From: a virus
Lineage: Duplodnaviria > Heunggongvirae > Uroviricota > Caudoviricetes
Length of the DNA: 64,000 bases
IMG/VR virus record: IMGVR_UViG_3300010049_000010
Location: 128,749-192,748 of that record
Strand: one strand, 5' to 3'
The notes under the pieces were generated by a model that saw only the letters and a program-made list of their open reading frames with translations, had not been told where the DNA came from and ran no database searches. Positions 1 through 64,000 of this stretch are shown here, piece after piece. How positions within the stretch are numbered: position 1 is the stretch's first letter; each line of letters opens with the position of its first letter. The position numbers and the translations under genes are program-made.

Positions 1-362
1 TCTTTGAGCATTTTTAATTCTTTGTAAGTAATTTTTGCTCCCTTTCCTTCTTGTGATTCTTTAAAGTGTTTGTATGATTTAAGATATGTTTCCCAATCAT
101 TTCCTTTTTGAGCAGGTTTTAAAGATTCTTTGATTTTTTCAAATTCAGCTTTTGTGATTTTGTCTGTACCTTTTTCTTCAAGTTTCCATTTTCGATATGC
201 TTCAACTCTTTCTTGTAAAGCATTAGATGGTTTTGTAGGTCCAGCCATTTTTTTGTAATTTTCTCTAAGATTACTAAGTTCTGTTCTAGTAAGCTTACCG
301 TTGCCTTTTTCGGCAAGTTTCCATGCAGAGTATTCTCTGACAAGGTCTGTGAATGATTTCAT
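1..362 (-). CDS. Repeat-containing protein (N-terminal part, runs off window); possible prohead scaffold/internal head protein
   Basis: Not in ORF track. ATG at 362 with AGGAG SD, open to the window edge. Three ~40-aa repeats (REYSAWKLAEKGNGKLTRTE / EAYRKWKLEEKGTDKITKAE / KSYKHFKESQEGKGAKITYKE). Divergent from terminase. Confidence 0.6.
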   Translation of the reverse strand, partial: MKSFTDLVREYSAWKLAEKGNGKLTRTELSNLRENYKKMAGPTKPSNALQERVEAYRKWKLEEKGTDKITKAEFEKIKESLKPAQKGNDWETYLKSYKHFKESQEGKGAKITYKELKMLK

Positions 363-522
363 AATTTTTCTCCTATATAAGTCTGAATTTTGTGCATATA
401 CGTTATATAAAACTTCATTTATCTCTTAATATAAAAGAGAAAGGTACAAATTCGTAAAACCTATATAATTAGTTATTGTAAATTGTTTAAGTTACTATTG
501 TAAATAATTGTAACTATTTAAT

Positions 523-2778
523 ATGAGCAAAATAGACAATCCTGCGGGGTCAATAATTACGAATCCATTTACTTTAGATATAGATAAATTAAATCCTAAT
601 AGTATAAATGAAGATTTTCTAAAATTATCTTTTAAAGATCCAAAAGCAATAAATAATTTGATGTATATTATCAAAGATATATTGCAAGGAGATAGCGCCG
701 CCGCCAGAAGAGAAGAATACGCATATCTTAATTTTAATCAATTAAAAGCCGCGTTAGAATGGTTAATGAGTCACGGAATGGATGACTCATTAAAAAATGA
801 TTTATTAATGAATCCTTGGAGACTTACATTTAAAGATCGTCCTCCAACTCCAGAAGAAATGTTGGGTGAGAAATATATTGGCGCAATGAGCGAATCAGTT
901 TGGGAACCAGTTAAAAAAGCTTTTATAGAATATTTTGACCCAATGAAACCATATCGTACAGCAGCATTAAATCCCTCTATTGGAGCAGGAAAATCTACAT
1001 TTACAATGCTTGCGCTACTATACGTTGCTGTATGTTTTGGTTTAATGAGAGACCCTTGGAAATTTTTTAGCATGTCAAAAACATCGGTATTCGTTTTCGT
1101 ATTATGCGCGGTTACATATTCTAAAGCATCTGAAATATATCGAGAACCAATTCAACAATTAATTGAATCTGCTACTTATTGGAAGTGGTGCAGAACACAT
1201 CAAGAAATGTTAAGAGAAGATAGACATTTACAGTTAAGCGATACTGTCGAGTATCTTCCTTGGTCAACTTCTACTAAATCATCGGTATTTCAAACTGGTA
1301 ACGGGTTACAGTGGAAAAACGTATCAAGCGCGGGATCATTATTAGGTATGAATATTTTAATGGGGGCGATGACTGAGATAACATTCTTCTTAGAAGCAGG
1401 AAAGGGATGGAATGCTGAAAAATTAATGGTGTTCTTTTCTAAGTTACGACAGAGAATTAGTAACAGGTTCCAGAACAATTATTATGCCCGATTTATATTA
1501 GACTCATCACCATCTACTTTAGAAGACCCAATACAAAATTGGATGAGTTATGATGCACCACTTAATAAAGCGAACTTTATTTGGAAAGGTTCTCGGTGGA
1601 ATCTATATCCTGGAGAATTTCCAGATTTTTGCAATGTGAAAGACTTAAATGGACCTAATGAGGAAGTTACTGAAAATCATAATTTCGATGTTGGCTTTAA
1701 GTTATTCAAGGGTGGGAGCGGTAAGCCACCACAAGTTTGCGAAAATGAAACTGAAGCAGATCAATTTGAAGAGTCTGAATGTCTCTGGTGTCCAAAGAGA
1801 CAAGTTACTAAAAAGGGTGTTGAAAATTTTTTAGACAGAGCTAAGGAAAATCCAATAGAATTTATGAAAGACATTGCAGGTATTCCAGCAGGACAAGCCG
1901 ATAGAATTTTTTATCAAGGTGAATGGGTAGAAAATTGCTTTAATAACGGGTTAAAAAATATTTATGGATCTATAATCGCATTAGCAGATCAAGAGCCGGA
2001 ACATCTTATTTGGAATCAAGTACATCATTTATTCTTTAATAAAATTCTCGATAGATACTATTACTATTACGAGCCAGGAATTCCTCGCGTAATATCTGTC
2101 GACTTATCTAAAAGTAAAGACTGTACAACTATCACTATGTCTCATATCGAAAGAGACCCAGATCGAATTGACCCATACACAGGACAATCATTGATAGTTT
2201 ACGTTACTGACTTTACTATAGTTCTTGTTCCAAAAGGCGGACTTATAAATCTTGATGCTGTTAAATTCTTTATTATGGATTTAAGACGATTAGGTGGACT
2301 AAACATTAAACACGTTTCATTTGATAATTATCAATCTGAATCAACAAAGCAAGCGCTTACTCGAGCGGGTTTTAATATGGTTTACGTTTCGGTAGATAAA
2401 AATAATGAGTCATACTTAAATTGGATTGACCTTGTAATTCACAAACGTTGGTTTTGTGGAAAAAATATTTTCGTTAAAAATAATATGAATTCACTTTATT
2501 TCGCGAAAAGAAAAACAACGGGCACAGTTAAAGTAGATCACTTTCCCGGTGACTTAAATTACGATTGGCAAAATGGAAGTTGGAATACTTGCACAGCGGG
2601 AGTGAACGCAAAAGACTGCACTGACGCAATCGCCGCAAATATTGAAATAATAAATACTTATATTACTGATTTTATTCCAAATAAAATTTGGAGAGCCGAC
2701 GCTTGTTTTGAGCGAACTTATGAAAACTTAAAAGAAAAAAACTCTGAATATATGAAAAAAGTCGGGCTACAATTTTAA
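523..2778 (+). CDS. terL: Terminase large subunit
   Basis: Walker A SIGAGKST, Walker B-like MGAMTE, RNase H-like nuclease motifs VISVDLS, SFDNYQS, KDCTDAIA; 751 aa. Confidence 0.85.
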   Translation: MSKIDNPAGSIITNPFTLDIDKLNPNSINEDFLKLSFKDPKAINNLMYIIKDILQGDSAAARREEYAYLNFNQLKAALEWLMSHGMDDSLKNDLLMNPWRLTFKDRPPTPEEMLGEKYIGAMSESVWEPVKKAFIEYFDPMKPYRTAALNPSIGAGKSTFTMLALLYVAVCFGLMRDPWKFFSMSKTSVFVFVLCAVTYSKASEIYREPIQQLIESATYWKWCRTHQEMLREDRHLQLSDTVEYLPWSTSTKSSVFQTGNGLQWKNVSSAGSLLGMNILMGAMTEITFFLEAGKGWNAEKLMVFFSKLRQRISNRFQNNYYARFILDSSPSTLEDPIQNWMSYDAPLNKANFIWKGSRWNLYPGEFPDFCNVKDLNGPNEEVTENHNFDVGFKLFKGGSGKPPQVCENETEADQFEESECLWCPKRQVTKKGVENFLDRAKENPIEFMKDIAGIPAGQADRIFYQGEWVENCFNNGLKNIYGSIIALADQEPEHLIWNQVHHLFFNKILDRYYYYYEPGIPRVISVDLSKSKDCTTITMSHIERDPDRIDPYTGQSLIVYVTDFTIVLVPKGGLINLDAVKFFIMDLRRLGGLNIKHVSFDNYQSESTKQALTRAGFNMVYVSVDKNNESYLNWIDLVIHKRWFCGKNIFVKNNMNSLYFAKRKTTGTVKVDHFPGDLNYDWQNGSWNTCTAGVNAKDCTDAIAANIEIINTYITDFIPNKIWRADACFERTYENLKEKNSEYMKKVGLQF

Positions 2779-2783
2779 ATAAC

Positions 2784-2814
2784 AAAAAACCCACCGTCCG
2801 TAACACGGTGGGTT
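2784..2814 (-). terminator. Intrinsic terminator hairpin between convergent genes
   Basis: AACCCACCGT-N7-ACGGTGGGTT with A-tract on the left (U-tract on - strand). Confidence 0.8.
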
Positions 2815-2852
2815 AAAAACTGTTACAATCAACGAAGGTAACAGTAAGGGAG

Positions 2853-3644
2853 CTAATTAAATCTTGCTGCTCTTTTTGCTTCTCTTTCAGCAAGGATTGC
2901 GTCATGTTCAGCGATGGAGCGGAAATATGCGTAGTCGTTTGCAATGCCTCTGACATCAGAAGTGTGTTGAACGCCGTCTCTGTCCCAAACGATTACATAA
3001 TGCACTGACTTTTTATTTATTTTCACTATTGTTGCTTTTTGCCAGTGTGAGCCATATCTTTTGCTTGGGCCATTTGTGTCGACCATTAAAGTCGTGCCGA
3101 CAAAAAATCTCATGTCTCTGATTCTGATTGCTTCACGCATGTTCTGTATGTCTTGTTTAATGTGATAATCGTTTCTGGACGGATATTCTTCTTTTGGTTC
3201 TGCATAAGCTGTCAATATTTCCGCAATGTGATGCTGGCAAATTGTCAAAGTTTCCATAAGTGAAAGCATGTTTTTGTGAAACTTAACACCATTTTCAATG
3301 TTGAGGTTATCTCCGCTTCCGCCAAAAGATGGGGCGCTTATTCGATGGATTTTAATTCCGTCAGCAGTCTGGTTTATTTCCACATTCACGTCTGAGCCAA
3401 AGTGTGACCGATCATCGCTGTTGTAAAATGCGAAACTGAATCTTGGTTCCTTGCCATAAAATGTGTCTCTGCTAACTGATTTAAGCGCAAAGCCGATTCC
3501 GTAAGCCTGGAAAAATTCTGAGAAAGTTCTCAGATTCTGTTCCTTTATTTCAAGCCGTCTGAGGCCTAACTGATTCTCTGTCTTTGCATATTCAGCAAGT
3601 TCAAGTTCCAGTTCCTCAATTCTCTGTTCATATGTTTTATTCAT
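2853..3644 (-). CDS. Hypothetical protein, probable early gene
   Basis: 263-aa ORF with AAGGGAG SD, own sigma70-like promoter and terminator. Confidence 0.75.
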   Translation of the reverse strand: MNKTYEQRIEELELELAEYAKTENQLGLRRLEIKEQNLRTFSEFFQAYGIGFALKSVSRDTFYGKEPRFSFAFYNSDDRSHFGSDVNVEINQTADGIKIHRISAPSFGGSGDNLNIENGVKFHKNMLSLMETLTICQHHIAEILTAYAEPKEEYPSRNDYHIKQDIQNMREAIRIRDMRFFVGTTLMVDTNGPSKRYGSHWQKATIVKINKKSVHYVIVWDRDGVQHTSDVRGIANDYAYFRSIAEHDAILAEREAKRAARFN

Positions 3645-3670
3645 TGTTTATCTCTCCCTTAAGATAATAA

Positions 3671-3699
3671 TATATAAGATAATATGCAAAATCGTTCAA
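3671..3699 (-). promoter_or_regulatory. Sigma70-like promoter (class I)
   Basis: TTGAAC-N17-TATATA(TT), TCT immediately before the -10. Confidence 0.6.
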
Positions 3700-3716
3700 T
3701 TAACTTACTAATTATT

Positions 3717-4139
3717 ATGAATTATAGACCAGCCGAATATGCCCAAGAATTCAAAGATATCTTTGGAAAAATGGGTTATTTTGTAGATATTGAAGGACTT
3801 GAGGAAGAATATAATGGGATCGCAATTATGGTTTCTGATGATCCTGAAATAGTTTGTGACTGGCAAAACGGAGAAATAACAAGTTTATATTTTTGGTTCC
3901 ATCCTGTTTATAAAAGACATTATAAATCTGAAGAAGAAGTTAAATATTTAATTCACATAGCAAGTTTGGGTGTTAAAAAATCAGATCGAGGAAATAAAAT
4001 CTCAAGCAAATTTTTCGATATTATTATTAAAACTTTTGATGATGACATTGAACGAATTGAAATGAATGATATGAATAAGTCTGGTATTTGGCAATATATA
4101 GCTTCTAAATATCCTCATATAGAATGGAGAATAAATTAG
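3717..4139 (+). CDS. GNAT-like acetyltransferase (putative)
   Basis: IHIASLGVKKSDRGNKISSKF resembles GNAT motif A. Start moved to ATG 3717, which follows TTACTA-ATTATT. Confidence 0.45.
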   Translation: MNYRPAEYAQEFKDIFGKMGYFVDIEGLEEEYNGIAIMVSDDPEIVCDWQNGEITSLYFWFHPVYKRHYKSEEEVKYLIHIASLGVKKSDRGNKISSKFFDIIIKTFDDDIERIEMNDMNKSGIWQYIASKYPHIEWRIN

Positions 4140-4573
4140 TTTTTAAATTCGTCTTTTTGACCTTCTAACATAGTTATAATTAGCGGAGCTACTCCAGGTT
4201 TTAATACATCTTCATTTACAGACATATCAGCATTTATAACAAATGATGGAAGTTTTTCTTCTTTCATTAAACGTTTAATAAATATTGGAAGAAAATTAAG
4301 TGCTTCCTGCTGACTAGTAAATATTTCTTTACTATGAAATGGAAAAACGAATCGTTGTTCTTTTGCAGCATTTTTTACAAGTTCTATTGGACCTTTATTA
4401 AGTATAATTGGAGTTACAGAATCCAAAGCTTGTATTTCTTCAAATTCATCTCTAATTGGTCTACTAAAAAAAACTACACATTGATATAATTCAGATGGGA
4501 AAGCCCTTTCTTTTGATTTTTCTCCCCCACCTGACCTTCTAATTATTTCGTTAAAATCTAATTTATCACTCAT
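4136..4573 (-). CDS. Hypothetical protein
   Basis: 145-aa ORF translationally coupled to groEL. Confidence 0.6.
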   Translation of the reverse strand: MSDKLDFNEIIRRSGGGEKSKERAFPSELYQCVVFFSRPIRDEFEEIQALDSVTPIILNKGPIELVKNAAKEQRFVFPFHSKEIFTSQQEALNFLPIFIKRLMKEEKLPSFVINADMSVNEDVLKPGVAPLIITMLEGQKDEFKN

Positions 4574-6219
4574 CTTAATCCATCCTCATTTAATATATCA
4601 TCAAGTGACTCAACTCTAAGATTTGGAACGTCTGTAATTATTACTGAATCAACACTCATAAATTGTTCTGCCATATTGTGCGCGTAAATAACAGAATTAA
4701 CGATTACTGCGAAAGGATCTATAATTCCCTTTTTAATTAAGTCTGTTAACTCACCAGACCTTGAATCAAATCCAATAGATTTAACGTTGTCTTTTAATAT
4801 TTCATTTATTACATTATCATAATCATGACCAGAAGAATTTATTAAGACTTTAGCAGGCGTTTTCATAGCCTTCATAAAAGCTTTTATCGCTAAGTTCATT
4901 GAAGTACTTGTTGACATTAAATTATCTGAACTCGCTATTCTTAATAATGCAGTTCCAGCTCCAGGTATGTAACCACCTCTAAGTGATGACCTAACAGCAT
5001 TAATCGCGTCTTCATATCTATCTTTTTTCTCGCCCAATTCTTGAATAGTCAACCCGCCAACATAAATAGTTGCGACTCCGCCAGACATTTTCGCAATTCT
5101 TTCTTTAACAGATTCTATTTCATATTCTGAATAACCTATTTCAGCAGAATCATGATTGACTTTAGCTTGTAATAATTCTATATGCTTATTAAATCTTTCT
5201 TCATTTGTTTTAGCGTCTATAATTATAGTTTTTCCTTTTGATATAATTATCTGTCTTGCTTCGCCTAAACAATCATCTTTGAACTCATTTGTATCAAAAT
5301 CTTGTCCCAAAATTTGAGCGTCTAACATTACCGCTAAATCTAATAAATTATCATTGATTGTATTTTTTGAAGTGCCGGGTGCTAATACGAGTGAGCCTTG
5401 GATTACTTTTTTAGACAATAATTCTCTAAAGAATGCCATTACTTCATCAGTAAAATCTGGAGCAATAATCACTACATCTTTTTTAGCAAGCTGTAATCCT
5501 TGTAATATTGCTTTAATATCCTCAACATCATCAATAACGTTAGCCGACAATAATACTTTCGCGTCATTTAAAATACATTGATCATTAGCTGAATTTACAG
5601 AAAGCGAGCTTAAAAATCCCCTGTCAAATTCTAATCCAGTTGCGATTTTAACAGTAGTTTCTCCTTTGCGAGACAAACTATCTGCTATTGAAACGATACC
5701 ATTATCACCGATTGATAAAAAAGCTTGTTGAATATTTTTAGCGATTTCTTCGTCGCCGTTAGCAGAAACTTTCGCGATGTTAAATATTTGATCCTCACCT
5801 TCTATTTCATGTTTGTAATCTTCTAATTTTTTAATAACATAATCTTTAGCTTCTTTGTAACCTTCTCGTAAATCATTTATGTCAATTCCTTGAATAAGCA
5901 ATTTATATGCTTCCTTGCATAATTCATAAGTTAGAATCGTAGTTGAAGTGCTACCATCACCGTTGATATAATTACTTTTTCCAGCTGCTTCTTTAATTAG
6001 AACAGCTCCGAAGTTTTTAGCTTCATCACTAAACTTAATTTCTTTCGCTACAGTGATTCCGTCTTTGGTAATTTTAACATTACCACCTCTATCAAATGCG
6101 ACTGTTCTTCCTCTTGGACCAAACGTTGATGAAACTGTAGTCGCAACTTCTTGCATTCCAGATAATACTATTTTTCTTGCTTCATTTTGTCTGTATATTT
6201 TTTTACCAGCTACTGCCAT
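4570..6219 (-). CDS. groEL: Phage chaperonin GroEL-like
   Basis: STFGPRGRTV, ITKDGITVAKEI, GDGSTSTT, ERIAKMSGGVATIYVGG, EKKDRYEDAINA, PGAGTAL, GIIDP. Confidence 0.95.
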   Translation of the reverse strand: MAVAGKKIYRQNEARKIVLSGMQEVATTVSSTFGPRGRTVAFDRGGNVKITKDGITVAKEIKFSDEAKNFGAVLIKEAAGKSNYINGDGSTSTTILTYELCKEAYKLLIQGIDINDLREGYKEAKDYVIKKLEDYKHEIEGEDQIFNIAKVSANGDEEIAKNIQQAFLSIGDNGIVSIADSLSRKGETTVKIATGLEFDRGFLSSLSVNSANDQCILNDAKVLLSANVIDDVEDIKAILQGLQLAKKDVVIIAPDFTDEVMAFFRELLSKKVIQGSLVLAPGTSKNTINDNLLDLAVMLDAQILGQDFDTNEFKDDCLGEARQIIISKGKTIIIDAKTNEERFNKHIELLQAKVNHDSAEIGYSEYEIESVKERIAKMSGGVATIYVGGLTIQELGEKKDRYEDAINAVRSSLRGGYIPGAGTALLRIASSDNLMSTSTSMNLAIKAFMKAMKTPAKVLINSSGHDYDNVINEILKDNVKSIGFDSRSGELTDLIKKGIIDPFAVIVNSVIYAHNMAEQFMSVDSVIITDVPNLRVESLDDILNEDGLR

Positions 6220-6234
6220 TTTTACTCCTAATAA

Positions 6235-6615
6235 TTAGCTCAACTTCTCAATAGAGAGAATTTCTTTCATATTTTTATCATATTGATGTCTTAATTCGGG
6301 CGCGATTACGTCTGTATAATATAGCTTAAATAATTTAAGTGCTTTGTAATAAACTTTTTCGTGCATTTTATTTAACTTTTCTTCTATATGAGATTTCTCA
6401 ACTAATAATTCTTCAATAGAATTTTTATGAAAAATAGAATCTTCACATTTGCAAGTTTGCACCCATCCACCGTCTTTTTTCTTAGGCTTCATTTCCTTTT
6501 CACAAAACGGGCACATACAAGTATCATTATCAAATTTAATGTGTGAAAATACGTCGTGCGCTTTCTGTAAGAATACGGCGTTTTTAATCATCGTTATAAA
6601 ATTGTCTCTATTCAT
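6235..6615 (-). CDS. Hypothetical zinc-ribbon protein
   Basis: CPFC...CKC; leaderless-type motif upstream. Confidence 0.55.
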   Translation of the reverse strand: MNRDNFITMIKNAVFLQKAHDVFSHIKFDNDTCMCPFCEKEMKPKKKDGGWVQTCKCEDSIFHKNSIEELLVEKSHIEEKLNKMHEKVYYKALKLFKLYYTDVIAPELRHQYDKNMKEILSIEKLS

Positions 6616-6624
6616 TATAGTATA

Positions 6625-6822
6625 TTAACCTTTCAAAGCTTCATCTATTCTATCTATTTCATATAATATGTTTTTAATTCGTGTAGTGTCTCTATTTTGT
6701 CTGGCATACATTAATTGCTCAATTTTCTTTCTTTTTATTTTGTATAATTGGTTTCCGTTTATTTCTTTGTAAATATTTCCAGATGATTTAGGCAATAATA
6801 TATTTAAGCCTATATTATTCAT
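6625..6822 (-). CDS. Hypothetical protein
   Basis: 65-aa ORF in operon context. Confidence 0.5.
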   Translation of the reverse strand: MNNIGLNILLPKSSGNIYKEINGNQLYKIKRKKIEQLMYARQNRDTTRIKNILYEIDRIDEALKG

Positions 6823-8674
6823 TAATTATTTCTGTGGCGTAACTAATAATATCATCTGCGGTAAAATTAGAAACATATTCGCCAACTTTATTTTTATAAA
6901 TTAATTGTTTTGACTCATATCTTAAGTCTGCTATATGCTGTAAAAACACATCTTTAGCTCTTTTGCTTAATTTAAGTTTTTCAGCGGCTACATCTGGATT
7001 TAATTTAAAATTGCCTGGGTTTTCTATACAAAGTTTAATAAAGTCTTTTAATTTTTCAGCAATAAGAGGTGTAGTTCTTCCAAAGCGATACTTAATAGAT
7101 TCTTTACTTGAGACCGGCTCATCAGTGACTTTTTTCTCAACCTTTTTTTCTAGCTCAGTAGTTTCTTCAGTAGTCATTGGTCTAATATCTGGAGGAAGTG
7201 ATTCTACTTTTTTCGCAAAATCTTCAAAATAACCTTCTTGTTTTAATTCATCAAATGCTTGTTTAAAAACTGGTTCTACAACTTGTTCAGCTGTTACTAT
7301 TTCTTGGTGTTTAATTTTATTATCTGGAAGATCTATAGATGAAGCATCTACTTCACTTATTGGAGTGTCCATTATATTTTTTATTTTTTTTCTTTTTATC
7401 TTTTTAGGTTCTGGTTTAGCTTCTTCTTTTGCTTTTTTAGCTCGAGCTATTTTTTCTTGTAAATTTCTTTTTCTTTTTGGTTTTGATACTTCTGGCACTG
7501 TTACTTCAGACAAAGGAGCTGATGTAAAACTTAATTCTTCAGATTCTTCTTTATCTTTGAATCTATTTATTTCATCATCAAATTTTTGTAATAATTCTTC
7601 AACATTTACGTTATTTGGTATGTGATTTCTAAAATAATATAAAATCTTTCTTGTTACTTTAATGTCAGGTGCGGTTGTATAGATAATTAATTCGATACAA
7701 AATGCCATAAATAATAATATAAATAATTTAATTACTCTTGGTGTGACTCCTAAAAATCCCCCAAGATCGTCGAAAATTATTTGCATTCCTTTTTCACGCT
7801 TTATTTGCGCGTTTAGAGCGTCTAAATTTTGTTCTAATTCTCTAACTACTAATCTTGATCTTGCAATTAATGGTAATTCTAATCCCGCAGTAGTAATGTC
7901 TAATGCTCGAACCGTCATCATAAACTCAGCGTCTAATTCTTCTAATCTCAATTCAAAATTTTCTCCGCGGTCGCGATATTCTATTTCAACCTGTTGTCGT
8001 TGTGATACTGCGTTATTTAATTCTCGTTGAGCGGTGTCCCGTCTTTGCACGGCGCCCGCTCTTTGTGACCAAAGATTAGCTCTAACAGTTTCATAATCTT
8101 CTCTATTTTGGTCAACTCCTCTCCAACGTCTGTCTACATCGTTAAACTCATCAATCATTTCTCTTAAACGATCTTCTAATAAAACTACACGGGTAGATAT
8201 ATTTATATAAGGAACATACTCAGAAAGACTAACATCACTATTATCAGAAAATGCTTCAATACGATCTCTAATCGTACCAACCATTTCTATTTTATTTTCT
8301 ATATTTGTTACTTCTAATTCTTTAGTTGTGTCTGCTGTTTCAGTTGAGTAATATGCGAAGCCGGCTCCAGATGACACGGACATAACTGCTAAAGTTAAAT
8401 AAAATATTAAAAATAATCTTTGAGCCTTTTTTATTTTAGCATCAATAGTTTTTAGATATAATGATGAAAACACATTACGAGATAGAATCGTCGTTACTTT
8501 TGCTGATTCTAATAATATAGAAATACCAAATAAAATGTACCAAAATCCTCCAGTATCAAGAGCCTGAAAGAAGAATACATTTAAAAATATTGATATAAGA
8601 CTCGCAAGCGAGAAAGAAAAATATCTTGCAAATATGAAGATATTTGAATCTAAATTTAATGTGTTTCGTTTCAT
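6815..8674 (-). CDS. Membrane protein with long coiled coil
   Basis: Three N-terminal hydrophobic segments, ~200-aa coiled coil, a further TM (IKLFILLFMAFCIELIIY), Lys/Glu-rich tail. Confidence 0.7.
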   Translation of the reverse strand: MKRNTLNLDSNIFIFARYFSFSLASLISIFLNVFFFQALDTGGFWYILFGISILLESAKVTTILSRNVFSSLYLKTIDAKIKKAQRLFLIFYLTLAVMSVSSGAGFAYYSTETADTTKELEVTNIENKIEMVGTIRDRIEAFSDNSDVSLSEYVPYINISTRVVLLEDRLREMIDEFNDVDRRWRGVDQNREDYETVRANLWSQRAGAVQRRDTAQRELNNAVSQRQQVEIEYRDRGENFELRLEELDAEFMMTVRALDITTAGLELPLIARSRLVVRELEQNLDALNAQIKREKGMQIIFDDLGGFLGVTPRVIKLFILLFMAFCIELIIYTTAPDIKVTRKILYYFRNHIPNNVNVEELLQKFDDEINRFKDKEESEELSFTSAPLSEVTVPEVSKPKRKRNLQEKIARAKKAKEEAKPEPKKIKRKKIKNIMDTPISEVDASSIDLPDNKIKHQEIVTAEQVVEPVFKQAFDELKQEGYFEDFAKKVESLPPDIRPMTTEETTELEKKVEKKVTDEPVSSKESIKYRFGRTTPLIAEKLKDFIKLCIENPGNFKLNPDVAAEKLKLSKRAKDVFLQHIADLRYESKQLIYKNKVGEYVSNFTADDIISYATEIINE

Positions 8675-8708
8675 GTTTATTCCTTAAGAGAAGTTTTTCT
8701 CTAATAAA

Positions 8709-9869
8709 TTAGTAGTTTTTTAGTAACTCTTCTACTTTATCTGTTTTCTCCCAAGAAAAGTTTTCCTTTCCAAAATGGCCATAAGTTGCAGTTGGCAAAT
8801 ATATTGGTTTTTTAAGATCAAGATGTTTAATAATGCCGGCGGGTGTTAAATCAAATACTTTACTAATAGCATTGCTAATTTTTATTTCACCTTCACTGCT
8901 TAAATCACCAAAGGTATCAACATAAATTGATACAGGATGTGGAACGCCGATTGCGTATGATAACTGTATTTCACATTTTGAAGTCAATCCTGCAGCAACT
9001 ATATTTTTTGCGATATATCTTGCCATATATGCAGCCGAACGATCTACTTTACTTGGATCTTTTCCAGAAAATGCGCCGCCGCCATGTCTTCCCATTCCGC
9101 CGTATGTGTCAACGATTATTTTTCTTCCAGTTAAACCAGTATCTCCAGTTGGCCCGCCAACAACAAATTTTCCTGTTGGATTGATAAAATAATTATCATT
9201 AAATGGAAGCCCTGATTCTTCTAATACTGGTCTAATAACTTTAGATATTAAGAAATCTTCTATATCTCTATGTTTTACTGATTCATGATGCTGATGTGAC
9301 ATAACGACTGTATTTACTCTTTTTGGTTTATCATTTTCATATTCAATAGTTACTTGGCTTTTAGCATCAGGTTTTAACCAATTTACTTCACCAGAGTTTC
9401 TTATTGCGGAAGCTCGTTTTAATAATTTGTGTGCGATTGAAATTGCAGCTGGCATTAATTCAGACGTTTCATTGCAAGCAAATCCGAACATCATACCTTG
9501 ATCACCAGCGCCTTGTTGACCTTTAAATTGTTCGAGACCATTTCCACTTACACCTTGGTCAATGTCAGGCGACTGAGTATGAATGGCATTTAATATCGTC
9601 ATTGATTTATAATCGAGACCGTAATTAGGGTCATCGTAGCCGATATCTTTAACTACATTTTTTGCAATATCTTGAATATCAACATAAGTTTTTGTAGTGA
9701 TTTCCCCACCCACTAATATGAGTGAAGATGTCGCATAAGTTTCACAAGCGACTCGGCTATCAGCATCATCTCTTAAACATGCGTCTAAAACTGCGTCAGA
9801 TATTTGGTCACATAATTTGTCTGGATGGCCTTCGGATACTGACTCCGATGTAAATAAATAGTTTCTCAT
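8709..9869 (-). CDS. metK: S-adenosylmethionine synthetase
   Basis: [55 protein letters not shown]. Confidence 0.98.
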
Positions 9870-9878
9870 TATATTAGA

Positions 9879-10298
9879 TTAACTTTTAAATCTAATTCCG
9901 AGATATCTTAAATATTTTATTATTTTTTGAACCATGCCTTCCATATTCGTTGCGAATATTTCTTCATGAAATCCTTCCAATTTATTTACCATATTTATTT
10001 TTTTGTCAAAATAAACGCATGCATGCGATACTTCATGTATGATAGTATATAAATCTAATTTCTCTATAGAGAGACAAATTTCTCCGATGCCATATTTTGT
10101 TGATGATTTTTGTATAAAACATCCTAAAAGTTCTTCGGAGTTATCACCAAAAAATTTCTTATATCTTCTGGCTACGCTTGCAGGATTTTTTAGCAAGACA
10201 AGTTTAACAGTATATCGACTGTTTTCAAAATTAAAATTCACGTTATTTCCTTTCATTTGGATCAAATATTTTCGTAATGCGAATTCCGTAATTTTCAT
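9879..10298 (-). CDS. HExxH-motif protein (putative metallopeptidase); true start may be downstream
   Basis: TIIHEVSHA...EE motif; the annotated start overlaps the FliN gene. Confidence 0.45.
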   Translation of the reverse strand: MKITEFALRKYLIQMKGNNVNFNFENSRYTVKLVLLKNPASVARRYKKFFGDNSEELLGCFIQKSSTKYGIGEICLSIEKLDLYTIIHEVSHACVYFDKKINMVNKLEGFHEEIFATNMEGMVQKIIKYLRYLGIRFKS

Positions 10299-10494
10299 CT
10301 ACGGAAACAACTTCACCTTCTGCATATTTAATATTATTAACATATAAAGTAACTGGCTCTTGATAGTTTTTGTCGAACTCTATAATTGAGCCATTTCCTA
10401 AATGTAATATGTCTTTTACATTTATTTTTTTGTTAGCAAGATCTGCTCTGACTTCGACACAAACATCTGCTAAATGATTAGAATTTAATTCCAT
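10243..10494 (-). CDS. fliN: FliN-like flagellar motor switch (SpoA domain) protein
   Basis: VKDILHLGNGSIIEFDK...EPVTLYVNN...AEGEVVSVDENYGIRITKI matches the FliN/FliY C-terminal consensus; GAGG SD. Confidence 0.85.
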   Translation of the reverse strand: MELNSNHLADVCVEVRADLANKKINVKDILHLGNGSIIEFDKNYQEPVTLYVNNIKYAEGEVVSVDENYGIRITKIFDPNERK

Positions 10495-10521
10495 GATACT
10501 GCCTCTGCTCAGTTCTTTTGT

Positions 10522-11028
10522 TTATTCTTCTTCTTTTTTAGTTAAATCTTCAAGTTTGAGATTGCCAAAAATTGGAATTTTCTTTGGTGCGACTTCTTCT
10601 CGAGGTGGTATAGTAATAGTTAAAAGTCCATTATCGAACTTAACTTCTACTTTTTCTCGATCAAAATATCTTGGGTCAACGTTCCAACTTGTTTTAAGAC
10701 TTTCAATTTTCTTTAATCCAATTTGGAAATAATAATTTTGTGTTTCTTCTTTCTTCTCTTCATTTTTTGGGACATTCACAATAAGATTCAAGCTATCACC
10801 GTCAAATGATAGATTAATCCAATCTTCATGAATTCCAGCGAGCGCTGACTGAATCGTCATTATCTTTGTTTTTTGATCAATGAGGATATTAGTTGGCGGG
10901 AATGATTGTGAAGAAATATTTTTATTAAATCTAACAGGTTGCACGCTGCCTGTTGCAGCTCCGTAATACGCGTCGTTGAATATGTCGTCTATAAGATCAA
11001 ACATATTTCGATAGTTTTTAAAACTCAT
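10522..11028 (-). CDS. Small heat-shock protein Hsp20/alpha-crystallin
   Basis: SFPPTNI..., VKFDNGLLTITIP, C-terminal I-x-I motif (KKIPIF). Confidence 0.9.
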   Translation of the reverse strand: MSFKNYRNMFDLIDDIFNDAYYGAATGSVQPVRFNKNISSQSFPPTNILIDQKTKIMTIQSALAGIHEDWINLSFDGDSLNLIVNVPKNEEKKEETQNYYFQIGLKKIESLKTSWNVDPRYFDREKVEVKFDNGLLTITIPPREEVAPKKIPIFGNLKLEDLTKKEEE

Positions 11029-11112
11029 CTTTTATCTCCTTAGATACTCAACTATTAAGTCCGTGCAGAGGATACGGCACTTTTCATCGGTTCTATTATT
11101 TAGTATATTAAC

Positions 11113-11137
11113 AATAAAGCCCGCACTCGGCGGGCTT
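11113..11137 (-). terminator. Intrinsic terminator
   Basis: AAGCCCGC-N5-GCGGGCTT just downstream of 11145..11546. Confidence 0.7.
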
Positions 11138-11144
11138 CGTTTAC

Positions 11145-11546
11145 TTACGGATCTACTGGATCGTCGTCGTCATCATCGTCTGGGTCTGGACTTACAGGAT
11201 TAACAGGTCCTGCTGTTTCACCAAGTTCGCCTTTAACTGGAACGTTTCTCCATGCTTGGCCATTAACTTGTAATGTTTCGCCAATCGCTTTTCCTTGAAC
11301 TTCAATTTCTGAAGTAGGTTTAACAGTTGGATCTACAACTCTTGGTTGGAAACCAGATAAGTCAACTTTTACTTTTCCAGATCTCGGTTGCATTTCAGAT
11401 GGAAGCGTTGTAATTCCTTCTTTTGAAGCTACGATTCTGCCTTCATCATCATACACTCTGTAAAAATGATCATTATAGCCGTTTTGTCCCGTTACACCGG
11501 TTTCGGCTACTCTTCGCTGTTTTTTTATAGTATTCTTTTCAGCCAT
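11145..11546 (-). CDS. Hypothetical protein with acidic Pro/Asp tail
   Basis: AAGGAG SD, TAACTAATTATT motif upstream, own terminator. Confidence 0.7.
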   Translation of the reverse strand: MAEKNTIKKQRRVAETGVTGQNGYNDHFYRVYDDEGRIVASKEGITTLPSEMQPRSGKVKVDLSGFQPRVVDPTVKPTSEIEVQGKAIGETLQVNGQAWRNVPVKGELGETAGPVNPVSPDPDDDDDDDPVDP

Positions 11547-11567
11547 TGTAATCTCCTTAATAATTAG

Positions 11568-11816
11568 TTAGTCAAACAATTCAACCTTCTTATCCTCTAT
11601 CGCCTTTAGAAGAGAAGCGTGAACTCTGACGAACTCATTTTGGAGATGCTGTTGACCGCGCTGTAAATCATTTATTTGTTTTCTAACATTCTCGTTAAAA
11701 TTTTGCTGTTCTTTTAGATAATATTCCATTTGTTGCACAAAAATTTCAATGGACCACTGTCCTGGTATTTGTTGAGGAGGTCCTAGAGGTGTTTTTTGTT
11801 GGTTATATCTGAACAT
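11568..11816 (-). CDS. Hypothetical coiled-coil protein
   Basis: 82 aa; TTACTA-AATAAT-ATG start. Confidence 0.6.
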   Translation of the reverse strand: MFRYNQQKTPLGPPQQIPGQWSIEIFVQQMEYYLKEQQNFNENVRKQINDLQRGQQHLQNEFVRVHASLLKAIEDKKVELFD

Positions 11817-11837
11817 ATTATTTAGTAAATAGATTAA

Positions 11838-12098
11838 CTAATCAAAAAGTTCTGAATCTCTATCCTTTAATTCTTGTCTAAAAGCATCAATTTGATGCTG
11901 CATGCTCATTAATATTTTACTTATTTCTATTAATGTAGGATTAGTTTTTATTTCATTATCTAATTTATAATATTCTGCCTTAAGATTAGAAATTTCATCA
12001 ACAACAGTGTCTTTAAATAATTTCAGATACATTATTTGATCTCTTAATGGAATATTATCATGTAGTTTATCATTATATCTTAATTCTTCGATGTTCAT
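11838..12098 (-). CDS. Hypothetical coiled-coil protein
   Basis: 86 aa; GGAGG SD. Confidence 0.6.
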   Translation of the reverse strand: MNIEELRYNDKLHDNIPLRDQIMYLKLFKDTVVDEISNLKAEYYKLDNEIKTNPTLIEISKILMSMQHQIDAFRQELKDRDSELFD

Positions 12099-12236
12099 TT
12101 TTCCTCCACTAATTTAGCATATCGTTTCTTACCAATTTTAATTATTATTTCATTCATATCGGGATTATAAAATTCATGTATTTCTTTAATGACATCAATT
12201 AACTTAGTTTCCGAGTTAAATTTAATCTCAGGCATT

Positions 12237-13001
12237 TCAAATGATTGGGGCCCGAACATCAGCTTCTCCTTTCATGTAACAATAAATACAGTTATGCTGA
12301 CAAGTTTTACTAGCAACTAACTGTTTTTTAATTCCCAAACATTGGCAAAATTCTCTTTGGTCACACTTATCAACATTTTCTTCTAATTTAGCGTTCATTA
12401 ACTTTAAATCAATCTCAGTAATACAGCCAGTACATTCTATTCCAGGCTCACCGCAAATTTCTGTGAACGGGAAATTATTTATTACTTCTAACCTGAGATC
12501 TAATGGAGCGTGCATAGTATGAAAATGAGTTAAAGTTGGGTCCCATCTATATGCTTGTTTAAGTCGGTGTAATAATTCAAAATGTCCATCTTTTTCTAAT
12601 CTTTCAATAACGTGATTATATAAATCTAATATTGAGATTCTTATCCTCTTAAAGCCCAAACTTTTGACTATATTATATATCTGCTTTGATTGCTGCACAA
12701 AGTCAGGAAGGGGAATTATTGGATCTATCCTTATTACAAGTCGGTCTTTCTGCTCTATCTTTTTTATTACTTCTATTATTTTTTGGGGATTAGGAACATC
12801 TGGCTCGATGAAAGTGCTGCCATAACCAGTTATCGTTGTGTGAACAATTATATTTTCTTGATTTAAAATACTTGGATAAATCTCTAATAACTTAAGAAGG
12901 TCTTTAGTAATTAAAATAGTTGGTTCTCTTTTTACGAGAGCCCATTTTTCCCAAGATCTATCAAAAACTGGGTCACCATATTCTGTAATCCCACATTTCA
13001 T
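12237..13001 (-). CDS. DUF1848-like / radical-SAM-related protein
   Basis: HTTITGYG..IEPDVP, IRIDPIIP, C-terminal QREFCQC and CQHNCIYCY. Confidence 0.7.
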   Translation of the reverse strand: MKCGITEYGDPVFDRSWEKWALVKREPTILITKDLLKLLEIYPSILNQENIIVHTTITGYGSTFIEPDVPNPQKIIEVIKKIEQKDRLVIRIDPIIPLPDFVQQSKQIYNIVKSLGFKRIRISILDLYNHVIERLEKDGHFELLHRLKQAYRWDPTLTHFHTMHAPLDLRLEVINNFPFTEICGEPGIECTGCITEIDLKLMNAKLEENVDKCDQREFCQCLGIKKQLVASKTCQHNCIYCYMKGEADVRAPII

Positions 13002-13002
13002 A

Positions 13003-13263
13003 TTAATCTATCTTTACAATTTTTGATTTTGAAAAATTCCGGAAACTGAGCATTCCTTCTTTGAACTTTTTGTATTCAGCAGCTGCTTCTTCTTCCGACT
13101 TTTGTGACATATCAGTATCTCTAATCATATCACGCCAAACTTGTTTTTTTTCTTCAGCATCAAGTTTTGAGATATCGTATCCGAGTAAATTAGTTCCTGT
13201 TTCTTCAGTAACTATCACTTCCCTAGGAGTGTCTTTGTAGACAAACTTTTCAATTCTTAGCAT
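13003..13263 (-). CDS. Hypothetical protein
   Basis: 86-aa ORF with SD. Confidence 0.6.
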   Translation of the reverse strand: MLRIEKFVYKDTPREVIVTEETGTNLLGYDISKLDAEEKKQVWRDMIRDTDMSQKSEEEAAAEYKKFKEGMLSFRNFSKSKIVKID

Positions 13264-13795
13264 ATTTTTTCCTCTTAAATATTTGTGATAACTTATAAAA
13301 AAAGTTATCTATTTTTATGTTAAAAAATAACCACATATTATGTCTAAATTGCTCCCAATGATAATGTTTATCAAAGTGAATTTCTAATAGATCTTCATGA
13401 GAGTTATTCTTTTTTATTATTTTAATATGTTGATTTTTGTTAGTCCACTCACCTTTCCAAGGAAGATATATTTGTTTTTCTGAATCATCTTCAAATTTAA
13501 CGACAACAGAAGTAACATCGCGACCTTTTGAGAAACGAGTCCAACAATCTTCCTTAGAAGGTTGCACTCCTTCTGGACCTGCAAAATTAGTATTAGAAAG
13601 ATTATCTTTAAATTCTTTTAACTCTGATTTAAAATAAAAATATTCAGTAGATTCACTAGTAGAAAAATCTCCTGTTTGAGCCATATAACTTTGATGACAT
13701 TTACCAAAATGAAAACTATAATATGGTTTATGTGACAAATCTAAAAAGAGAACTTCACAGTTTTCTAATACAAATTCTAAACCTTTTATCTTCAT
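13250..13795 (-). CDS. Hypothetical protein
   Basis: 181 aa; GTTAATAT-N6-ATG start. Confidence 0.6.
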   Translation of the reverse strand: MKIKGLEFVLENCEVLFLDLSHKPYYSFHFGKCHQSYMAQTGDFSTSESTEYFYFKSELKEFKDNLSNTNFAGPEGVQPSKEDCWTRFSKGRDVTSVVVKFEDDSEKQIYLPWKGEWTNKNQHIKIIKKNNSHEDLLEIHFDKHYHWEQFRHNMWLFFNIKIDNFFYKLSQIFKRKKYAKN

Positions 13796-14493
13796 TATTT
13801 TATATTAACTCTTTCGTATTCATTCGTTTCGGTGTCTATTTTAACAAGACAATTATGTTTTGGACAATCTGAAAGCAAAATAAACCCACCATTATTATGT
13901 TCTAATTTTACAGGAGGGGTAGCATTATCTGTATTTATTTCACTATGACCGACTGCGAAATTATATCCATCTAAAGCATATTTTCTTAATGCTCCAGGTC
14001 TAATCCAAAGTGGTCCTTCAAATTGATTATTTCCGTAACCATCAGGGCCAACCCATTTAAAATACCCAGATCTTTCTTTGAACATTTGATTTATTTCAGA
14101 TGGGTCTTTCATTCCCGCATGTCTCATCCAATCTTTTGAAACTCCACCGTGCACGAAAATCCATTTATCAGCAATGAAAATTACATCAAAAAGATTATTA
14201 TGAACTTTTAACATTTGATATATGTCAAATGCAACACCAGGTTGATGTCCACTGCATCTTTCATCGAGATAATATGATGTATCATGATTCCCCCAAAGTA
14301 AAACTACTTTATCAGGATGTTTCTTTTTGAACTTTAATATTTGAATAAAATTAGATAATTGTCTATTATATCCAGTTGTCCAATGATCCCAGTAGTCACC
14401 AAGGAAAACTATTTTATCAACTTCATCAATGAGTTTTCTAGCTTTTTTCCAATGTTCTTGACCATGTGGATCCGGCACAGTTATTATTTTCAC
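13795..14493 (-). CDS. Calcineurin-like metallophosphoesterase
   Basis: DPHG, FLGDYWD, WGNHD, FVHGG, VGHS. Confidence 0.9.
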   Translation of the reverse strand: MKIITVPDPHGQEHWKKARKLIDEVDKIVFLGDYWDHWTTGYNRQLSNFIQILKFKKKHPDKVVLLWGNHDTSYYLDERCSGHQPGVAFDIYQMLKVHNNLFDVIFIADKWIFVHGGVSKDWMRHAGMKDPSEINQMFKERSGYFKWVGPDGYGNNQFEGPLWIRPGALRKYALDGYNFAVGHSEINTDNATPPVKLEHNNGGFILLSDCPKHNCLVKIDTETNEYERVNIK

Positions 14494-14649
14494 TTTTTTA
14501 TCTCTTTAATATTATCTAAACATGCAACTACATTATTTTCTTTAATATATTTTATTAAATCTTCTTTATTGCTAAATGCTAATTGAAACCAACTATTTCT
14601 ACTTTTTAAAACAAATTTTTGTTTTTCGTTATCCCAAATTATATCATGA

Positions 14650-15003
14650 TCAGGTTGTTTCATAAATTCTCCTTACATTAATTAGTGGGATTTTTTCAAA
14701 TACGCTAAATTGTATGCAACGTTGTCCTGGAGGAGGATCAAAACCAAAATTATGTTTAACACTATCAGCACTATTAGAATGAACAGGAATAGTTCCACCA
14801 ACTGCTTGAGAGGCGTCTTCTCTTTTTGGCTCGTACTCGACTTCTAATAAAACATTTCCATAACTTGGATCTTTCCACAATTCTGGATCAGGTGCTAAAT
14901 AAGTATAACGATAAGTTCCATCTCCACCATGATGTCCCCAAAGATATCCATCTTCTTGAATCTTTTTCCAAGCGTCTTCATTAGTCCAGTGATAAAATTT
15001 CAT
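14650..15003 (-). CDS. Putative ADP-ribosyltransferase-fold protein
   Basis: N-terminal FYHWT...KIQEDGYL, then YTYLA and LLEVEY; weak by-eye match. Confidence 0.35.
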   Translation of the reverse strand: MKFYHWTNEDAWKKIQEDGYLWGHHGGDGTYRYTYLAPDPELWKDPSYGNVLLEVEYEPKREDASQAVGGTIPVHSNSADSVKHNFGFDPPPGQRCIQFSVFEKIPLINVRRIYETT

Positions 15004-15740
15004 CAGTGATTCTCACAAACGTTGTTAGGATAAGATGGTCTGCGGATTTTTTCTGGTGATGGTTCTTCAGTATCAAAATAACGAGGTAATTGTTTTCCTG
15101 AAAAAGCTCTTTGAGGAATGCCATCATTAGTGTGCCAATATCCTCGGGGAGGTTTTGGATCATCCCAAATATCACCATTTTCATCTATAAGAGTTTTTTT
15201 CTTTCCCAATTCTTGTATTTCAAAAATAATATGATCTTCATTTTCTTTTTCTAAGCTGTTAACGATAAAAACAAGCTTATCTAAATCTCCCCAAACTATT
15301 GGAGTATCAGGCCACTGGGAGGGATTTTCACAAAAGTTTTTAGTTTCTTTTAATAAAGTAAGTGATTCTTGTCTGCCATCAATATAATCTTTATAATCTA
15401 TGTGCATATTTCTAATAGATTTTATCGCTCTAATTATGTAACTTGTATTAAAACTGTTTAGATATATTCCGTATTTTTTCAACTCGCGATTTCTGGGTTT
15501 TAATTCTCTGTTTATCTTTAATTCGTAACCACGATCTTGTAACAAGTCAGTTAACGAAATAGATTCCTCTGCATCGAGGTCATCAAAGAGTTTTAAAATT
15601 TTATCCACTGTACTATTCATTTTTACCTCACATATTCTATATGTATTCCATAGTCTACAAAAATGACTTTTTTTATTTTGAGTTTTATCTTCTAAACACT
15701 CTTGACAATCATAAGCATCGATGCCTAAACCATCACTCAC
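15003..15740 (-). CDS. Hypothetical protein with possible degenerate ribosomal bL12 (L7/L12)-like segments
   Basis: VDKILKLFDDLDAEESISLTDLLQDRG; IIRAIKSIR...LLKETKNFCENP. Confidence 0.35.
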   Translation of the reverse strand: MSDGLGIDAYDCQECLEDKTQNKKSHFCRLWNTYRICEVKMNSTVDKILKLFDDLDAEESISLTDLLQDRGYELKINRELKPRNRELKKYGIYLNSFNTSYIIRAIKSIRNMHIDYKDYIDGRQESLTLLKETKNFCENPSQWPDTPIVWGDLDKLVFIVNSLEKENEDHIIFEIQELGKKKTLIDENGDIWDDPKPPRGYWHTNDGIPQRAFSGKQLPRYFDTEEPSPEKIRRPSYPNNVCENH

Positions 15741-16245
15741 TCTTATGTCCGATATTCCTATAATGATCTTCTATTACGCTCATTAAAACTGGCGTGTAAT
15801 TATGATGCTCAACACTGCAATTAAAATGGTGTATGCCTTCGTATTTGTGCTGGTGGATGTGACCGTGCAAATTTCCGTACGGACTATTCGCTTCAAGAAA
15901 AACTGGTTCATGTGATAATATCATGAAGCCATTAAATATAATTGGAAAACGAGAACACCATTCCCAACCCATTTCCATATATTCAGATGGTCGATATTTG
16001 TCGTGATTTCCAAGTATTGCGAATTTTCTTCCAGATAATCTGGCTGTATAATTTGTAATTTTTTCTTTTCCACCGAGACAGAAATCTCCGAGGTGATAAA
16101 CGAGATCATCCGGTTGAACTATTGCGTTCCAATTATTTATTATTTTATTCGTCATTTCTTCTACATCTTTAAATGGACGATTACAATATTTGATGATGTT
16201 TGCATGCCCAAGATGTAAATCTGATATAAAATATGTTTTACTCAT
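15733..16245 (-). CDS. Calcineurin-like phosphoesterase (common phage family)
   Basis: FISDLHLGHANII, HLGDF, GNHD, SHEP, HGHIH. Confidence 0.9.
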   Translation of the reverse strand: MSKTYFISDLHLGHANIIKYCNRPFKDVEEMTNKIINNWNAIVQPDDLVYHLGDFCLGGKEKITNYTARLSGRKFAILGNHDKYRPSEYMEMGWEWCSRFPIIFNGFMILSHEPVFLEANSPYGNLHGHIHQHKYEGIHHFNCSVEHHNYTPVLMSVIEDHYRNIGHKSE

Positions 16246-16673
16246 TTTGTTTCTCCTATAGCTGGATAACTTAAATTATAAATTTCATCTGCTGTATAAA
16301 ATACTGCTTCATTATTTACTACTTTAAATCCACAAATAATATTATTAGCAGCTTGTTTTCTTAATTTCTTTAAGTGATTTTTTTCTTTACGCTCGATTTT
16401 TCTTGCTGCTTGTATCAATTTTTTATTTTTTGCTTTAATAGCTTCTATATTAAGATACTCTTCTGCATAGATAATTCTTAATAAATCATGCGCATAATTA
16501 TGTTCATTATCTGTTAAATGCAATCTATTCCATTCACAATGCCACCACTGTGGATAAAATTCTTTTGGTAAAATATGATGTCCATGCCATTTATCTTTTA
16601 TAAAAGTTCTATTTTCTTTTAATATCTTTGCGACAAATTCTTGATACTGAATTTGAGCTAAAGCTTTTATCAT
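16242..16673 (-). CDS. HNH-endonuclease-like protein
   Basis: HHILPK...NRLHLTDNEHNYAHDLL. Confidence 0.6.
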   Translation of the reverse strand: MIKALAQIQYQEFVAKILKENRTFIKDKWHGHHILPKEFYPQWWHCEWNRLHLTDNEHNYAHDLLRIIYAEEYLNIEAIKAKNKKLIQAARKIERKEKNHLKKLRKQAANNIICGFKVVNNEAVFYTADEIYNLSYPAIGETK

Positions 16674-17116
16674 TTCTTTTTCGGCTTTGCCGCCTCCGGC
16701 TTTGTGTCAGGTCTCGGAGTATTATTTTCTGGTTTAAATCCGCCATTTGTTGCGCTGCAATCCATTTTTAAACCTGCGGCCCATGCTGGATCTTCTTTCA
16801 TCATTTCCTTAATCATATTTTTTACCTCGTCGGCTGGCAAAGTTGTTTTAACTGTTTTGTAATATGTATGAGGAAAAAATGGTCTCTCTTCTCTATCAAA
16901 AGTAGCCTCAGCATTTCTCCAAATATTTAATGCGACTGTAAGAGTTAAATCATTTAATGTTGATAAAATTAATGCTTTCGCTTTTTTAGAAAGCTCTTCT
17001 TCACTAATCTCACGAGATTCTACTAATTTCGTTACTGCAATTTCTGTGGCTTGTGATATAACAAGTTCAGCAGTATTACTCCATGGGCCTTTAAATTTTC
17101 TTGATTTTCCAAACAT
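16670..17116 (-). CDS. Hypothetical protein
   Basis: 148-aa ORF, AAGGAG SD. Confidence 0.6.
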   Translation of the reverse strand: MFGKSRKFKGPWSNTAELVISQATEIAVTKLVESREISEEELSKKAKALILSTLNDLTLTVALNIWRNAEATFDREERPFFPHTYYKTVKTTLPADEVKNMIKEMMKEDPAWAAGLKMDCSATNGGFKPENNTPRPDTKPEAAKPKKK

Positions 17117-17459
17117 TATTTTCTCCTTATGTCTCCGCTCATAGTTTTTACATCACCTTGAACATTTTCACATCTAACGTCACCAGATGCAGTTCTGATA
17201 CTGCCGCCGCAATCACCATCAATTTCAATATCACCAGAAGCTGTTTCAATTTCTCCAACATCGCCTTTAACAGTTACATTGCCAGAAGTTGTTTCAAGTT
17301 TATTCACATTTCCTTCAATAGTAATTTCTATGTCTTTAGTGTAATCATCAAAGTTTTCAACTGTAATACCATCAATAATAATTTTATTATTTATTATCGA
17401 AATATTAGTACCCTTTGATTTTATTGTTTTTCCATTTATCGTTATTTTATTCATTTTCA
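17116..17459 (-). CDS. Beta-strand repeat protein (DUF4097-like)
   Basis: Repeats ETTSGNVTV, ETASGDIEI, RTASGDVRC, KTMSGDI; start probably 17459 or 17453. Confidence 0.75.
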
Positions 17460-18130
17460 TCTCCAAAAGATTTTGGGTTTTTACTGCCAATGCCTGCTGC
17501 ATTAGCTTCTGCTCTCGCGTTTGACGATAATGTGTTTAACACAAAACTATATTTATCCCATGCTGAAATTAAATGATTTACAAAGTTGTATTTGTTTTCT
17601 ATTTTTATATATTCAGCTTTTAATTGAGAAAGTTCTTTGAGAAATTGTTTTCTCACAACCATTTCAATTTCCCGGGCTGCCAAAAATGACGCATTTTTTC
17701 CAAGTGAAACTTGTTGTGATTTTATTTCACAATATTTCTCAGCATAAAAATTTTCATAATTTTCATTTGCTATATCTTTTGCTATTCTCATTTCTTGATG
17801 AAGAGCCAAAAGACCTAAAGTTATTTGCTCATATTCCATTAAAGATTTATTTAACGCATAAAATGTTGGAATATTTTGTCCACCAAATAAAAGATTTTCA
17901 TTCATTAATTCTATCTGTTTTTCAACGAACTTTAATAAATCTTCTTCTGCTTCTTTAAAAGTTTTTTCCGGCTTAAATAATTCATCAGGAGTGTCGGGAT
18001 ATTCTGTTGAAAGCACCGTCATTCCGTGTATTAAAGTTTTTCCGCCACTTCCGCCTGTTGGTGCTACAGGTTCAAAATCATGTTTCGGGTCTGGTTGATA
18101 TCCACCAACAGGTTTTCTTTTTACTGGCAC
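17447..18130 (-). CDS. Possible UvsY-like recombination mediator with N-terminal extension
   Basis: Helical C-terminal ~130 aa whose pattern resembles T4 UvsY; by eye only. Confidence 0.35.
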   Translation of the reverse strand: MPVKRKPVGGYQPDPKHDFEPVAPTGGSGGKTLIHGMTVLSTEYPDTPDELFKPEKTFKEAEEDLLKFVEKQIELMNENLLFGGQNIPTFYALNKSLMEYEQITLGLLALHQEMRIAKDIANENYENFYAEKYCEIKSQQVSLGKNASFLAAREIEMVVRKQFLKELSQLKAEYIKIENKYNFVNHLISAWDKYSFVLNTLSSNARAEANAAGIGSKNPKSFGDENE

Positions 18131-18498
18131 TATTCAGTTTCCTTCGCTTTTGCTTTTTCTTCTTTTTCTAATTTAGCGAGCAATTCTTTTTCCTTTTTCT
18201 CATTTACTTCAAAGCCGGAATTTTTGAATGCGTCAGCTTGCTTTTTAGTTCTCGCTTCTTTGTAATACAGACGACATTTGCACCAGCCTTCTGAATCGCG
18301 TTCCATAAATTGAACACAAATACATCGAGTATCCTCTGTCTCATTTTTGTTTGGACAGAATCCGCCGTTTGCCATTACACGCTCTTTAATTGCGGTGGCT
18401 TTTTCTGGGTCGGGGTTTATGAATATTTTGTACTTTGCTTCCATGTCTGAAATCTTGTATTCATAAGCCGGTTTTTGTGGTATTTTCTTCTTTGCCAT
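18130..18498 (-). CDS. Ferredoxin-thioredoxin reductase catalytic-subunit-like protein
   Basis: INPD...GGFCPN...RCIC...GWCKCRLY. Confidence 0.7.
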   Translation of the reverse strand: MAKKKIPQKPAYEYKISDMEAKYKIFINPDPEKATAIKERVMANGGFCPNKNETEDTRCICVQFMERDSEGWCKCRLYYKEARTKKQADAFKNSGFEVNEKKEKELLAKLEKEEKAKAKETE

Positions 18499-18535
18499 AA
18501 TTCTTTCTCCTAGTTATATTAACTTAATCAACAAT

Positions 18536-18556
18536 GAGCGGGCTTTTGACCCGCTC
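18536..18556 (-). terminator. Intrinsic terminator hairpin
   Basis: GAGCGGG-N7-CCCGCTC. Confidence 0.65.
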
Positions 18557-18578
18557 TGTTTAATTTAGTTTTCTAATT

Positions 18579-18896
18579 TTACTCGTCGTTGAGTAAATTC
18601 GTGATTCGCTTGCCGGTGATAGCCACTGCATCAAGAATAATGTTTTGGTCAAGCGCATCAATGAAAGCCTGAGCAGCATCATAAGCCATGCCAACATTTT
18701 GTCCCTTCAGTTCAACGATATAATTATCGCCGTCCAAAAAAGTTCTAGTCTCGATTCCGGCGCCGGGGCGATATTTTCCCTTTAATATTTTTCCGGTGTT
18801 GTAAGTCGGAATTGCTTTCATTGCCTTATAAACTGGTGTTTTATCGAGCCCATCTGTCAAGTCCGGCTTTTCTACAGTAATTTGAATCCTTGTCAT
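18579..18896 (-). CDS. Hypothetical protein, probable early gene
   Basis: AAGGGAG SD, own promoter and terminator. Confidence 0.7.
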   Translation of the reverse strand: MTRIQITVEKPDLTDGLDKTPVYKAMKAIPTYNTGKILKGKYRPGAGIETRTFLDGDNYIVELKGQNVGMAYDAAQAFIDALDQNIILDAVAITGKRITNLLNDE

Positions 18897-18928
18897 AATC
18901 TTTAATCTCCCTTAAATTGTTATAATAT

Positions 18929-18957
18929 AATATAAGATTTTCGGAAAAGCCGTTCAA
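18929..18957 (-). promoter_or_regulatory. Sigma70-like promoter (class I)
   Basis: TTGAAC-N17-TATATT. Confidence 0.75.
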
Positions 18958-18984
18958 AACTAAATATTAAGTAGGAGAAATAAT

Positions 18985-19596
18985 ATGTTAGTAGAATCGA
19001 ATATGTCGGCCAAAATATGGAAAGACCAATTTTCATCAAAGTTTATGAATTTCGGCAAAAAGTCGCCTGTATTGCTTTCAATAATAATTAAGATTCAAGA
19101 CGGGGAAGAAGGTGTATTAGTCACGCACGTAAACTCAAATAATAAATATTTTTTCGCATTTGATTACGATAAAAATGTTAAAGATTTCATTGCGGATATT
19201 AAAAAACTTTTAGTTGAGAAACATTATCCTCGAATTATAGAAGAAATACTTAAAAAGCATGAATTAACTTCAGATGAATTAGCGCTTAAAATAGAAAAAG
19301 GCGCGGACATTGATAAGTTATCTAAATATGAAATGCGTGTAATTGGAAAACGATGCTATAGAATTGATAAGATTTTATCTTGGAAACAGATCGCTATTTT
19401 ATCATTAGAAGAAAGCACTTTTGAAAATGATGAAATTGGGTCGAGTTACAGATATAAGTTTAGCGGTGGAAGCCTTGTTATATTCTTGAAGAATTATCGT
19501 TCTGGTAAGTTTAAGTCAATTGAAGAAGCGAGCGAATATTTCTTATCAAATTCACTTTTAATAAATAAGATTGAGATTAAAGATGAAACTAATTAA
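18985..19596 (+). CDS. Hypothetical protein
   Basis: 203 aa; AGGAG SD. Confidence 0.7.
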   Translation: MLVESNMSAKIWKDQFSSKFMNFGKKSPVLLSIIIKIQDGEEGVLVTHVNSNNKYFFAFDYDKNVKDFIADIKKLLVEKHYPRIIEEILKKHELTSDELALKIEKGADIDKLSKYEMRVIGKRCYRIDKILSWKQIAILSLEESTFENDEIGSSYRYKFSGGSLVIFLKNYRSGKFKSIEEASEYFLSNSLLINKIEIKDETN

Positions 19597-20200
19597 AGAA
19601 CATATAGAATTGATTAAATCATACGCAAAATTATTAGAAAATGTACGACAATCAGTTATTGAAAAAATAAATAAAAAATTAGAATACACTAAATATGAAT
19701 GTGGGGAAGGATGTGAAGGGTGTTGTTATGGTAGTTCAAATTCTGATATTTGGCATTTTGAATATTTAGAATATTTAATTATATTAGTTGAATTACAAGA
19801 AAATAAAATTTTATATGATAAGTTTATAAAAAATATGAAAGAAGTTTTTATTTATAAAGATAACTTAATTGATATAAATCCTGATTATGATGATAATTTA
19901 CCATGTCCTTTTCTTGGTGAAGATAAAAAATGCATGATTCAGCATATTAAGCCTATAAATTGTTGGGTTTATTATAGAAAAAAATGTGATAGAAAATTTA
20001 AAGAAGCTAGTAATTTAAGTTTTTTTGTTAAACTTAATTTTAGAATAGAAAATAATCTTTTAATTGAATTAAATGATGAGATAAGAAAAGAAAATTCTTT
20101 ATTAAAATATTCTTCTTATGAGGAAAAACATATTTTAAGATCTTTAATTTCTTATTATTTTCATGAAATATTTGAAACAGAATTAAAAGAAGCTGACTAA
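19583..20200 (+). CDS. YkgJ/CxxCxxCC family Zn/Fe-cluster protein
   Basis: CGEGCEGCC, CPFL...CMI...KPINC. Confidence 0.8.
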   Translation: MKLIKEHIELIKSYAKLLENVRQSVIEKINKKLEYTKYECGEGCEGCCYGSSNSDIWHFEYLEYLIILVELQENKILYDKFIKNMKEVFIYKDNLIDINPDYDDNLPCPFLGEDKKCMIQHIKPINCWVYYRKKCDRKFKEASNLSFFVKLNFRIENNLLIELNDEIRKENSLLKYSSYEEKHILRSLISYYFHEIFETELKEAD

Positions 20201-20205
20201 TTATT

Positions 20206-20613
20206 ATGATAGCATATCATGGTGGAAGCAAAACTCAAGAAAGTTTATTAGCTCGTTGCAATAGAAAAATTCGCATAAATAGGAATGATATGGAAATGGC
20301 AGGAATATTTTGGTCAACAGATAAACAAGTAGCTGAAGATTTTACTGCTGATGATTTGGGATTATATCAAGCTGATTTACAATTTAGCAATCCATTAGAA
20401 ATAGAATGCGATGGAGCTTACTGGAGTGAAATACCTAATCCATTTAAAAAAGGAAGAACAGATTTTACTGATGATATTGTATTAATGGCAGCCAAAAAAG
20501 ATTATGATGGCGTTATATTTCACAATTTAATTGAAGGAAATAATAATGATATTATTTCTACAAGCATAGTAACTTTTGACCCATCAGTAATTAAGAATCT
20601 TAATTCATTGTAG
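20206..20613 (+). CDS. ADP-ribosyltransferase-fold protein (ART-PolyVal-like)
   Basis: AYHG, GIFWST...AEDF, NPL, YDGVIFHN, IVTFDPSVIK. Confidence 0.65.
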   Translation: MIAYHGGSKTQESLLARCNRKIRINRNDMEMAGIFWSTDKQVAEDFTADDLGLYQADLQFSNPLEIECDGAYWSEIPNPFKKGRTDFTDDIVLMAAKKDYDGVIFHNLIEGNNNDIISTSIVTFDPSVIKNLNSL

Positions 20614-22000
20614 ATAATTCCGGACATGGTTCAATAGCAAAGAATTCACCATTAAATATTCCTCTCGAGACTTTACCAATTTTAGCATTATTTATTTTAA
20701 CTACTGAGCATTCAATAATATCAATCATATTTTCATATTGTTCTGGTTGTAAATATAATTCAGCATACATTTTTTCTCTAAATGTCGTTATTACATATCT
20801 ACTTCTTTCAACCCAAGCACCAGCATTTTTAATTTGAGCTCTATTAGGTTTAAATTTTAATAAATCTTTTACATCGTGGCATTTTACGTCTGACTCAACA
20901 GTTCTATTTAACTGTAATACGCCAATAATATGAACATTTAATTCTTTCGAGATAGCTGATAATTTATTTACGCCAATTTCAACCGCCTGAGCAAAATTAA
21001 GGCCGCCTGATACTTTTGTAAAGTCCGTTATCATTGATAATAAATCAAGAACTACGATGCAATAATTTTGTCCATTTTCAGCTTGGAATTTTTTAATATG
21101 TTTTCTTAATTCATTTAATGTTATAGAAGCATCTTCACAAAATCTAAACTTTTTATTTTCTTTTAAGCTTTCTTTTTCTGATTCTATAAAACTACAGACA
21201 TCTTCAAATTGTCCTTGGTCAGAAGGAGAAACTATATCACTATATTTTATTTCAAGACGCTTAGATAATAATCTATCCATTGTTGCTATTGAGGACATTT
21301 CTAATGAGAAATACATACAAGGTATTTGCGCGTCAATTAAAGAATTGATTAAGTTCAAGCATAACGTAGATTTTCCTGACCCAGATGAAGAAGTTATTAT
21401 TCCAATTTCTCCAGGCCTTGGACCATCCGGCACTAATTCGTCAAATATAAAATTATAAAAATAAAATTGTTTTCCTTTTTTACGAATATTTATTTCTTTA
21501 TTATGCTGTTTACACCACTCATCAAAGGACATAACTTTTTTGATATTATGATTTTCTAAAACTAATTCAGATTCAGCATTGCCAATTAAATCTTTTATTT
21601 CTAATATATTATCGGCATTTAAATGCGTTAATTCATTTATTTTATTAGTAGCTGCTTTAAGATTAGCAATTGCTTTTCTTCTTTTTTTTGCATCATTTAA
21701 TTGTAATAAAATATCTGTAATTGTTGTAAGAGGCTCTTTCTGTTTTTCTGTAATTACATTTACTACAGCTTCTGACGCGTCGATATCTTGTTTCGCATAT
21801 TCTTGAAGTAAAGCGTCTCTAGTAAATGTTATATTATTATCTCTTAAAAAGATTAACGATTTGTAGATATTTCTTGTTGCAGCAGATGAAAATATTTCTT
21901 CATTTACAGAATCTAAAAATTCTGGTTGATAAAAAAGAGTATTCAAAAGCCTTTTTTCTGTAAAATTATCTATATCAGATTTTTTAATTGATTTTTCCAT
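20600..22000 (-). CDS. dnaB: DnaB-like replicative helicase
   Basis: SSSGSGKST, YFSLEMS, VVLDLL, LQLNR. Confidence 0.85.
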   Translation of the reverse strand: MEKSIKKSDIDNFTEKRLLNTLFYQPEFLDSVNEEIFSSAATRNIYKSLIFLRDNNITFTRDALLQEYAKQDIDASEAVVNVITEKQKEPLTTITDILLQLNDAKKRRKAIANLKAATNKINELTHLNADNILEIKDLIGNAESELVLENHNIKKVMSFDEWCKQHNKEINIRKKGKQFYFYNFIFDELVPDGPRPGEIGIITSSSGSGKSTLCLNLINSLIDAQIPCMYFSLEMSSIATMDRLLSKRLEIKYSDIVSPSDQGQFEDVCSFIESEKESLKENKKFRFCEDASITLNELRKHIKKFQAENGQNYCIVVLDLLSMITDFTKVSGGLNFAQAVEIGVNKLSAISKELNVHIIGVLQLNRTVESDVKCHDVKDLLKFKPNRAQIKNAGAWVERSRYVITTFREKMYAELYLQPEQYENMIDIIECSVVKINNAKIGKVSRGIFNGEFFAIEPCPELSTMN

Positions 22001-22782
22001 TAAAATAACTTCTCTGGCACGCTGCCTACTGAATCAAAATAATTATCATAAAATGTAAAAAATGAATCTCGTTTTTTAGTTTCTCGTTCTATTAAATCTA
22101 CTAAAGAATCTGAGAATCCATTTTTCTTAATTTCATTAATTCCTTTATTAGATATAAATATAATTCCTTTATTATTATTTAATCTATTTCGTATAAAATT
22201 ATCTAAATATCCAATCTGTTTCCCACTATCCCAAATATGTGCTTTTTCTTTATCAAAAGATTCTTCAATAATAAGCAAGTCACAGTTAGAATATAAATCA
22301 ATATGCTCTTTACAAATATCTTCTCGTTCTTCCTTCCAAAGTTTATCTAGTAATTCTTTCATTGAGGGAGCATAAACAGATTTTCCTCGTCTAATTAAAC
22401 GATTTGCTATCCAATTAGCAGTCACAGTTTTTTGTGTTCCATTTAAGCCAAAAAAGTAAAGCACTGAAGAACTTACTTGAGGATTATCAAATTTATCTAT
22501 GTATTGATATAAACGAATTATATTGCCGATTGATTTCGTTCCAACATAATCGCCTTCACCATTTTCATTATTATTGATAGTAAAATATTCAGACCTAAAT
22601 CCAGATTTTATCCATTCGCTATACGCATTTTCTTCAGCAGCCCAGACTTTATGACAAAGACACTCTCTAACTATTGGATAATTAATCCCATTTTTAGTTT
22701 CAATATCTCTTATAAAGCCGGGTGGTGATGTTTTTGGATTTTTCCCTTTGCAAGTGCGACACTGGATATACTTCTTGTACAT
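22000..22782 (-). CDS. DnaC/IstB-like helicase loader
   Basis: N-terminal CxxC...CxC, degenerate Walker A GLNGTQKT, CDLLIIEE, IIFISN; adjacent to dnaB. Confidence 0.7.
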   Translation of the reverse strand: MYKKYIQCRTCKGKNPKTSPPGFIRDIETKNGINYPIVRECLCHKVWAAEENAYSEWIKSGFRSEYFTINNNENGEGDYVGTKSIGNIIRLYQYIDKFDNPQVSSSVLYFFGLNGTQKTVTANWIANRLIRRGKSVYAPSMKELLDKLWKEEREDICKEHIDLYSNCDLLIIEESFDKEKAHIWDSGKQIGYLDNFIRNRLNNNKGIIFISNKGINEIKKNGFSDSLVDLIERETKKRDSFFTFYDNYFDSVGSVPEKLF

Positions 22783-22791
22783 AATTACAGA

Positions 22792-23001
22792 TTAACTATC
22801 CCAAGATTTTCGTTCGTCTTTTCTTTTCTTATACTTACTGTCTAATACGCGCCAGTTGATACGGCTTCCTGTACTGTTAGCCATTTTAAGATAGTATTCT
22901 GATTCGCATTTCGGCGCGCCTTCACGAGTAGCATATCTTTGAAACATCTTTTGTTCTTTTTGAAGCCCTTCTGCTTCTCTTACTTCTGGATCTTTTTTCA
23001 T
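22792..23001 (-). CDS. Hypothetical protein
   Basis: 69 aa; AGGAG SD. Confidence 0.55.
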   Translation of the reverse strand: MKKDPEVREAEGLQKEQKMFQRYATREGAPKCESEYYLKMANSTGSRINWRVLDSKYKKRKDERKSWDS

Positions 23002-23026
23002 ATTATTTCTCCTAAAATTAAATTAA

Positions 23027-23377
23027 CTACCATTCAAGTTCTCCGCCCATTCCAATTACGGCATTTATAAGTTCGGGCTCAACTTCTGTTTGTAATTTGT
23101 CTTTGATTAAGTTCTTAACTCTTTCAAAAAATTGTTTTCTCGTTTCATCGTCTTCAATTTCAGTGAGTGATAGTCCAGCGTAAACACCACCCTCTTCAAA
23201 TTGATAAGTGAATCCCGCTTCTTCTAAAATTTGATAACCATCATCATAATCATCCTCATCTACTTCATGATTAAGTTTTGATTTAATTTCATTCCACTGA
23301 TCTTCTTCAAAGTGATAACCGACTATAACAAATGAACTTGATGATGAATTACTTACGAATCCGTTTCTAATTTTCAT
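23027..23377 (-). CDS. Hypothetical protein with MKIRNGFVSNSSSSSF N-terminus
   Basis: N-terminal 16 aa identical to those of 33597..34097. Confidence 0.75.
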   Translation of the reverse strand: MKIRNGFVSNSSSSSFVIVGYHFEEDQWNEIKSKLNHEVDEDDYDDGYQILEEAGFTYQFEEGGVYAGLSLTEIEDDETRKQFFERVKNLIKDKLQTEVEPELINAVIGMGGELEW

Positions 23378-23386
23378 TTTATTCTC

Positions 23387-25129
23387 CTAGTTGCCAAATC
23401 CGATTGGCTTAGTTTTTTCTTCTATGCACTCATTTTCACATAGTTCTATAATTTTATCTAAATCATATTCATTATTGTATAAAATATTATTAACTTCTCT
23501 TTTTCTATATATGTTTTCTATTTGCGCGCCTGTATAATCAAACTTCTTAGCAAGTTTTTCAGCGTCTTCAATTGGCAATGTTAACATATGTTCCCATAAT
23601 TTTGTTTTAACATCTGTATCAGGCTTTTGAAATTCTATTTTATAAAGAAACCTTCTCTCAAATGCGCTGTCAAAATTTTGTGTTAAGTTAGTAGTTGCGA
23701 TTAAAATGCCTTCAAAGTTTTCTAGTTCCTCAAGTATAATGTTTTGAGTCGCATTAATAGCGGTGATAATTGCTCCATTATTACCAGAAACGTCCAAACG
23801 CTTCCCAATGATAGCATCAGCTTCATTAAGGAGTAAGATTGGCTCAAGTTTAGATTCTTGAAGAGCAAGTTTATAATTTGTAAAAATTGCTTTAACGTTT
23901 TTTTCATCTTCACCCCACCATTTAGAACGTAAACTTGACATATCAACCTTGATTATATCTCTGCCGGTTCTTTTTGCTATTTGATATGCTGTTTCCGTTT
24001 TGCCGGTACCAGCGTGTCCGCTAAATAAACAGGCAAAGCCAGTTCTCATTCCAGATTTTTTAAGCCGTGATTTTACTTTTGTAAATGAAGATTTTTCTAA
24101 AATATTAGACAAGTCATCTATCTGTTTTTGGTTATCCTCATTGTAAAACATTTTCTTTTTAATTATATTTTTACTGTTTGTAACAGTGTCTAATTTCTTT
24201 TCTACTACAATGCCTTGTAAATATTTTCGTTTAAATTCAGCATGTAATTCTATTTCATCTTTATCAGCTTTTCCTGATTCATCAATTGATCTATCAAAGA
24301 TTTTATTCTTAAATAGTATATGATCATCTTCATTGAATATGATATTCATCATTTTTTCTCTATTATTGTGATGCTGACAAAATGCTTCAATAAAATTACT
24401 ATTTTTATTTATTGATGTTCCGCTTTGTGCAGTTATTAAGTGACCAATAATATAAAATAAAAAAGAATGATATTGCACACCTTTAAAATCGTGTCTATTA
24501 TCATATACTTCTAATAATTTCTTGCAGTAAGGATATGAGCTATTTTCTCTTAAAATATGCACAATATGTTTTTCAGCTATATTAGAACCTGGGTCAGTCG
24601 CATTATAAAGATTAGCGATTATATCATTTATTCTAATTACTTTTTTGAGCGACATTTCCATATCAGGCTTAAATTCAGCACCTGTAACTACATATTTTAA
24701 TAAATCATTTGAACAGTGAAATCTAATATCAGAATCATCCGGCACGATTTCTAGTAATTTTTTATGATATAATGAGAATAAAATATCATAAATACTAATA
24801 TAAAGATCTCCTCTTCCTCTGACGAAGTTTACTATCTCATTTACGTTTATTGATCTATTAGGACGATGTAAGATAATTGATAAAACAAAATAATCAATAT
24901 CATTTAATCCTAAATCTTTTCTTAATTTAAGATTATTATGAGTTGTTTTTTGAACTGTAGTTTTGGAAAGACCATATTTTTGAATAAGCGTAATAGTTTT
25001 TTCTATTTCTTCCGCATTAAACTCTTTTTTGTCTTGTTCAATTAAATCATTTTTATTAAATTTTATTTTTTTGTTTGAAACGTCTTCTTCATCTCTACTA
25101 AAAAGTCTATTAAATAATCGTCTTCCCAT
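23387..25129 (-). CDS. AAA+ ATPase
   Basis: GHAGTGKT, LLLNEAD, IATTN, DSAFERRF. Confidence 0.9.
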   Translation of the reverse strand: MGRRLFNRLFSRDEEDVSNKKIKFNKNDLIEQDKKEFNAEEIEKTITLIQKYGLSKTTVQKTTHNNLKLRKDLGLNDIDYFVLSIILHRPNRSINVNEIVNFVRGRGDLYISIYDILFSLYHKKLLEIVPDDSDIRFHCSNDLLKYVVTGAEFKPDMEMSLKKVIRINDIIANLYNATDPGSNIAEKHIVHILRENSSYPYCKKLLEVYDNRHDFKGVQYHSFLFYIIGHLITAQSGTSINKNSNFIEAFCQHHNNREKMMNIIFNEDDHILFKNKIFDRSIDESGKADKDEIELHAEFKRKYLQGIVVEKKLDTVTNSKNIIKKKMFYNEDNQKQIDDLSNILEKSSFTKVKSRLKKSGMRTGFACLFSGHAGTGKTETAYQIAKRTGRDIIKVDMSSLRSKWWGEDEKNVKAIFTNYKLALQESKLEPILLLNEADAIIGKRLDVSGNNGAIITAINATQNIILEELENFEGILIATTNLTQNFDSAFERRFLYKIEFQKPDTDVKTKLWEHMLTLPIEDAEKLAKKFDYTGAQIENIYRKREVNNILYNNEYDLDKIIELCENECIEEKTKPIGFGN

Positions 25130-25153
25130 TCTTTACTTCCTATTAAAATAATA

Positions 25154-25174
25154 AGCGGGGCGAAATGCCCCGCT
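25154..25174 (-). terminator. Intrinsic terminator
   Basis: AGCGGGGC-GAAAT-GCCCCGCT followed by a U-rich tract on - strand. Confidence 0.75.
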
Positions 25175-25180
25175 GTTTAA

Positions 25181-26563
25181 TTATTCACTATCTGTAAAAT
25201 CTGCTCCGCATTTTGGACAAGAATTAAATGATTCAGGTGAGCTTGCATTACAATCACAAGCATAAAGTGCTTTAGTTTCATCACATTCTTCATAAATTAT
25301 TTCAGATGCTTCATCGTTTTTAATTAAAACATCTTTAATAAGCGCTTTATTAGCATCAGTTAACTTTGACCAACCGTGAAGCGTTTTAATTTTATCAGCT
25401 GATAAACCTGTTTCAGTTGGACCAACTACAGTTCGTCTTGGCTTTGGAGTTTCAGCGACTGCTTCATTAATCGCTACAGTTTCTGCTGCAACTTGAGCAG
25501 TTTCAGCTTTCGCATTTTCATCACCATAAAGTCTTTCCCATTCTTCTTTTTCTTTCTTTGAAAGACCTTCTAATTCATCATAAAACTTAGTTCCGAGTGT
25601 TGCATCTGTAAGTTTAAACAATGCTGGAATTCTTTTTAAAAGTTTAGTATATGATGTTGGTTGATATAACTTATCAAGATCATATCTCATATAAGTTTTT
25701 TCTTCAGCTGATAATGGACCTACAACGATAGTATTTGCATCAGGCAAAGTACCATCCGCATTTTTTAATTCGTCCATCATATCTTTTGATTTATAAAGAG
25801 ACGCATTTTTTAATTCAAATGGATTATCCTTATCACCAGTTCTCTTAATTGCTAAATCGTAAGTTTCATAATTTCCATATTTACCAATAATGTCTGCGAT
25901 TCTTTTTAAGAAACCAAATGATTTAACACCAGGTTTTGGCCAATAAGTTGTCTCGCCTTTTGAGTTTGTTGATACACCAATATCTCTCGCAATAAGTTTA
26001 GTATGCTTATTTTCTTTACACCAATCATCAGCACGGTCAATAACGTTCATTAAAGTGTATGTGGTTGATTTATATCCACCGGCAATAGAATAACCGTAAC
26101 CATCTTCTGGCTTATAATTGCCTTTAGTAAGAGCGAGCCAAAGTTCTGGATGTTTTGCTTCGTTGATAAAAACTTTCTTTTTATTTATCCAAGCTGTTTC
26201 CGCGACTTTATCCCAAAGTCGATGCAAAATATGATTATGAGCAGGGATATCTTCTCTCAATGGAAGTTTAATTGTGAACTTTTTACCTTCATCATCTTTA
26301 ACTTCACACATCATAATTTGTTTTGGGTCATAATCTTTTCTTTTGTAACCCATTGATTCTGCTCCAGGTGGAGCACCAATTAAACGAAAGATTTTATTGA
26401 CGCCTGTCTCTAATCCTCCGAAAGCTATATCGTCATACTGTTTCGGTGTATAACTACCGCCGCCTGAGCTTTTCTTTGAGTCTTCTGTAACTTTTTTGGA
26501 ATAGGCTTGAAAGAAGCTTGAATCTAAGTCGGTTACGACTTCTTGGTTTGTGTTTTCACTCAT
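25181..26563 (-). CDS. Putative ssDNA-binding protein (gp32-like) with C-terminal zinc ribbon
   Basis: KIFRLIGAP, MNVIDR, YDLAIKRTG pattern; CDC...CPKC; strong SD; replication neighbourhood. Confidence 0.45.
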   Translation of the reverse strand: MSENTNQEVVTDLDSSFFQAYSKKVTEDSKKSSGGGSYTPKQYDDIAFGGLETGVNKIFRLIGAPPGAESMGYKRKDYDPKQIMMCEVKDDEGKKFTIKLPLREDIPAHNHILHRLWDKVAETAWINKKKVFINEAKHPELWLALTKGNYKPEDGYGYSIAGGYKSTTYTLMNVIDRADDWCKENKHTKLIARDIGVSTNSKGETTYWPKPGVKSFGFLKRIADIIGKYGNYETYDLAIKRTGDKDNPFELKNASLYKSKDMMDELKNADGTLPDANTIVVGPLSAEEKTYMRYDLDKLYQPTSYTKLLKRIPALFKLTDATLGTKFYDELEGLSKKEKEEWERLYGDENAKAETAQVAAETVAINEAVAETPKPRRTVVGPTETGLSADKIKTLHGWSKLTDANKALIKDVLIKNDEASEIIYEECDETKALYACDCNASSPESFNSCPKCGADFTDSE

Positions 26564-26660
26564 GTTTTTTCTCCTCTGTAACACATTTGTGTTTCTAATT
26601 ATTGTAGGGTACTTTACTTCCCCATAAAGTTATATTAACTTAAATAATTAGTACAAAGTT

Positions 26661-26876
26661 TTAGAAGAGCTCATTTAATCCTTTATAATATTTTAATTGC
26701 TTTTTGAGATATCTAATCTGTTTCTTTAATGCTTTATTTTCAATAATTAGATTATTTACTTCCATAGATTTTACAGCATGCCAAGCTGATTCAACAACTT
26801 CGTTATCAATAGCGATATGAGTATCTGCTGTTGCATAATATTTATCTTTTTCAACGCCAAAAATATCTTTATTCAT
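26661..26876 (-). CDS. Hypothetical protein
   Basis: 71-aa ORF. Confidence 0.5.
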   Translation of the reverse strand: MNKDIFGVEKDKYYATADTHIAIDNEVVESAWHAVKSMEVNNLIIENKALKKQIRYLKKQLKYYKGLNELF

Positions 26877-27195
26877 CTATTAATCCATTTATACTTTCAA
26901 TTAAAAATAATTTTCTTTTTAATTCTTCATTTTCTTCATGCATTCTATCATAATCCCTAATCATTGCATCCGCTTTAGTTCGAGTATTATAATAAAAATG
27001 CATCTCCTCACCTTTAACATCTCCATGATTTATGAATAATTTTACGCCGTCGAGTGAATGTATATCTAAATTTTCTCCGACTAAAAGATTAGTATCATAA
27101 TTTAAATTTCCATCCTTGTCGAAAAATTGGATTTTTATTGATTGTCCGTGATGAGGTCTTCCTGATTTCATTGTACCTGTGTGCCAACGCGGCAT
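26869..27195 (-). CDS. Hypothetical protein
   Basis: 108 aa; AGGAG SD. Confidence 0.55.
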   Translation of the reverse strand: MPRWHTGTMKSGRPHHGQSIKIQFFDKDGNLNYDTNLLVGENLDIHSLDGVKLFINHGDVKGEEMHFYYNTRTKADAMIRDYDRMHEENEELKRKLFLIESINGLIDE

Positions 27196-27440
27196 TTTTT
27201 AGACTCCTCATTTAACCACTGAAGAAATGCTTTGTCAAGTTTAAATTTTTCACACACTTCATCATCCGGAGGAAATGGTATTATAAATAATGCGTCTGTA
27301 TTTGCTCCAGATGCTTTTCCACCTCTAAACATTGCATCATAAGTATTTTTTACGTCTTTATATTCTCCAATATGGAGCAACATTTTATATGCAGATTTTC
27401 TATCATTAATTCCACAAACGAATAATTCTTTATCTATCAT
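27168..27440 (-). CDS. Hypothetical protein
   Basis: 90 aa; GGAG SD. Confidence 0.55.
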   Translation of the reverse strand: MIDKELFVCGINDRKSAYKMLLHIGEYKDVKNTYDAMFRGGKASGANTDALFIIPFPPDDEVCEKFKLDKAFLQWLNEESKKCRVGTQVQ

Positions 27441-27442
27441 AT

Positions 27443-27595
27443 TTAACTCCGTTGTAATTTATAATAATCAACGCCAATAATTGCAGCAGTAATTGCAATT
27501 AATGCCAAAGGAGCAATTGATGAAAGAACCAATGCACCAATTATTGCAAAAATAATTCCATAAACAATTCCACAATCTTTTAAAAATCCCAACAT
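27443..27595 (-). CDS. Small membrane protein
   Basis: Start moved to ATG 27595 after AAGGAG; 50 aa, largely hydrophobic. Confidence 0.55.
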   Translation of the reverse strand: MLGFLKDCGIVYGIIFAIIGALVLSSIAPLALIAITAAIIGVDYYKLQRS

Positions 27596-27605
27596 AATTA
27601 TCTCC

Positions 27606-29522
27606 TTATATTCTCTCTGTAATAAATACAGTTTTAAACGTTTTATTCCATTTATTTTTGAAGCCGTCGGACCTTCCACCATGATGTCTAAATATATCAT
27701 TACATTCATCATCAGAGTGAACATTGTAACCGATTGCATATTTAATTCCAGGAATATCCTTCGCCGCTTCAACCCAACGCTCTAAACTGTCTTCAAAATC
27801 AGATATAATAAAAAGTTTATCCGTTTTTTTAGAACAGTAACCTTTCCTTGCTACATATTTAATGCCTTCCGCAATTTCAGTTCCTCCGCCCGCATAAACA
27901 GATTTTGTTCTGGCAGACATTATTTCGTCTGATACAACTCGTGTATCACAGAAAATTATGTGCGAGTTTTTCAAGTCAATTCCAGAGTTTGTATCAACGA
28001 TAGAATTTATTACGCGCTCTACATAGTCAGTTGGAACTGAGCCAGAAACGTCAACGATAATGTGACATTCAGTTGGCATCCATTTTTCCATTAAGTGTCT
28101 TCGAGGAACGACAACACTGCTGGAAAATTTTCCTCTGTTAGAATTATAAAGTACATCTGAATTCCATCGTCTGTTTTTCTTTCCGAGACAATTTTTTCTG
28201 AGAAATTTAGTAAAGTTATCAAAAGTGTCGCAAGTTTCAAATTCTACTTTTGTTCCACCATGTCCGGCGCCTTTTCCAGTTCCGCCAGCATTTCTGTGTT
28301 TTGCTCCCGCGCTTGCTAAATCACCGTCTTCAAGTTCATCGTCATCATCACCAATTCCAGCATCCGCATTAGCGGCGTCCTCAGCTTTATCTTCCTGATC
28401 CATTTGATCACAATAATCATCGAGTGTTTGTTGACTAATCTGTTTTCCGCCGGGACCTTGTCCTTGACCAGGTTGTCCGCCACCAGAATTACCACCGTCT
28501 TGGTCACAAGGTTGTCCGCTCATTCCAAGTTTTTGAGCGATGTTTTTCATTATCTGTTCCATTGTTTCGTCTAAATCTTTTACCAACAGAATCATGTAAG
28601 TCATCCAATCGAGTTTATTTGGCCAACCTCTATTTTCGGGATAACAGAATTGGAAGTCGCCTTCCTCTCCGCCAATCCTATCCTGAATATTAGATAATAT
28701 AAATAAAAATTTCGATGCGATTTCTTTGTAAGATTTTGTGCTTATGTCTCTTGCTTTTTGGTTTTTTATTAAACCACTTAATTCATCGAAGTTGCTCAAT
28801 AATTCCTTGTAAGATAAAATCATTCCTGAACGAGTCATTGTCTTTTTTGCTTTTACCCATTCACCATTGTCAAATAATTTTGAATTGATTTCCATATCCT
28901 GAGCAATATTACTGAACTCATTAAAGAGCATTTTTACTATTTTATCTTTTGAATTTTTAAATACGGATGAGTCAAAATATTTTGCTAATTTAAGATCCCA
29001 AACTGCATCTAATTCTTTTTTGAATTGTTCGAGATATATTTTTTGGTTTGCGGTGTGATTAAAAAGCACGTGGCCTTTTTCATGAAGGTCGACAGAATCA
29101 TAAGCTTCATCTTCAACATATTCGTGAATAAATATTTTGTAAGAATTACGCCATTCCTTCATAACACAAGCCATAACAGATGCGGCTACAAGTTCCTTAA
29201 AATCGCGGGGATGATATTTTATCATTGTTGAAGTTTCAATTAAGTCCATGTTAGTTGTTGCTAACTGAGACGGAGTATAACGAGATTTTGGATAAATAGT
29301 GTTGAGCATTTTTTCAAGATAATCCACATCTTTTTTAGTTATTAATCGATCTTCCAAGATATTTTCTATCGTAAAGGTCGCTTCACCCAACACCACTTTT
29401 CCATCAGCTTTATAAAAGGGAGCGGTCTCATATAATTTTTGTGCTGCTTCACGATTTTGTTTTGGGACAAGCACAAATACAGATTTATTGCTAGTTTTGG
29501 TTTTCATTTTTTTATCAGCCAT
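27606..29522 (-). CDS. Metallopeptidase (HExxH) + vWA domain protein (DUF2201-like)
   Basis: LHEKGH, NIAQDMEIN, Gly/Asp-rich linker, MIDAS VDVSGSV, GGGT, FIISD. Confidence 0.85.
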   Translation of the reverse strand: MADKKMKTKTSNKSVFVLVPKQNREAAQKLYETAPFYKADGKVVLGEATFTIENILEDRLITKKDVDYLEKMLNTIYPKSRYTPSQLATTNMDLIETSTMIKYHPRDFKELVAASVMACVMKEWRNSYKIFIHEYVEDEAYDSVDLHEKGHVLFNHTANQKIYLEQFKKELDAVWDLKLAKYFDSSVFKNSKDKIVKMLFNEFSNIAQDMEINSKLFDNGEWVKAKKTMTRSGMILSYKELLSNFDELSGLIKNQKARDISTKSYKEIASKFLFILSNIQDRIGGEEGDFQFCYPENRGWPNKLDWMTYMILLVKDLDETMEQIMKNIAQKLGMSGQPCDQDGGNSGGGQPGQGQGPGGKQISQQTLDDYCDQMDQEDKAEDAANADAGIGDDDDELEDGDLASAGAKHRNAGGTGKGAGHGGTKVEFETCDTFDNFTKFLRKNCLGKKNRRWNSDVLYNSNRGKFSSSVVVPRRHLMEKWMPTECHIIVDVSGSVPTDYVERVINSIVDTNSGIDLKNSHIIFCDTRVVSDEIMSARTKSVYAGGGTEIAEGIKYVARKGYCSKKTDKLFIISDFEDSLERWVEAAKDIPGIKYAIGYNVHSDDECNDIFRHHGGRSDGFKNKWNKTFKTVFITERI

Positions 29523-29557
29523 TTTTTCCTCTTAGTATAATATAAGACCGTAAGTTT

Positions 29558-29773
29558 TTAATTTCCCCAGTAATCTTTTGATTCTGCAAGTTCAATCCAT
29601 TTCTTCGCCGGCCACAAAGTCATGTTTCTGTCTTTGTCAATCCAGTAAACGCCGGTAATAGTAGATGTAGTGATTGAATCTCCTTTTTTATTAAAGTCAT
29701 CTGCTTCAAAAAAGATTTGATTTCTAATAAAAGCCTTTTTAATTCCGCTGTTAGTTTTAATCATTAAATACAT
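29558..29773 (-). CDS. Hypothetical protein
   Basis: 71 aa; AGGAG SD. Confidence 0.55.
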   Translation of the reverse strand: MYLMIKTNSGIKKAFIRNQIFFEADDFNKKGDSITTSTITGVYWIDKDRNMTLWPAKKWIELAESKDYWGN

Positions 29774-29781
29774 ATCTTCTC

Positions 29782-31164
29782 CTAGTTGTTGCCTGTGAGG
29801 CTGTTTAATATTGCGACTTTGTAAGTTTCATAAGCAGAAGTTATCGTTCCAATTTCTTTTAAGTAAGGCGCAATTTCAGTAAGTTGAACTGTTTTCAAAT
29901 AATTTTGTAATGCTTCAATTTTCTGAATATCGGCAAGGAATTTTGTTCCGTCAAAGTTTTCTACAAAGTTTTTCATGCCAATTGCTGTTGCAGGATATTC
30001 CTTCTTGATCATTACCATTATTTTTTGCAAGTTAACATCATTTACTGTGCCGTTGGATTCTTGATGTCTGAGCCATTCCGAAATACATTTGTCAATTGAT
30101 TTTCCGCTGAACTTTAATTCAGTTGCATTCATTTCAGATTTATTAAGCTCAACTGCTTTTCTGAGAACTTTTTGTATCGCTGTCATAAATGCAGTTTTAT
30201 AATCCTCTTTATGTTTATCAGAATGCAAGCCACCAGTTCCCGCTCCACCTAATCCCATGAAAATATTATGCACAACATCCTTGTTAGTTTTCCTAATGAG
30301 ATTTATATGAATACAACCGAGCGCCATTTTATACATATAATCGACAGTTCGTCCAGTGATAAAATTGTAAATGGGCCCTGGCTGATCAAATAAGTCGGCG
30401 TATTCAGTGTTATTAACATCAAGGAAAATATCCTTGTCGTCTTTTTTACTGAAAGTTCCAAACATAAATTTCAGAGATTCTTTAAGAATTGCTCTTGCAT
30501 CCGCACGGATATTATCCGTAATAATATTTCTTTTGAATACGGGAATATTTGCTGTTCTTTCTTCCTCGCTCTGTAAAAACTCATCAACGAGTGCAGTTGA
30601 ATCTGAATAACGAACATTGATAATACAGAAACGATTTAATGTCGGTGCTTGAATACCGCACTGAGGAGGGATATTTCCCTTGTAATTCGCCGCGGCCACA
30701 ACAAGACAATCATCAGGTAAATAATTATCACGACCACCAACTCTCCGGTCAAAAATTAATTGTAACATTGCTCCTTGAACATTATCCGCCGCCTGTGATA
30801 ATTCATCAACAAAAAGCAGAGTTTTAAATCCAGCAGCTTTATTTTCCGTTATTTCGTCAAACCAGTCGGGAGTGTAAGTAATGAGACGTTTTTGCCCAGT
30901 ATCATTTACCATGTAGCCGAGAATTTCTTCAGCAACTCTTTGCGTTCCAATGAGCGTAGTTACTTTGTAACCAAAAGTTTTCGCCCATGTCCGTACACCT
31001 GTAGTTTTCGCAATGCCAGGATTTCCGAGATAAAGAATCGGAACTTTTGTGTATTCGGTCAAAGTCAAAGTTGTGTAAAGTAAGTCCCTAATTTCATTCG
31101 GATTCCGTACAACTGGGGTGTCATCTTTTTCCATTGTTGGATCTTGTGTTTTTCCTTGATTCAT
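29782..31164 (-). CDS. MoxR-like AAA+ ATPase
   Basis: GNPGIAKT, LFVDELS, VVAAAN, LNRF; partner of the vWA gene. Confidence 0.88.
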   Translation of the reverse strand: MNQGKTQDPTMEKDDTPVVRNPNEIRDLLYTTLTLTEYTKVPILYLGNPGIAKTTGVRTWAKTFGYKVTTLIGTQRVAEEILGYMVNDTGQKRLITYTPDWFDEITENKAAGFKTLLFVDELSQAADNVQGAMLQLIFDRRVGGRDNYLPDDCLVVAAANYKGNIPPQCGIQAPTLNRFCIINVRYSDSTALVDEFLQSEEERTANIPVFKRNIITDNIRADARAILKESLKFMFGTFSKKDDKDIFLDVNNTEYADLFDQPGPIYNFITGRTVDYMYKMALGCIHINLIRKTNKDVVHNIFMGLGGAGTGGLHSDKHKEDYKTAFMTAIQKVLRKAVELNKSEMNATELKFSGKSIDKCISEWLRHQESNGTVNDVNLQKIMVMIKKEYPATAIGMKNFVENFDGTKFLADIQKIEALQNYLKTVQLTEIAPYLKEIGTITSAYETYKVAILNSLTGNN

Positions 31165-31181
31165 TTTATTTCCTTAAATTT

Positions 31182-31210
31182 AATATAAGATTAACTTTTT
31201 TAAAATTCAA
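31182..31210 (-). promoter_or_regulatory. Sigma70-like promoter (class I)
   Basis: TTGAAT-N17-TATATT. Confidence 0.75.
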
Positions 31211-31232
31211 TAAAAGCCCGATTTCTCGGGCT
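31211..31232 (-). terminator. Intrinsic terminator
   Basis: AGCCCGA-TTTC-TCGGGCT with U-tract on - strand. Confidence 0.7.
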
Positions 31233-31238
31233 CGGAAT

Positions 31239-31574
31239 TTAATTCTGATAAAATCTCTTTTGCAAATAAAACAGGCCTTCATCAAAAGACACTTTGCGAA
31301 TAGTTTTTTCTTCATAAGTATAATCTCTGCCGCAAACATGCCTTGTGTGTTTTACAACCGGATTCCAAAGAATCGGTGTCATGCTGTCTCCATAGCGACC
31401 TTCGGTAATGCAGCGGACTATTCCACTAGAATAAATACCGTATTTTTTTCCGGGCTTTGAAGGAAATGTGAACATAAAAGTTCCATTTTCCAATTGTCTG
31501 GGCGTTGATATAAATTCTCCGCCTGTTATTTGCGCCGTAAGTTTGGCGAATGCAATTTTTTGGATTTGTTCCAT
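31239..31574 (-). CDS. Hypothetical protein, probable early gene
   Basis: Start moved to ATG 31574 after AAGGGAG; own promoter and terminator. Confidence 0.7.
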   Translation of the reverse strand: MEQIQKIAFAKLTAQITGGEFISTPRQLENGTFMFTFPSKPGKKYGIYSSGIVRCITEGRYGDSMTPILWNPVVKHTRHVCGRDYTYEEKTIRKVSFDEGLFYLQKRFYQN

Positions 31575-31603
31575 ATTTTCTCCCTTAATCATATTCATAT
31601 TAT

Positions 31604-31632
31604 ATTATAAGAAAATATGCTATTTCGTTCAA
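31604..31632 (-). promoter_or_regulatory. Sigma70-like promoter (class I)
   Basis: TTGAAC-N17-TATAAT. Confidence 0.8.
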
Positions 31633-31856
31633 ATTCTCCAAGAGCCTGTAATAAACATAGAACGTAAAGTCAGGTAATAACTGAGCAACTCAGATTCAGA
31701 TTGATCTTTTACAGTTATGAACACTTCAGGATTCCCCATTACTTTTTTAAGAATTTCTATCCGCTTCTTAAAATCATATATTTTATGCTTGCGAAAAAGT
31801 TCCTCTACTTCTTCACTATTTTGTGCTTTATTTAATTTACATTTTAAAAACATATT
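31629..31856 (-). CDS. Hypothetical protein
   Basis: ORF following the membrane pair; start uncertain. Confidence 0.45.
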   Translation of the reverse strand, partial: NMFLKCKLNKAQNSEEVEELFRKHKIYDFKKRIEILKKVMGNPEVFITVKDQSESELLSYYLTLRSMFITGSWRI

Positions 31857-32646
31857 ACCACCATTTAAAAACATATCTGCCACATACATAAACTAATGTT
31901 GTGACTCCGACTATAACGCAACCTGTAGTAAAAGATTTACTTCCAATAAAGTCGTTAATCGAATTATCCATTGTCATTCCTGCGATGCCCAAACCAATAA
32001 AAGTCCCACCTACTGTAAAACTAATTCCAGTTCCAAGTTGAACATAAGGCTGTATATTTAATCTTCGCTCTAAAGAAATATAATCTCTTTCCCAACGATC
32101 AATTTGTAAATTAGCAGTCGCAATTTCTTCTCTTAAACCTTCAGCAAGTTGTTCCATGTGCCACCAATTTTCGATAGCATCTTCAACACCTCTAGTTGCT
32201 GATGCCAAGCGCCTCTCTAAGTCTGCGATTATCCTCTGATTGTTCTCTAAAATATTCGTTAATAAGTCGTTGTCTAACAATAAGTCCATCGATAGTTGTT
32301 GCAGTGCTGTTAATTGCTCCTTCAAATTGAGTAAGTCTTGCATTTGAGCGTCTAACCAACTCAACGGCTCGTCTATTACTATCTCCGAGTTCGCTTGCGA
32401 GTTCACTTGATATACGAAGCTCTGTAAGTGCGTCTCTAAGTTGTTCGCCTTGCTCAGCATGAATGAGCTCAAATTCATCGATGATGAGTTCCATTCTTGC
32501 AACAGTAGCTCGTAACTCCTCTGCGTGTTTGATAATTCCTGACTTGCTTCCGTAGTATATATTGAACCCAATAGAAACAGCAAGAAGAACGCTGAGAATA
32601 ATAATTGTGAGGGTAGTTTTTTTAATTTTAATTGTTTGCTTTTCAT
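31855..32646 (-). CDS. Signal peptide + coiled coil + C-terminal hydrophobic segments; candidate spanin-like subunit
   Basis: Basic N-terminus plus LLFSAFFLLFLLG, long heptad region, two C-terminal hydrophobic stretches; overlaps the next gene in another frame. Confidence 0.55.
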   Translation of the reverse strand: MKSKQLKLKKLPSQLLFSAFFLLFLLGSIYTTEASQELSNTQRSYELLLQEWNSSSMNLSSFMLSKANNLETHLQSFVYQVNSQANSEIVIDEPLSWLDAQMQDLLNLKEQLTALQQLSMDLLLDNDLLTNILENNQRIIADLERRLASATRGVEDAIENWWHMEQLAEGLREEIATANLQIDRWERDYISLERRLNIQPYVQLGTGISFTVGGTFIGLGIAGMTMDNSINDFIGSKSFTTGCVIVGVTTLVYVCGRYVFKWW

Positions 32647-32650
32647 CCAC
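32192..32650 (-). CDS. N-terminal TM + coiled-coil protein; candidate i-spanin (Rz-like)
   Basis: GTG start 7 nt after AAGGAG; TM TLTIIILSVLLAVSIGFNIYY; helical domain after it. Confidence 0.55.
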   Translation of the reverse strand: MDEKQTIKIKKTTLTIIILSVLLAVSIGFNIYYGSKSGIIKHAEELRATVARMELIIDEFELIHAEQGEQLRDALTELRISSELASELGDSNRRAVELVRRSNARLTQFEGAINSTATTIDGLIVRQRLINEYFREQSEDNRRLREALGISN

Positions 32651-32697
32651 AAAATATCTCCTTTATAAGTAATTAGTAAATGAAAAGCAATTTGTGA

Positions 32698-32910
32698 TTA
32701 GTGTTTTTGTGTAATTCTGCCAGTTTTTGCTGCTGCACTATTGTCTACTTTATCACGTTTCTGTAGTTGTTCTAACACTTTGTCTGCATACTCTGCTGCG
32801 GACTCAGGTGTAGATCCTGCTTCGTGAAGTTTTGATTGGTACCAATCATACCACACATCACGCTCGAAATTGTTCGAAAATTTCAACATTTTTGTGTCCT
32901 CCTTTTTCAT
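32698..32910 (-). CDS. Hypothetical protein
   Basis: 70-aa ORF. Confidence 0.55.
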   Translation of the reverse strand: MKKEDTKMLKFSNNFERDVWYDWYQSKLHEAGSTPESAAEYADKVLEQLQKRDKVDNSAAAKTGRITQKH

Positions 32911-32914
32911 TTTT

Positions 32915-33178
32915 CTATTCCTCGTCTAACAGACGCCTTAGATCTTCTTTTGGAAGAATTATAATTCTTGACCAGCTTGTTTGAATCCAAATATATTCTG
33001 ATTTTGGATATCTTTCTTCCCATTTTGGGAGAAAATTAGTCATCGCATTTATATCTGAATTTCCACGATTATATAATTCATATATATTAAATCTTTTTTC
33101 ATACGTAATTATATCAAAATCTATTCCATTACAAGATATAAATAATATTGGAATTAAAATCAATAATTTTTTAAGCAT
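32915..33178 (-). CDS. Putative lipoprotein
   Basis: MLKKLLILIPILFISC-NG signal with lipobox-like Cys. Confidence 0.55.
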   Translation of the reverse strand: MLKKLLILIPILFISCNGIDFDIITYEKRFNIYELYNRGNSDINAMTNFLPKWEERYPKSEYIWIQTSWSRIIILPKEDLRRLLDEE

Positions 33179-33587
33179 AAGCAATTTCAAATTCATTCAA
33201 TTTTTCTTCATATTCTTTTTTAAGATTATCAAGTTTAGTTTCATATTCTGCATATTTTTTTGAATATTCAAGACGTATTTCAAATTCTTTTATACATTTT
33301 TCTTCCCATTTACCACAATTCTCTATATTAGAGAGAGTGCATTTTATTTCTTTTTCAAAATAAGGTTTAAGTTTCTCAGATATTAAAATAGCATATTTTT
33401 TTATATCCTCTAAAGAAAGATTGCAGATTTCATCTTCAGTCTTAATAAGAGCTAAATCAGCTTGTTCTTTAGGAAGAATAACTTCTTTCATTTCTTTTAA
33501 TTTCTTTTGTTCTTTTTTTAATTTTTTTTTATAATCAACAATTTTTTCTGCTGGGAATGTTATTCCGTGTGTTAAATATACAGCCAT
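33171..33587 (-). CDS. Hypothetical coiled-coil protein
   Basis: 138 aa; AAGGAG SD. Confidence 0.6.
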   Translation of the reverse strand: MAVYLTHGITFPAEKIVDYKKKLKKEQKKLKEMKEVILPKEQADLALIKTEDEICNLSLEDIKKYAILISEKLKPYFEKEIKCTLSNIENCGKWEEKCIKEFEIRLEYSKKYAEYETKLDNLKKEYEEKLNEFEIAYA

Positions 33588-33596
33588 TATTTCTCC

Positions 33597-34097
33597 TTAA
33601 TCGTATTTTATATCTATCTCTGAGTCTGGTGCCCAAAGAAACTTACGCAATGTTTCTTTATCGGTAAACATTTTTGCGCTTTCTTCTGAATTGTAAGGAT
33701 TAGATCCATGATTTAATTCGTATGCAATTTTATTGCTTGCGAATGCGTCATGTGTCCATTCATCATCTTCATTATACATATAATTTATTTTAATTTCTTC
33801 TACACCTAAGTCTTCTTGTAATACTTCACAAAACATATCAGTCCAATTAGTATTTCCTTTTTCAGATCCAGGACCTTCCATAATATAACACATCAATGCG
33901 GCCCAATTAAGTTTATCAATATTACTTCGATAAGTTTCATAATTCCAATCAGTTGTTCCTCCCAAAGTTTGAGGAATATCTAATCGTTTTACATTACCAA
34001 ATGCACTATGTAATTTTGGAATTTGAAGTGGGTCTTTTCCAATTATAATAAAACTGGAACTTGAACTGTTGCTTACGAAGCCATTTCTAATTTTCAT
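33597..34097 (-). CDS. Hypothetical protein with MKIRNGFVSNSSSSSF N-terminus
   Basis: Shares N-terminus with 23027..23377. Confidence 0.75.
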   Translation of the reverse strand: MKIRNGFVSNSSSSSFIIIGKDPLQIPKLHSAFGNVKRLDIPQTLGGTTDWNYETYRSNIDKLNWAALMCYIMEGPGSEKGNTNWTDMFCEVLQEDLGVEEIKINYMYNEDDEWTHDAFASNKIAYELNHGSNPYNSEESAKMFTDKETLRKFLWAPDSEIDIKYD

Positions 34098-34288
34098 TTT
34101 TTATCTCCTCGATCTTTACGAATTGCTTCATATAAATGATATTTATCTTCGTTGAAATTTATTCTATCAACGTATTCAATATCATTTCTCCTTTGTAACT
34201 CATTTGCTATATTAACTAAAGCTTGAGCTATCTCCCAGTGAACACTATTATATTCTCTGGTGTTATGATCAACTTCGTATTTTTTCAT
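34094..34288 (-). CDS. Hypothetical protein
   Basis: 64 aa, coupled to neighbours. Confidence 0.5.
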   Translation of the reverse strand: MKKYEVDHNTREYNSVHWEIAQALVNIANELQRRNDIEYVDRINFNEDKYHLYEAIRKDRGDKK

Positions 34289-34593
34289 AATTGAAGCCTA
34301 TCAATAGTATCTTCACCATAACTTTCGGCAAGCGTTTTCATAATAGCAGATGGGCCGAAAAACAACTTAACGTCTTTATTTTCATCAATTTTTCTTAAAT
34401 CTAATATATCTTCTGATTCTGTATTATACACATTAAAAATGTTTTCTTCATTAGATTTAAGATACATAAATAAATCACCATTGTTTGCTGTATTATGTCC
34501 AATTGGAAATAGATTTTCAGCTATACTCATCGTATTATTATGAATAGTAGCTGCTTCCTTTTTCTTTTGTCTATTACTTTTTACTTCTTCCAT
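34285..34593 (-). CDS. Hypothetical protein
   Basis: 102 aa; GTTAATAT-N6-ATG start. Confidence 0.6.
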   Translation of the reverse strand: MEEVKSNRQKKKEAATIHNNTMSIAENLFPIGHNTANNGDLFMYLKSNEENIFNVYNTESEDILDLRKIDENKDVKLFFGPSAIMKTLAESYGEDTIDRLQL

Positions 34594-34695
34594 AATTTTA
34601 TATTAACATACTTTTAATATTATAACATTTTAGTATGAAATTTCTTTCCTTTTTAAAGATAAATTTAGAAATGCAAGAATTTGCCGACTAAACGG

Positions 34696-35400
34696 CTAAA
34701 TCATGTAATCGAATGAGATTCCTTTTACAACTGCTTTTTTTCCTTGACAGCATTTTCTAATTGATGATTCACTTATTCCGGTCGCTTCCGAGGCTTCTTT
34801 TACGCTCGCATAATATTTATTATTAGAGTCTAAAATTGGTTTTTTCTTAGCATTAGATATAGCTTTATTATGTGATTCTGGTCTGTTCGCGGCATATTTA
34901 GCTATTGAATTCGCTCTTTTATTTAAAACGTCTTGATCTAAATTACTCATTGCATAAGATATTTTTCTTTTTATAATATTAGCCCTTCGTTTTCCATAAG
35001 CTTTTTCATAAGTTTCAGGCCTGTAAAATATTTGATAACATTCTTTTGCTTCTTGATATTCTTTGTAAAATATACTTTTTAAATCTCTAAATTTTCGAAG
35101 TATACAATAAGCTTCTGTATAATTAGCTATTGAATAATTTTCCCATCCCGGCATAAATTTAAATTCTCTTGCTCTTAATATATGCGCGCGAAAATGAATA
35201 GAAACTGGTAACCAGATTTCTTCTTCTTGATCTAAATCAGTACACTCGAATGATGGAATAACGTGATGTTTTTGAATTAAAATATTGCATTTATTATAAT
35301 GTTCTTTAGTAAATTGTCGCATATAAGTCATTAATTCCATATAAGAGTTTATTTTTTCAGCATGATAAAATTCAGATAAAAATGAAGTATCTATAATCAT
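34696..35400 (-). CDS. HNH homing-endonuclease-like protein with NUMOD1-type HTH
   Basis: HHVIPS...LPVSIHFRAH; C-terminal YASVKEASEATGISESSIRKCCQGK. Confidence 0.7.
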   Translation of the reverse strand: MIIDTSFLSEFYHAEKINSYMELMTYMRQFTKEHYNKCNILIQKHHVIPSFECTDLDQEEEIWLPVSIHFRAHILRAREFKFMPGWENYSIANYTEAYCILRKFRDLKSIFYKEYQEAKECYQIFYRPETYEKAYGKRRANIIKRKISYAMSNLDQDVLNKRANSIAKYAANRPESHNKAISNAKKKPILDSNNKYYASVKEASEATGISESSIRKCCQGKKAVVKGISFDYMI

Positions 35401-35493
35401 ATTAAATAGTAGAAAAGTCATTATTAGAAAGCATCATTATTTTGGATAGTTGGCAAGAATCATATTAAAACTATTTCTATATAGGAGATTAAA

Positions 35494-36237
35494 ATGGGAT
35501 ATAATACCAATAGAACAACAGCCCCAATTCGAGGCTTAGTAAATTCCGGCGCAGACTTAATGCAGCACATGTATGATATTAAAATTTATTTTCCTTCTTC
35601 ATCAGGACAACCAGAAGCAGCTTTTAATGCTTATCCAGTAACAGTAAGAGCAACCGGCTTCACAATTCCAGATGTTGAAGTTGGAACTTATGAAATTAAA
35701 TATCACGGAATAACGATTAAAAGACCAAACGCTAACTTGATAATGGATAGACAATTTGAAATTGAATTCAGAGAAGACGCAGCATTCGATTTAAGAAGAA
35801 GATTTGCAGCATGGTTAGGCGCAGTTGGTGATCCGGTTACAGGCGGTGTTTCTAACGCGACACAATTCTTTGGAAAAGTAGAAGTTGGAACTATCGGCGG
35901 CGCATATTTTGCTACTACAGTAAATAAACCTTATGATGGAAATGGAAACATTACAGGTAAACAAGACACTTATGGCGCAAATGATATTGAAGACACTTAT
36001 GGACATTTAACAACACGATCATCAATGAATCCTCTCGCATTATGGGCATTTTATAATGTTTGGGTTAGTAAATTAGGCGGTATTGCGTTCTCAACAGAAG
36101 GTGATGCAGCAAATAAATTCACTGTAACTTTTCAATTTATGGATATGGACTACCCACAATTTGGTGGCAATCCATTAGACTTAGGACAAACAGCAGCATG
36201 GAGATCACCGACTGCTTGGACGCAAAGATTAGAATAG
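35494..36237 (+). CDS. Tail tube protein (T4 gp19/gp54-like)
   Basis: RATGFTIPDVEVG, IEFRED..F.LRRRFAAW, AFYNVWVSKLGGIAFS, FTVTFQF. Confidence 0.7.
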   Translation: MGYNTNRTTAPIRGLVNSGADLMQHMYDIKIYFPSSSGQPEAAFNAYPVTVRATGFTIPDVEVGTYEIKYHGITIKRPNANLIMDRQFEIEFREDAAFDLRRRFAAWLGAVGDPVTGGVSNATQFFGKVEVGTIGGAYFATTVNKPYDGNGNITGKQDTYGANDIEDTYGHLTTRSSMNPLALWAFYNVWVSKLGGIAFSTEGDAANKFTVTFQFMDMDYPQFGGNPLDLGQTAAWRSPTAWTQRLE

Positions 36238-36246
36238 GAGTAAATT

Positions 36247-36438
36247 ATGGAAGACAAAGATTTGATTGAAAGATTAGAAGAAATTATAGAAACTATTAAA
36301 GACGGAAATCGTGAACAAGCTGAAACAGATTTAGCTGATCTTTATGATGAAATCGCCGATGAGTATGATGATTACGATGACGACGATGATGATTACGATG
36401 ATGAGGATGAAGACGAAGATATTGATGAGGATGAATAA
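36247..36438 (+). CDS. Very acidic small protein
   Basis: C-terminal half almost entirely D/E; AGGAG SD. Confidence 0.65.
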   Translation: MEDKDLIERLEEIIETIKDGNREQAETDLADLYDEIADEYDDYDDDDDDYDDEDEDEDIDEDE

Positions 36439-36743
36439 TGGGTTGGGGAAGTAATACTAGAACAGTAGGAGATCTCAAAACTCTTTTTTCAGACGCATTA
36501 GATTTACTTGAAAATTTAGATGATAAAATTGAAATCAGATTTGAAAGTAATACTTATTTCGTAAATAACGCCAAATATTTTCTCGGTTGTTCTGCAGGAT
36601 ATCTTGATTTAGAAAAGATTGCAGATAATCTTGAAGAAGATGAAGACTGTGATGGTGACTGCGACAACTGTGATAATGATGGTTGTCCAGATCATCCAGA
36701 TTACGATGATTATAAAGGAAGAAGCCCTGGTTTAGGCAATTAA
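36438..36743 (+). CDS. Acidic hypothetical protein with Cys cluster
   Basis: CDGDCDNCDNDGCPDH. Confidence 0.6.
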   Translation: MGWGSNTRTVGDLKTLFSDALDLLENLDDKIEIRFESNTYFVNNAKYFLGCSAGYLDLEKIADNLEEDEDCDGDCDNCDNDGCPDHPDYDDYKGRSPGLGN

Positions 36744-36784
36744 ATTATTTGTAAATCGCGTAACTAATTATTTAAGGAAAAAAA

Positions 36785-37144
36785 ATGAAAGATAGAAAAA
36801 TATTGAATCAAATATATGAATCTGTTTATGAACAAAAAGTTCCTGAACTAGAAAAATTTATGCATAAATTTGATAGATCAGATGATAGATTGTTAGAAGC
36901 TGAAAGACGTGCTGTAACTGCAATGACTTTCGAACCAGATACTCATGATTATATTGATGAATTAAGTGATTTAGAGTGCGAAGAAATTACAGGTGATTGG
37001 ATTAATTTAGTTTTAAATGAAGGCATATCATCAAGAGATGCACTCTCAACGATCTCAGAAGGCTGGGGTTTTGAAGTTGATATTATAAAAGACGTAATTA
37101 ATTCTGTTATAGGAGGTTACTTAAGTGGCTATCAACAATCTTAA
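36785..37144 (+). CDS. Hypothetical late protein (possible internal head protein)
   Basis: TAACTAATTATT motif upstream; IYE and LLE motifs. Confidence 0.55.
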   Translation: MKDRKILNQIYESVYEQKVPELEKFMHKFDRSDDRLLEAERRAVTAMTFEPDTHDYIDELSDLECEEITGDWINLVLNEGISSRDALSTISEGWGFEVDIIKDVINSVIGGYLSGYQQS

Positions 37145-38075
37145 TTTTGAAAAAATATTTGAAACTGTTAATTCAACAGCAGGTGGGTCTAGTTCCCTAC
37201 AAGCAACTGCTGCAGAAAACATGTTAGATCCTAATGTTCTAAATGAAGCATATAATCCAGATTGGGAAACAGACCCAGATTTTGATGGAATAAGTGGCTA
37301 TGCTGATTATGATGAATATGAAAGAGAAACTTCTTTTGATTATGATGATAATAGAGATGAGTGGGGAAATATAAGCGGCTCAGATTATTATACGGTAGGA
37401 CCATGTGAAAATTGTAATGAAGTTCCTTGTACTTGTCCATCTGATGATTATGGTTATTACAATGATTTGCCGGATGATGGAGGACCTCCAAAGGGACATT
37501 ATTCTGAACCGCTTTTTAAAGAAGGACCTCCTGGACCAAACGCAATTTGGAATAATGATTATTTCGATTGGGAAGAAAGTGAATTAGATGAAGGAGCTGA
37601 ATTAAAAGAAATGTTTAACGAAAATGACCCAATTTATGATACTAAAAATTTGCAAGAAAGATTATATCTTTTTAATAAATTAAATGAAAGAATGCAAAGT
37701 TTATCACCAACTCAATTAAGAGAAGAAAATGAAAATAAAAAATCTCCTTTGAATCTAGTGAGATGCAAATTAATAGATAATACTGCACAAGGTTGGCCTG
37801 ATCCAAAAGAAAACCCAAAAGGAACTCCTGAAGATATTGGCTCATATAATTATGCAGCTGCAAGAGAAAAGAAAATTGGAGATAATAGAAGAAAACGAGC
37901 TGAACAAGAAAATAAAGACGCAGAAAGTTCTTTTGCTAGTCCAAGACATACTAAAATACCTGAAGCATTATTAGACGGGCAAGAAGACCAATTTTTACAT
38001 GATTGGTTAGTTAAACAAAAACAAAAGACAAACTTATTAGAACAAAGAATAGATAAATTTTTAAGTAATTTATAA
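37125..38075 (+). CDS. Acidic low-complexity protein (possible internal head protein)
   Basis: GTG start after AGGAGG; many [LI]xE motifs. Confidence 0.6.
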   Translation: MAINNLNFEKIFETVNSTAGGSSSLQATAAENMLDPNVLNEAYNPDWETDPDFDGISGYADYDEYERETSFDYDDNRDEWGNISGSDYYTVGPCENCNEVPCTCPSDDYGYYNDLPDDGGPPKGHYSEPLFKEGPPGPNAIWNNDYFDWEESELDEGAELKEMFNENDPIYDTKNLQERLYLFNKLNERMQSLSPTQLREENENKKSPLNLVRCKLIDNTAQGWPDPKENPKGTPEDIGSYNYAAAREKKIGDNRRKRAEQENKDAESSFASPRHTKIPEALLDGQEDQFLHDWLVKQKQKTNLLEQRIDKFLSNL

Positions 38076-38086
38076 AGGAAAATATT

Positions 38087-38311
38087 ATGGCAGATTTAAG
38101 TGAAATACAGAAAGAATTGGACTATGATTTAGTTGAAAGATTAAAAGCTATTCAACAAAATATTGATTTGCTTAAAAGTTTGTTACGCGGGAAACAAGAT
38201 AAAATTAGGTCATCAGTGTCTATTATCAATACAATTGGCGGAGACGTAAATGATCTATTATTTGATTTAACAAAAGATAATTTTTATAAGAAGAAATTTA
38301 AGGAGAATTAA
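38087..38311 (+). CDS. Hypothetical protein
   Basis: 74 aa; SD present. Confidence 0.55.
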   Translation: MADLSEIQKELDYDLVERLKAIQQNIDLLKSLLRGKQDKIRSSVSIINTIGGDVNDLLFDLTKDNFYKKKFKEN

Positions 38312-38502
38312 TGAAAAAATTATTTGAAACAATTTATGATGAAACTAAACTTAATGAAGGTAGAGATAGAACTAATGCTAGATTATTATTTGGAAATAAA
38401 CTCGCAAGCGTAATATCAGATGCGATAGATTCTGGCGTTAGTATTAGTGAAATACAAAAGAAATTTGATGATATATTAGAATTCTATGTAGTAGGAGATT
38501 AA
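38311..38502 (+). CDS. Hypothetical protein (possible internal head protein)
   Basis: MKKLFETIYDETKLNEG N-terminus. Confidence 0.55.
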   Translation: MKKLFETIYDETKLNEGRDRTNARLLFGNKLASVISDAIDSGVSISEIQKKFDDILEFYVVGD

Positions 38503-38503
38503 A

Positions 38504-39262
38504 ATGAAATATATTTTTGAAAATGATAAAATAACATTCCGATGTGATTGTGGGAAATTAAATTATTCACAACGAAACAATGAATTCAGATGGGTTCATC
38601 CTAAAAATCCAAAATTAAAAATGGATGCTGATTCAATGTGCAATGTTACTAGTATAGTAATGGCATTGGATTATGCCGGGTATCAATTTCCAAAAGGAAA
38701 ATTTAGACAACCGGAAGATAATCTTTGCGATTTTATATTTACAGATAAAAGAGTAATGCAAAAATATAGAGAATGGATGCCTGCAATGGCCGCTGCATTT
38801 GAGAGGGGTGATGATAACGCATATTGTCCAAATCTTATTCATACTTTAAATGTATTCGCAACGAATCTTTGGATGGGAACTTCTTGTTTATCATTTAAGG
38901 AAAATAATACTATAAGCGACATATGTAAAGAAGTAATAAATAATCGACCAGTAATTTTATCTGGAACATATCCATTTACTTGGGCCAGCGGAGCAACGGG
39001 AACTTTAGGACATATTAATGTAATTGCGGGCGCTGTTTATGATAAATCATTTATGGATAATTTAGACAAGATGTATGATCTTAGACCAATACACTTTATT
39101 ATAGATGATCCTTATGGAGATTATAGAAATAATTTTAGAAGCACAAGTATAATGAATGATATACCAATGCCTTATGCAGATTTTATTAAATTACAAAAAC
39201 CTGTAAATAACGTCGCAATAAAATGGGCATATTTCGTAAAGCCGGGTGCTGCAACTATATAA
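38504..39262 (+). CDS. Peptidase C39-like cysteine peptidase (candidate endolysin/virion peptidase)
   Basis: YSQRNN, MCNVTSIVMAL, GHINVIAG, IIDDPYG (Q-C-H-D arrangement). Confidence 0.75.
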   Translation: MKYIFENDKITFRCDCGKLNYSQRNNEFRWVHPKNPKLKMDADSMCNVTSIVMALDYAGYQFPKGKFRQPEDNLCDFIFTDKRVMQKYREWMPAMAAAFERGDDNAYCPNLIHTLNVFATNLWMGTSCLSFKENNTISDICKEVINNRPVILSGTYPFTWASGATGTLGHINVIAGAVYDKSFMDNLDKMYDLRPIHFIIDDPYGDYRNNFRSTSIMNDIPMPYADFIKLQKPVNNVAIKWAYFVKPGAATI

Positions 39263-39274
39263 TAGGAGAAAAAA

Positions 39275-40732
39275 GTGAGAAGTTTAGATCAATTTATTAA
39301 ATATGCAGATAATTATAAAGGAATAAAACAAAGAAGAGATTTCGTTTGGAATTCTTCTATAAAAGCGTCTAAACTTTATGAGCAATTTTTAGATATTATT
39401 TGTGATGAAGATTTATATAAATTATACGAAACTGTTGAATTATTAAAACAGTACGAAGATATAAAACATCTTAAAGAAGATGAGATAAATTTAAAGCGAT
39501 ATACTGATATTGCAATGCTTAAACATATTAAAGAAATGGAAGGCGGAGCAGGTGGGAATGAAGCTGAAGAAGAACAAGCTGAATTACAAAATCAGAAAAG
39601 ATTAGATGATGAAAAGGCAGCAAAAGCTGCCGCGAAACAAAAAGCTGAAGCTGAAAAAGCAGCTGCAACAGAGAGAGGAAAACCTTTAACAACTCAAGGC
39701 GCTAAAGAAATTGAACAAGGAATTTATAATGATGTGATAAATCCATTCAAAGACACTTTAGAAAAATATCTTAATCCACAGGGAAATCCCAGTGGAGAAT
39801 TTGATCCAAAAAGCAGAGAAGGAAGACAAGCAGCAGGTGCAGCTAAACAAAATAAACAGATTGCAATACAAACGTTAAAAAAATATTTACCTCAAATGTT
39901 AACAGATTATGGTATTATTGGAAATCAAGGTACTGAATTTGATCCTAATGAAGTTAAAAACTTAAAAGGACAAATAGATAATCAAACAGCTGAATTAGCA
40001 AAACAATTAGAAGAAATAAATCAATTAAAAGCTCAAATAGAACAATCAGCTCAACAAACGCAAGATCAAACAGCTCAAACAACTATGCAAGCAATATTAG
40101 ATAGGTTAACTGCTTTAGAACAAAGCACGCAACGAACACAACAATCTTCACAACAAGCAGCAGAAAATGTTGCAACTATGACTGGTTCTGGATCTTATAA
40201 TGTTGGTGGAGGAAGAGACCCCGCATTACCTGGATTAAGTGGAAATAATGGACAACAAGAATCTCCTGTAAATGATAAACAAACTTTTTCAATAATGAAT
40301 GGTTTAGTAGCTGAAGCAGTTCCACCGGGCCCAATGGATAAAGGTGAAATACAAAATAAAATAGCATATGTTATATGGTCATTATGGAAAGGAGGAAAAT
40401 TAAATCAGAATATTACAACTCCATATAGAACTATATTAGAAAAACATGGAATTGAATCTACTTTTATTCCTGCAGATGGTAATCATAATGGTACAAGTGG
40501 AAATACTGTTTGGAATATAGAACCTGTTAAAAGTATTCAAATTTTATCCGCTATTGCTGGTGAAGTTGCTGCATTAAACAAAGGAAAATTTTCTAGAGAT
40601 CCTAGAAAAGTTACAATGAATATAAGAAATTCTTTACATAAAAATTCAAGTAAATTAAGTTTAACGGAATCAATCGAATTATTTAAAGAAAGATTAGAAT
40701 TAGGTCTTATAAATTCTCGATTATTTGGTTAA
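39275..40732 (+). CDS. Coiled-coil, Gln/Ala-rich putative virion protein
   Basis: 485 aa; LYE, LKE, IKE, LTE motifs. Confidence 0.6.
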   Translation: MRSLDQFIKYADNYKGIKQRRDFVWNSSIKASKLYEQFLDIICDEDLYKLYETVELLKQYEDIKHLKEDEINLKRYTDIAMLKHIKEMEGGAGGNEAEEEQAELQNQKRLDDEKAAKAAAKQKAEAEKAAATERGKPLTTQGAKEIEQGIYNDVINPFKDTLEKYLNPQGNPSGEFDPKSREGRQAAGAAKQNKQIAIQTLKKYLPQMLTDYGIIGNQGTEFDPNEVKNLKGQIDNQTAELAKQLEEINQLKAQIEQSAQQTQDQTAQTTMQAILDRLTALEQSTQRTQQSSQQAAENVATMTGSGSYNVGGGRDPALPGLSGNNGQQESPVNDKQTFSIMNGLVAEAVPPGPMDKGEIQNKIAYVIWSLWKGGKLNQNITTPYRTILEKHGIESTFIPADGNHNGTSGNTVWNIEPVKSIQILSAIAGEVAALNKGKFSRDPRKVTMNIRNSLHKNSSKLSLTESIELFKERLELGLINSRLFG

Positions 40733-41474
40733 GTTCTTTTTCCGAATAAGTTTCTAAATTAAGATTAAGATTTCCCAGCGTGTTTTGGTCCATTAAAGTA
40801 GTTAATTTCCATCCCCATTTTGAAGACGGGAATTTATTTATAGAAATATCTAATTTCATTAATTCTGGAAATATATTTTTAACTCGAGAGTGCATATATT
40901 TTAACACATCTTCATCATGAACAGATTTCATCACAGTAGTATTTATGTGAAAATATTTTATGCAATCTGATTTTTTAGTCATATGAAGTAATTCTTTCCA
41001 AACAAGTTTTAATGATTCCATTGTGAGATTGTCAATTTCTAAGTTCTGTTTAATCATCACATCATAATATTTATAATCAAAATGATAAAAATTAATCAAT
41101 TTATTGTCTAATAAAAACTTTATTTTTTCTGGGAACATTCCAGTTGTGAATATTCCAGTTAAAAACCCGCTTCTTTGCGCGTGGTGCATCATACTATATA
41201 ATTCATTTTCGTGCTTACAAAGAATCTCCCCACCTGAAAAAATAACGTAATCAACAGTTTTAATATATTGTCGAGTCGCCTCATTCCATCGTTTTAATGC
41301 AGTTATTTTTTCATTTACTTCTGGCACAATTAAATCACCCGGCACAAAACAAAAGTCTCGCAGGCTTGTATTATAACAGTATTTGCAGCTCAAAGGGCAT
41401 CCACGGCCATATACTACGGCGCAGGCGCCCTCTGGACTATCTAATAAACTGTGCTCTAAAAATCTATAACTCAT
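40707..41474 (-). CDS. nrdG: Radical SAM protein, anaerobic RNR activase (NrdG)-like
   Basis: SLLDSP...VVYGRGCPLSCKYCYN, VIFSGGE. Confidence 0.7.
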   Translation of the reverse strand: MSYRFLEHSLLDSPEGACAVVYGRGCPLSCKYCYNTSLRDFCFVPGDLIVPEVNEKITALKRWNEATRQYIKTVDYVIFSGGEILCKHENELYSMMHHAQRSGFLTGIFTTGMFPEKIKFLLDNKLINFYHFDYKYYDVMIKQNLEIDNLTMESLKLVWKELLHMTKKSDCIKYFHINTTVMKSVHDEDVLKYMHSRVKNIFPELMKLDISINKFPSSKWGWKLTTLMDQNTLGNLNLNLETYSEKELNQIIENL

Positions 41475-42316
41475 TCGAATTTAATCTCCAATGTTTCATG
41501 TTGTTTTATTTGACGCGTAATTGATTCGATCATTTCTTGTAAATCTAAATCTGGTTGAATATTAATTGCATATTTCATTGACATTTCATTAACAAACAAA
41601 GCTTTATTATCAACGCCAGGTTCATTTTTTGCTTTTGTATTTGCTAATTTTAATATATCTTCTTTTATCGTTAAATATTTATTTACATTTCCTATGTAAG
41701 TTCCAGTTAAACTTTTTAAGTATTCACTGCTATTTTTAGTGATTAAATGTCCAATAACGTGATAATAAAAGAAGTTCATATCTTGATCTAAAGTGCTTGG
41801 ATCTACAACAGCAAGTGAAACTTTTACAAAATCACGATTAGCAAAACTTCTTACTTTTGGATAAAATCTGTTGCTTTCTTCTTCATATTCTTTTGCGATT
41901 ATTATATTTCCATTAGCAGTAAATGCGAATCCATTACTGAATAAAATATCGAACATTGTATTAAGAGAATAATATCTATTTTTTAATAATTTTTTAAGGA
42001 AAGCAGCTCCATACGATAATTCAAAACCATCATCGAGCGACATCAATCTTTTGAAAATTACATTCATTCTTTCATCTAAGTCGATATATTTTCCGTTGTA
42101 AAATATTTCTATTTTCTCATTTTTATCTTGAGAAATAGATATTTCATCATCTTCATAGGAAAAACGATTCATATATTTCATAATATTACTGACAGAATCA
42201 GTGTTCATAATGCTGTTCATTATTTTATCAAACTTTTTATGAGATTTTTGTATCTGTATTATTCCTTCAGTTGAGGGAATTAAAACTGCTTCTTCTGTCA
42301 GTATGTGCTTAATCAT
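41471..42316 (-). CDS. rIIB-like protein (divergent)
   Basis: Directly follows rIIA; SHKKFDKI, FLKKLLKN, FAFTANGNIIIAK. Confidence 0.55.
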   Translation of the reverse strand: MIKHILTEEAVLIPSTEGIIQIQKSHKKFDKIMNSIMNTDSVSNIMKYMNRFSYEDDEISISQDKNEKIEIFYNGKYIDLDERMNVIFKRLMSLDDGFELSYGAAFLKKLLKNRYYSLNTMFDILFSNGFAFTANGNIIIAKEYEEESNRFYPKVRSFANRDFVKVSLAVVDPSTLDQDMNFFYYHVIGHLITKNSSEYLKSLTGTYIGNVNKYLTIKEDILKLANTKAKNEPGVDNKALFVNEMSMKYAINIQPDLDLQEMIESITRQIKQHETLEIKFE

Positions 42317-44784
42317 TTTTCATCCAGTCCTTCAATATTAGCAATATAACTTACTATTTTTGTGATAGAAATACTGTTACTAATTCCAGATGATCCAGCA
42401 TTATCAAACGCGAAACTAATCATCGGATATAAATTATATAAGTCTTGCTTAAAATCTATTCTTTCTGAGTTCAAATTATCAATTTTCTTTGATAATGCGA
42501 AAAACTTTGGCTGTAATTCAGCATGCAAACTGTGTGAGCCATTTTCTTTGACTACATTAAATATTTTTTCATAAGCTTCTCTTATTTTAGTTCTTGCAAC
42601 TTCAGGCACTCCAGCTTCTGTTATTTTTCTTTCACATTCTTTTCCAAAAGCAGTGTTATTAAAATCAACCCAGTTACTTCCAATATGTAAATATTTTTCT
42701 GCGTTTTCTTTTGAAGTTAATAACGAGCTTCCATAAAGATTAAACTGGTTTAATAAATTATCAGATATATTATCAAAATTATTATTCAAATAACTCATCG
42801 CATAATCTGGGGCATGAACCCAATTAGAATTAAATTGGATATTATTTTTCTTAAAAAACTTGTAATCAATTAAAAAGTGATGCGTTGGAACTGGGATAAC
42901 TCCTCTTATTTTATTCAGTGAGTTTATTTTGAACTTAGACGATTCTACTCTTCCTTTTTCATCAATTCTGATTGCTGCATTTTTATTAAGTTTAGAATTA
43001 AGAGCTAATTTGCTAAATTCAGGAGTGAACCACCAACCTCTTTCATTCGGATTACCTTCAAAACATTCATAAGTCACTATTTCTTTTGCTGCAATTTTTA
43101 ATACTTGCGCTTCCAATATTTTATTTTTACCATCCATATAATTATAAACTACACAGTCATTATTTCTTTCAGTTTTTTCTCTTTTTTGTCTTGCCACAGT
43201 TTCTTTTGGAAGCTGTAATTCAGAACTTTTCTTTAATATAAATGTTGGAAATAATTTCTTAATAACAGCTCCGATTTTTTCAGAAACTATAAATAAATCA
43301 TCCTGCCTATTTGGCAATAAAGTTATTTTAGTTCTTACAGCTGCCGGCATAGTTCCATATTGTTTTCCTTTTGCAATAGTTCTTAATGAGAAAGTTTGTG
43401 TCTGTGCTGCTAATTTTTCCTCGTCTAAAATTATGCCGTATTTTATTTGTCCGTTCATAATTTTATTAAAGAATTCTCTTATTGTGGAGGAATCACTAAC
43501 ATCAGAATATGTTTTAACATTAGAGCCAATGCACATCATTTGGTGAGATTGTTTGTGCTCCCTGGCGTAGTAACAAGCATCGTCTGCTAATATGGATTTA
43601 TTCAAGATAATTTTTCCCATTGCGTAGCTGACAGTGTCTTTGTAGTATTTCCATGCTGCTGTGCCTTCTAAAAACCCGTGAGAAGTTATATGAGCGTTAT
43701 CAACCTTATTATAATTCTTTAAGAATTTCTGAGGTGTGTTTAATTTTCCAGATAATTCTGTTAACCAATTTTCATAATGAGCATAAAACAAAGTTCTTAA
43801 AGTATTTATTGTGTTTTTATTGTAACTTAAAGTTTCTCTTGAGGGCTGAAAATCAACGGCGCCCATATCAATGTGTAATACTTTCTTTAAAGTTGTGCCG
43901 GTTGTATTAGGAAAATCTAATAATTTATTAGATATTTTTTTATATTTTTCGTCTAATATCTGAGTTTCATTTACTCCGTAAAATATCTGTCCCATTATTA
44001 CGCCATATTCAGAGCCGTAACTTTTAATTATTTCCCGGTAACAATCACTCTCGGGTAAAGATTTCCCGCCAATGTAATCTGCTTTAGCAAATTCTCTTAC
44101 TTCTTTCCAGAAAGGCTTTAATAAATCTTTTTCTCTTTTTGAATAGGGCACAAAATTTTTGAACATATCATAAAACTCAGTTTCACCTCTCATAATATTT
44201 GGCATTTTATCAAAGAATAAAAAAGTTTTAATTGCTGCCCTATAAAATTCTCGTATGTTTTCTTCTTTCACGATAACTTCAACAGATGTTCCAGTTCTAT
44301 CTGTTTCTTTTTCCGAAACAAGAGTTACATTAGGAATACCATTTTCATCTTTGTAAATAATATAACTTCTCATTGAGCCTTCTTTTGAAGTTGTGAGCGT
44401 GAACTGAGAAGTATAAGCCAATGGCGTTTTTCCACCAAGGCCTAATGCTCCGATAACGTTATTATTATTTGATTTTGTTGACTTGCCGTATGATTTATAA
44501 ACTGTCATTACATCGTCGTGAGTCATTCCAATACCATTATCTTCAATTATTAGTGAAAGATTTAAGTCAGTTGGAAAATAGATATTGAAGTTTTCATTAT
44601 TATTTGCTTCAATATTAGCGTCTATCGCATTACAAGAAAGTTCTCTTATTATCGCGCGAATTGGATCTTCATAAATCTTTGCTGATAATATCTCGAACAT
44701 TTTTGCGTTAGCTGCAATTTCAAATTCTGAACTTACAGTTTCTAAATTGTTTTCTAAATTGTAATTTTTAGTATTCAATACCAT
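42313..44784 (-). CDS. rIIA: rIIA protein (N-terminal GHKL ATPase)
   Basis: KMFEILSAKIYEDPIRAIIRELSCNAIDA, EDNGIGM, YGKSTK, IGALGLGGK, FQPSRETLSY. Confidence 0.9.
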   Translation of the reverse strand: MVLNTKNYNLENNLETVSSEFEIAANAKMFEILSAKIYEDPIRAIIRELSCNAIDANIEANNNENFNIYFPTDLNLSLIIEDNGIGMTHDDVMTVYKSYGKSTKSNNNNVIGALGLGGKTPLAYTSQFTLTTSKEGSMRSYIIYKDENGIPNVTLVSEKETDRTGTSVEVIVKEENIREFYRAAIKTFLFFDKMPNIMRGETEFYDMFKNFVPYSKREKDLLKPFWKEVREFAKADYIGGKSLPESDCYREIIKSYGSEYGVIMGQIFYGVNETQILDEKYKKISNKLLDFPNTTGTTLKKVLHIDMGAVDFQPSRETLSYNKNTINTLRTLFYAHYENWLTELSGKLNTPQKFLKNYNKVDNAHITSHGFLEGTAAWKYYKDTVSYAMGKIILNKSILADDACYYAREHKQSHQMMCIGSNVKTYSDVSDSSTIREFFNKIMNGQIKYGIILDEEKLAAQTQTFSLRTIAKGKQYGTMPAAVRTKITLLPNRQDDLFIVSEKIGAVIKKLFPTFILKKSSELQLPKETVARQKREKTERNNDCVVYNYMDGKNKILEAQVLKIAAKEIVTYECFEGNPNERGWWFTPEFSKLALNSKLNKNAAIRIDEKGRVESSKFKINSLNKIRGVIPVPTHHFLIDYKFFKKNNIQFNSNWVHAPDYAMSYLNNNFDNISDNLLNQFNLYGSSLLTSKENAEKYLHIGSNWVDFNNTAFGKECERKITEAGVPEVARTKIREAYEKIFNVVKENGSHSLHAELQPKFFALSKKIDNLNSERIDFKQDLYNLYPMISFAFDNAGSSGISNSISITKIVSYIANIEGLDEK

Positions 44785-44812
44785 ATTTTACCCCTTAATA
44801 AAATATAAGATT

Positions 44813-46492
44813 TTAGGATGGATAATTTCTCCAGAAGTTAGCAGGTGTGTTTTCAACCAATTTTCCAATCGCTACCATCTGAGTTGCTGTGAAGATTTTT
44901 TCCATTGGAAGTGCAATTTCATCACAGTAAGATTTTAATATACGGAAGTCAGCATAATTTGCGAGCGAAGTTCCGAGCGCAATATCTTTTGTAAGTTTTT
45001 TCTTGTCAAGTGCTAATTCTGTTTTTTCAATTGCTGTCTTAGCTTTTTCCATTTGTGCAGTCAGTTTAATTTTCTGCTCTTCAATAAGAGCAAGTTTTTC
45101 TTTAAGTATTTTCATTCCCTTAAAGGCAACCTTAAACTTTTCTTTCTGTATTTCTAATTTAGCGATTTTCTCTTTGTGTTTCTTTTTTAATTCTTTCACT
45201 CTGGCTTTTGCCTTTGTTACTCTCTCTTCAATTTTTCCTTCAGCTTCTTTCTGGTTTTTACCAACATTTTTCTGATGATTCATTTGCTTGGCGATTTCCA
45301 GATTAGCTTCAAATATTGCTCTTAATTTTTCTGCCTCTGTATTATTAGCAGTTATTTTCTGAGCCTTAAGATTATTTACAAGAACTTCGTTGCATTTTAC
45401 TGTGCGAAGATTTTTTACTGTGATTCCGGGCATTATGCTTTTCAAATATCCATTTACATTGATATCCTCTGCGAAAATTCTCTTGCCTTTAGTAAATGTT
45501 TTCTTTTTTAATACATTCCAGATTCCTGCATCAATAGTAATTGTTCTCGTTTCTGGTACAGAGTCTTTTCCGAGAAAGTTAAAAGTTATTGTATTTCCAT
45601 TTCCCAATATCATATGCTCGCCGCGAAGTGTGCTCATTCCGTAAGTTAATGCAGATTTCTTTTCATCCTTTTCTCCGCCAACACGGATTCCAGTTTCTTG
45701 AATTAAGTAAATAACGAGCGCTTCGTCTTTTCCCTTGAGGGCATCAGTGCGAATTGCTGTTTGAATTTTTGTCCAATTTTTTAATATTTTTGCGGATGTG
45801 TCAAATTTTCCAGTAATTGCTTCTTGCCTTACAGAAACTTCTCCGTGGAAAGCAATTACTTTGTTTAATTTTTTATAGCAGCTCATTTCCGGTCTGCCAC
45901 AATGAATTTGATATTTCATTACCCACATTGCAGTTGCATCGGATACAGATTTAAGTTTTGTGGGATTGGTCGCATTTACAATATTTAGTGTAACATCAGA
46001 TTCTGTTACTGCATATTTCCAGCAAAATTTTCGGGGATCTTTGCCACGAGTTAAAATCCAGTTTGGAGCTTCGATTGCAAAATTAGCAAGTCGAACTTTT
46101 TTCCCGTCAAGGATTGCAGTGCCAAAAATCTCTTTAATTTTTTCTTTTTCTGCTTTTTCAGCAAGTTTAACTTCTTTCGGTGTTGCCTTTTTTTCCAGTT
46201 TCTCAGATTCTTGCCTGTTTTTCATTACATTAAGTATATCAAGAAAATCTGCAGGAAACTGTAATTTTTGCTGTGTTTTAGTAAGTTCAGGTTTTAAACA
46301 TTTCCACATATTGCCATTTTTAGCAAATGCTTCTGTTTCATAATCTGAGCCAATAAACCTAGCAGCTTTCCACAACATTTCCTCTGCAAGGACTGGAAGT
46401 TTTTCCCCATTAAGCACCAAACCTTTTGATTGATATTCCTCTGGAAAGGTTGGACCGTTACTGGTTAAACTATTAAATCTCTTCTGTTTCAT
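44813..46492 (-). CDS. DNA topoisomerase IB, long eukaryotic/archaeal type
   Basis: IRVGGEK, FNFLGKDS, GITVKNLRT, MNHQK, IALGTSLANY (catalytic R-K-R-H-Y); Top1-like N-terminal core and coiled-coil linker. Confidence 0.92.
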   Translation of the reverse strand: MKQKRFNSLTSNGPTFPEEYQSKGLVLNGEKLPVLAEEMLWKAARFIGSDYETEAFAKNGNMWKCLKPELTKTQQKLQFPADFLDILNVMKNRQESEKLEKKATPKEVKLAEKAEKEKIKEIFGTAILDGKKVRLANFAIEAPNWILTRGKDPRKFCWKYAVTESDVTLNIVNATNPTKLKSVSDATAMWVMKYQIHCGRPEMSCYKKLNKVIAFHGEVSVRQEAITGKFDTSAKILKNWTKIQTAIRTDALKGKDEALVIYLIQETGIRVGGEKDEKKSALTYGMSTLRGEHMILGNGNTITFNFLGKDSVPETRTITIDAGIWNVLKKKTFTKGKRIFAEDINVNGYLKSIMPGITVKNLRTVKCNEVLVNNLKAQKITANNTEAEKLRAIFEANLEIAKQMNHQKNVGKNQKEAEGKIEERVTKAKARVKELKKKHKEKIAKLEIQKEKFKVAFKGMKILKEKLALIEEQKIKLTAQMEKAKTAIEKTELALDKKKLTKDIALGTSLANYADFRILKSYCDEIALPMEKIFTATQMVAIGKLVENTPANFWRNYPS

Positions 46493-46497
46493 AATAT

Positions 46498-46526
46498 ATT
46501 ATAAGATTAACGGAATTTTCATTCAA
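46498..46526 (-). promoter_or_regulatory. Sigma70-like promoter (class I); probably leaderless topo IB mRNA
   Basis: TTGAAT-N17-TATAAT-N5-ATG, no SD. Confidence 0.8.
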
Positions 46527-46567
46527 AACATCTTTTTGTGATTAGTTATCCTTTTTTACTAATTATT

Positions 46568-48940
46568 ATGAATCCAGTAACTTTATATCGACAATGGAAA
46601 GTTCCACTATCAAAATCAAACGCCCAAACCGCCGCATCACAAGTTTCCCTTTTCGATTTATTATTTTATTATAAGCCAGGAGTTGGCGGATTACCTCCTC
46701 AACTTTGCACTAGATTTTTAGATGAGCCAAATGCAGCTTCATTTAAGCATAAAGGATTTGAATTAAAACATAACATTATAGTGTTTGATTCTAATATGTA
46801 TCAATTACCAAGAAATCCTCTATCAGAACCAGAACATCGACGATATATAAATATAAGAAGATCTCCAAGACCACCGGGAGTAACAGATGGTTGGACTTTT
46901 GAAGATTGGTCAACTACTGGATTTGATATTTGTCTTCCTAGATTTGATAAAAGAACTAAACCTTTATATTTAACAAAAGATAATATCAAAGTAATGGGCG
47001 GGCATGTAAGTGATGGAGATTTTGATACAGCAATTAAGTATTTAAAACCTAATGCGTTAGATCCATCAGATTTTTATTATAATGGTGTTGCAGGTTTAGC
47101 AAACGGAATTAAAGTTTGGGATAAAGACGCGACTATTAAACCTCTCAATTCATTTGATTTTTATACAAGTTCGGCTCATTATAAAGAAAGTGAAGAAGAA
47201 AAAAATAATTGGGATGATTATGACCCTTATAAAGTAGCAGTAGAAAATGACTGGGAATTAATGGGTGATGTAAATGATGCTGATATAGTTTTATGTGGAA
47301 GAGATTATTCTTTTGAAGATAGATTTTTATTAAAAGATTCTGGATTATTAGCTTATAATGGAATATGCTTAAATCACAAATCAGTAGAAGTTTGGAATAA
47401 CTTTCTTGCATATTATAACGCAAGTTTTAGATTAAGAAATTCAGGTGATATAGCATCTATAGTAGAAGTTGATGGTATTTTTGTTGATAAATTAAATCCA
47501 GTTTATGAATATTTATTAAAACATTGTTACGTTTGGGTAAGATGTTCTTTTTATGCTGATTATATTGATTATAGAGATTTTGATCAGCAATTAAATAAAG
47601 ACGCTTCTGTTATTCACAGTAATTTAATGTTAACAAATAAAGGTGATTGGAAAAGATATGAAAAATTATTTTCTACACCAGAAAGCAACGTTTCACCAAG
47701 AGATTTTGCTGATAAGAGTCGTCCATATATGCCGACAACCACTCCGTCTATAGATAGATTAAGAGATCAAATTGTAAATTTTTCTAATCCAACTGCAGAA
47801 ATGATTGATAAAATCAATGATATGATTGAAGATGCAAATGATCCTAATAGTAAAATTGGGTCTATTCCAGTTGAGCCATTTGAATTTCAAGATGAGGGAA
47901 AAGATTTTAATTTTACATCAAAAGCAATGGTACACCCGCCTCCAATTTGGTTTGATACTGAATCAAGAAAAACTGGAGCTGATTATCATGATTATCCAAT
48001 TGTAATGTCTAAAGAGGGTAATTTAATTATTGATGGAAGAGTATTAAGTCCTTCAATTGATGAACTTTGGGAAATGATTAAAAAATTAGTTGGTGGAAGA
48101 AAATCTGACACAGATATGTCATTAAATATGGATATAGATAACGCATATCCAAGAGGTGCAGATAATTTCCGTCCGCATCCAACAGCAGCTCCAGAAAATA
48201 GAAGCACTAATTTTGATTCGCGGCCACATTTAATGAATCATAAATTTGTTGATATTAATGGGAAAACAGTAATGGGTGACCCCACATTTATTAGTTATAA
48301 AATAGATGACACTAATCCTCATTATGAAGTTTTAGAATGGGTTAACTCTCCAACATATATCCAATATAGAATTATATCAGAATTAGCAGCATTAAACGCA
48401 GAAGTAAGCGCTGGGAATATTGACCAAGCTATATATAATATAAATCAAATGTTAAAACCAACTGAATATCTTCCTTCAATTAGTCCTTGGACATTACGAG
48501 AAATAGAAGCTCAATTAAAAGGATTAAGATGGAATCTTTGTTATTATATGACTTATCAAAAAAGGGTAGGTGTATACAATGGACCAATAGGACGTGCTAA
48601 TAGTGATAATACTAGGACTGATAATGTAAATAGATCTGCAGGTAGTTTATATCAATTACATAAAAATTATAATCCTACAAATATAGACCAACCAAACACT
48701 GTTTATGATGAAAGATCAAATAGATTTTGTGAAGAATCTGCTCCACACACGCATAATTCTAATTGTTTACTTCCACCTTCAGGATATTATGGAACTGGTT
48801 TAGGTAAAATAACTGTTGATAAAACTTCTAATAATAAAGATATAGCTCCATCATGGGCAACTTATTTAGGCGCCGATGGTGAATGGCATTCTACAAAACA
48901 GTGCTTATTGATTCCTATTAGAAAAGACGAATATTGGTAG
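46568..48940 (+). CDS. Putative virion structural protein
   Basis: ~790 aa; start moved to ATG 46568 after TTACTA-ATTATT; precedes giant genes. Confidence 0.55.
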   Translation: MNPVTLYRQWKVPLSKSNAQTAASQVSLFDLLFYYKPGVGGLPPQLCTRFLDEPNAASFKHKGFELKHNIIVFDSNMYQLPRNPLSEPEHRRYINIRRSPRPPGVTDGWTFEDWSTTGFDICLPRFDKRTKPLYLTKDNIKVMGGHVSDGDFDTAIKYLKPNALDPSDFYYNGVAGLANGIKVWDKDATIKPLNSFDFYTSSAHYKESEEEKNNWDDYDPYKVAVENDWELMGDVNDADIVLCGRDYSFEDRFLLKDSGLLAYNGICLNHKSVEVWNNFLAYYNASFRLRNSGDIASIVEVDGIFVDKLNPVYEYLLKHCYVWVRCSFYADYIDYRDFDQQLNKDASVIHSNLMLTNKGDWKRYEKLFSTPESNVSPRDFADKSRPYMPTTTPSIDRLRDQIVNFSNPTAEMIDKINDMIEDANDPNSKIGSIPVEPFEFQDEGKDFNFTSKAMVHPPPIWFDTESRKTGADYHDYPIVMSKEGNLIIDGRVLSPSIDELWEMIKKLVGGRKSDTDMSLNMDIDNAYPRGADNFRPHPTAAPENRSTNFDSRPHLMNHKFVDINGKTVMGDPTFISYKIDDTNPHYEVLEWVNSPTYIQYRIISELAALNAEVSAGNIDQAIYNINQMLKPTEYLPSISPWTLREIEAQLKGLRWNLCYYMTYQKRVGVYNGPIGRANSDNTRTDNVNRSAGSLYQLHKNYNPTNIDQPNTVYDERSNRFCEESAPHTHNSNCLLPPSGYYGTGLGKITVDKTSNNKDIAPSWATYLGADGEWHSTKQCLLIPIRKDEYW

Positions 48941-48964
48941 ATCTCGCGTAGATAACTAAATAAT

Positions 48965-51900
48965 ATGAATAATGTTGAAACTCCTATCAGTGGATTATAC
49001 AGTCCAGGAAGCATTTATATAGATGAGAAAAATGATCAATTACGATATAGAATATCTCATGATAAACCTTCTAATTGGTTAATTCCGTTATCTGTTTATA
49101 CAGCAGGTAGAAATAATTCTGCATCAGTTGCATATATAAAAAGAGGCCAACCAGTTTCTGTTGGATATTTTGATGATTTAGATGATGAAACACAAAATGA
49201 AGCAGATTCCGCGATAGTAATTACAGACCCACGAAGTTATAAAACTTGTATTGGTATAGCATTAGAAGCTGGCAATTCAAAAGATACTAATAATAGAATA
49301 TCTAAAAAAGTGCATGTATTATCTCACGGACAAATTGAATATGATTTAACTGATAATAGAGACAATTTATTTCATCCACCATTTACTGGTTCCGGGTCAT
49401 CAAGAAAATATGTTTGGAATTATGAAAATGATATTGGAAAACTTGTCTATATTACTATAGATCCTACTGCTGTAAGACCTGGAGAAATAAATGGATTGAC
49501 AACTGATATTACTAAAGCATATCATAATGGGTCATCAATTATTTGTGTCGGAAAAATCGCAGACGCGCCTAGAGAAAATGATTCGTCAGACCAGCAACAA
49601 ATAGTTATTGAAGTTCAAATATCAGGAGACGTAAGAGGTGTAGTTGACTCAACACAATTTGAAATTGTATTATCAAATAATCAAATAACGACAAATCAAT
49701 TTCCAATCTCAAGTGATAAGCTTATTTTCGTAAAAGTAAAACAATTTACTAGAACTGTAGACGGCGAAACTGTTTCTGAACCAGTGGGTTATGTCATTGA
49801 AACAGACCAAGATATTTTAGCTGATGGGGCCCAGCATTCTCCTTTTGGAGCATTCAAAGTAACTCCATCTGAGTTTGCTAATTTTAATACACTATTTGTT
49901 GGCAAAAGTATTTTATGTAATAGATTAGGAATTATAGAAGGTAACTTTAATAATAACCCAAGTGATTTTGGAAAAGAATTATTTTTAGTTGATGGTAATA
50001 CTGTAACATCAGGTGCTGCTGATACTTATGAATATAAAGTTGGTCTTGTTTTAGATCAAAGAAGAATTTTAATAGATTGCCGATATCCTAGATTATTTAC
50101 TAGGTTCGATATGATTGGTACAATGAGACCGGCTTATTCTGATATTGATGAAGTCCCAACTAGAATTATAACTGATCCTGGTTTTGTAAAAATGACTCCT
50201 GGAGTAACTCATAAAGTTAACGGAGCATGGGCTGATGATGAAGAATATCCAGCAATTGATTTTTCTACATTATTAAAAACTACAATGTATGCGGGATTTT
50301 ATGAATATTGCCCACCAGTGCCAGGTACTCCTCCAACAGCTCCTACACCTACTGACCCTCGATGGACTGATATAACAGGTAATTATACTTTTAATGAAGT
50401 TGCTCCTGATCCTATTGGCTCTTGGGCTGGAAATATATTTTTAGGTTATTTTAGATTTAAAGATTTTTATTATCAAGCAACTAATGGAAAAGTAGTTACA
50501 CAAATCAAATATACTCAAGAAGGCGCGCCGGAAACGATGTCTTATATTTGGCCAGAAGTTAGTTTTGATTATGAATGGCCTGCAAGATCAATGACTGCTG
50601 GTTCATTTGATGATATGGACACATTTAATTTAATTAGAGATTCTAATAATGTTATAAGTTCACATGAATTTGATATAACACCTATAGTTGAATTAGGATA
50701 TTATCAAAATGGTAATGAACAAAATATAGAAAATTATGATATCGTATTAAAATTAAGGGATAAAGCAACTAACAAAGATATTATAATGCCCGCTGGATTC
50801 TTTTCATTTGAAGATAATCTTTACGGTTTTCAATGGACAATATATAAGAATTTAAATAATAAATGGATATTAGGAATGTTCTGTCGTCCAAATCAAGATA
50901 TTATAGCACAAAAATGTTTAGGTCTAACGTGGCCAATTGGAAAAAGAAATACCAATCCAATTTTAATGAATATAGTTGTAAGAAGACGTCCTATTCAATA
51001 TCACAATTTAATGTTAAATCAGCTTGTTAGACAAAATCCTTGGAATGCGTTTTCTGACGGACAAAATATTATTACAAAAAATTCTATTTATTTCGGCGAT
51101 AAAGTGCCAATTCAAACTGAAGATGATAATAAAGAACAATGGCATTCAGTTGGAGAAGGTGCATCAGAATTAAGAGTTGAAAATCAAGTGCCTGTTACTA
51201 TAGATGGTGAAACAACATATTGGAAAAAAGTTTCAGAAATTTATGGTGAACATTTAATATCAGGAAGTCCAGTAACTAAAAAACAAATAGATTTATTAGA
51301 AAAAACTATAGTGCCTAAAAAAGTTGATATTCACAGCACTAATAATCCAATAACTTGGACATATGATTTCAAAAATAATGTTGCTGATTTAAGTGCCACA
51401 ATGGCGATAGATGCTAATGCCAGAAAAACTTCTGAAGACTTAACTATAGGAACAGGACCTACTGCAGAAACTAAACAATATATAAATTCTTTAGAAGATT
51501 ATACAGATGATAGATCGGCTTTAAGAACTTTATATGAAGTTCCAATTGGATTTTTTAGATATGAAAATGCGTTAAGAGATTCTATTGGTACAGCTCAAGA
51601 ACAATGGGATGAAGTCCCTGGCTCAACCAATAGATTTAGAGGACCCGCAACAAGAAGAGATATTTTTCCTAGACCAGTAAAAATTGAAAAAGATGATGAT
51701 GGTAATATAGTAAGTGAAACTTTTGACGAATCAATTAGTGGTATTAATTATGATTATTTACACCCGACAACTGGTGGTATGCCTAATGAAGAATGGAATA
51801 AATTATCAGAGGAAATAGATAAAATATTTACACCAATAATAAGAAATGATAGCACAAAAATAATTGGCGGTGGTGATAGTATGATATTTCAAAATAATAT

Positions 51901-54900
51901 TGCAATACTTAACAGAGCTGCTAAAGAAACACAGGACAGATTATTAAAATTAGAAAGATCAATATTTGGAATAGATTGTCCATCATTGCCAGAAAATACA
52001 AGAAGAAGAGACTCAACAGATACAACACCTGAGAGAGAATTTGATATATATGCTTCTTGTTTAAATGAGGGTGGACTTTTAAGAATAAACAAAGTTTTAT
52101 TTGATAATTTTATTATTAGAGATAGAAAAATAGTTGATGGTGTTGCTGAACCGCAAGAACATTATTCTCCTCTAATGAAAATGTTTTATGATTTATTTGG
52201 TACTTATGAAACACAAAAGCAATATAATGATTTTTGGTATGTAAATACAGGTGCTGAAAATTGGGAGTTATTACTTAATAATCCAGAATTATGGGTTAAA
52301 AAGGAAATTACTTATGATTATTTCTTTAATAATATAGATGAAGATAAATGTAAATTTCATGATGTATTTTTAACAATTGGACCCTTAGCAGCTCAAAGAA
52401 GTGTAATGATGAATGGAGATTATTTGTTCCATCAAACATTTGATGGAACACCCGTACAAAATAATTTAAGTTATTTACCATTTAATGAAAATACTAATGG
52501 TATTTTATCAGCAGCTAAAGTTTACTTAGAAAAATCAGTAGATAGAAACTCACCAAATGGATTATTAGTAGATTTAGAATCAGGCGTTTATTCATGGCCG
52601 ATTCATAATGAAGGATGTATTGATTATGAATATAATTTTAATGAAAATAGATGGTGGAAGTCGAATCTTGTAGGAATAAACGGTGATAATAAATTTGTGT
52701 CCCAATCTTTGGAAGGAATAATATATGATATTATTACTAAGTTAACTTATTTAAGAGAAAATAGTGATATAAAAAGTCAAAGTTTAAATTCTTATTTTAC
52801 ATATATCTCAAAAATAAATAATGTACAAATTATTGATGGAACAGAATCTTCATTACCACCTGAGAAAATATTTATATCAAGAGATACTCCAGAATTAATG
52901 TTTTTAAAGAATGATTTTATTTATGGAGGAGATCATTCTTTCTTTGAACATAATCAAAGTTCTTTAATATATAATGGTTATTATAACGCATTTGGTTTTA
53001 ATAGAGATAAAATACAATCCGCTTGGTCAATGCAAATAAGTCCGAATTATGAACCAGATAATAATACTAATCCTACTAGAGGATATTCACCATATCAATA
53101 TATTACAAATGGTTTTGAGTTTACTTCTAATTTCGATATATCAATTGAAGATTATATTTTATATATAAATAGAGATATAATAGATTATTTTTCAACTATT
53201 TATGGCCCAAATCAAGTTAATACAAGATGTGGTCATCTTTATAAAACTAAAGATGACTTTTTATCTGATAATTTCTTTAGATATAAATATATGTCATTAG
53301 GACAAATGTCTTTTGATAATAGAATGTTTAAAGATAGTTCTTTATTAGGAAAACCAACTGACCCAGATGAACAGGTTTTTGATGGTGAAAGAGATATAAA
53401 TAAAACAATGCATGCTAATTTATATAAAATAACGAATAATTTTCAGAGTTTTAATTATGATAATAATCATCCTGGAATATCAGGTATTTATTCTAATAAT
53501 TTAAATTTCGGTAAATTAGCAGTTCCTATAAATGAGAATATCTCAGGTTTAACAAGTATAGGTGAACCTATAAATACTTTTAATCGATGGCTTCATAATT
53601 ATGTAGACTCGGGGACTTTACAAATTGGATTAAAACAAAATCAACTTAGAATGGTTGATATTGAACTTTCAGAAGAAATTATGCATCCAGTATTAAATGA
53701 AGATTATATTCCAGCTGAAATTAGAAATTATGAGCTTCCGGATGTTATTATTCCAGAATATATAATTTCCGGCTTTTTCTATGAAAAAGAAAATGAAGAT
53801 GGAACTAAAATTGAAGATATATCTGGATATAGAATTGAAGAACCAGTAGTTACGATACCTCAACAATTAATAAATGGATCAGAAACTATTATTTGTGAAA
53901 AAACAAGTGAAGAAAGAAAACTTATAGAATTACCTCCATATGAAATTTTAGATATGATATTTGATAAAAATGGAATTGTTTTAGAAAATCCAGATTTTAA
54001 TAGAATAAATTTACCATTACCCAATCTTGTTATTCCACAACAAACTATTAAAAATGAATATGACGATGATAATATTCCAATAAGTGGTGACTTTAATATA
54101 AGATTACCATTACCTGCAGTAGTATTATCAGGAGAAGTTGTATCAATTACTATTCCCAATAAAACTTATACTATAACTACTGAATCAAGAATTATTCCAA
54201 TAATTATTCCAGCTGAAATTACTTCAGCAAATTTATCACCTATTAGTTCTGATACTATAAATGAGAATACTCGTACATATAATCCTCCAGTTACTATACC
54301 ACCTACTCTTGACGATGATGGAGACCCCATACCTGGTACTGGTGGTACAACTCCCGCGTCAATGACACCTGTAAATAGCTGGACTGCTAATATAATAATA
54401 CCACCATATTCTGCAACTATAAATATTTTAGGTTCTACTAGAACAATAACAGTACCAACCCGGACAATATCTAATGTATTAATAACGAGGGGGCAATCAC
54501 TTAATATACCAGGATATACAACACCAAGTATCAATATTGCTGCATTTACAATATCAGAAATTACTACATTAGAAAGAAATATTACTTTAAATATACCAGA
54601 TATACTAGCTACTGTAGTAGTAACAGATGGAACTGGGACAAGTTCTGCAGGTCAGGCTGGAACAATTGAAATAAATATTTCAAATAATACGGTAAATAAT
54701 ATTTTATTGCCATTACAAATTGGATCACATACAAGTCTTGGTGATACATATTCTGGAACGATCACTTTTAATGATATAACAGTACAACCATTGTCTGGAC
54801 AAACTGGATTATACATCGAAAATCCAGAAATTGATATTGCATCACAAACATTATCTGGATGGTCAAATACTAATACATCAGGTTATAGAATCGAAAATCC

Positions 54901-56215
54901 ATATATTAATGTTCCGGGTCAAATTATTCATCCACAAGAAGGACATGATGCGTCAATTATAATTCCAGAAAATGTAATAAGCGGGGTAGAACTTGTCGAC
55001 TTACCATTCCCTGATCTTACAATATACAAAAGAACAATTAAAGGTGAGTTTATTGATATACCAATTCCTGATTATACTTTAGAAAATATTTTTGAACAAA
55101 CTACCGTAACTCATGAAGGAGCTCTTTGGGATAATAACATATTACATAGCCCTCATAGATTAGATTTAACTTTTAATAGTGGAATTCTTGAAAATATAAA
55201 TAGTGAATCTCAGGGTGATTCAATTGTTGACGTTTCTGATAGTACAAGAATTACTTCTGGTTTAATTAGAGTTAATGATGTTAATATTAGAAAAGATGAG
55301 TCTAATATGAAATGGAATATAAAGGAAATAAGACAAACTTGGAGTAATGTTCCTATAGATAGACGTGGAGATTTTGAAGATGATTTTGATGAAGAATATA
55401 TGATTGAGCCGCCTTATGGTGAAAGTAATGATTACTGGGAATGGGATCCTGAATTAGAAATTCATCATTATATTGGACCAGAAAACGATAATTTTGAAGA
55501 TATAGACCCGGATGATCCTGAAAGTTCTATGGGTCTTGATTCTGCAAGAATTGAGATATCAACAGCAACATTTACAAATAATAGTGAAGATAATAATTCT
55601 AGAAATATAATTGGTTTTAGGCCTATGATAAGAGACTTTAGATTAACTGGAGCAAATATGCCGGAAGAATATGATACATATACAAAATTAGATACTAAAA
55701 AACATATAACTAATAATATTCATTTAACATTAAATAAAGATCCTGCAATATATGCGAAAGAAGAAGAAAATTTTAAATCTCATTATAATACTTCTATCAG
55801 TAATATAGAATTTAGTGACGGAATTTTATTAAGATGGGAACCAGTAAATGTTTCAGCATATAAAATTATAATTTTAAGATATATAACAGACACTGATTCT
55901 AATGAAGTTTTAAAAAGTAATATGTTTATTACAAATACTTATTATAATGCATTATTAATAAGAAATATATCACTTTCAACTAATACTGATCCAAGAATTC
56001 CATATACAAAAATGAAAATTTTATTAGCAAGCAATGAATTTAATAATACTATAACTGATGAAGAATTTTTAGAAATATTAAAAGGAAAATATCCATTTAT
56101 TTTGACCGATACTGAGATTAACTTAGCTTCTGCTGCAGGCAGACGTAGATATTTAAATACTACTTTAAATAGCATTGGAGATCCTAATTTATTTAATAAT
56201 ATAAGGAAAATTTAA
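48965..56215 (+). CDS. Giant putative tail/fibre protein
   Basis: 2416 aa, beta-rich, Ile/Pro/Thr-rich region; TAACTA-AATAAT-ATG start. Confidence 0.6.
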   Translation: MNNVETPISGLYSPGSIYIDEKNDQLRYRISHDKPSNWLIPLSVYTAGRNNSASVAYIKRGQPVSVGYFDDLDDETQNEADSAIVITDPRSYKTCIGIALEAGNSKDTNNRISKKVHVLSHGQIEYDLTDNRDNLFHPPFTGSGSSRKYVWNYENDIGKLVYITIDPTAVRPGEINGLTTDITKAYHNGSSIICVGKIADAPRENDSSDQQQIVIEVQISGDVRGVVDSTQFEIVLSNNQITTNQFPISSDKLIFVKVKQFTRTVDGETVSEPVGYVIETDQDILADGAQHSPFGAFKVTPSEFANFNTLFVGKSILCNRLGIIEGNFNNNPSDFGKELFLVDGNTVTSGAADTYEYKVGLVLDQRRILIDCRYPRLFTRFDMIGTMRPAYSDIDEVPTRIITDPGFVKMTPGVTHKVNGAWADDEEYPAIDFSTLLKTTMYAGFYEYCPPVPGTPPTAPTPTDPRWTDITGNYTFNEVAPDPIGSWAGNIFLGYFRFKDFYYQATNGKVVTQIKYTQEGAPETMSYIWPEVSFDYEWPARSMTAGSFDDMDTFNLIRDSNNVISSHEFDITPIVELGYYQNGNEQNIENYDIVLKLRDKATNKDIIMPAGFFSFEDNLYGFQWTIYKNLNNKWILGMFCRPNQDIIAQKCLGLTWPIGKRNTNPILMNIVVRRRPIQYHNLMLNQLVRQNPWNAFSDGQNIITKNSIYFGDKVPIQTEDDNKEQWHSVGEGASELRVENQVPVTIDGETTYWKKVSEIYGEHLISGSPVTKKQIDLLEKTIVPKKVDIHSTNNPITWTYDFKNNVADLSATMAIDANARKTSEDLTIGTGPTAETKQYINSLEDYTDDRSALRTLYEVPIGFFRYENALRDSIGTAQEQWDEVPGSTNRFRGPATRRDIFPRPVKIEKDDDGNIVSETFDESISGINYDYLHPTTGGMPNEEWNKLSEEIDKIFTPIIRNDSTKIIGGGDSMIFQNNIAILNRAAKETQDRLLKLERSIFGIDCPSLPENTRRRDSTDTTPEREFDIYASCLNEGGLLRINKVLFDNFIIRDRKIVDGVAEPQEHYSPLMKMFYDLFGTYETQKQYNDFWYVNTGAENWELLLNNPELWVKKEITYDYFFNNIDEDKCKFHDVFLTIGPLAAQRSVMMNGDYLFHQTFDGTPVQNNLSYLPFNENTNGILSAAKVYLEKSVDRNSPNGLLVDLESGVYSWPIHNEGCIDYEYNFNENRWWKSNLVGINGDNKFVSQSLEGIIYDIITKLTYLRENSDIKSQSLNSYFTYISKINNVQIIDGTESSLPPEKIFISRDTPELMFLKNDFIYGGDHSFFEHNQSSLIYNGYYNAFGFNRDKIQSAWSMQISPNYEPDNNTNPTRGYSPYQYITNGFEFTSNFDISIEDYILYINRDIIDYFSTIYGPNQVNTRCGHLYKTKDDFLSDNFFRYKYMSLGQMSFDNRMFKDSSLLGKPTDPDEQVFDGERDINKTMHANLYKITNNFQSFNYDNNHPGISGIYSNNLNFGKLAVPINENISGLTSIGEPINTFNRWLHNYVDSGTLQIGLKQNQLRMVDIELSEEIMHPVLNEDYIPAEIRNYELPDVIIPEYIISGFFYEKENEDGTKIEDISGYRIEEPVVTIPQQLINGSETIICEKTSEERKLIELPPYEILDMIFDKNGIVLENPDFNRINLPLPNLVIPQQTIKNEYDDDNIPISGDFNIRLPLPAVVLSGEVVSITIPNKTYTITTESRIIPIIIPAEITSANLSPISSDTINENTRTYNPPVTIPPTLDDDGDPIPGTGGTTPASMTPVNSWTANIIIPPYSATINILGSTRTITVPTRTISNVLITRGQSLNIPGYTTPSINIAAFTISEITTLERNITLNIPDILATVVVTDGTGTSSAGQAGTIEINISNNTVNNILLPLQIGSHTSLGDTYSGTITFNDITVQPLSGQTGLYIENPEIDIASQTLSGWSNTNTSGYRIENPYINVPGQIIHPQEGHDASIIIPENVISGVELVDLPFPDLTIYKRTIKGEFIDIPIPDYTLENIFEQTTVTHEGALWDNNILHSPHRLDLTFNSGILENINSESQGDSIVDVSDSTRITSGLIRVNDVNIRKDESNMKWNIKEIRQTWSNVPIDRRGDFEDDFDEEYMIEPPYGESNDYWEWDPELEIHHYIGPENDNFEDIDPDDPESSMGLDSARIEISTATFTNNSEDNNSRNIIGFRPMIRDFRLTGANMPEEYDTYTKLDTKKHITNNIHLTLNKDPAIYAKEEENFKSHYNTSISNIEFSDGILLRWEPVNVSAYKIIILRYITDTDSNEVLKSNMFITNTYYNALLIRNISLSTNTDPRIPYTKMKILLASNEFNNTITDEEFLEILKGKYPFILTDTEINLASAAGRRRYLNTTLNSIGDPNLFNNIRKI

Positions 56216-59200
56216 TGGAAAATACTTTTAATTTTTTATTACAGAATGATGACCTTAAATACGTTTTTAAAGAAATTATAGTAGTAAATAAACAAACTAA
56301 GGAAATTATTTCAGAATATCGAGGTCCGCTTTATATACTTCCTCCACCAGATGGTCAATCAGTAATTACTATTAAGAAAATTAATGGCACTGCAAATGAT
56401 GATATAGTAGCTACATATAAAATGAATTTATATGATGTTACTGAAAAATCAATGCCAATAATAGAAGATATTGATGATGAAACAAAAATAACTGAAGATC
56501 AATTAAAAGACTTAAATAATGTTGTAAAATTTAGATCATCTCGATATCCGATGAATTATATTGTTGTAGATGACTTTGTAGAAGGAAATAAGTCTGTTCC
56601 AGAGTTATTAGAAAGGGGATATTATTCAATAACATTATCAGGTGCAGGAAGAAATTCTTTAACTAGTGGAGCTATTATAAATCAAGATACTAAATTTGCT
56701 CTTAATTTACCTAATACAGCACCAGGCGGTGTTTCAAGAAGTAATATCGCAACATTACAAAAATCCGTAACGAGAGATGATTTATTTTTATTAAATAATT
56801 TTACTTGGAGAAGAATTCAAAAAAATATGACTTCTGAGGGTGAAGAAGAGTTTCAATGGGAAGGAAGTTATTCTTATTCAAAAGATATTTTAATATTATC
56901 TTTAGAGAGAGAAATTTATTCAGAACCTTTCATCGGTCATCCTGACGACAAGCCTGCAGGAATTATATTAAATAAAAAAATAAAATTTTTTGGTATAGTT
57001 TTATCTCCTGTTCCTAAATTATTTATTCCAGATGAGCCGGCAGTAAGTGGTGCTTCTAATGAACAAATAGATGCTTATAGAGACTGGATACTTGAACATA
57101 CACCTTCTAATAGACAAGTAATTATTGCAGCTTATCTTGATGATGATACTACTGACTTAATGTATAATTATTTATCAAAAAGACCTTTAGCAAATTTACC
57201 ACAACAGACACCACAATACCGCGCGGCAGTTGGATCAACTACAGGACTTCCAACAACCCATCCTCCAATTGAAGATTTAATAGGAGGGGTAAGAGAAACT
57301 TTTTCATCGATAGATTATTCTACTCAAAGTTTAACATCAGGAGATCATGGACAGTTATTGAATCTAATAAATTATTATTCGGATATAAATACGCCAATTA
57401 CTTACGTTATTGGCAATATTACTAACACACCAGGCACGACATCAATGGGAAGAGGCACTACAGGTAGTTTTAGTCCTAATTTTAGTGCGGCAAGTGGTGG
57501 GGAAATAGAAGATATAAATAATAAAACCAATTTTGGCGGACATGGTGGAGACAAAGTTCTAAACACTTATGATTTTTGGGAAAGACGTGAAATGAAAGCA
57601 GGGCCACCAGAACCTCAAGCAACTATTGAATCAGATGAAGATTACAAGAAAAGAATAAGACGCCACAAATTAGAAAGAGCTTATATAAATATAGAATATT
57701 TAGGTGTATATGCCGCCGCGATGAGAAATATTACAATAAGTGGAGACGAAGGAACTGAAGAAAATCCAATTTTTAGTTATGAAAATGACAAACGTGATAT
57801 TAGTACTATTTGGGATTCTCCGCCTACAGAACGAACATCATTATTAAATGAAAATAATCCTAATCTTAAAAAAGTAACAGCTGGAAGAGAAGCAGCAATT
57901 TATTTTAGTGTCGCTAAAAGATATGAAGTAGATTTAGAAAATACTTATTTTATTGACACAGATTTACCTGAAGAAGACCCAACAAGAAAAACTAAAATAA
58001 TTGAAATGCCTGATTTTGATTTTGTTAAGATAGATAATAATAGAAGAGTTATTTATTTTAAAGTTCCACATAAAGGAAAAAATTATTTAGTAGATCTCGC
58101 TCATAAAGATAGAAAGTTTTATTTTCATGCTGTTTTTGATACTAATATTGTTGATTCAGTAATTATTAGAAAAAATGATGATGACCACCAATATAAATAT
58201 AAAAAAGAATATGAAGATGAAAATGGACGATGTTTATTTTATGATGACATTGAAGATAATAATACTAAGAAAGAATTTTTCTTTCATGCTGGTAATAAAT
58301 TAAAAATTGAAGTTTTTTATAAAAATGATGATGTAATTTTAGTTAAAGATTTATTAAATTTTTATATTGAAGATTGTTATCCTCTTGAAAATGGTGAAAC
58401 AACAACACAAAAAAGAACAAGATTAAGAAGTAGTAATAAATATAGAATCACTAAAACGAATAAAGCTAAACAAACTATTGATATAGACACAGCTCCGACT
58501 AGAGATATGGTGCTATTCTTAAAAACGGAAAATCTTTATACTGTCTCAGTAGATATAAATGATGTAATGTCTAAAAACTTAAATCATATTAATTTTTTAA
58601 ATAGCACTTATTTTAATCAAACGAAATATATAAGAGTTTGGCGTCGCGACACAAATAATACTAACGGTAATGGATTTCCACCACCAGAGGACAGACCTGT
58701 TTTAACACCAACTACCGCTTTAACACCTCCAATGGGAAATTGGTTATCACTTCCAATTATTGAAAAGTTTACTTACGGAGAAATATTACATTTTGACGTT
58801 TATTTTAAGTATGACCCTATATTAAATTATAATGAAAATGGTAGTCGTTATTTTATACTAGAAGAAAATATTGGGTTAAAATCTGAATATTCAAATATAT
58901 TCATTACACCGAGAATAACTATTCCATCTAAAGATGATTATTACGATGGTGGTGTTCCCGGCGAAAATAGTAGTTTAGGTAGATTGCAAAAGATATCTTT
59001 TGCAATGCCCGCAAGAAACGTATCTTTAAATTTACAGGATAAAGATTGCGGAGTAACTTTTCAAATAAAACATGACTTAAATAGTGAATATACTGCTGGT
59101 GGGAGTTGTACTGTCGATTATTGTTTTCCTTATAGAAATCATCCATTACCTAATATTGAGGACAGACATAATGGAATCCCACTTGCTGGATCTAATGGGA

Positions 59201-61770
59201 ATCCTCCTCCAGCATTTGCATTTCATACATCAAGCGGCGGCGCCGCCAACAGCACAACTAGAGCTCAATTGACAAATGATATGATAATAAAAGTTCTTCC
59301 TAGACAACAAATTAGAATAAGAGTATTATATCCTGAAGGGTCTCTTGGTCTTAAATATTTTACTATTGATATGGCTCACCTCAAACAACAAAATTCTGAA
59401 ATTATTGGGTGGGAATTAAATCCAAATAATTGGCATCCTAATAATAATTCTACTAGTGGATATCCAGTAATGAATAATAAAATAACTCCATATAAACATT
59501 TTCCTACGGAAGATAACCCTCTTAGAGCTAATTCTAATAAATATAGTAGTACAAATATAGATGGACGAAATCACGCATTTGGATTTTGGATGCCTGATCA
59601 TAATGTTTTATTATTTCTTAAGTTAATTGATTCAAGAATACGATTTAATATATATCCAAATTTATCTCAATTTGAAAAAAATAGAACGAGAGTAATAAGA
59701 GGAGTCAGAGTTCAATTTATTGATAATTTAACTGTTAACACGCTTCCTGAAACTATATTTAGACCTTTTACGGGACAACATCAAAATGTCGGAACTCCAA
59801 TACCAAATAATTCTAATGGATTATCAAAATTAGTTTTTGATAATAATTTAAATAATAAATCTCGTGCAATTAAAATTAAAGCAGGTACACTCGTTTTCGT
59901 TACAGTACAATTTTATGATATATATCAAAGACTAGATTCAATGGACTTAGCATCCCAAACTCCATTTATTGAAATATATACACCAGGAGAACATGCAGGA
60001 AACAGTCAATCAAATCCATTAAATACAATATTTGGCATGTCAAATAATCAATTACATCAAATACCATCAGAATTATTAATGAATTATAATAATTCCACTG
60101 CTACTGCTCCTTATAATAATCAAGGGGGCCTAGCAACTAATGACCTTAATGGAATTATAGATCCAAATACCGGCGCGCGAACAAACAATAGAGGATTTAG
60201 AAATAATATTGAATATCATCAAATGTTTGTTTTTATAGCTCCCGATGAAGATTTAAACTTAAGTTTACGTTGGGAAGAAAGAACATATCAAATAAATTTA
60301 AATATTACAAAATTATTTTTTGTATATCAAATAATTAAAGATAAATCTAATTTAAGTTTAGCTGTTAGAAATTTAACATCATCATCTAATCCCTTACATA
60401 ATATTAATAATATGATGTTTCCATCTGATTTTCCACATTTTACATATGCAAAAGTTTATACAGATAATGAACACAGTCCTAATAATCCTAATATAGAAGA
60501 TAATCGTTTAGAATTGATATTTGAACTTATTTTAGGTTTAAGATTAAAAAGAGATCATAATACGATGTTGATCTTAAAACAAGCTAGTAATTATTTTGTA
60601 TCAAATTCTAGTTCTTTAGGGACTGGAGTTCCAACAACACCACCTTCGTTCCAATCATCAACATCAGGTGGGCCTGGCGGTCTCATAAAAACAGATCCAA
60701 ATGATAGATATTTTCGCCTTGTTACTTCTGGTGGAACATTTTTGATGACCTCGGGAGATGACCCAACTTATAGATTTGAGTTTCCAGTATTTAAAAGTAA
60801 CTTAAACGTATTTTTAAATGTAAATTTTCCTCAAAATACTATTATTCATTCTGATTTTGCATATAATTGTAATGGGTCTATTGTTTTAGATATTGGTTCA
60901 TATACAATTTATTTAGCTGGAGCTCATGGTGGCGGCGGTGGTGTTGCCGTTTATACTGGCGTAAGATTAGGAAGACAAGATGAATGTAAATATTATAATG
61001 GATTTGGGCATTACGGTCATTGGGCTAAACTCGATGTGTATGTTACTACATATACAACATTAAGATATAAATTAGGATCACCAGGTAATGATGGTTATTC
61101 AGCAGCTCAATCTGCTTCAGGCGGAGGCGGAGGCGGAGGTGGAACTTCAAATATTGCATTTAGTAGAGAAGTAAATTATAGAATAAATGTGGCAGGAGTA
61201 TTAGATACTGCATCATCTAATACAAATGGTAGAAGATTCTTTGTTGCTGGTGGAAATGGGGGTAGAGGTGAACGACATGCTTGGCTGGCTTTAGCATTTC
61301 CATTTTTTGAATTATCAGGTGGTGGCATTTCTAGATGGAATTTAAGTTTACCTAATATAGCTCCAAAATATGAAACTATTGGAAATACTGCTGAGGGTGG
61401 CGATGGTGGAGCTGGTGGATATAATTCTGCTATCACACATAGTCATACAAATATACCAAATAATAATAGAACTACGATTCCACCATATCCTCACGGACAA
61501 AAAGGAAGAGAAGGTAAAGGTACACAAGTATTTAATACTCCTATGGTGCCTGATGGTGGAACGCCTGGTTCAGGTTTTCCAATATCACCAGTGGGAAATC
61601 ATCCAAATCATATTGAGATGGCAGATGGAAGATCTAGTATGAATATTAATCAAAATATTTTAATAAATAGAAGTAACGAATTAAATGGAACTTATTCAAG
61701 AAATGGATTTATCGTTATTGTTCACAATTCATCTCCGCATCAAACACCAAATGTTAATTTAGGGCCGTAA
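56215..61770 (+). CDS. Giant putative tail/receptor-binding protein with C-terminal glycine-rich domain
   Basis: 1851 aa; LAGAHGGGGG, SGGGGGGGGTS, VAGGNGGRG, GGDGGAGG, NGFIVI. Confidence 0.6.
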   Translation: MENTFNFLLQNDDLKYVFKEIIVVNKQTKEIISEYRGPLYILPPPDGQSVITIKKINGTANDDIVATYKMNLYDVTEKSMPIIEDIDDETKITEDQLKDLNNVVKFRSSRYPMNYIVVDDFVEGNKSVPELLERGYYSITLSGAGRNSLTSGAIINQDTKFALNLPNTAPGGVSRSNIATLQKSVTRDDLFLLNNFTWRRIQKNMTSEGEEEFQWEGSYSYSKDILILSLEREIYSEPFIGHPDDKPAGIILNKKIKFFGIVLSPVPKLFIPDEPAVSGASNEQIDAYRDWILEHTPSNRQVIIAAYLDDDTTDLMYNYLSKRPLANLPQQTPQYRAAVGSTTGLPTTHPPIEDLIGGVRETFSSIDYSTQSLTSGDHGQLLNLINYYSDINTPITYVIGNITNTPGTTSMGRGTTGSFSPNFSAASGGEIEDINNKTNFGGHGGDKVLNTYDFWERREMKAGPPEPQATIESDEDYKKRIRRHKLERAYINIEYLGVYAAAMRNITISGDEGTEENPIFSYENDKRDISTIWDSPPTERTSLLNENNPNLKKVTAGREAAIYFSVAKRYEVDLENTYFIDTDLPEEDPTRKTKIIEMPDFDFVKIDNNRRVIYFKVPHKGKNYLVDLAHKDRKFYFHAVFDTNIVDSVIIRKNDDDHQYKYKKEYEDENGRCLFYDDIEDNNTKKEFFFHAGNKLKIEVFYKNDDVILVKDLLNFYIEDCYPLENGETTTQKRTRLRSSNKYRITKTNKAKQTIDIDTAPTRDMVLFLKTENLYTVSVDINDVMSKNLNHINFLNSTYFNQTKYIRVWRRDTNNTNGNGFPPPEDRPVLTPTTALTPPMGNWLSLPIIEKFTYGEILHFDVYFKYDPILNYNENGSRYFILEENIGLKSEYSNIFITPRITIPSKDDYYDGGVPGENSSLGRLQKISFAMPARNVSLNLQDKDCGVTFQIKHDLNSEYTAGGSCTVDYCFPYRNHPLPNIEDRHNGIPLAGSNGNPPPAFAFHTSSGGAANSTTRAQLTNDMIIKVLPRQQIRIRVLYPEGSLGLKYFTIDMAHLKQQNSEIIGWELNPNNWHPNNNSTSGYPVMNNKITPYKHFPTEDNPLRANSNKYSSTNIDGRNHAFGFWMPDHNVLLFLKLIDSRIRFNIYPNLSQFEKNRTRVIRGVRVQFIDNLTVNTLPETIFRPFTGQHQNVGTPIPNNSNGLSKLVFDNNLNNKSRAIKIKAGTLVFVTVQFYDIYQRLDSMDLASQTPFIEIYTPGEHAGNSQSNPLNTIFGMSNNQLHQIPSELLMNYNNSTATAPYNNQGGLATNDLNGIIDPNTGARTNNRGFRNNIEYHQMFVFIAPDEDLNLSLRWEERTYQINLNITKLFFVYQIIKDKSNLSLAVRNLTSSSNPLHNINNMMFPSDFPHFTYAKVYTDNEHSPNNPNIEDNRLELIFELILGLRLKRDHNTMLILKQASNYFVSNSSSLGTGVPTTPPSFQSSTSGGPGGLIKTDPNDRYFRLVTSGGTFLMTSGDDPTYRFEFPVFKSNLNVFLNVNFPQNTIIHSDFAYNCNGSIVLDIGSYTIYLAGAHGGGGGVAVYTGVRLGRQDECKYYNGFGHYGHWAKLDVYVTTYTTLRYKLGSPGNDGYSAAQSASGGGGGGGGTSNIAFSREVNYRINVAGVLDTASSNTNGRRFFVAGGNGGRGERHAWLALAFPFFELSGGGISRWNLSLPNIAPKYETIGNTAEGGDGGAGGYNSAITHSHTNIPNNNRTTIPPYPHGQKGREGKGTQVFNTPMVPDGGTPGSGFPISPVGNHPNHIEMADGRSSMNINQNILINRSNELNGTYSRNGFIVIVHNSSPHQTPNVNLGP

Positions 61771-62301
61771 TTCTTTTCTTTTAAATTTGAATCCAACCAT
61801 AAAAGTATCAATTAATTCTCGATGAACTTCTAATAAATTCTTTCTTTTTCTTAATAAAAATTCTAAATTTCTTTTCATTCTTTCTATCTGTTTTAATTTT
61901 GGTTTGTCTAAACAATTATGAAGCATATCGCCCAATTTTATCGTTAATGCGTCATTGCTTAATTTAAGAATTTTAAAATTCATATAATCTTCTTTTTCCA
62001 TACCGTCTAAATCTGGACTATTAGTAACTTCTTTAACGAGATCAGCAACATCTTTTCCATAATATTCTAATATATGTTCATAATCAACTTCAGTGTCTTC
62101 TACAGTGTCATGTAATTCTGCTGCACAGAGAGCGGGCTCACTTGCTCCGTAACTTTCTAATAAATCGGCAACAGTTTGAGGGTGTTTCCAATATGGGTCA
62201 TTACTTCCTTTTCGTCTTTGTCCCATATCATCATGAGCGATTCTAGCAAATTCTCTAGCAAGAGCTTGTCTTTTTGAAACAAGTTCATTTAAATGTGTCA
62301 T
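61759..62301 (-). CDS. HD-domain hydrolase, Mesh1/SpoT-type (p)ppGpp hydrolase-like
   Basis: AH..GQRRKG..DPYWKHP, AAELHDTVEDT, LVKEVT, IKLGDMLHN. Confidence 0.88.
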   Translation of the reverse strand: MTHLNELVSKRQALAREFARIAHDDMGQRRKGSNDPYWKHPQTVADLLESYGASEPALCAAELHDTVEDTEVDYEHILEYYGKDVADLVKEVTNSPDLDGMEKEDYMNFKILKLSNDALTIKLGDMLHNCLDKPKLKQIERMKRNLEFLLRKRKNLLEVHRELIDTFMVGFKFKRKELRP

Positions 62302-62302
62302 A

Positions 62303-62650
62303 TTATTTAGTAAGCAAAGATTCTATTTCGTCGTGAGTCATCCAACGGCTATGTACTGGCTGTAATTCATATTTCGTTTTAGTTAACATTGTTTCTATTG
62401 GGACAGTGGCATAAGTTATTTCTACCGCTCTAAAAGAAACGACATCATCTTTTTTAATTTTAATATTTTCCATTGCTTCTGCTTTTGCTTTATTGATGTC
62501 TTTATTAGGCGTCATATTAGAATAAGCTCGAGCAGTTTTTCTAAACACTTCTATTATTACAAGATATCGTTTTTCAGAATATATTTTATCATCTATTGGA
62601 GTTACGCTTTCTAATTTAATGCCTAATTTATCAGCAAACTTGTCTAACAT
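62303..62650 (-). CDS. Hypothetical protein
   Basis: 115 aa; AGGAG SD. Confidence 0.6.
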   Translation of the reverse strand: MLDKFADKLGIKLESVTPIDDKIYSEKRYLVIIEVFRKTARAYSNMTPNKDINKAKAEAMENIKIKKDDVVSFRAVEITYATVPIETMLTKTKYELQPVHSRWMTHDEIESLLTK

Positions 62651-63887
62651 AAGTTAGGCTCCTATATAGACGAACCATCTTTGGAATAATTCTTTTTATA
62701 TCGTAATAATTAAAACCAGATGATGAGCCTTTTGACATTGTTTCTCTCAATTCAGCAGAATCAATAACATCACACATTGCTTGAACATATGCAGTTTTAT
62801 CTATAATTCCAGAATTATTAATTTCAATTAAAATTCCACCATTAAATTCTATTTCTTCTTCCCCAGTATAATCTACATAAATAGCGCTATTCACTATTTC
62901 AGTAACACCAGGCGCTTTAGTCGCAATAATTGGAAGTCCAGCTGATAATGCTTCTAACGCGGCATAACTACAAGTTTCACAAGCAGTCGCAATTAAACTG
63001 CAATCAACATACGCGTATAATTCTATTAATTTGTCAGGATGCAATACGCCGTAAGATTTAACAGGTAAATCTTTTTGTTTTATTATTTCTAATAATTTTT
63101 TATCAGCTGATCCAGCCCATAACACTTCAAATTGTCTGCCAGTATTTTTAACTTCTTCTATGATATCTAAGAGCTGATCCATTCCTTTCAATGGACTGCT
63201 ATGACCTACAAAAATAAATCTAAAAATATCATCAGTTTTTTCTTTCTTTTCTATTTTTTCAACACCATTATTTATTATAGAATATTGAGACAAAAATCCC
63301 ACTCTTTCGTAATATTTAGCTGCGTCTACAGTGTTTAATATAACATGGTCTGCTAATTCTAGTGCTTGATAAGTTTCAGCTGATTCAATAAAATCTTTAG
63401 ATTCATCTAAAAATAATTTGTTTAATTCTTCATATTTTTTTCTATCAATACGAATAGCTTCCCTATATGGAACGCAATGCATGGCACATATATGAACAGC
63501 TTTTACTTTTCTTCTGAGATAAGTAATTAAAGAATAAAGATTTAGACAGTTAGACTGTATAATGAGATTATGTTTATGTAAAAATAAATGCTTAAAATTA
63601 TCCCAAAATTGATCGTACATATGTTCTAACGGAGTCACATTTGGATTATATCTAATAAATGATTGGTCTTTTCCAATAATCCACTCTGTTTTCTTTGAAG
63701 CTAAAAAAGTAATTTGTTCATGTCTTATTTCTGGAGGATAATTTTCTCTTAAAGTTTTAATATATCTGTCTACACCTGAAAAGTTTCCATCTGAAGTTAT
63801 ATTAAGATGAATTATATTTATTATTTCTTTATATTTTTCTTTTGCGAAATTCTTTTTTTCTGTTAAATCGTTTGGTTGATAAGCCAC
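62631..63887 (-). CDS. Glycosyltransferase family 4 (GT-B)
   Basis: SGVDRY, INNGV, FVGHSSPLKG, ETCSYAALEALSAGLPIIAT. Confidence 0.9.
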   Translation of the reverse strand: MAYQPNDLTEKKNFAKEKYKEIINIIHLNITSDGNFSGVDRYIKTLRENYPPEIRHEQITFLASKKTEWIIGKDQSFIRYNPNVTPLEHMYDQFWDNFKHLFLHKHNLIIQSNCLNLYSLITYLRRKVKAVHICAMHCVPYREAIRIDRKKYEELNKLFLDESKDFIESAETYQALELADHVILNTVDAAKYYERVGFLSQYSIINNGVEKIEKKEKTDDIFRFIFVGHSSPLKGMDQLLDIIEEVKNTGRQFEVLWAGSADKKLLEIIKQKDLPVKSYGVLHPDKLIELYAYVDCSLIATACETCSYAALEALSAGLPIIATKAPGVTEIVNSAIYVDYTGEEEIEFNGGILIEINNSGIIDKTAYVQAMCDVIDSAELRETMSKGSSSGFNYYDIKRIIPKMVRLYRSLTYVRQVC

Positions 63888-64000
63888 ATAATTATCACAC
63901 TTAATTAAAGATTTAGAAAGATTCGTAAGTTTTCCATATTTTAGTAAAGAACAGCATAACTTAAAAAAATCTGGCTCAATAATACCAACATTTCTAAACA

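Follow-up and report, generated by a model that had tools for sequence, protein, structure and literature searches.

A phage-borne FliN SPOA-domain variant and a companion FliM-peptide gene in a jumbo phage that probably infects spirochetes

Cyanophage psbA is the standing example of a host machine subunit that a phage has captured and kept under selection, and FlaGrab, a phage protein that binds the flagellar filament, reportedly reduces the motility of the host. PIT4 of Pseudomonas phage LSL4 binds histidine kinases and also reduces host motility (PMC10714779). Neither PIT4 nor FlaGrab is described in those sources as a host-derived subunit of the flagellar switch, and the published phage motility effectors that we found act on signaling kinases or on the filament. 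In the literature on phage switch genes and on the phages of spirochetes and termites, of which few subscription papers were covered, no paper on a phage-encoded FliN, FliM, or FliG was found; the main text of a survey of 224 jumbo phage genomes contains none of flagell-, FliN, FliM, chemotaxis, or SpoA, and its supplements could list such genes (PMC7824862).

SPOA domains are dimeric; the partner of FliM is FliN, and the C-ring contains the two at a FliM:FliN ratio of 1:3 (PMC4832279, PMC4443714). The N-terminal peptide of FliM (FliM_N) is the high-affinity site for phosphorylated CheY (CheY-P), and the FliN substitution A93D strongly impairs FliM_N-CheY-P binding (PMC7957414). The FliN patch L68/A93/V111/V113/Y118 (Salmonella numbering here and below), which was mapped in enterobacteria and whose use in spirochetes is an extrapolation, binds FliH (PMC7505661), and V113 is among the valines that face the FliH spoke (PMC6248999; see also PMC9114704). 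In the injectisome, the SPOA2-only products YscQ-C and Spa33-C are lone SPOA2 domains that join the ring as separate proteins (PMC4832279).

The window analyzed here is a stretch of 64,000 nucleotides from the linear virus record IMGVR_UViG_3300010049_000010 (G000), which is 261,131 nt long and about 79% complete. An earlier note, made from the sequence of the window alone, had pointed to a stand-alone SPOA-domain open reading frame (ORF) with its own Shine-Dalgarno site, and both are there (Table 1), as are the motifs ADLA, NYQEP, and GEVVSVDENYGIRIT that it had read in the protein, P0001. The profile search that the note had proposed bears out the family: the Pfam model FliMN_C (PF01052) matches residues 7-77 over model positions 2-72 of 73, at an E value of 3.6e-23 and 81.7 bits against a gathering cutoff of 23.8. 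On the NCBIfam fliN model (TIGR02480), P0001 scores 80.5 bits, just below the curated cutoff of 84.05, and five scanned relatives fall on both sides of it, with three passing (85.3, 94.5, and 86.8) and two falling short. This fliN score is about twice that on the FliM model (34.8 bits) or the SctQ model (40.8 bits; cutoff, 100.8), and the match to the FliY model, 376 positions long, is confined to positions 300-375, the phosphatase region being missing.

Table 1. Features of the fliN neighborhood in G000 (window positions unless a contig is named)
Feature	Position	Strand	Remarks
FliM CheY-docking peptide gene (P0008)	G000:C1:125406-125819 (L007:11406-11819)	minus	137 aa; 2.9 kb before window start
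groEL-like chaperonin	4570..6219	minus	part of same conserved block as hsp20-fliN
Gene for 619-aa protein with three hydrophobic segments	6815..8674	minus	adjoins fliN downstream in five relatives
metK	8709..9869	minus	insertion here relative to relatives; served as host marker
PHROG 1365 ORF	9879..10298	minus	profile match; start probably GTG at 10241, directly past fliN stop
Stand-alone FliN-type SPOA-domain gene (P0001)	10243..10494	minus	83 aa, intact ORF; without FliY N-terminal region
GAGG, Shine-Dalgarno-like site	10502..10505	minus	7 nt 5' of fliN ATG; modest Shine-Dalgarno site
hsp20	10522..11028	minus	directly upstream of fliN in 6/6 syntenic loci
Terminator-like hairpin	11116..11138	minus	upstream of hsp20; consensus scan only

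Against the FliN/FliY reference set (PF01052; TIGR02480; PDB 1YAB, 1O6A, 4YXB/4YXC, and 8UMD), P0001 resembles the C-terminal SPOA domain in that it keeps 22 of 29 conserved positions and aligns gap-free over residues 8-82 with the FliN of Thermotoga and of Salmonella (Salmonella residues 57-131, an offset of 49); unlike that domain, it is phage encoded, lies outside a flagellar operon, and carries V113S, L92N, A93Y, G94Q, and D98T. Its identity to FliY of the order that holds an uncultured Treponema record (the Treponema order below) is 47-49%, and less derived relatives reach 63%. YscQ-C and Spa33-C serve the cell's own machine, and the fliN score of P0001 is double its SctQ score. In contrast to cyanophage psbA, P0001 would target a mechanical signaling switch, and it is truncated and surface altered rather than a like-for-like replacement. 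No PHROGs family was found for P0001, and a BFVD search returned 0 matches at an E value of 0.001 or better. The monomer AlphaFold2 models are weak (pLDDT 60.8 and 65.2), as expected because an SPOA chain folds as an intertwined dimer; the top PDB matches of the weak monomer model in Foldseek are FliN chains, but at an rmsd of about 13 Å. Because P0001 falls below the equivalog cutoff, has an altered patch, and lies outside a flagellar operon, we do not class it as a canonical FliN. It is a real, selected, phage-borne FliN SPOA-domain variant, with a fold that its sequence marks as FliN-like.

The setting of fliN is a chaperone block (hsp20, groEL) and not a motility block. The earlier note had placed the gene between hsp20 and metK; hsp20 is indeed its upstream neighbor, but the PHROG 1365 ORF intervenes on the metK side, and the downstream order is the PHROG 1365 ORF, metK, the gene for the 619-aa protein, two small ORFs, and groEL. 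In five relatives, the PHROG 1365 ORF is absent between fliN and the membrane-protein gene, and by comparison with them metK and the PHROG 1365 ORF are an insertion in G000. The hairpin upstream of hsp20, from a scan that found 4 against 2.2 in shuffles, is the probable boundary of the hsp20-fliN unit, and a sigma-70 promoter scan was at chance level (19 versus 18.4). In RNA run X3, a contig piece lies over hsp20 and none is listed over fliN, and contigs cannot show absence. At three related loci (L014:7975-7997, L015:7975-7997, and L096:795-819), fliN lacks a Shine-Dalgarno site and has an A/T box (TTAAT...) fused to the ATG; a pattern like this box has five matches in G000, and the fliN of the window has GAGG in its place.

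The carrier is a tailed jumbo phage, given a length of more than 200 kb and virion genes: among 79 unannotated G000 proteins, PHROGs gave matches to a tail tube (E = 1.2e-15), a baseplate wedge (E = 1.7e-14), and, weakly, a tail sheath, and none of these 79 matched capsid, portal, or terminase families. The stretch is contained in three of the five listed sequencing runs, all from termite gut. The earlier note had named host contamination as one finding that would undo its claim, and the risk is real in general, as one GenBank "phage" match is a bacterial flagellar operon. For the fliN of the window, the chance of contamination or of a chimeric assembly is vanishingly small. In two DNA runs that are possibly the source data, one 14.3-kb contig covers window positions 9096-14000 with 0 differences, and read depth across fliN is flat at about 13.4-14. 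The third-position GC content (GC3) is typical of the phage (0.18 versus a genome median of 0.20), as is codon adaptation (rank 138 of 297), and the order hsp20-fliN-membrane protein is repeated in five independent loci (L014 [= L097], L015, L096, L098, and L167) at 54-64% identity, a synteny that refutes contamination. The flat depth, phage-like codons, and synteny thus mark fliN as an old resident.

Several other genes were noted as well. A type IB topoisomerase gene (window 44813-46492, minus) has all three eukaryote-type Pfam domains (Topoisom_I_N, Topoisom_I, and Topo_C_assoc). A 751-aa P-loop protein (window 523-2778, plus), 67-76% identical among relatives, has no Pfam, PHROG, or PDB match and, on a reading of its motifs, may be terminase-like. 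The product of window 15003-15740 (minus), which has no Pfam match and has shorter homologs in relatives, contains a segment that we take to resemble the C-terminal motif of ribosomal L7/L12. C2H2 zinc-finger repeats (L011:14483-15193, minus), TET-associated glycosyltransferases with a radical SAM gene (L009:8583-11753), and a NAD salvage set of NAPRTase, NAD synthase, and an isochorismatase-family protein (L010:9585-15338) were also seen.

The earlier note had suggested a search for other phage carriers, and this yielded, besides the five syntenic loci, a further stand-alone copy in a nonsyntenic virus record (L270). A contig of 328 kb also codes for a protein identical to P0001. One branch (support, 97-98) unites 11 stand-alone sequences, of which four (P0002, P0004, P0006, and P0007) have no visible gene context. 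The stem of this clade is long (about 0.6-1.1), and the end branch of P0001 is the longest or near-longest among the syntenic members (0.67-0.77). A search with the neighboring 751-aa protein gave 6 loci, three of which have fliN (G104, G002, and G003). Two more do not extend far enough to show whether they have it, and the sixth, the 41-kb fragment G105, contains the groEL and membrane-protein genes of the block with no hsp20-fliN. Across the six loci, pN is 0.12-0.30 and pS is 0.60-0.83 in all 15 pairs, and the 10 pairs that are not saturated give fliN dN/dS values of 0.06-0.31, resembling those of hsp20 and groEL. Synonymous sites are near saturation and the protein is conserved, which is purifying selection. 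Single-sequence viral scans with P0001 and with GroEL gave no matches, and of the 80 loci from a MetK viral scan, the 7 that were examined include no syntenic relative. P0001 matched 7 records among the GenBank phages. Two of these candidates were rejected as phage FliN: in MaAM05 (MW495066.1), the matching gene is as long as FliY and belongs to a pomA-fliM cluster surrounded by housekeeping genes, and MT835480 has a 420-aa, FliY-length ORF in bacterial DNA. The record named Microcystis phage MaAM05 itself reads, over the stretch examined (L012; MW495066.1, 100480-120716), as a bacterial chromosome (bioD, murJ, pomA, fliM, fabI, and glyS). Plasmid matches to P0001 numbered 161 records, and the 15 listed are ordinary FliN or FliY at 40-44%.

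What distinguishes the clade is the surface of the domain. We compared eight clade members (alignment A2) with 149 library representatives and 30 Treponema-order FliY domains. The representatives agree to at least 85% at 29 positions. Six or more of the eight phage copies keep 22 of these, which indicates that the fold is maintained; another four are variable, and at three none of the eight keeps the residue, namely G94 (D, N, or Q), D98 (T), and V113 (S in seven copies and A in one, a count biased by VVS-containing search patterns that found some members). Position 113 is V in 140 of the 149 representatives and in 30 of the 30 Treponema-order FliY domains, and it is also S or A in three contigs found via the neighboring gene and in L270, which was found with patterns that do not cover the position. 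L92 reads N in 8/8 phage copies versus 5/149 representatives. In P0001, N43-Y44-Q45 correspond to L92-A93-G94, T49 to D98, and S64 to V113, and the hydrophobic patch is not intact, with L19, V62, and Y69 kept and Y44 and S64 changed. The note had singled out NYQEP at the LAGEP site: the changes at L92 and G94 are clade-wide, but A93 is kept in seven of eight members and A93Y is the reading of P0001; the note had not flagged V113S. Its other substitution, ADLA for VELG, is present and is private to P0001, since E67 is kept in six of eight members and G69 in seven. The private changes D18, A20, F40, and Y44 affect sites that cells and most relatives conserve, and the KNY motif of P0001 is shared with P0007 and L270. 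An internal control comes from G104, in which a FliM-FliN fusion keeps LAGEP and GEVVVIDENF and the stand-alone copy is altered.

No other flagellar gene had been seen by the earlier note, and that holds within the window, but the gene for a FliM N-terminal peptide, P0008, lies shortly before it. Seventeen consecutive residues of it are identical to the FliM start in 15 of the 28 Treponema-order FliM proteins parsed (30 loci); a probable coiled coil and then an LFD tail follow. The peptide is invariant at 14 columns, and the rest of the family is about 35% identical. The gene has the same position in G002, G003, and G104, so that fliN and P0008 occur together in these three and in G000; in G105, which spans both syntenic sites, neither was found, and this co-occurrence is drawn from five contigs, four of them incomplete. 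P0008 had no match among GenBank phages. Ten G000 ORFs, P0008 among them, end in LF[D/E], mostly ELFD or DLFD, and two others are small genes (window 11568-11816 and 11838-12098, minus) that lie upstream of hsp20. In G000, of whose 301 called ORFs of at least 60 aa 297 were scanned against Pfam, those 297 contain no flagellar domain other than FliMN_C, and six-frame searches of the roughly 79%-complete record found no FliG, MotA, or full-length FliM. Among the five virus records searched, a MotA fragment occurs in one (G002) and FliG in one (G104). The former (L263:1348-1695, minus) is a 115-aa fragment corresponding to the cytoplasmic part of MotA (47% over 53 aa) and is absent from the syntenic site in G000; the latter, in a complete 329-kb relative, is a full FliG accompanied by a 465-aa FliM-FliN fusion (G104:C1, about 32170-34770; L200), besides the stand-alone FliN. 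Two further virus records carry near-canonical genes among ORFans, fliM-fliN-fliG-like in L271 (4902-7481) and a 334-aa FliM-FliN fusion in L272 (5218-6222), and these suggest repeated capture of switch genes.

Which cell does this phage infect, and where did its fliN come from? MetK matched 39 of 41 Treponema-order genomes, at 62-71% in the 38 full-length matches, versus 55-59% for five non-spirochete controls. Together with the FliM-identical companion peptide, this makes a spirochete host likely, and we conclude that the host is probably a spirochete, in which the FliN role would be carried by a FliY of about 300-430 aa. The donor of fliN is left unfixed by the trees, all three of which are quick searches on 88 columns: tree 1 groups the phage branch with Treponema-order FliY (support, 81), trees 2 and 3 group it with non-spirochete rows (support, 86-98), and the AU test does not reject a placement with Treponema-order FliY (P = 0.52). 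Among the 149 representatives, the 8 that best match the little-derived L096 are 86-100% identical to Treponema-order FliY, and those that best match P0001 itself are mixed. About 20 of 101 Treponema-order genomes (L213-L232) have a second, divergent FliN of about 81 aa; its gene often immediately precedes one for a 600-aa FliM-like protein, outside the flagellar operon. These paralogs share the size and single-domain layout of P0001, but they keep the canonical VV[V/I] patch, which P0001 does not, and form a separate branch (support, 91-98); they were rejected as the donor.

These observations are consistent with a tentative model, to which we give somewhat less than an even chance, in which P0001 is a signal-blind C-ring subunit and P0008 is a CheY-P sponge. 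We posit that P0001 would partner with the SPOA domain of FliM or FliY from the host and become part of the C-ring spiral. There the lone SPOA domain, with its kept core, would take FliY places, so that the FliY N-terminal region would be lost and a polar patch presented. P0001 in the ring is predicted to bind CheY-P poorly, and P0008 would soak up CheY-P or compete for it. Spirochetes without CheY-P input run without reversing. The joint effect of the two proteins would be motors deaf to chemotaxis signals in an infected spirochete, which may run instead of reversing or flexing. The kept fold positions, the replacement of G94, D98, and V113 in 8/8 copies, the G104 control, and the conserved companion all count for this model; the retention of A93, the residue best tied to CheY, in seven of eight members counts against it, as do the chaperone-block setting, the long end branch of P0001, and its four private changes at conserved sites. 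The earlier note had also offered the exclusion of flagellotropic phages as a purpose, which is unlikely because the probable spirochete host has periplasmic flagella (PMC6248999).

V113 also belongs to the FliH patch, and the same substitutions therefore fit a block of export equally well. We consider this main rival, a block of export or assembly, unlikely. P0001 would enter or titrate the C-ring and, without a proper FliH site, detach the FliH-FliI ATPase or destabilize the ring, so that new flagella would not be built and resources would be saved. That V113, replaced in every copy, faces the FliH spoke (PMC6248999) and that the FliM-FliN heterodimer is what FliH binds (PMC4443714) both argue for it, and with three FliN to one FliM in the C-ring (PMC4832279), one gene could affect many sites. 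Yet V111, V112, L68, and the aromatic residue at 118 are kept, the conserved CheY-docking companion is left unexplained, and a relative with intact FliG and a FliM-FliN fusion (G104) fits modulation better than destruction. Those same near-canonical genes in G104, and the FliM, FliN, and FliG of L271 and L272, would suit a supportive role, in which, in the manner of psbA, a C-ring subunit that exchanges fast would be replenished by the phage once the host is shut off, keeping the cell swimming, with the substitutions as tolerated drift or tuning. The conserved core and purifying selection agree with such a spare part, but we hold it to be improbable: the clade has lost three positions at which cells are about 90% invariant and the probable host order is invariant in 30/30, and fliG and full-length fliM were not found in the 79%-complete G000.

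Could P0001 instead act outside the flagellar system, as a repurposed SPOA dimer working, for example, with Hsp20, GroEL, or the neighboring membrane protein? The long stem branch, the altered partner surface, and the constant location, in five relatives, with hsp20 on one side and the membrane-protein gene on the other are all compatible with this, but G000 has another fragment derived from the motor, and relatives have more (the MotA fragment of G002; FliG and FliM-FliN in G104), which makes a flagellar target the simpler reading, and we regard repurposing as quite improbable. It is very improbable that the clade gene is functional and the P0001 copy is decaying. The private changes D18, A20, F40, and Y44 and a mean pN of about 0.26 from P0001 to its relatives, versus about 0.21 among them, would fit decay; the frame is nonetheless intact, dN/dS is 0.12-0.31 in the three computable P0001 pairs, the KNY motif recurs in P0007 and L270, and codon use is typical of the genome.

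Extending the signal-blind-subunit model to the clade, we speculate that the jumbo phages of spirochetes possess a modular kit made up of mimics of the flagellar switch and take over steering by substituting motor subunits, a generalization that we consider possible but doubtful. The core of such a kit would be the FliN ring subunit and the coiled-coil CheY-P sponge, to which some lineages would add FliG, FliM-FliN fusions, or the MotA fragment. If this were true, a virus would edit the motor switch from inside, by means of a host-derived and selectively altered C-ring subunit. The clade-wide substitutions are also a natural experiment on which surface of FliN is used for CheY-P switching and which for FliH-dependent export. 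Finally, the clade offers a handle on the little-known phages of termite-gut spirochetes.

Follow-up and report, generated by a model that had tools for sequence, protein, structure and literature searches.

A predicted long-type DNA topoisomerase IB on a diverse branch of phage enzymes with recurrently split genes

The gene at positions 44813–46492 (minus strand) of the window, i.e., the whole 64,000-nucleotide stretch of phage DNA analyzed here, most probably (at a probability of roughly 0.8, as judged from sequence and model) encodes an intact DNA topoisomerase IB of the long type, which belongs to a deep phage branch and likely acts as an ATP-independent swivel. It is a new variant of the long topoisomerase IB by lineage, by host domain, and by recurrent fission. 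In earlier work, the long form is ascribed to eukaryotes and some archaea and, as such, taken as a sign of their common ancestry, and viral and bacterial topoisomerases IB are described as short (PMC2621148, PMC2647321, and PMC8748870).

Anatomy of the phage enzyme

The ORF runs from ATG to TAA over 559 amino acids, and its assignment is supported by Pfam, a PDB match, and a structure model. Three Top1 domains were detected, each above its Pfam cut-off: the cap or DNA-binding fragment Topoisom_I_N (amino acids 5–194, positions 45911–46480, minus strand; E 5e-23, 82 bits against a cut-off of 25), the catalytic core Topoisom_I (amino acids 221–438, 45179–45832, minus strand; E 3e-37), and the Topo_C_assoc domain (amino acids 487–538, 44879–45034, minus strand; E 3e-13, 49.8 bits against 25.1). 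A sequence-only reading had called a long-type enzyme at this place; every motif that it quoted is present in the ORF, and the two HMMs that it had named, Topoisom_I_N and Topoisom_I, both matched above cut-off. An AlphaFold2 model (pLDDT 92.9, from a 42-row alignment) includes two long linker helices (amino acids 414–456 and 462–500; 44993–45253, minus strand) that form a lysine-rich coiled coil, with 30 Lys and Arg and 16 Asp and Glu across the linker region (amino acids 410–503). In Foldseek comparisons, the model aligned to human Top1 (1k4t/1a36) with a TM of 0.83, to human Top1–DNA complexes with 0.80–0.83, across the yeast N-terminal fragment 1ois with 0.75, and to bacterial and pox enzymes with 0.25–0.32. 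Among the 14 PDB sequences matched by the protein, the archaeal TOP1 6Z01 ranked first (E 5e-38) and human Top1 next (E 4e-33), with E of just 4e-6 for the short Deinococcus enzyme.

Human residue numbers are given on the assumption that the 591-amino acid human PDB chain starts at residue 175. This numbering agrees with K532 and Y723 in a PDB title and with Tyr426 in PMC8748870. When aligned to the PDB sequence, R270, K309, R363, and H406 (in the catalytic core domain, along with D310) and Y513 (codon 44954–44956, in Topo_C_assoc) pair with human R488, K532, R590, H632, and Y723, which bears out the five catalytic residues (R, K, R, H, Y) previously read from the sequence; the same pentad is invariant in all 31 rows of the phage clade described below. 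The equivalents of human D533, R364, and N722 are also retained (D310, R149, and N512). Two positions of the camptothecin pocket, both in Topoisom_I_N, are substituted, with T148 at human G363 and I146 at human F361. The first had been noted from the sequence as possibly relevant to camptothecin sensitivity: the substitution itself is confirmed, but no more than 10 of the 31 clade rows carry Gly there, and the camptothecin resistance of CsTOP1 is attributed to linker and lip dynamics (PMC8748870), so that the remark serves as a lead only. The hinge tyrosine (human Y426, CsTOP1 Y207), found in 13/13 archaeal and 18/19 eukaryote-side rows, is replaced by Val212 here and occurs in 0/31 phage-clade rows; clamp closing may therefore differ in the phage clade. 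The missing hinge tyrosine marks a variant, this residue not being a catalytic one that defines the family.

Compared with human Topo70 (1K4T, 1A36, and 1RRJ), the phage protein thus displays the same domain order and catalytic pentad, at 23–24% identity, but it lacks the N-terminal extension, differs at G363 (Thr), F361 (Ile), and Tyr426 (Val), and is a phage-encoded enzyme from a separate clade. It resembles archaeal TOP1 (Nitrososphaerota; CsTOP1, 6Z01) in its similar length and lack of N-terminal extension (PMC2621148 and PMC8748870), although its linker is longer than that of Caldiarchaeum CsTOP1, the conserved hinge tyrosine is lacking, and it is not nested in Nitrososphaerota.

Topoisomerase IB catalytic cores have been reported in phages (PMC7824862 and PMC9123017). 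The published jumbo-phage enzymes (Lu11, PaBG, Motura, PhiXhv-12, and RHph_N46) share the Topoisom_I core and span 541–668 amino acids; however, in five phage proteins tested (Motura, Lu11, RHph_N46, PhiXhv-12, and BS162P1), neither Topoisom_I_N nor Topo_C_assoc gave a match with the threshold relaxed to E 1, and the Lu11 enzyme is 21% identical to the phage protein, with the Lu11 type grouping with the short type. The earlier statement that bacterial and poxviral topoisomerases IB are short does not extend to phages (541–668 amino acids); since published phage enzymes reach such lengths, the novelty lies in the Top1-type N- and C-domains rather than in length. No description of a long-type topoisomerase IB in phages was found in the literature covered, from which subscription journals and supplement S1.3 of PMC7824862 were excluded, and PMC13037316 gave no match on this subject. 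A tblastn search of 50,697 annotated phage records with the phage protein as query returned nothing at E 1e-3, and an archaeal query at E 0.1 matched 19 of these records, all in the catalytic core only. Separately, a 485-kb uncultured phage encodes a short-type core fused to a preceding N-terminal domain, in which a DFDGT motif resembles that of phosphatases (L034:1874-3400).

Genomic setting and expression

The source record (G000; 261,131 bases, classified as virus and estimated 79% complete) was annotated by a Pfam scan of most of its 260 ORFs of ≥90 amino acids (a 225-amino acid ORF was left out, and a 2384-amino acid ORF was processed as partial pieces) and by a PHROGs scan of 63 ORFs, 10 of which were repeated at a looser cut. 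Tail genes were identified with PHROGs, including a baseplate wedge (E 2e-14) and a tail tube (E 1e-15), while the tail sheath and terminase gave weak matches only, the Pfam family Terminase_6N was found in 0/4 cases, and a lead for a Gp23-like capsid (score 0.96) belongs to a family present on 46% of members. Replication genes comprise a split family-A polymerase, DnaB, a ligase, and NrdD. This is a tailed phage, as the baseplate wedge, tail tube, and rIIA on the same record attest, in agreement with the bacteriophage context given by the sequence-only reading. The T4-like frame of that reading fared less well, given the family-A DNA polymerase, and the likeness to T4 is only remote. The rIIA-like gene (42313–44784, minus strand; PHROGs phrog_612, E 5e-93) starts 28 nt downstream of the topoisomerase gene and is a neighbor conserved in close relatives; no minus-strand terminator was found, and the two genes are likely co-transcribed.

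Elsewhere, this domain architecture belongs to cells or giant viruses, which raises the question of an assembly chimera, or of a piece of eukaryotic or archaeal DNA within a phage contig. In this regard, the GC3 of the gene (0.27) is higher than the genome median (0.20), yet within the 5–95% range (0.12–0.29). However, the same divergent upstream gene and the rIIA gene downstream flank the topoisomerase gene in 5/5 related viral loci (L015–L019, at 58–64% identity, with L015 and L016 near-duplicates), and this shared gene order in independent assemblies rules out a chimera; homologues are also found on many further phage contigs, and a phage promoter motif precedes the gene. Contig integrity, which had been flagged for checking, was likewise upheld by a single 37.8-kb contig that covers window positions 40000–50000 at flat depth in runs X1 and X2, although these may be the source of the record and perhaps one data set; next to none of the stretch was present in runs X4 and X5. 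A chimeric origin is thus vanishingly improbable.

The runs containing the phage DNA are termite gut metagenomes, and the phage encodes a PotD-like spermidine/putrescine-binding lipoprotein (G000:C1:75999-77057) for which, among the 120 matches listed, all 10 with an organism name are from Treponema. Taken together, these two observations suggest that Treponema is the likely host. Several other genes on this phage are of interest in their own right. A cluster at G000:C1:211000-224000 combines a C5 methylase, an FkbM methyltransferase, and two TAGT-family glycosyltransferase-like genes with radical SAM, epimerase, thymidylate kinase, and synthase-like genes, and is a candidate DNA hypermodification pathway. 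An NAD salvage set (NAD synthase, NAPRTase, a cytidylyltransferase-like gene, an NMN transporter, and a NadR-like AAA protein) is encoded at G000:C1:235585-241338 and 117695-121129, a chaperonin (Cpn60) at G000:C1:133318-134967, and a SAM synthetase (MetK) at window positions 8709–9869, and a family of small genes beginning MKIRNGFVSNSS occurs at window positions 23027–23377 and 33597–34097 and in about six more places on the record.

Upstream of the topoisomerase gene, a promoter-like site (TTGAAT-N17-TATAAT, 46498–46526, minus strand) lies 5 nt before the ATG, in line with the sigma70-like promoter proposed from the sequence, and no Shine-Dalgarno sequence precedes this ATG. A generic sigma70-like scan showed no excess of sites (8 vs. 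7.1 in shuffles), whereas a stricter motif, defined after the site at the topoisomerase gene was known, was detected 8 times in the genome vs. a mean of 0.1 over 100 shuffles. All 8 strict copies are on one strand and within 32 nt of an ATG, half of them (4/8) at 5 nt, and a similar motif is found ahead of most of 8 aligned homologous genes. The transcript is hence likely leaderless, and early expression, suggested by the promoter class alone, is likely. In RNA run X3, two short contigs of a close relative overlap the gene, and 12 of their 14 in-gene differences are synonymous, which suggests purifying selection; most of the region is without cover in this run and the two contigs may be DNA, so that they are at best a weak sign of expression.

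Position among topoisomerases IB

Next, we evaluated the origin of the gene. Homologues were drawn from a protein search (694 matches) and a representative search (1830 matches, of which 150 are listed), and trees were built through quick or FastTree searches with SH-aLRT rather than bootstrap support. A FastTree phylogeny of 179 rows recovered an archaeal clade (100) and a eukaryote-side clade (99; eukaryote labels were assigned on the basis of N-terminal extensions and a single EukProt row), and the branch that unites the two (99) left out 82 other rows. Phage-like contigs contributed 10 rows to a 70-row quick tree from IQ-TREE, and all of these fell within one clade of 31 rows (SH-aLRT 99), the other 21 being without assigned phage context, and the archaeal (99) and eukaryote/giant-virus (99) clades stood apart from it. 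When short enzymes were included as outgroup in a core tree (42 long vs. 9 other rows, 218 columns, 3 rows having been dropped for lack of an anchor motif), the long forms made up one clade (SH-aLRT 100), i.e., the phage protein groups with these and not with the short bacterial or pox forms, and archaea and eukaryotes came together (95). AU tests on a 42-row set rejected a nested position within Nitrososphaerota (p 0.0003) and one within Asgard/Bathyarchaeia (p 0.012), but not a single clade of phage and giant-virus rows (p 0.097); on the eukaryote side, the tests covered this giant-virus union, and the phage rows are outside the eukaryote-side clade in all best trees. Without six unassigned deep rows, support for phage monophyly went down to 38 and neither alternative root was rejected (p 0.46 and 0.47), from which we conclude that the branch is separate and old, with alternative branching orders compatible with the data. 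Overall, these trees place the gene on a phage branch that is deep and diverse and stands apart from the archaeal and eukaryote/giant-virus clades, and they do not support a recent borrowing. A cross-domain acquisition, one of two origins suggested from the sequence alone, is not supported by these trees if meant as a recent event, and the other, a relic lineage, is favored by them. The branch would be old within this jumbo-phage group rather than copied from archaea in recent times.

An ancient transfer from a eukaryote, a giant virus, or unsampled archaea, followed by fast divergence such that long branches mimic independence, is a possible but rather unlikely origin. Giant viruses do carry long topoisomerases IB, their union with the phage rows was not rejected, the rooted tests do not separate the three arrangements, and termite and rumen guts harbor protists and archaea alongside spirochaetes. 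The giant-virus enzymes (Dasosvirus, Marseillevirus LCMAC202/101, and GVMAG contigs) are virus-encoded and structurally similar (TM 0.76–0.80), but are only ~27% identical to the phage protein and are placed within the eukaryote side in the best trees. In addition, nesting in sampled archaea was rejected, and the phage clade is internally at least as diverse as the archaeal clade. Prokaryote genomes were scanned in 30 of 64 parts; the best 80 of 584 matching loci were 27–34% identical to the phage protein, none above 34%, and included no phage-clade member, so that the scan points to no host; the low identities further argue against such a transfer in favor of the separate phage branch.

Some members or relatives of this clade come from unusual contigs. 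Three contigs of 18–21% GC (L144, L147, and L151) encode a long topoisomerase IB of the phage clade amid a gene content unlike these phages, possibly because the gene moved into a eukaryote or a different group of viruses. Two phage-clade genes are on contigs of 940 kb (P0034) and 579 kb (P0124), which may represent megaphages or an integration in a cell genome. Finally, two long homologues of 919 (P0116) and 942 (P0199) amino acids matched in three stretches, and the first bears two extra Pfam domains, PF14528 and PF14890, presumably LAGLIDADG and intein families, and is likely intein-bearing.

Split relatives, role, and implications

The gene of the window is whole, including a loop (amino acids 297–300; 45593–45604, minus strand) predicted between two strands at which the genes of relatives are cut. 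Many homologues are N-halves of 300–317 amino acids that end just ahead of the FLGKDS strand, and C-halves of ~263–280 amino acids begin at this strand; 7 of 13 viral loci are of this half-gene type. The halves are adjacent in at least four loci (L025, L123, L125, and L128, with 19 of 35 loci examined), and in one complete relative (G001; halves at L021:7995-8897 and L029:1501-2292) they lie ~51 kb apart across the genome ends, each preceded by the promoter motif. The halves in L161 are separated by a GIY-YIG gene of opposite orientation, with a stop codon and a promoter motif of its own before the C-half, while the gene in the syntenic locus L160 is whole; in L020 and L124, a NUMOD3-bearing endonuclease-like gene directly follows the N-half. 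Split and whole forms interleave, the N tree requiring a minimum of 8 changes and the C tree of 6, and the two trees agree for paired halves. A single origin of the split without re-fusion was rejected (p 1.6e-10, LG+G4), and the change counts would fit fission on several occasions, the spread of a split allele by endonucleases, and re-fusion alike. A split intein or intron was discarded, as no extra domains were found at the N-half ends or C-half starts in the loci examined; Rfam gave 0 matches in 5 loci, and an intron at L161 is contradicted by the stop codon and promoter motif before the C-half.

In these relatives, free-standing homing endonucleases are the likely agents that divided the gene at a single surface loop, and the resulting halves likely reassemble as a heterodimer. 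Two separately initiated genes with an endonuclease between them (as in L161) recall the nrdA/mobE genes of Aeh1 and 39/mobA/60 of T4 (PMC2988022), and Leishmania topoisomerase IB (2B9S) also consists of two subunits; unlike all of these, the gene in this window is whole. The large Leishmania chain (432 amino acids) matches amino acids 3–408 of the query, so that this enzyme is cut after the catalytic His, whereas the phage cut interrupts the catalytic core itself, after the first Arg and ahead of the Lys. Genes in pieces seem common in this phage group: the family-A DNA polymerase of the source record is in two ORFs of 701 and 302 amino acids with a small ORF between (G000:C1:81731-85289), the DNA polymerase is also in separate pieces in L123 and L132, and the homologue of a helicase (G000:226595-228448) is in two pieces ~7 kb apart on opposite strands (L123:6111-6431 and L123:13639-15183).

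As to the role of the enzyme, no type IIA or IA topoisomerase was found in the source record (79% complete) or in the complete genomes G006 and G001, and a complete relative of 329 kb shows no topoisomerase besides IB, suggesting that IB is likely the swivel of the phage. Across 5 records, type IIA subunits were detected in one (G003, i.e., 1 of 3 complete records) and type IA in none, and type IIA was found in 0/4 further incomplete records. Type II genes are also located just upstream of IB on the L128 contig (this contig, L118, L123, L132, and L138 were searched in part for C-halves and type II genes). Since G003 and L128 carry both, IB does not always replace type II and is not simply a substitute for it. 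The enzyme is likely made early, from a leaderless promoter of sigma70 type that belongs to this gene. By analogy with the known chemistry of Top1 and given the parts conserved here, it would clamp duplex DNA, nick one strand through a 3'-phosphotyrosine at Tyr513, let the free end rotate under linker control, and religate without ATP, and it may thereby relieve supercoils of either sign while a ~330-kb genome is transcribed and replicated.

Alternatively, an active enzyme could serve a narrower task, e.g., on R-loops, recombination intermediates, embedded ribonucleotides, or likely modified DNA, in keeping with the known side activities of Top1, with the retention of IB beside type II in G003 and L128, and with the glycosyltransferases, TAGT-family proteins, and methylases encoded by the genome. 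We consider this improbable, as IB is the only recognizable topoisomerase in 2 of 3 complete relatives and the full clamp and linker are conserved, as processive relaxation would need.

With the long enzyme previously ascribed to eukaryotes and some archaea, a third diverse branch in bacterial viruses alters the sampling behind the common-ancestor argument and makes a viral origin testable; Forterre and Gadelle speculated on such an origin for other topoisomerase IB groups. More speculatively, and on balance unlikely, the phage branch may be sister to all archaeal and eukaryotic Top1, with the enzyme passed from large bacterial viruses to their ancestor, and the split relatives may be a natural two-chain Top1. 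If so, large bacterial viruses would be the setting in which the long clamp-and-linker enzyme arose or diversified, and repeated splitting within its active site would have yielded a natural two-chain Top1 with halves encoded up to 51 kb apart. This clade also provides compact natural Top1 variants, whole or two-chain, that are bacterially expressed, lack the hinge tyrosine, and vary at camptothecin-pocket positions, and which may be useful for studies of clamp dynamics and drug sensitivity.
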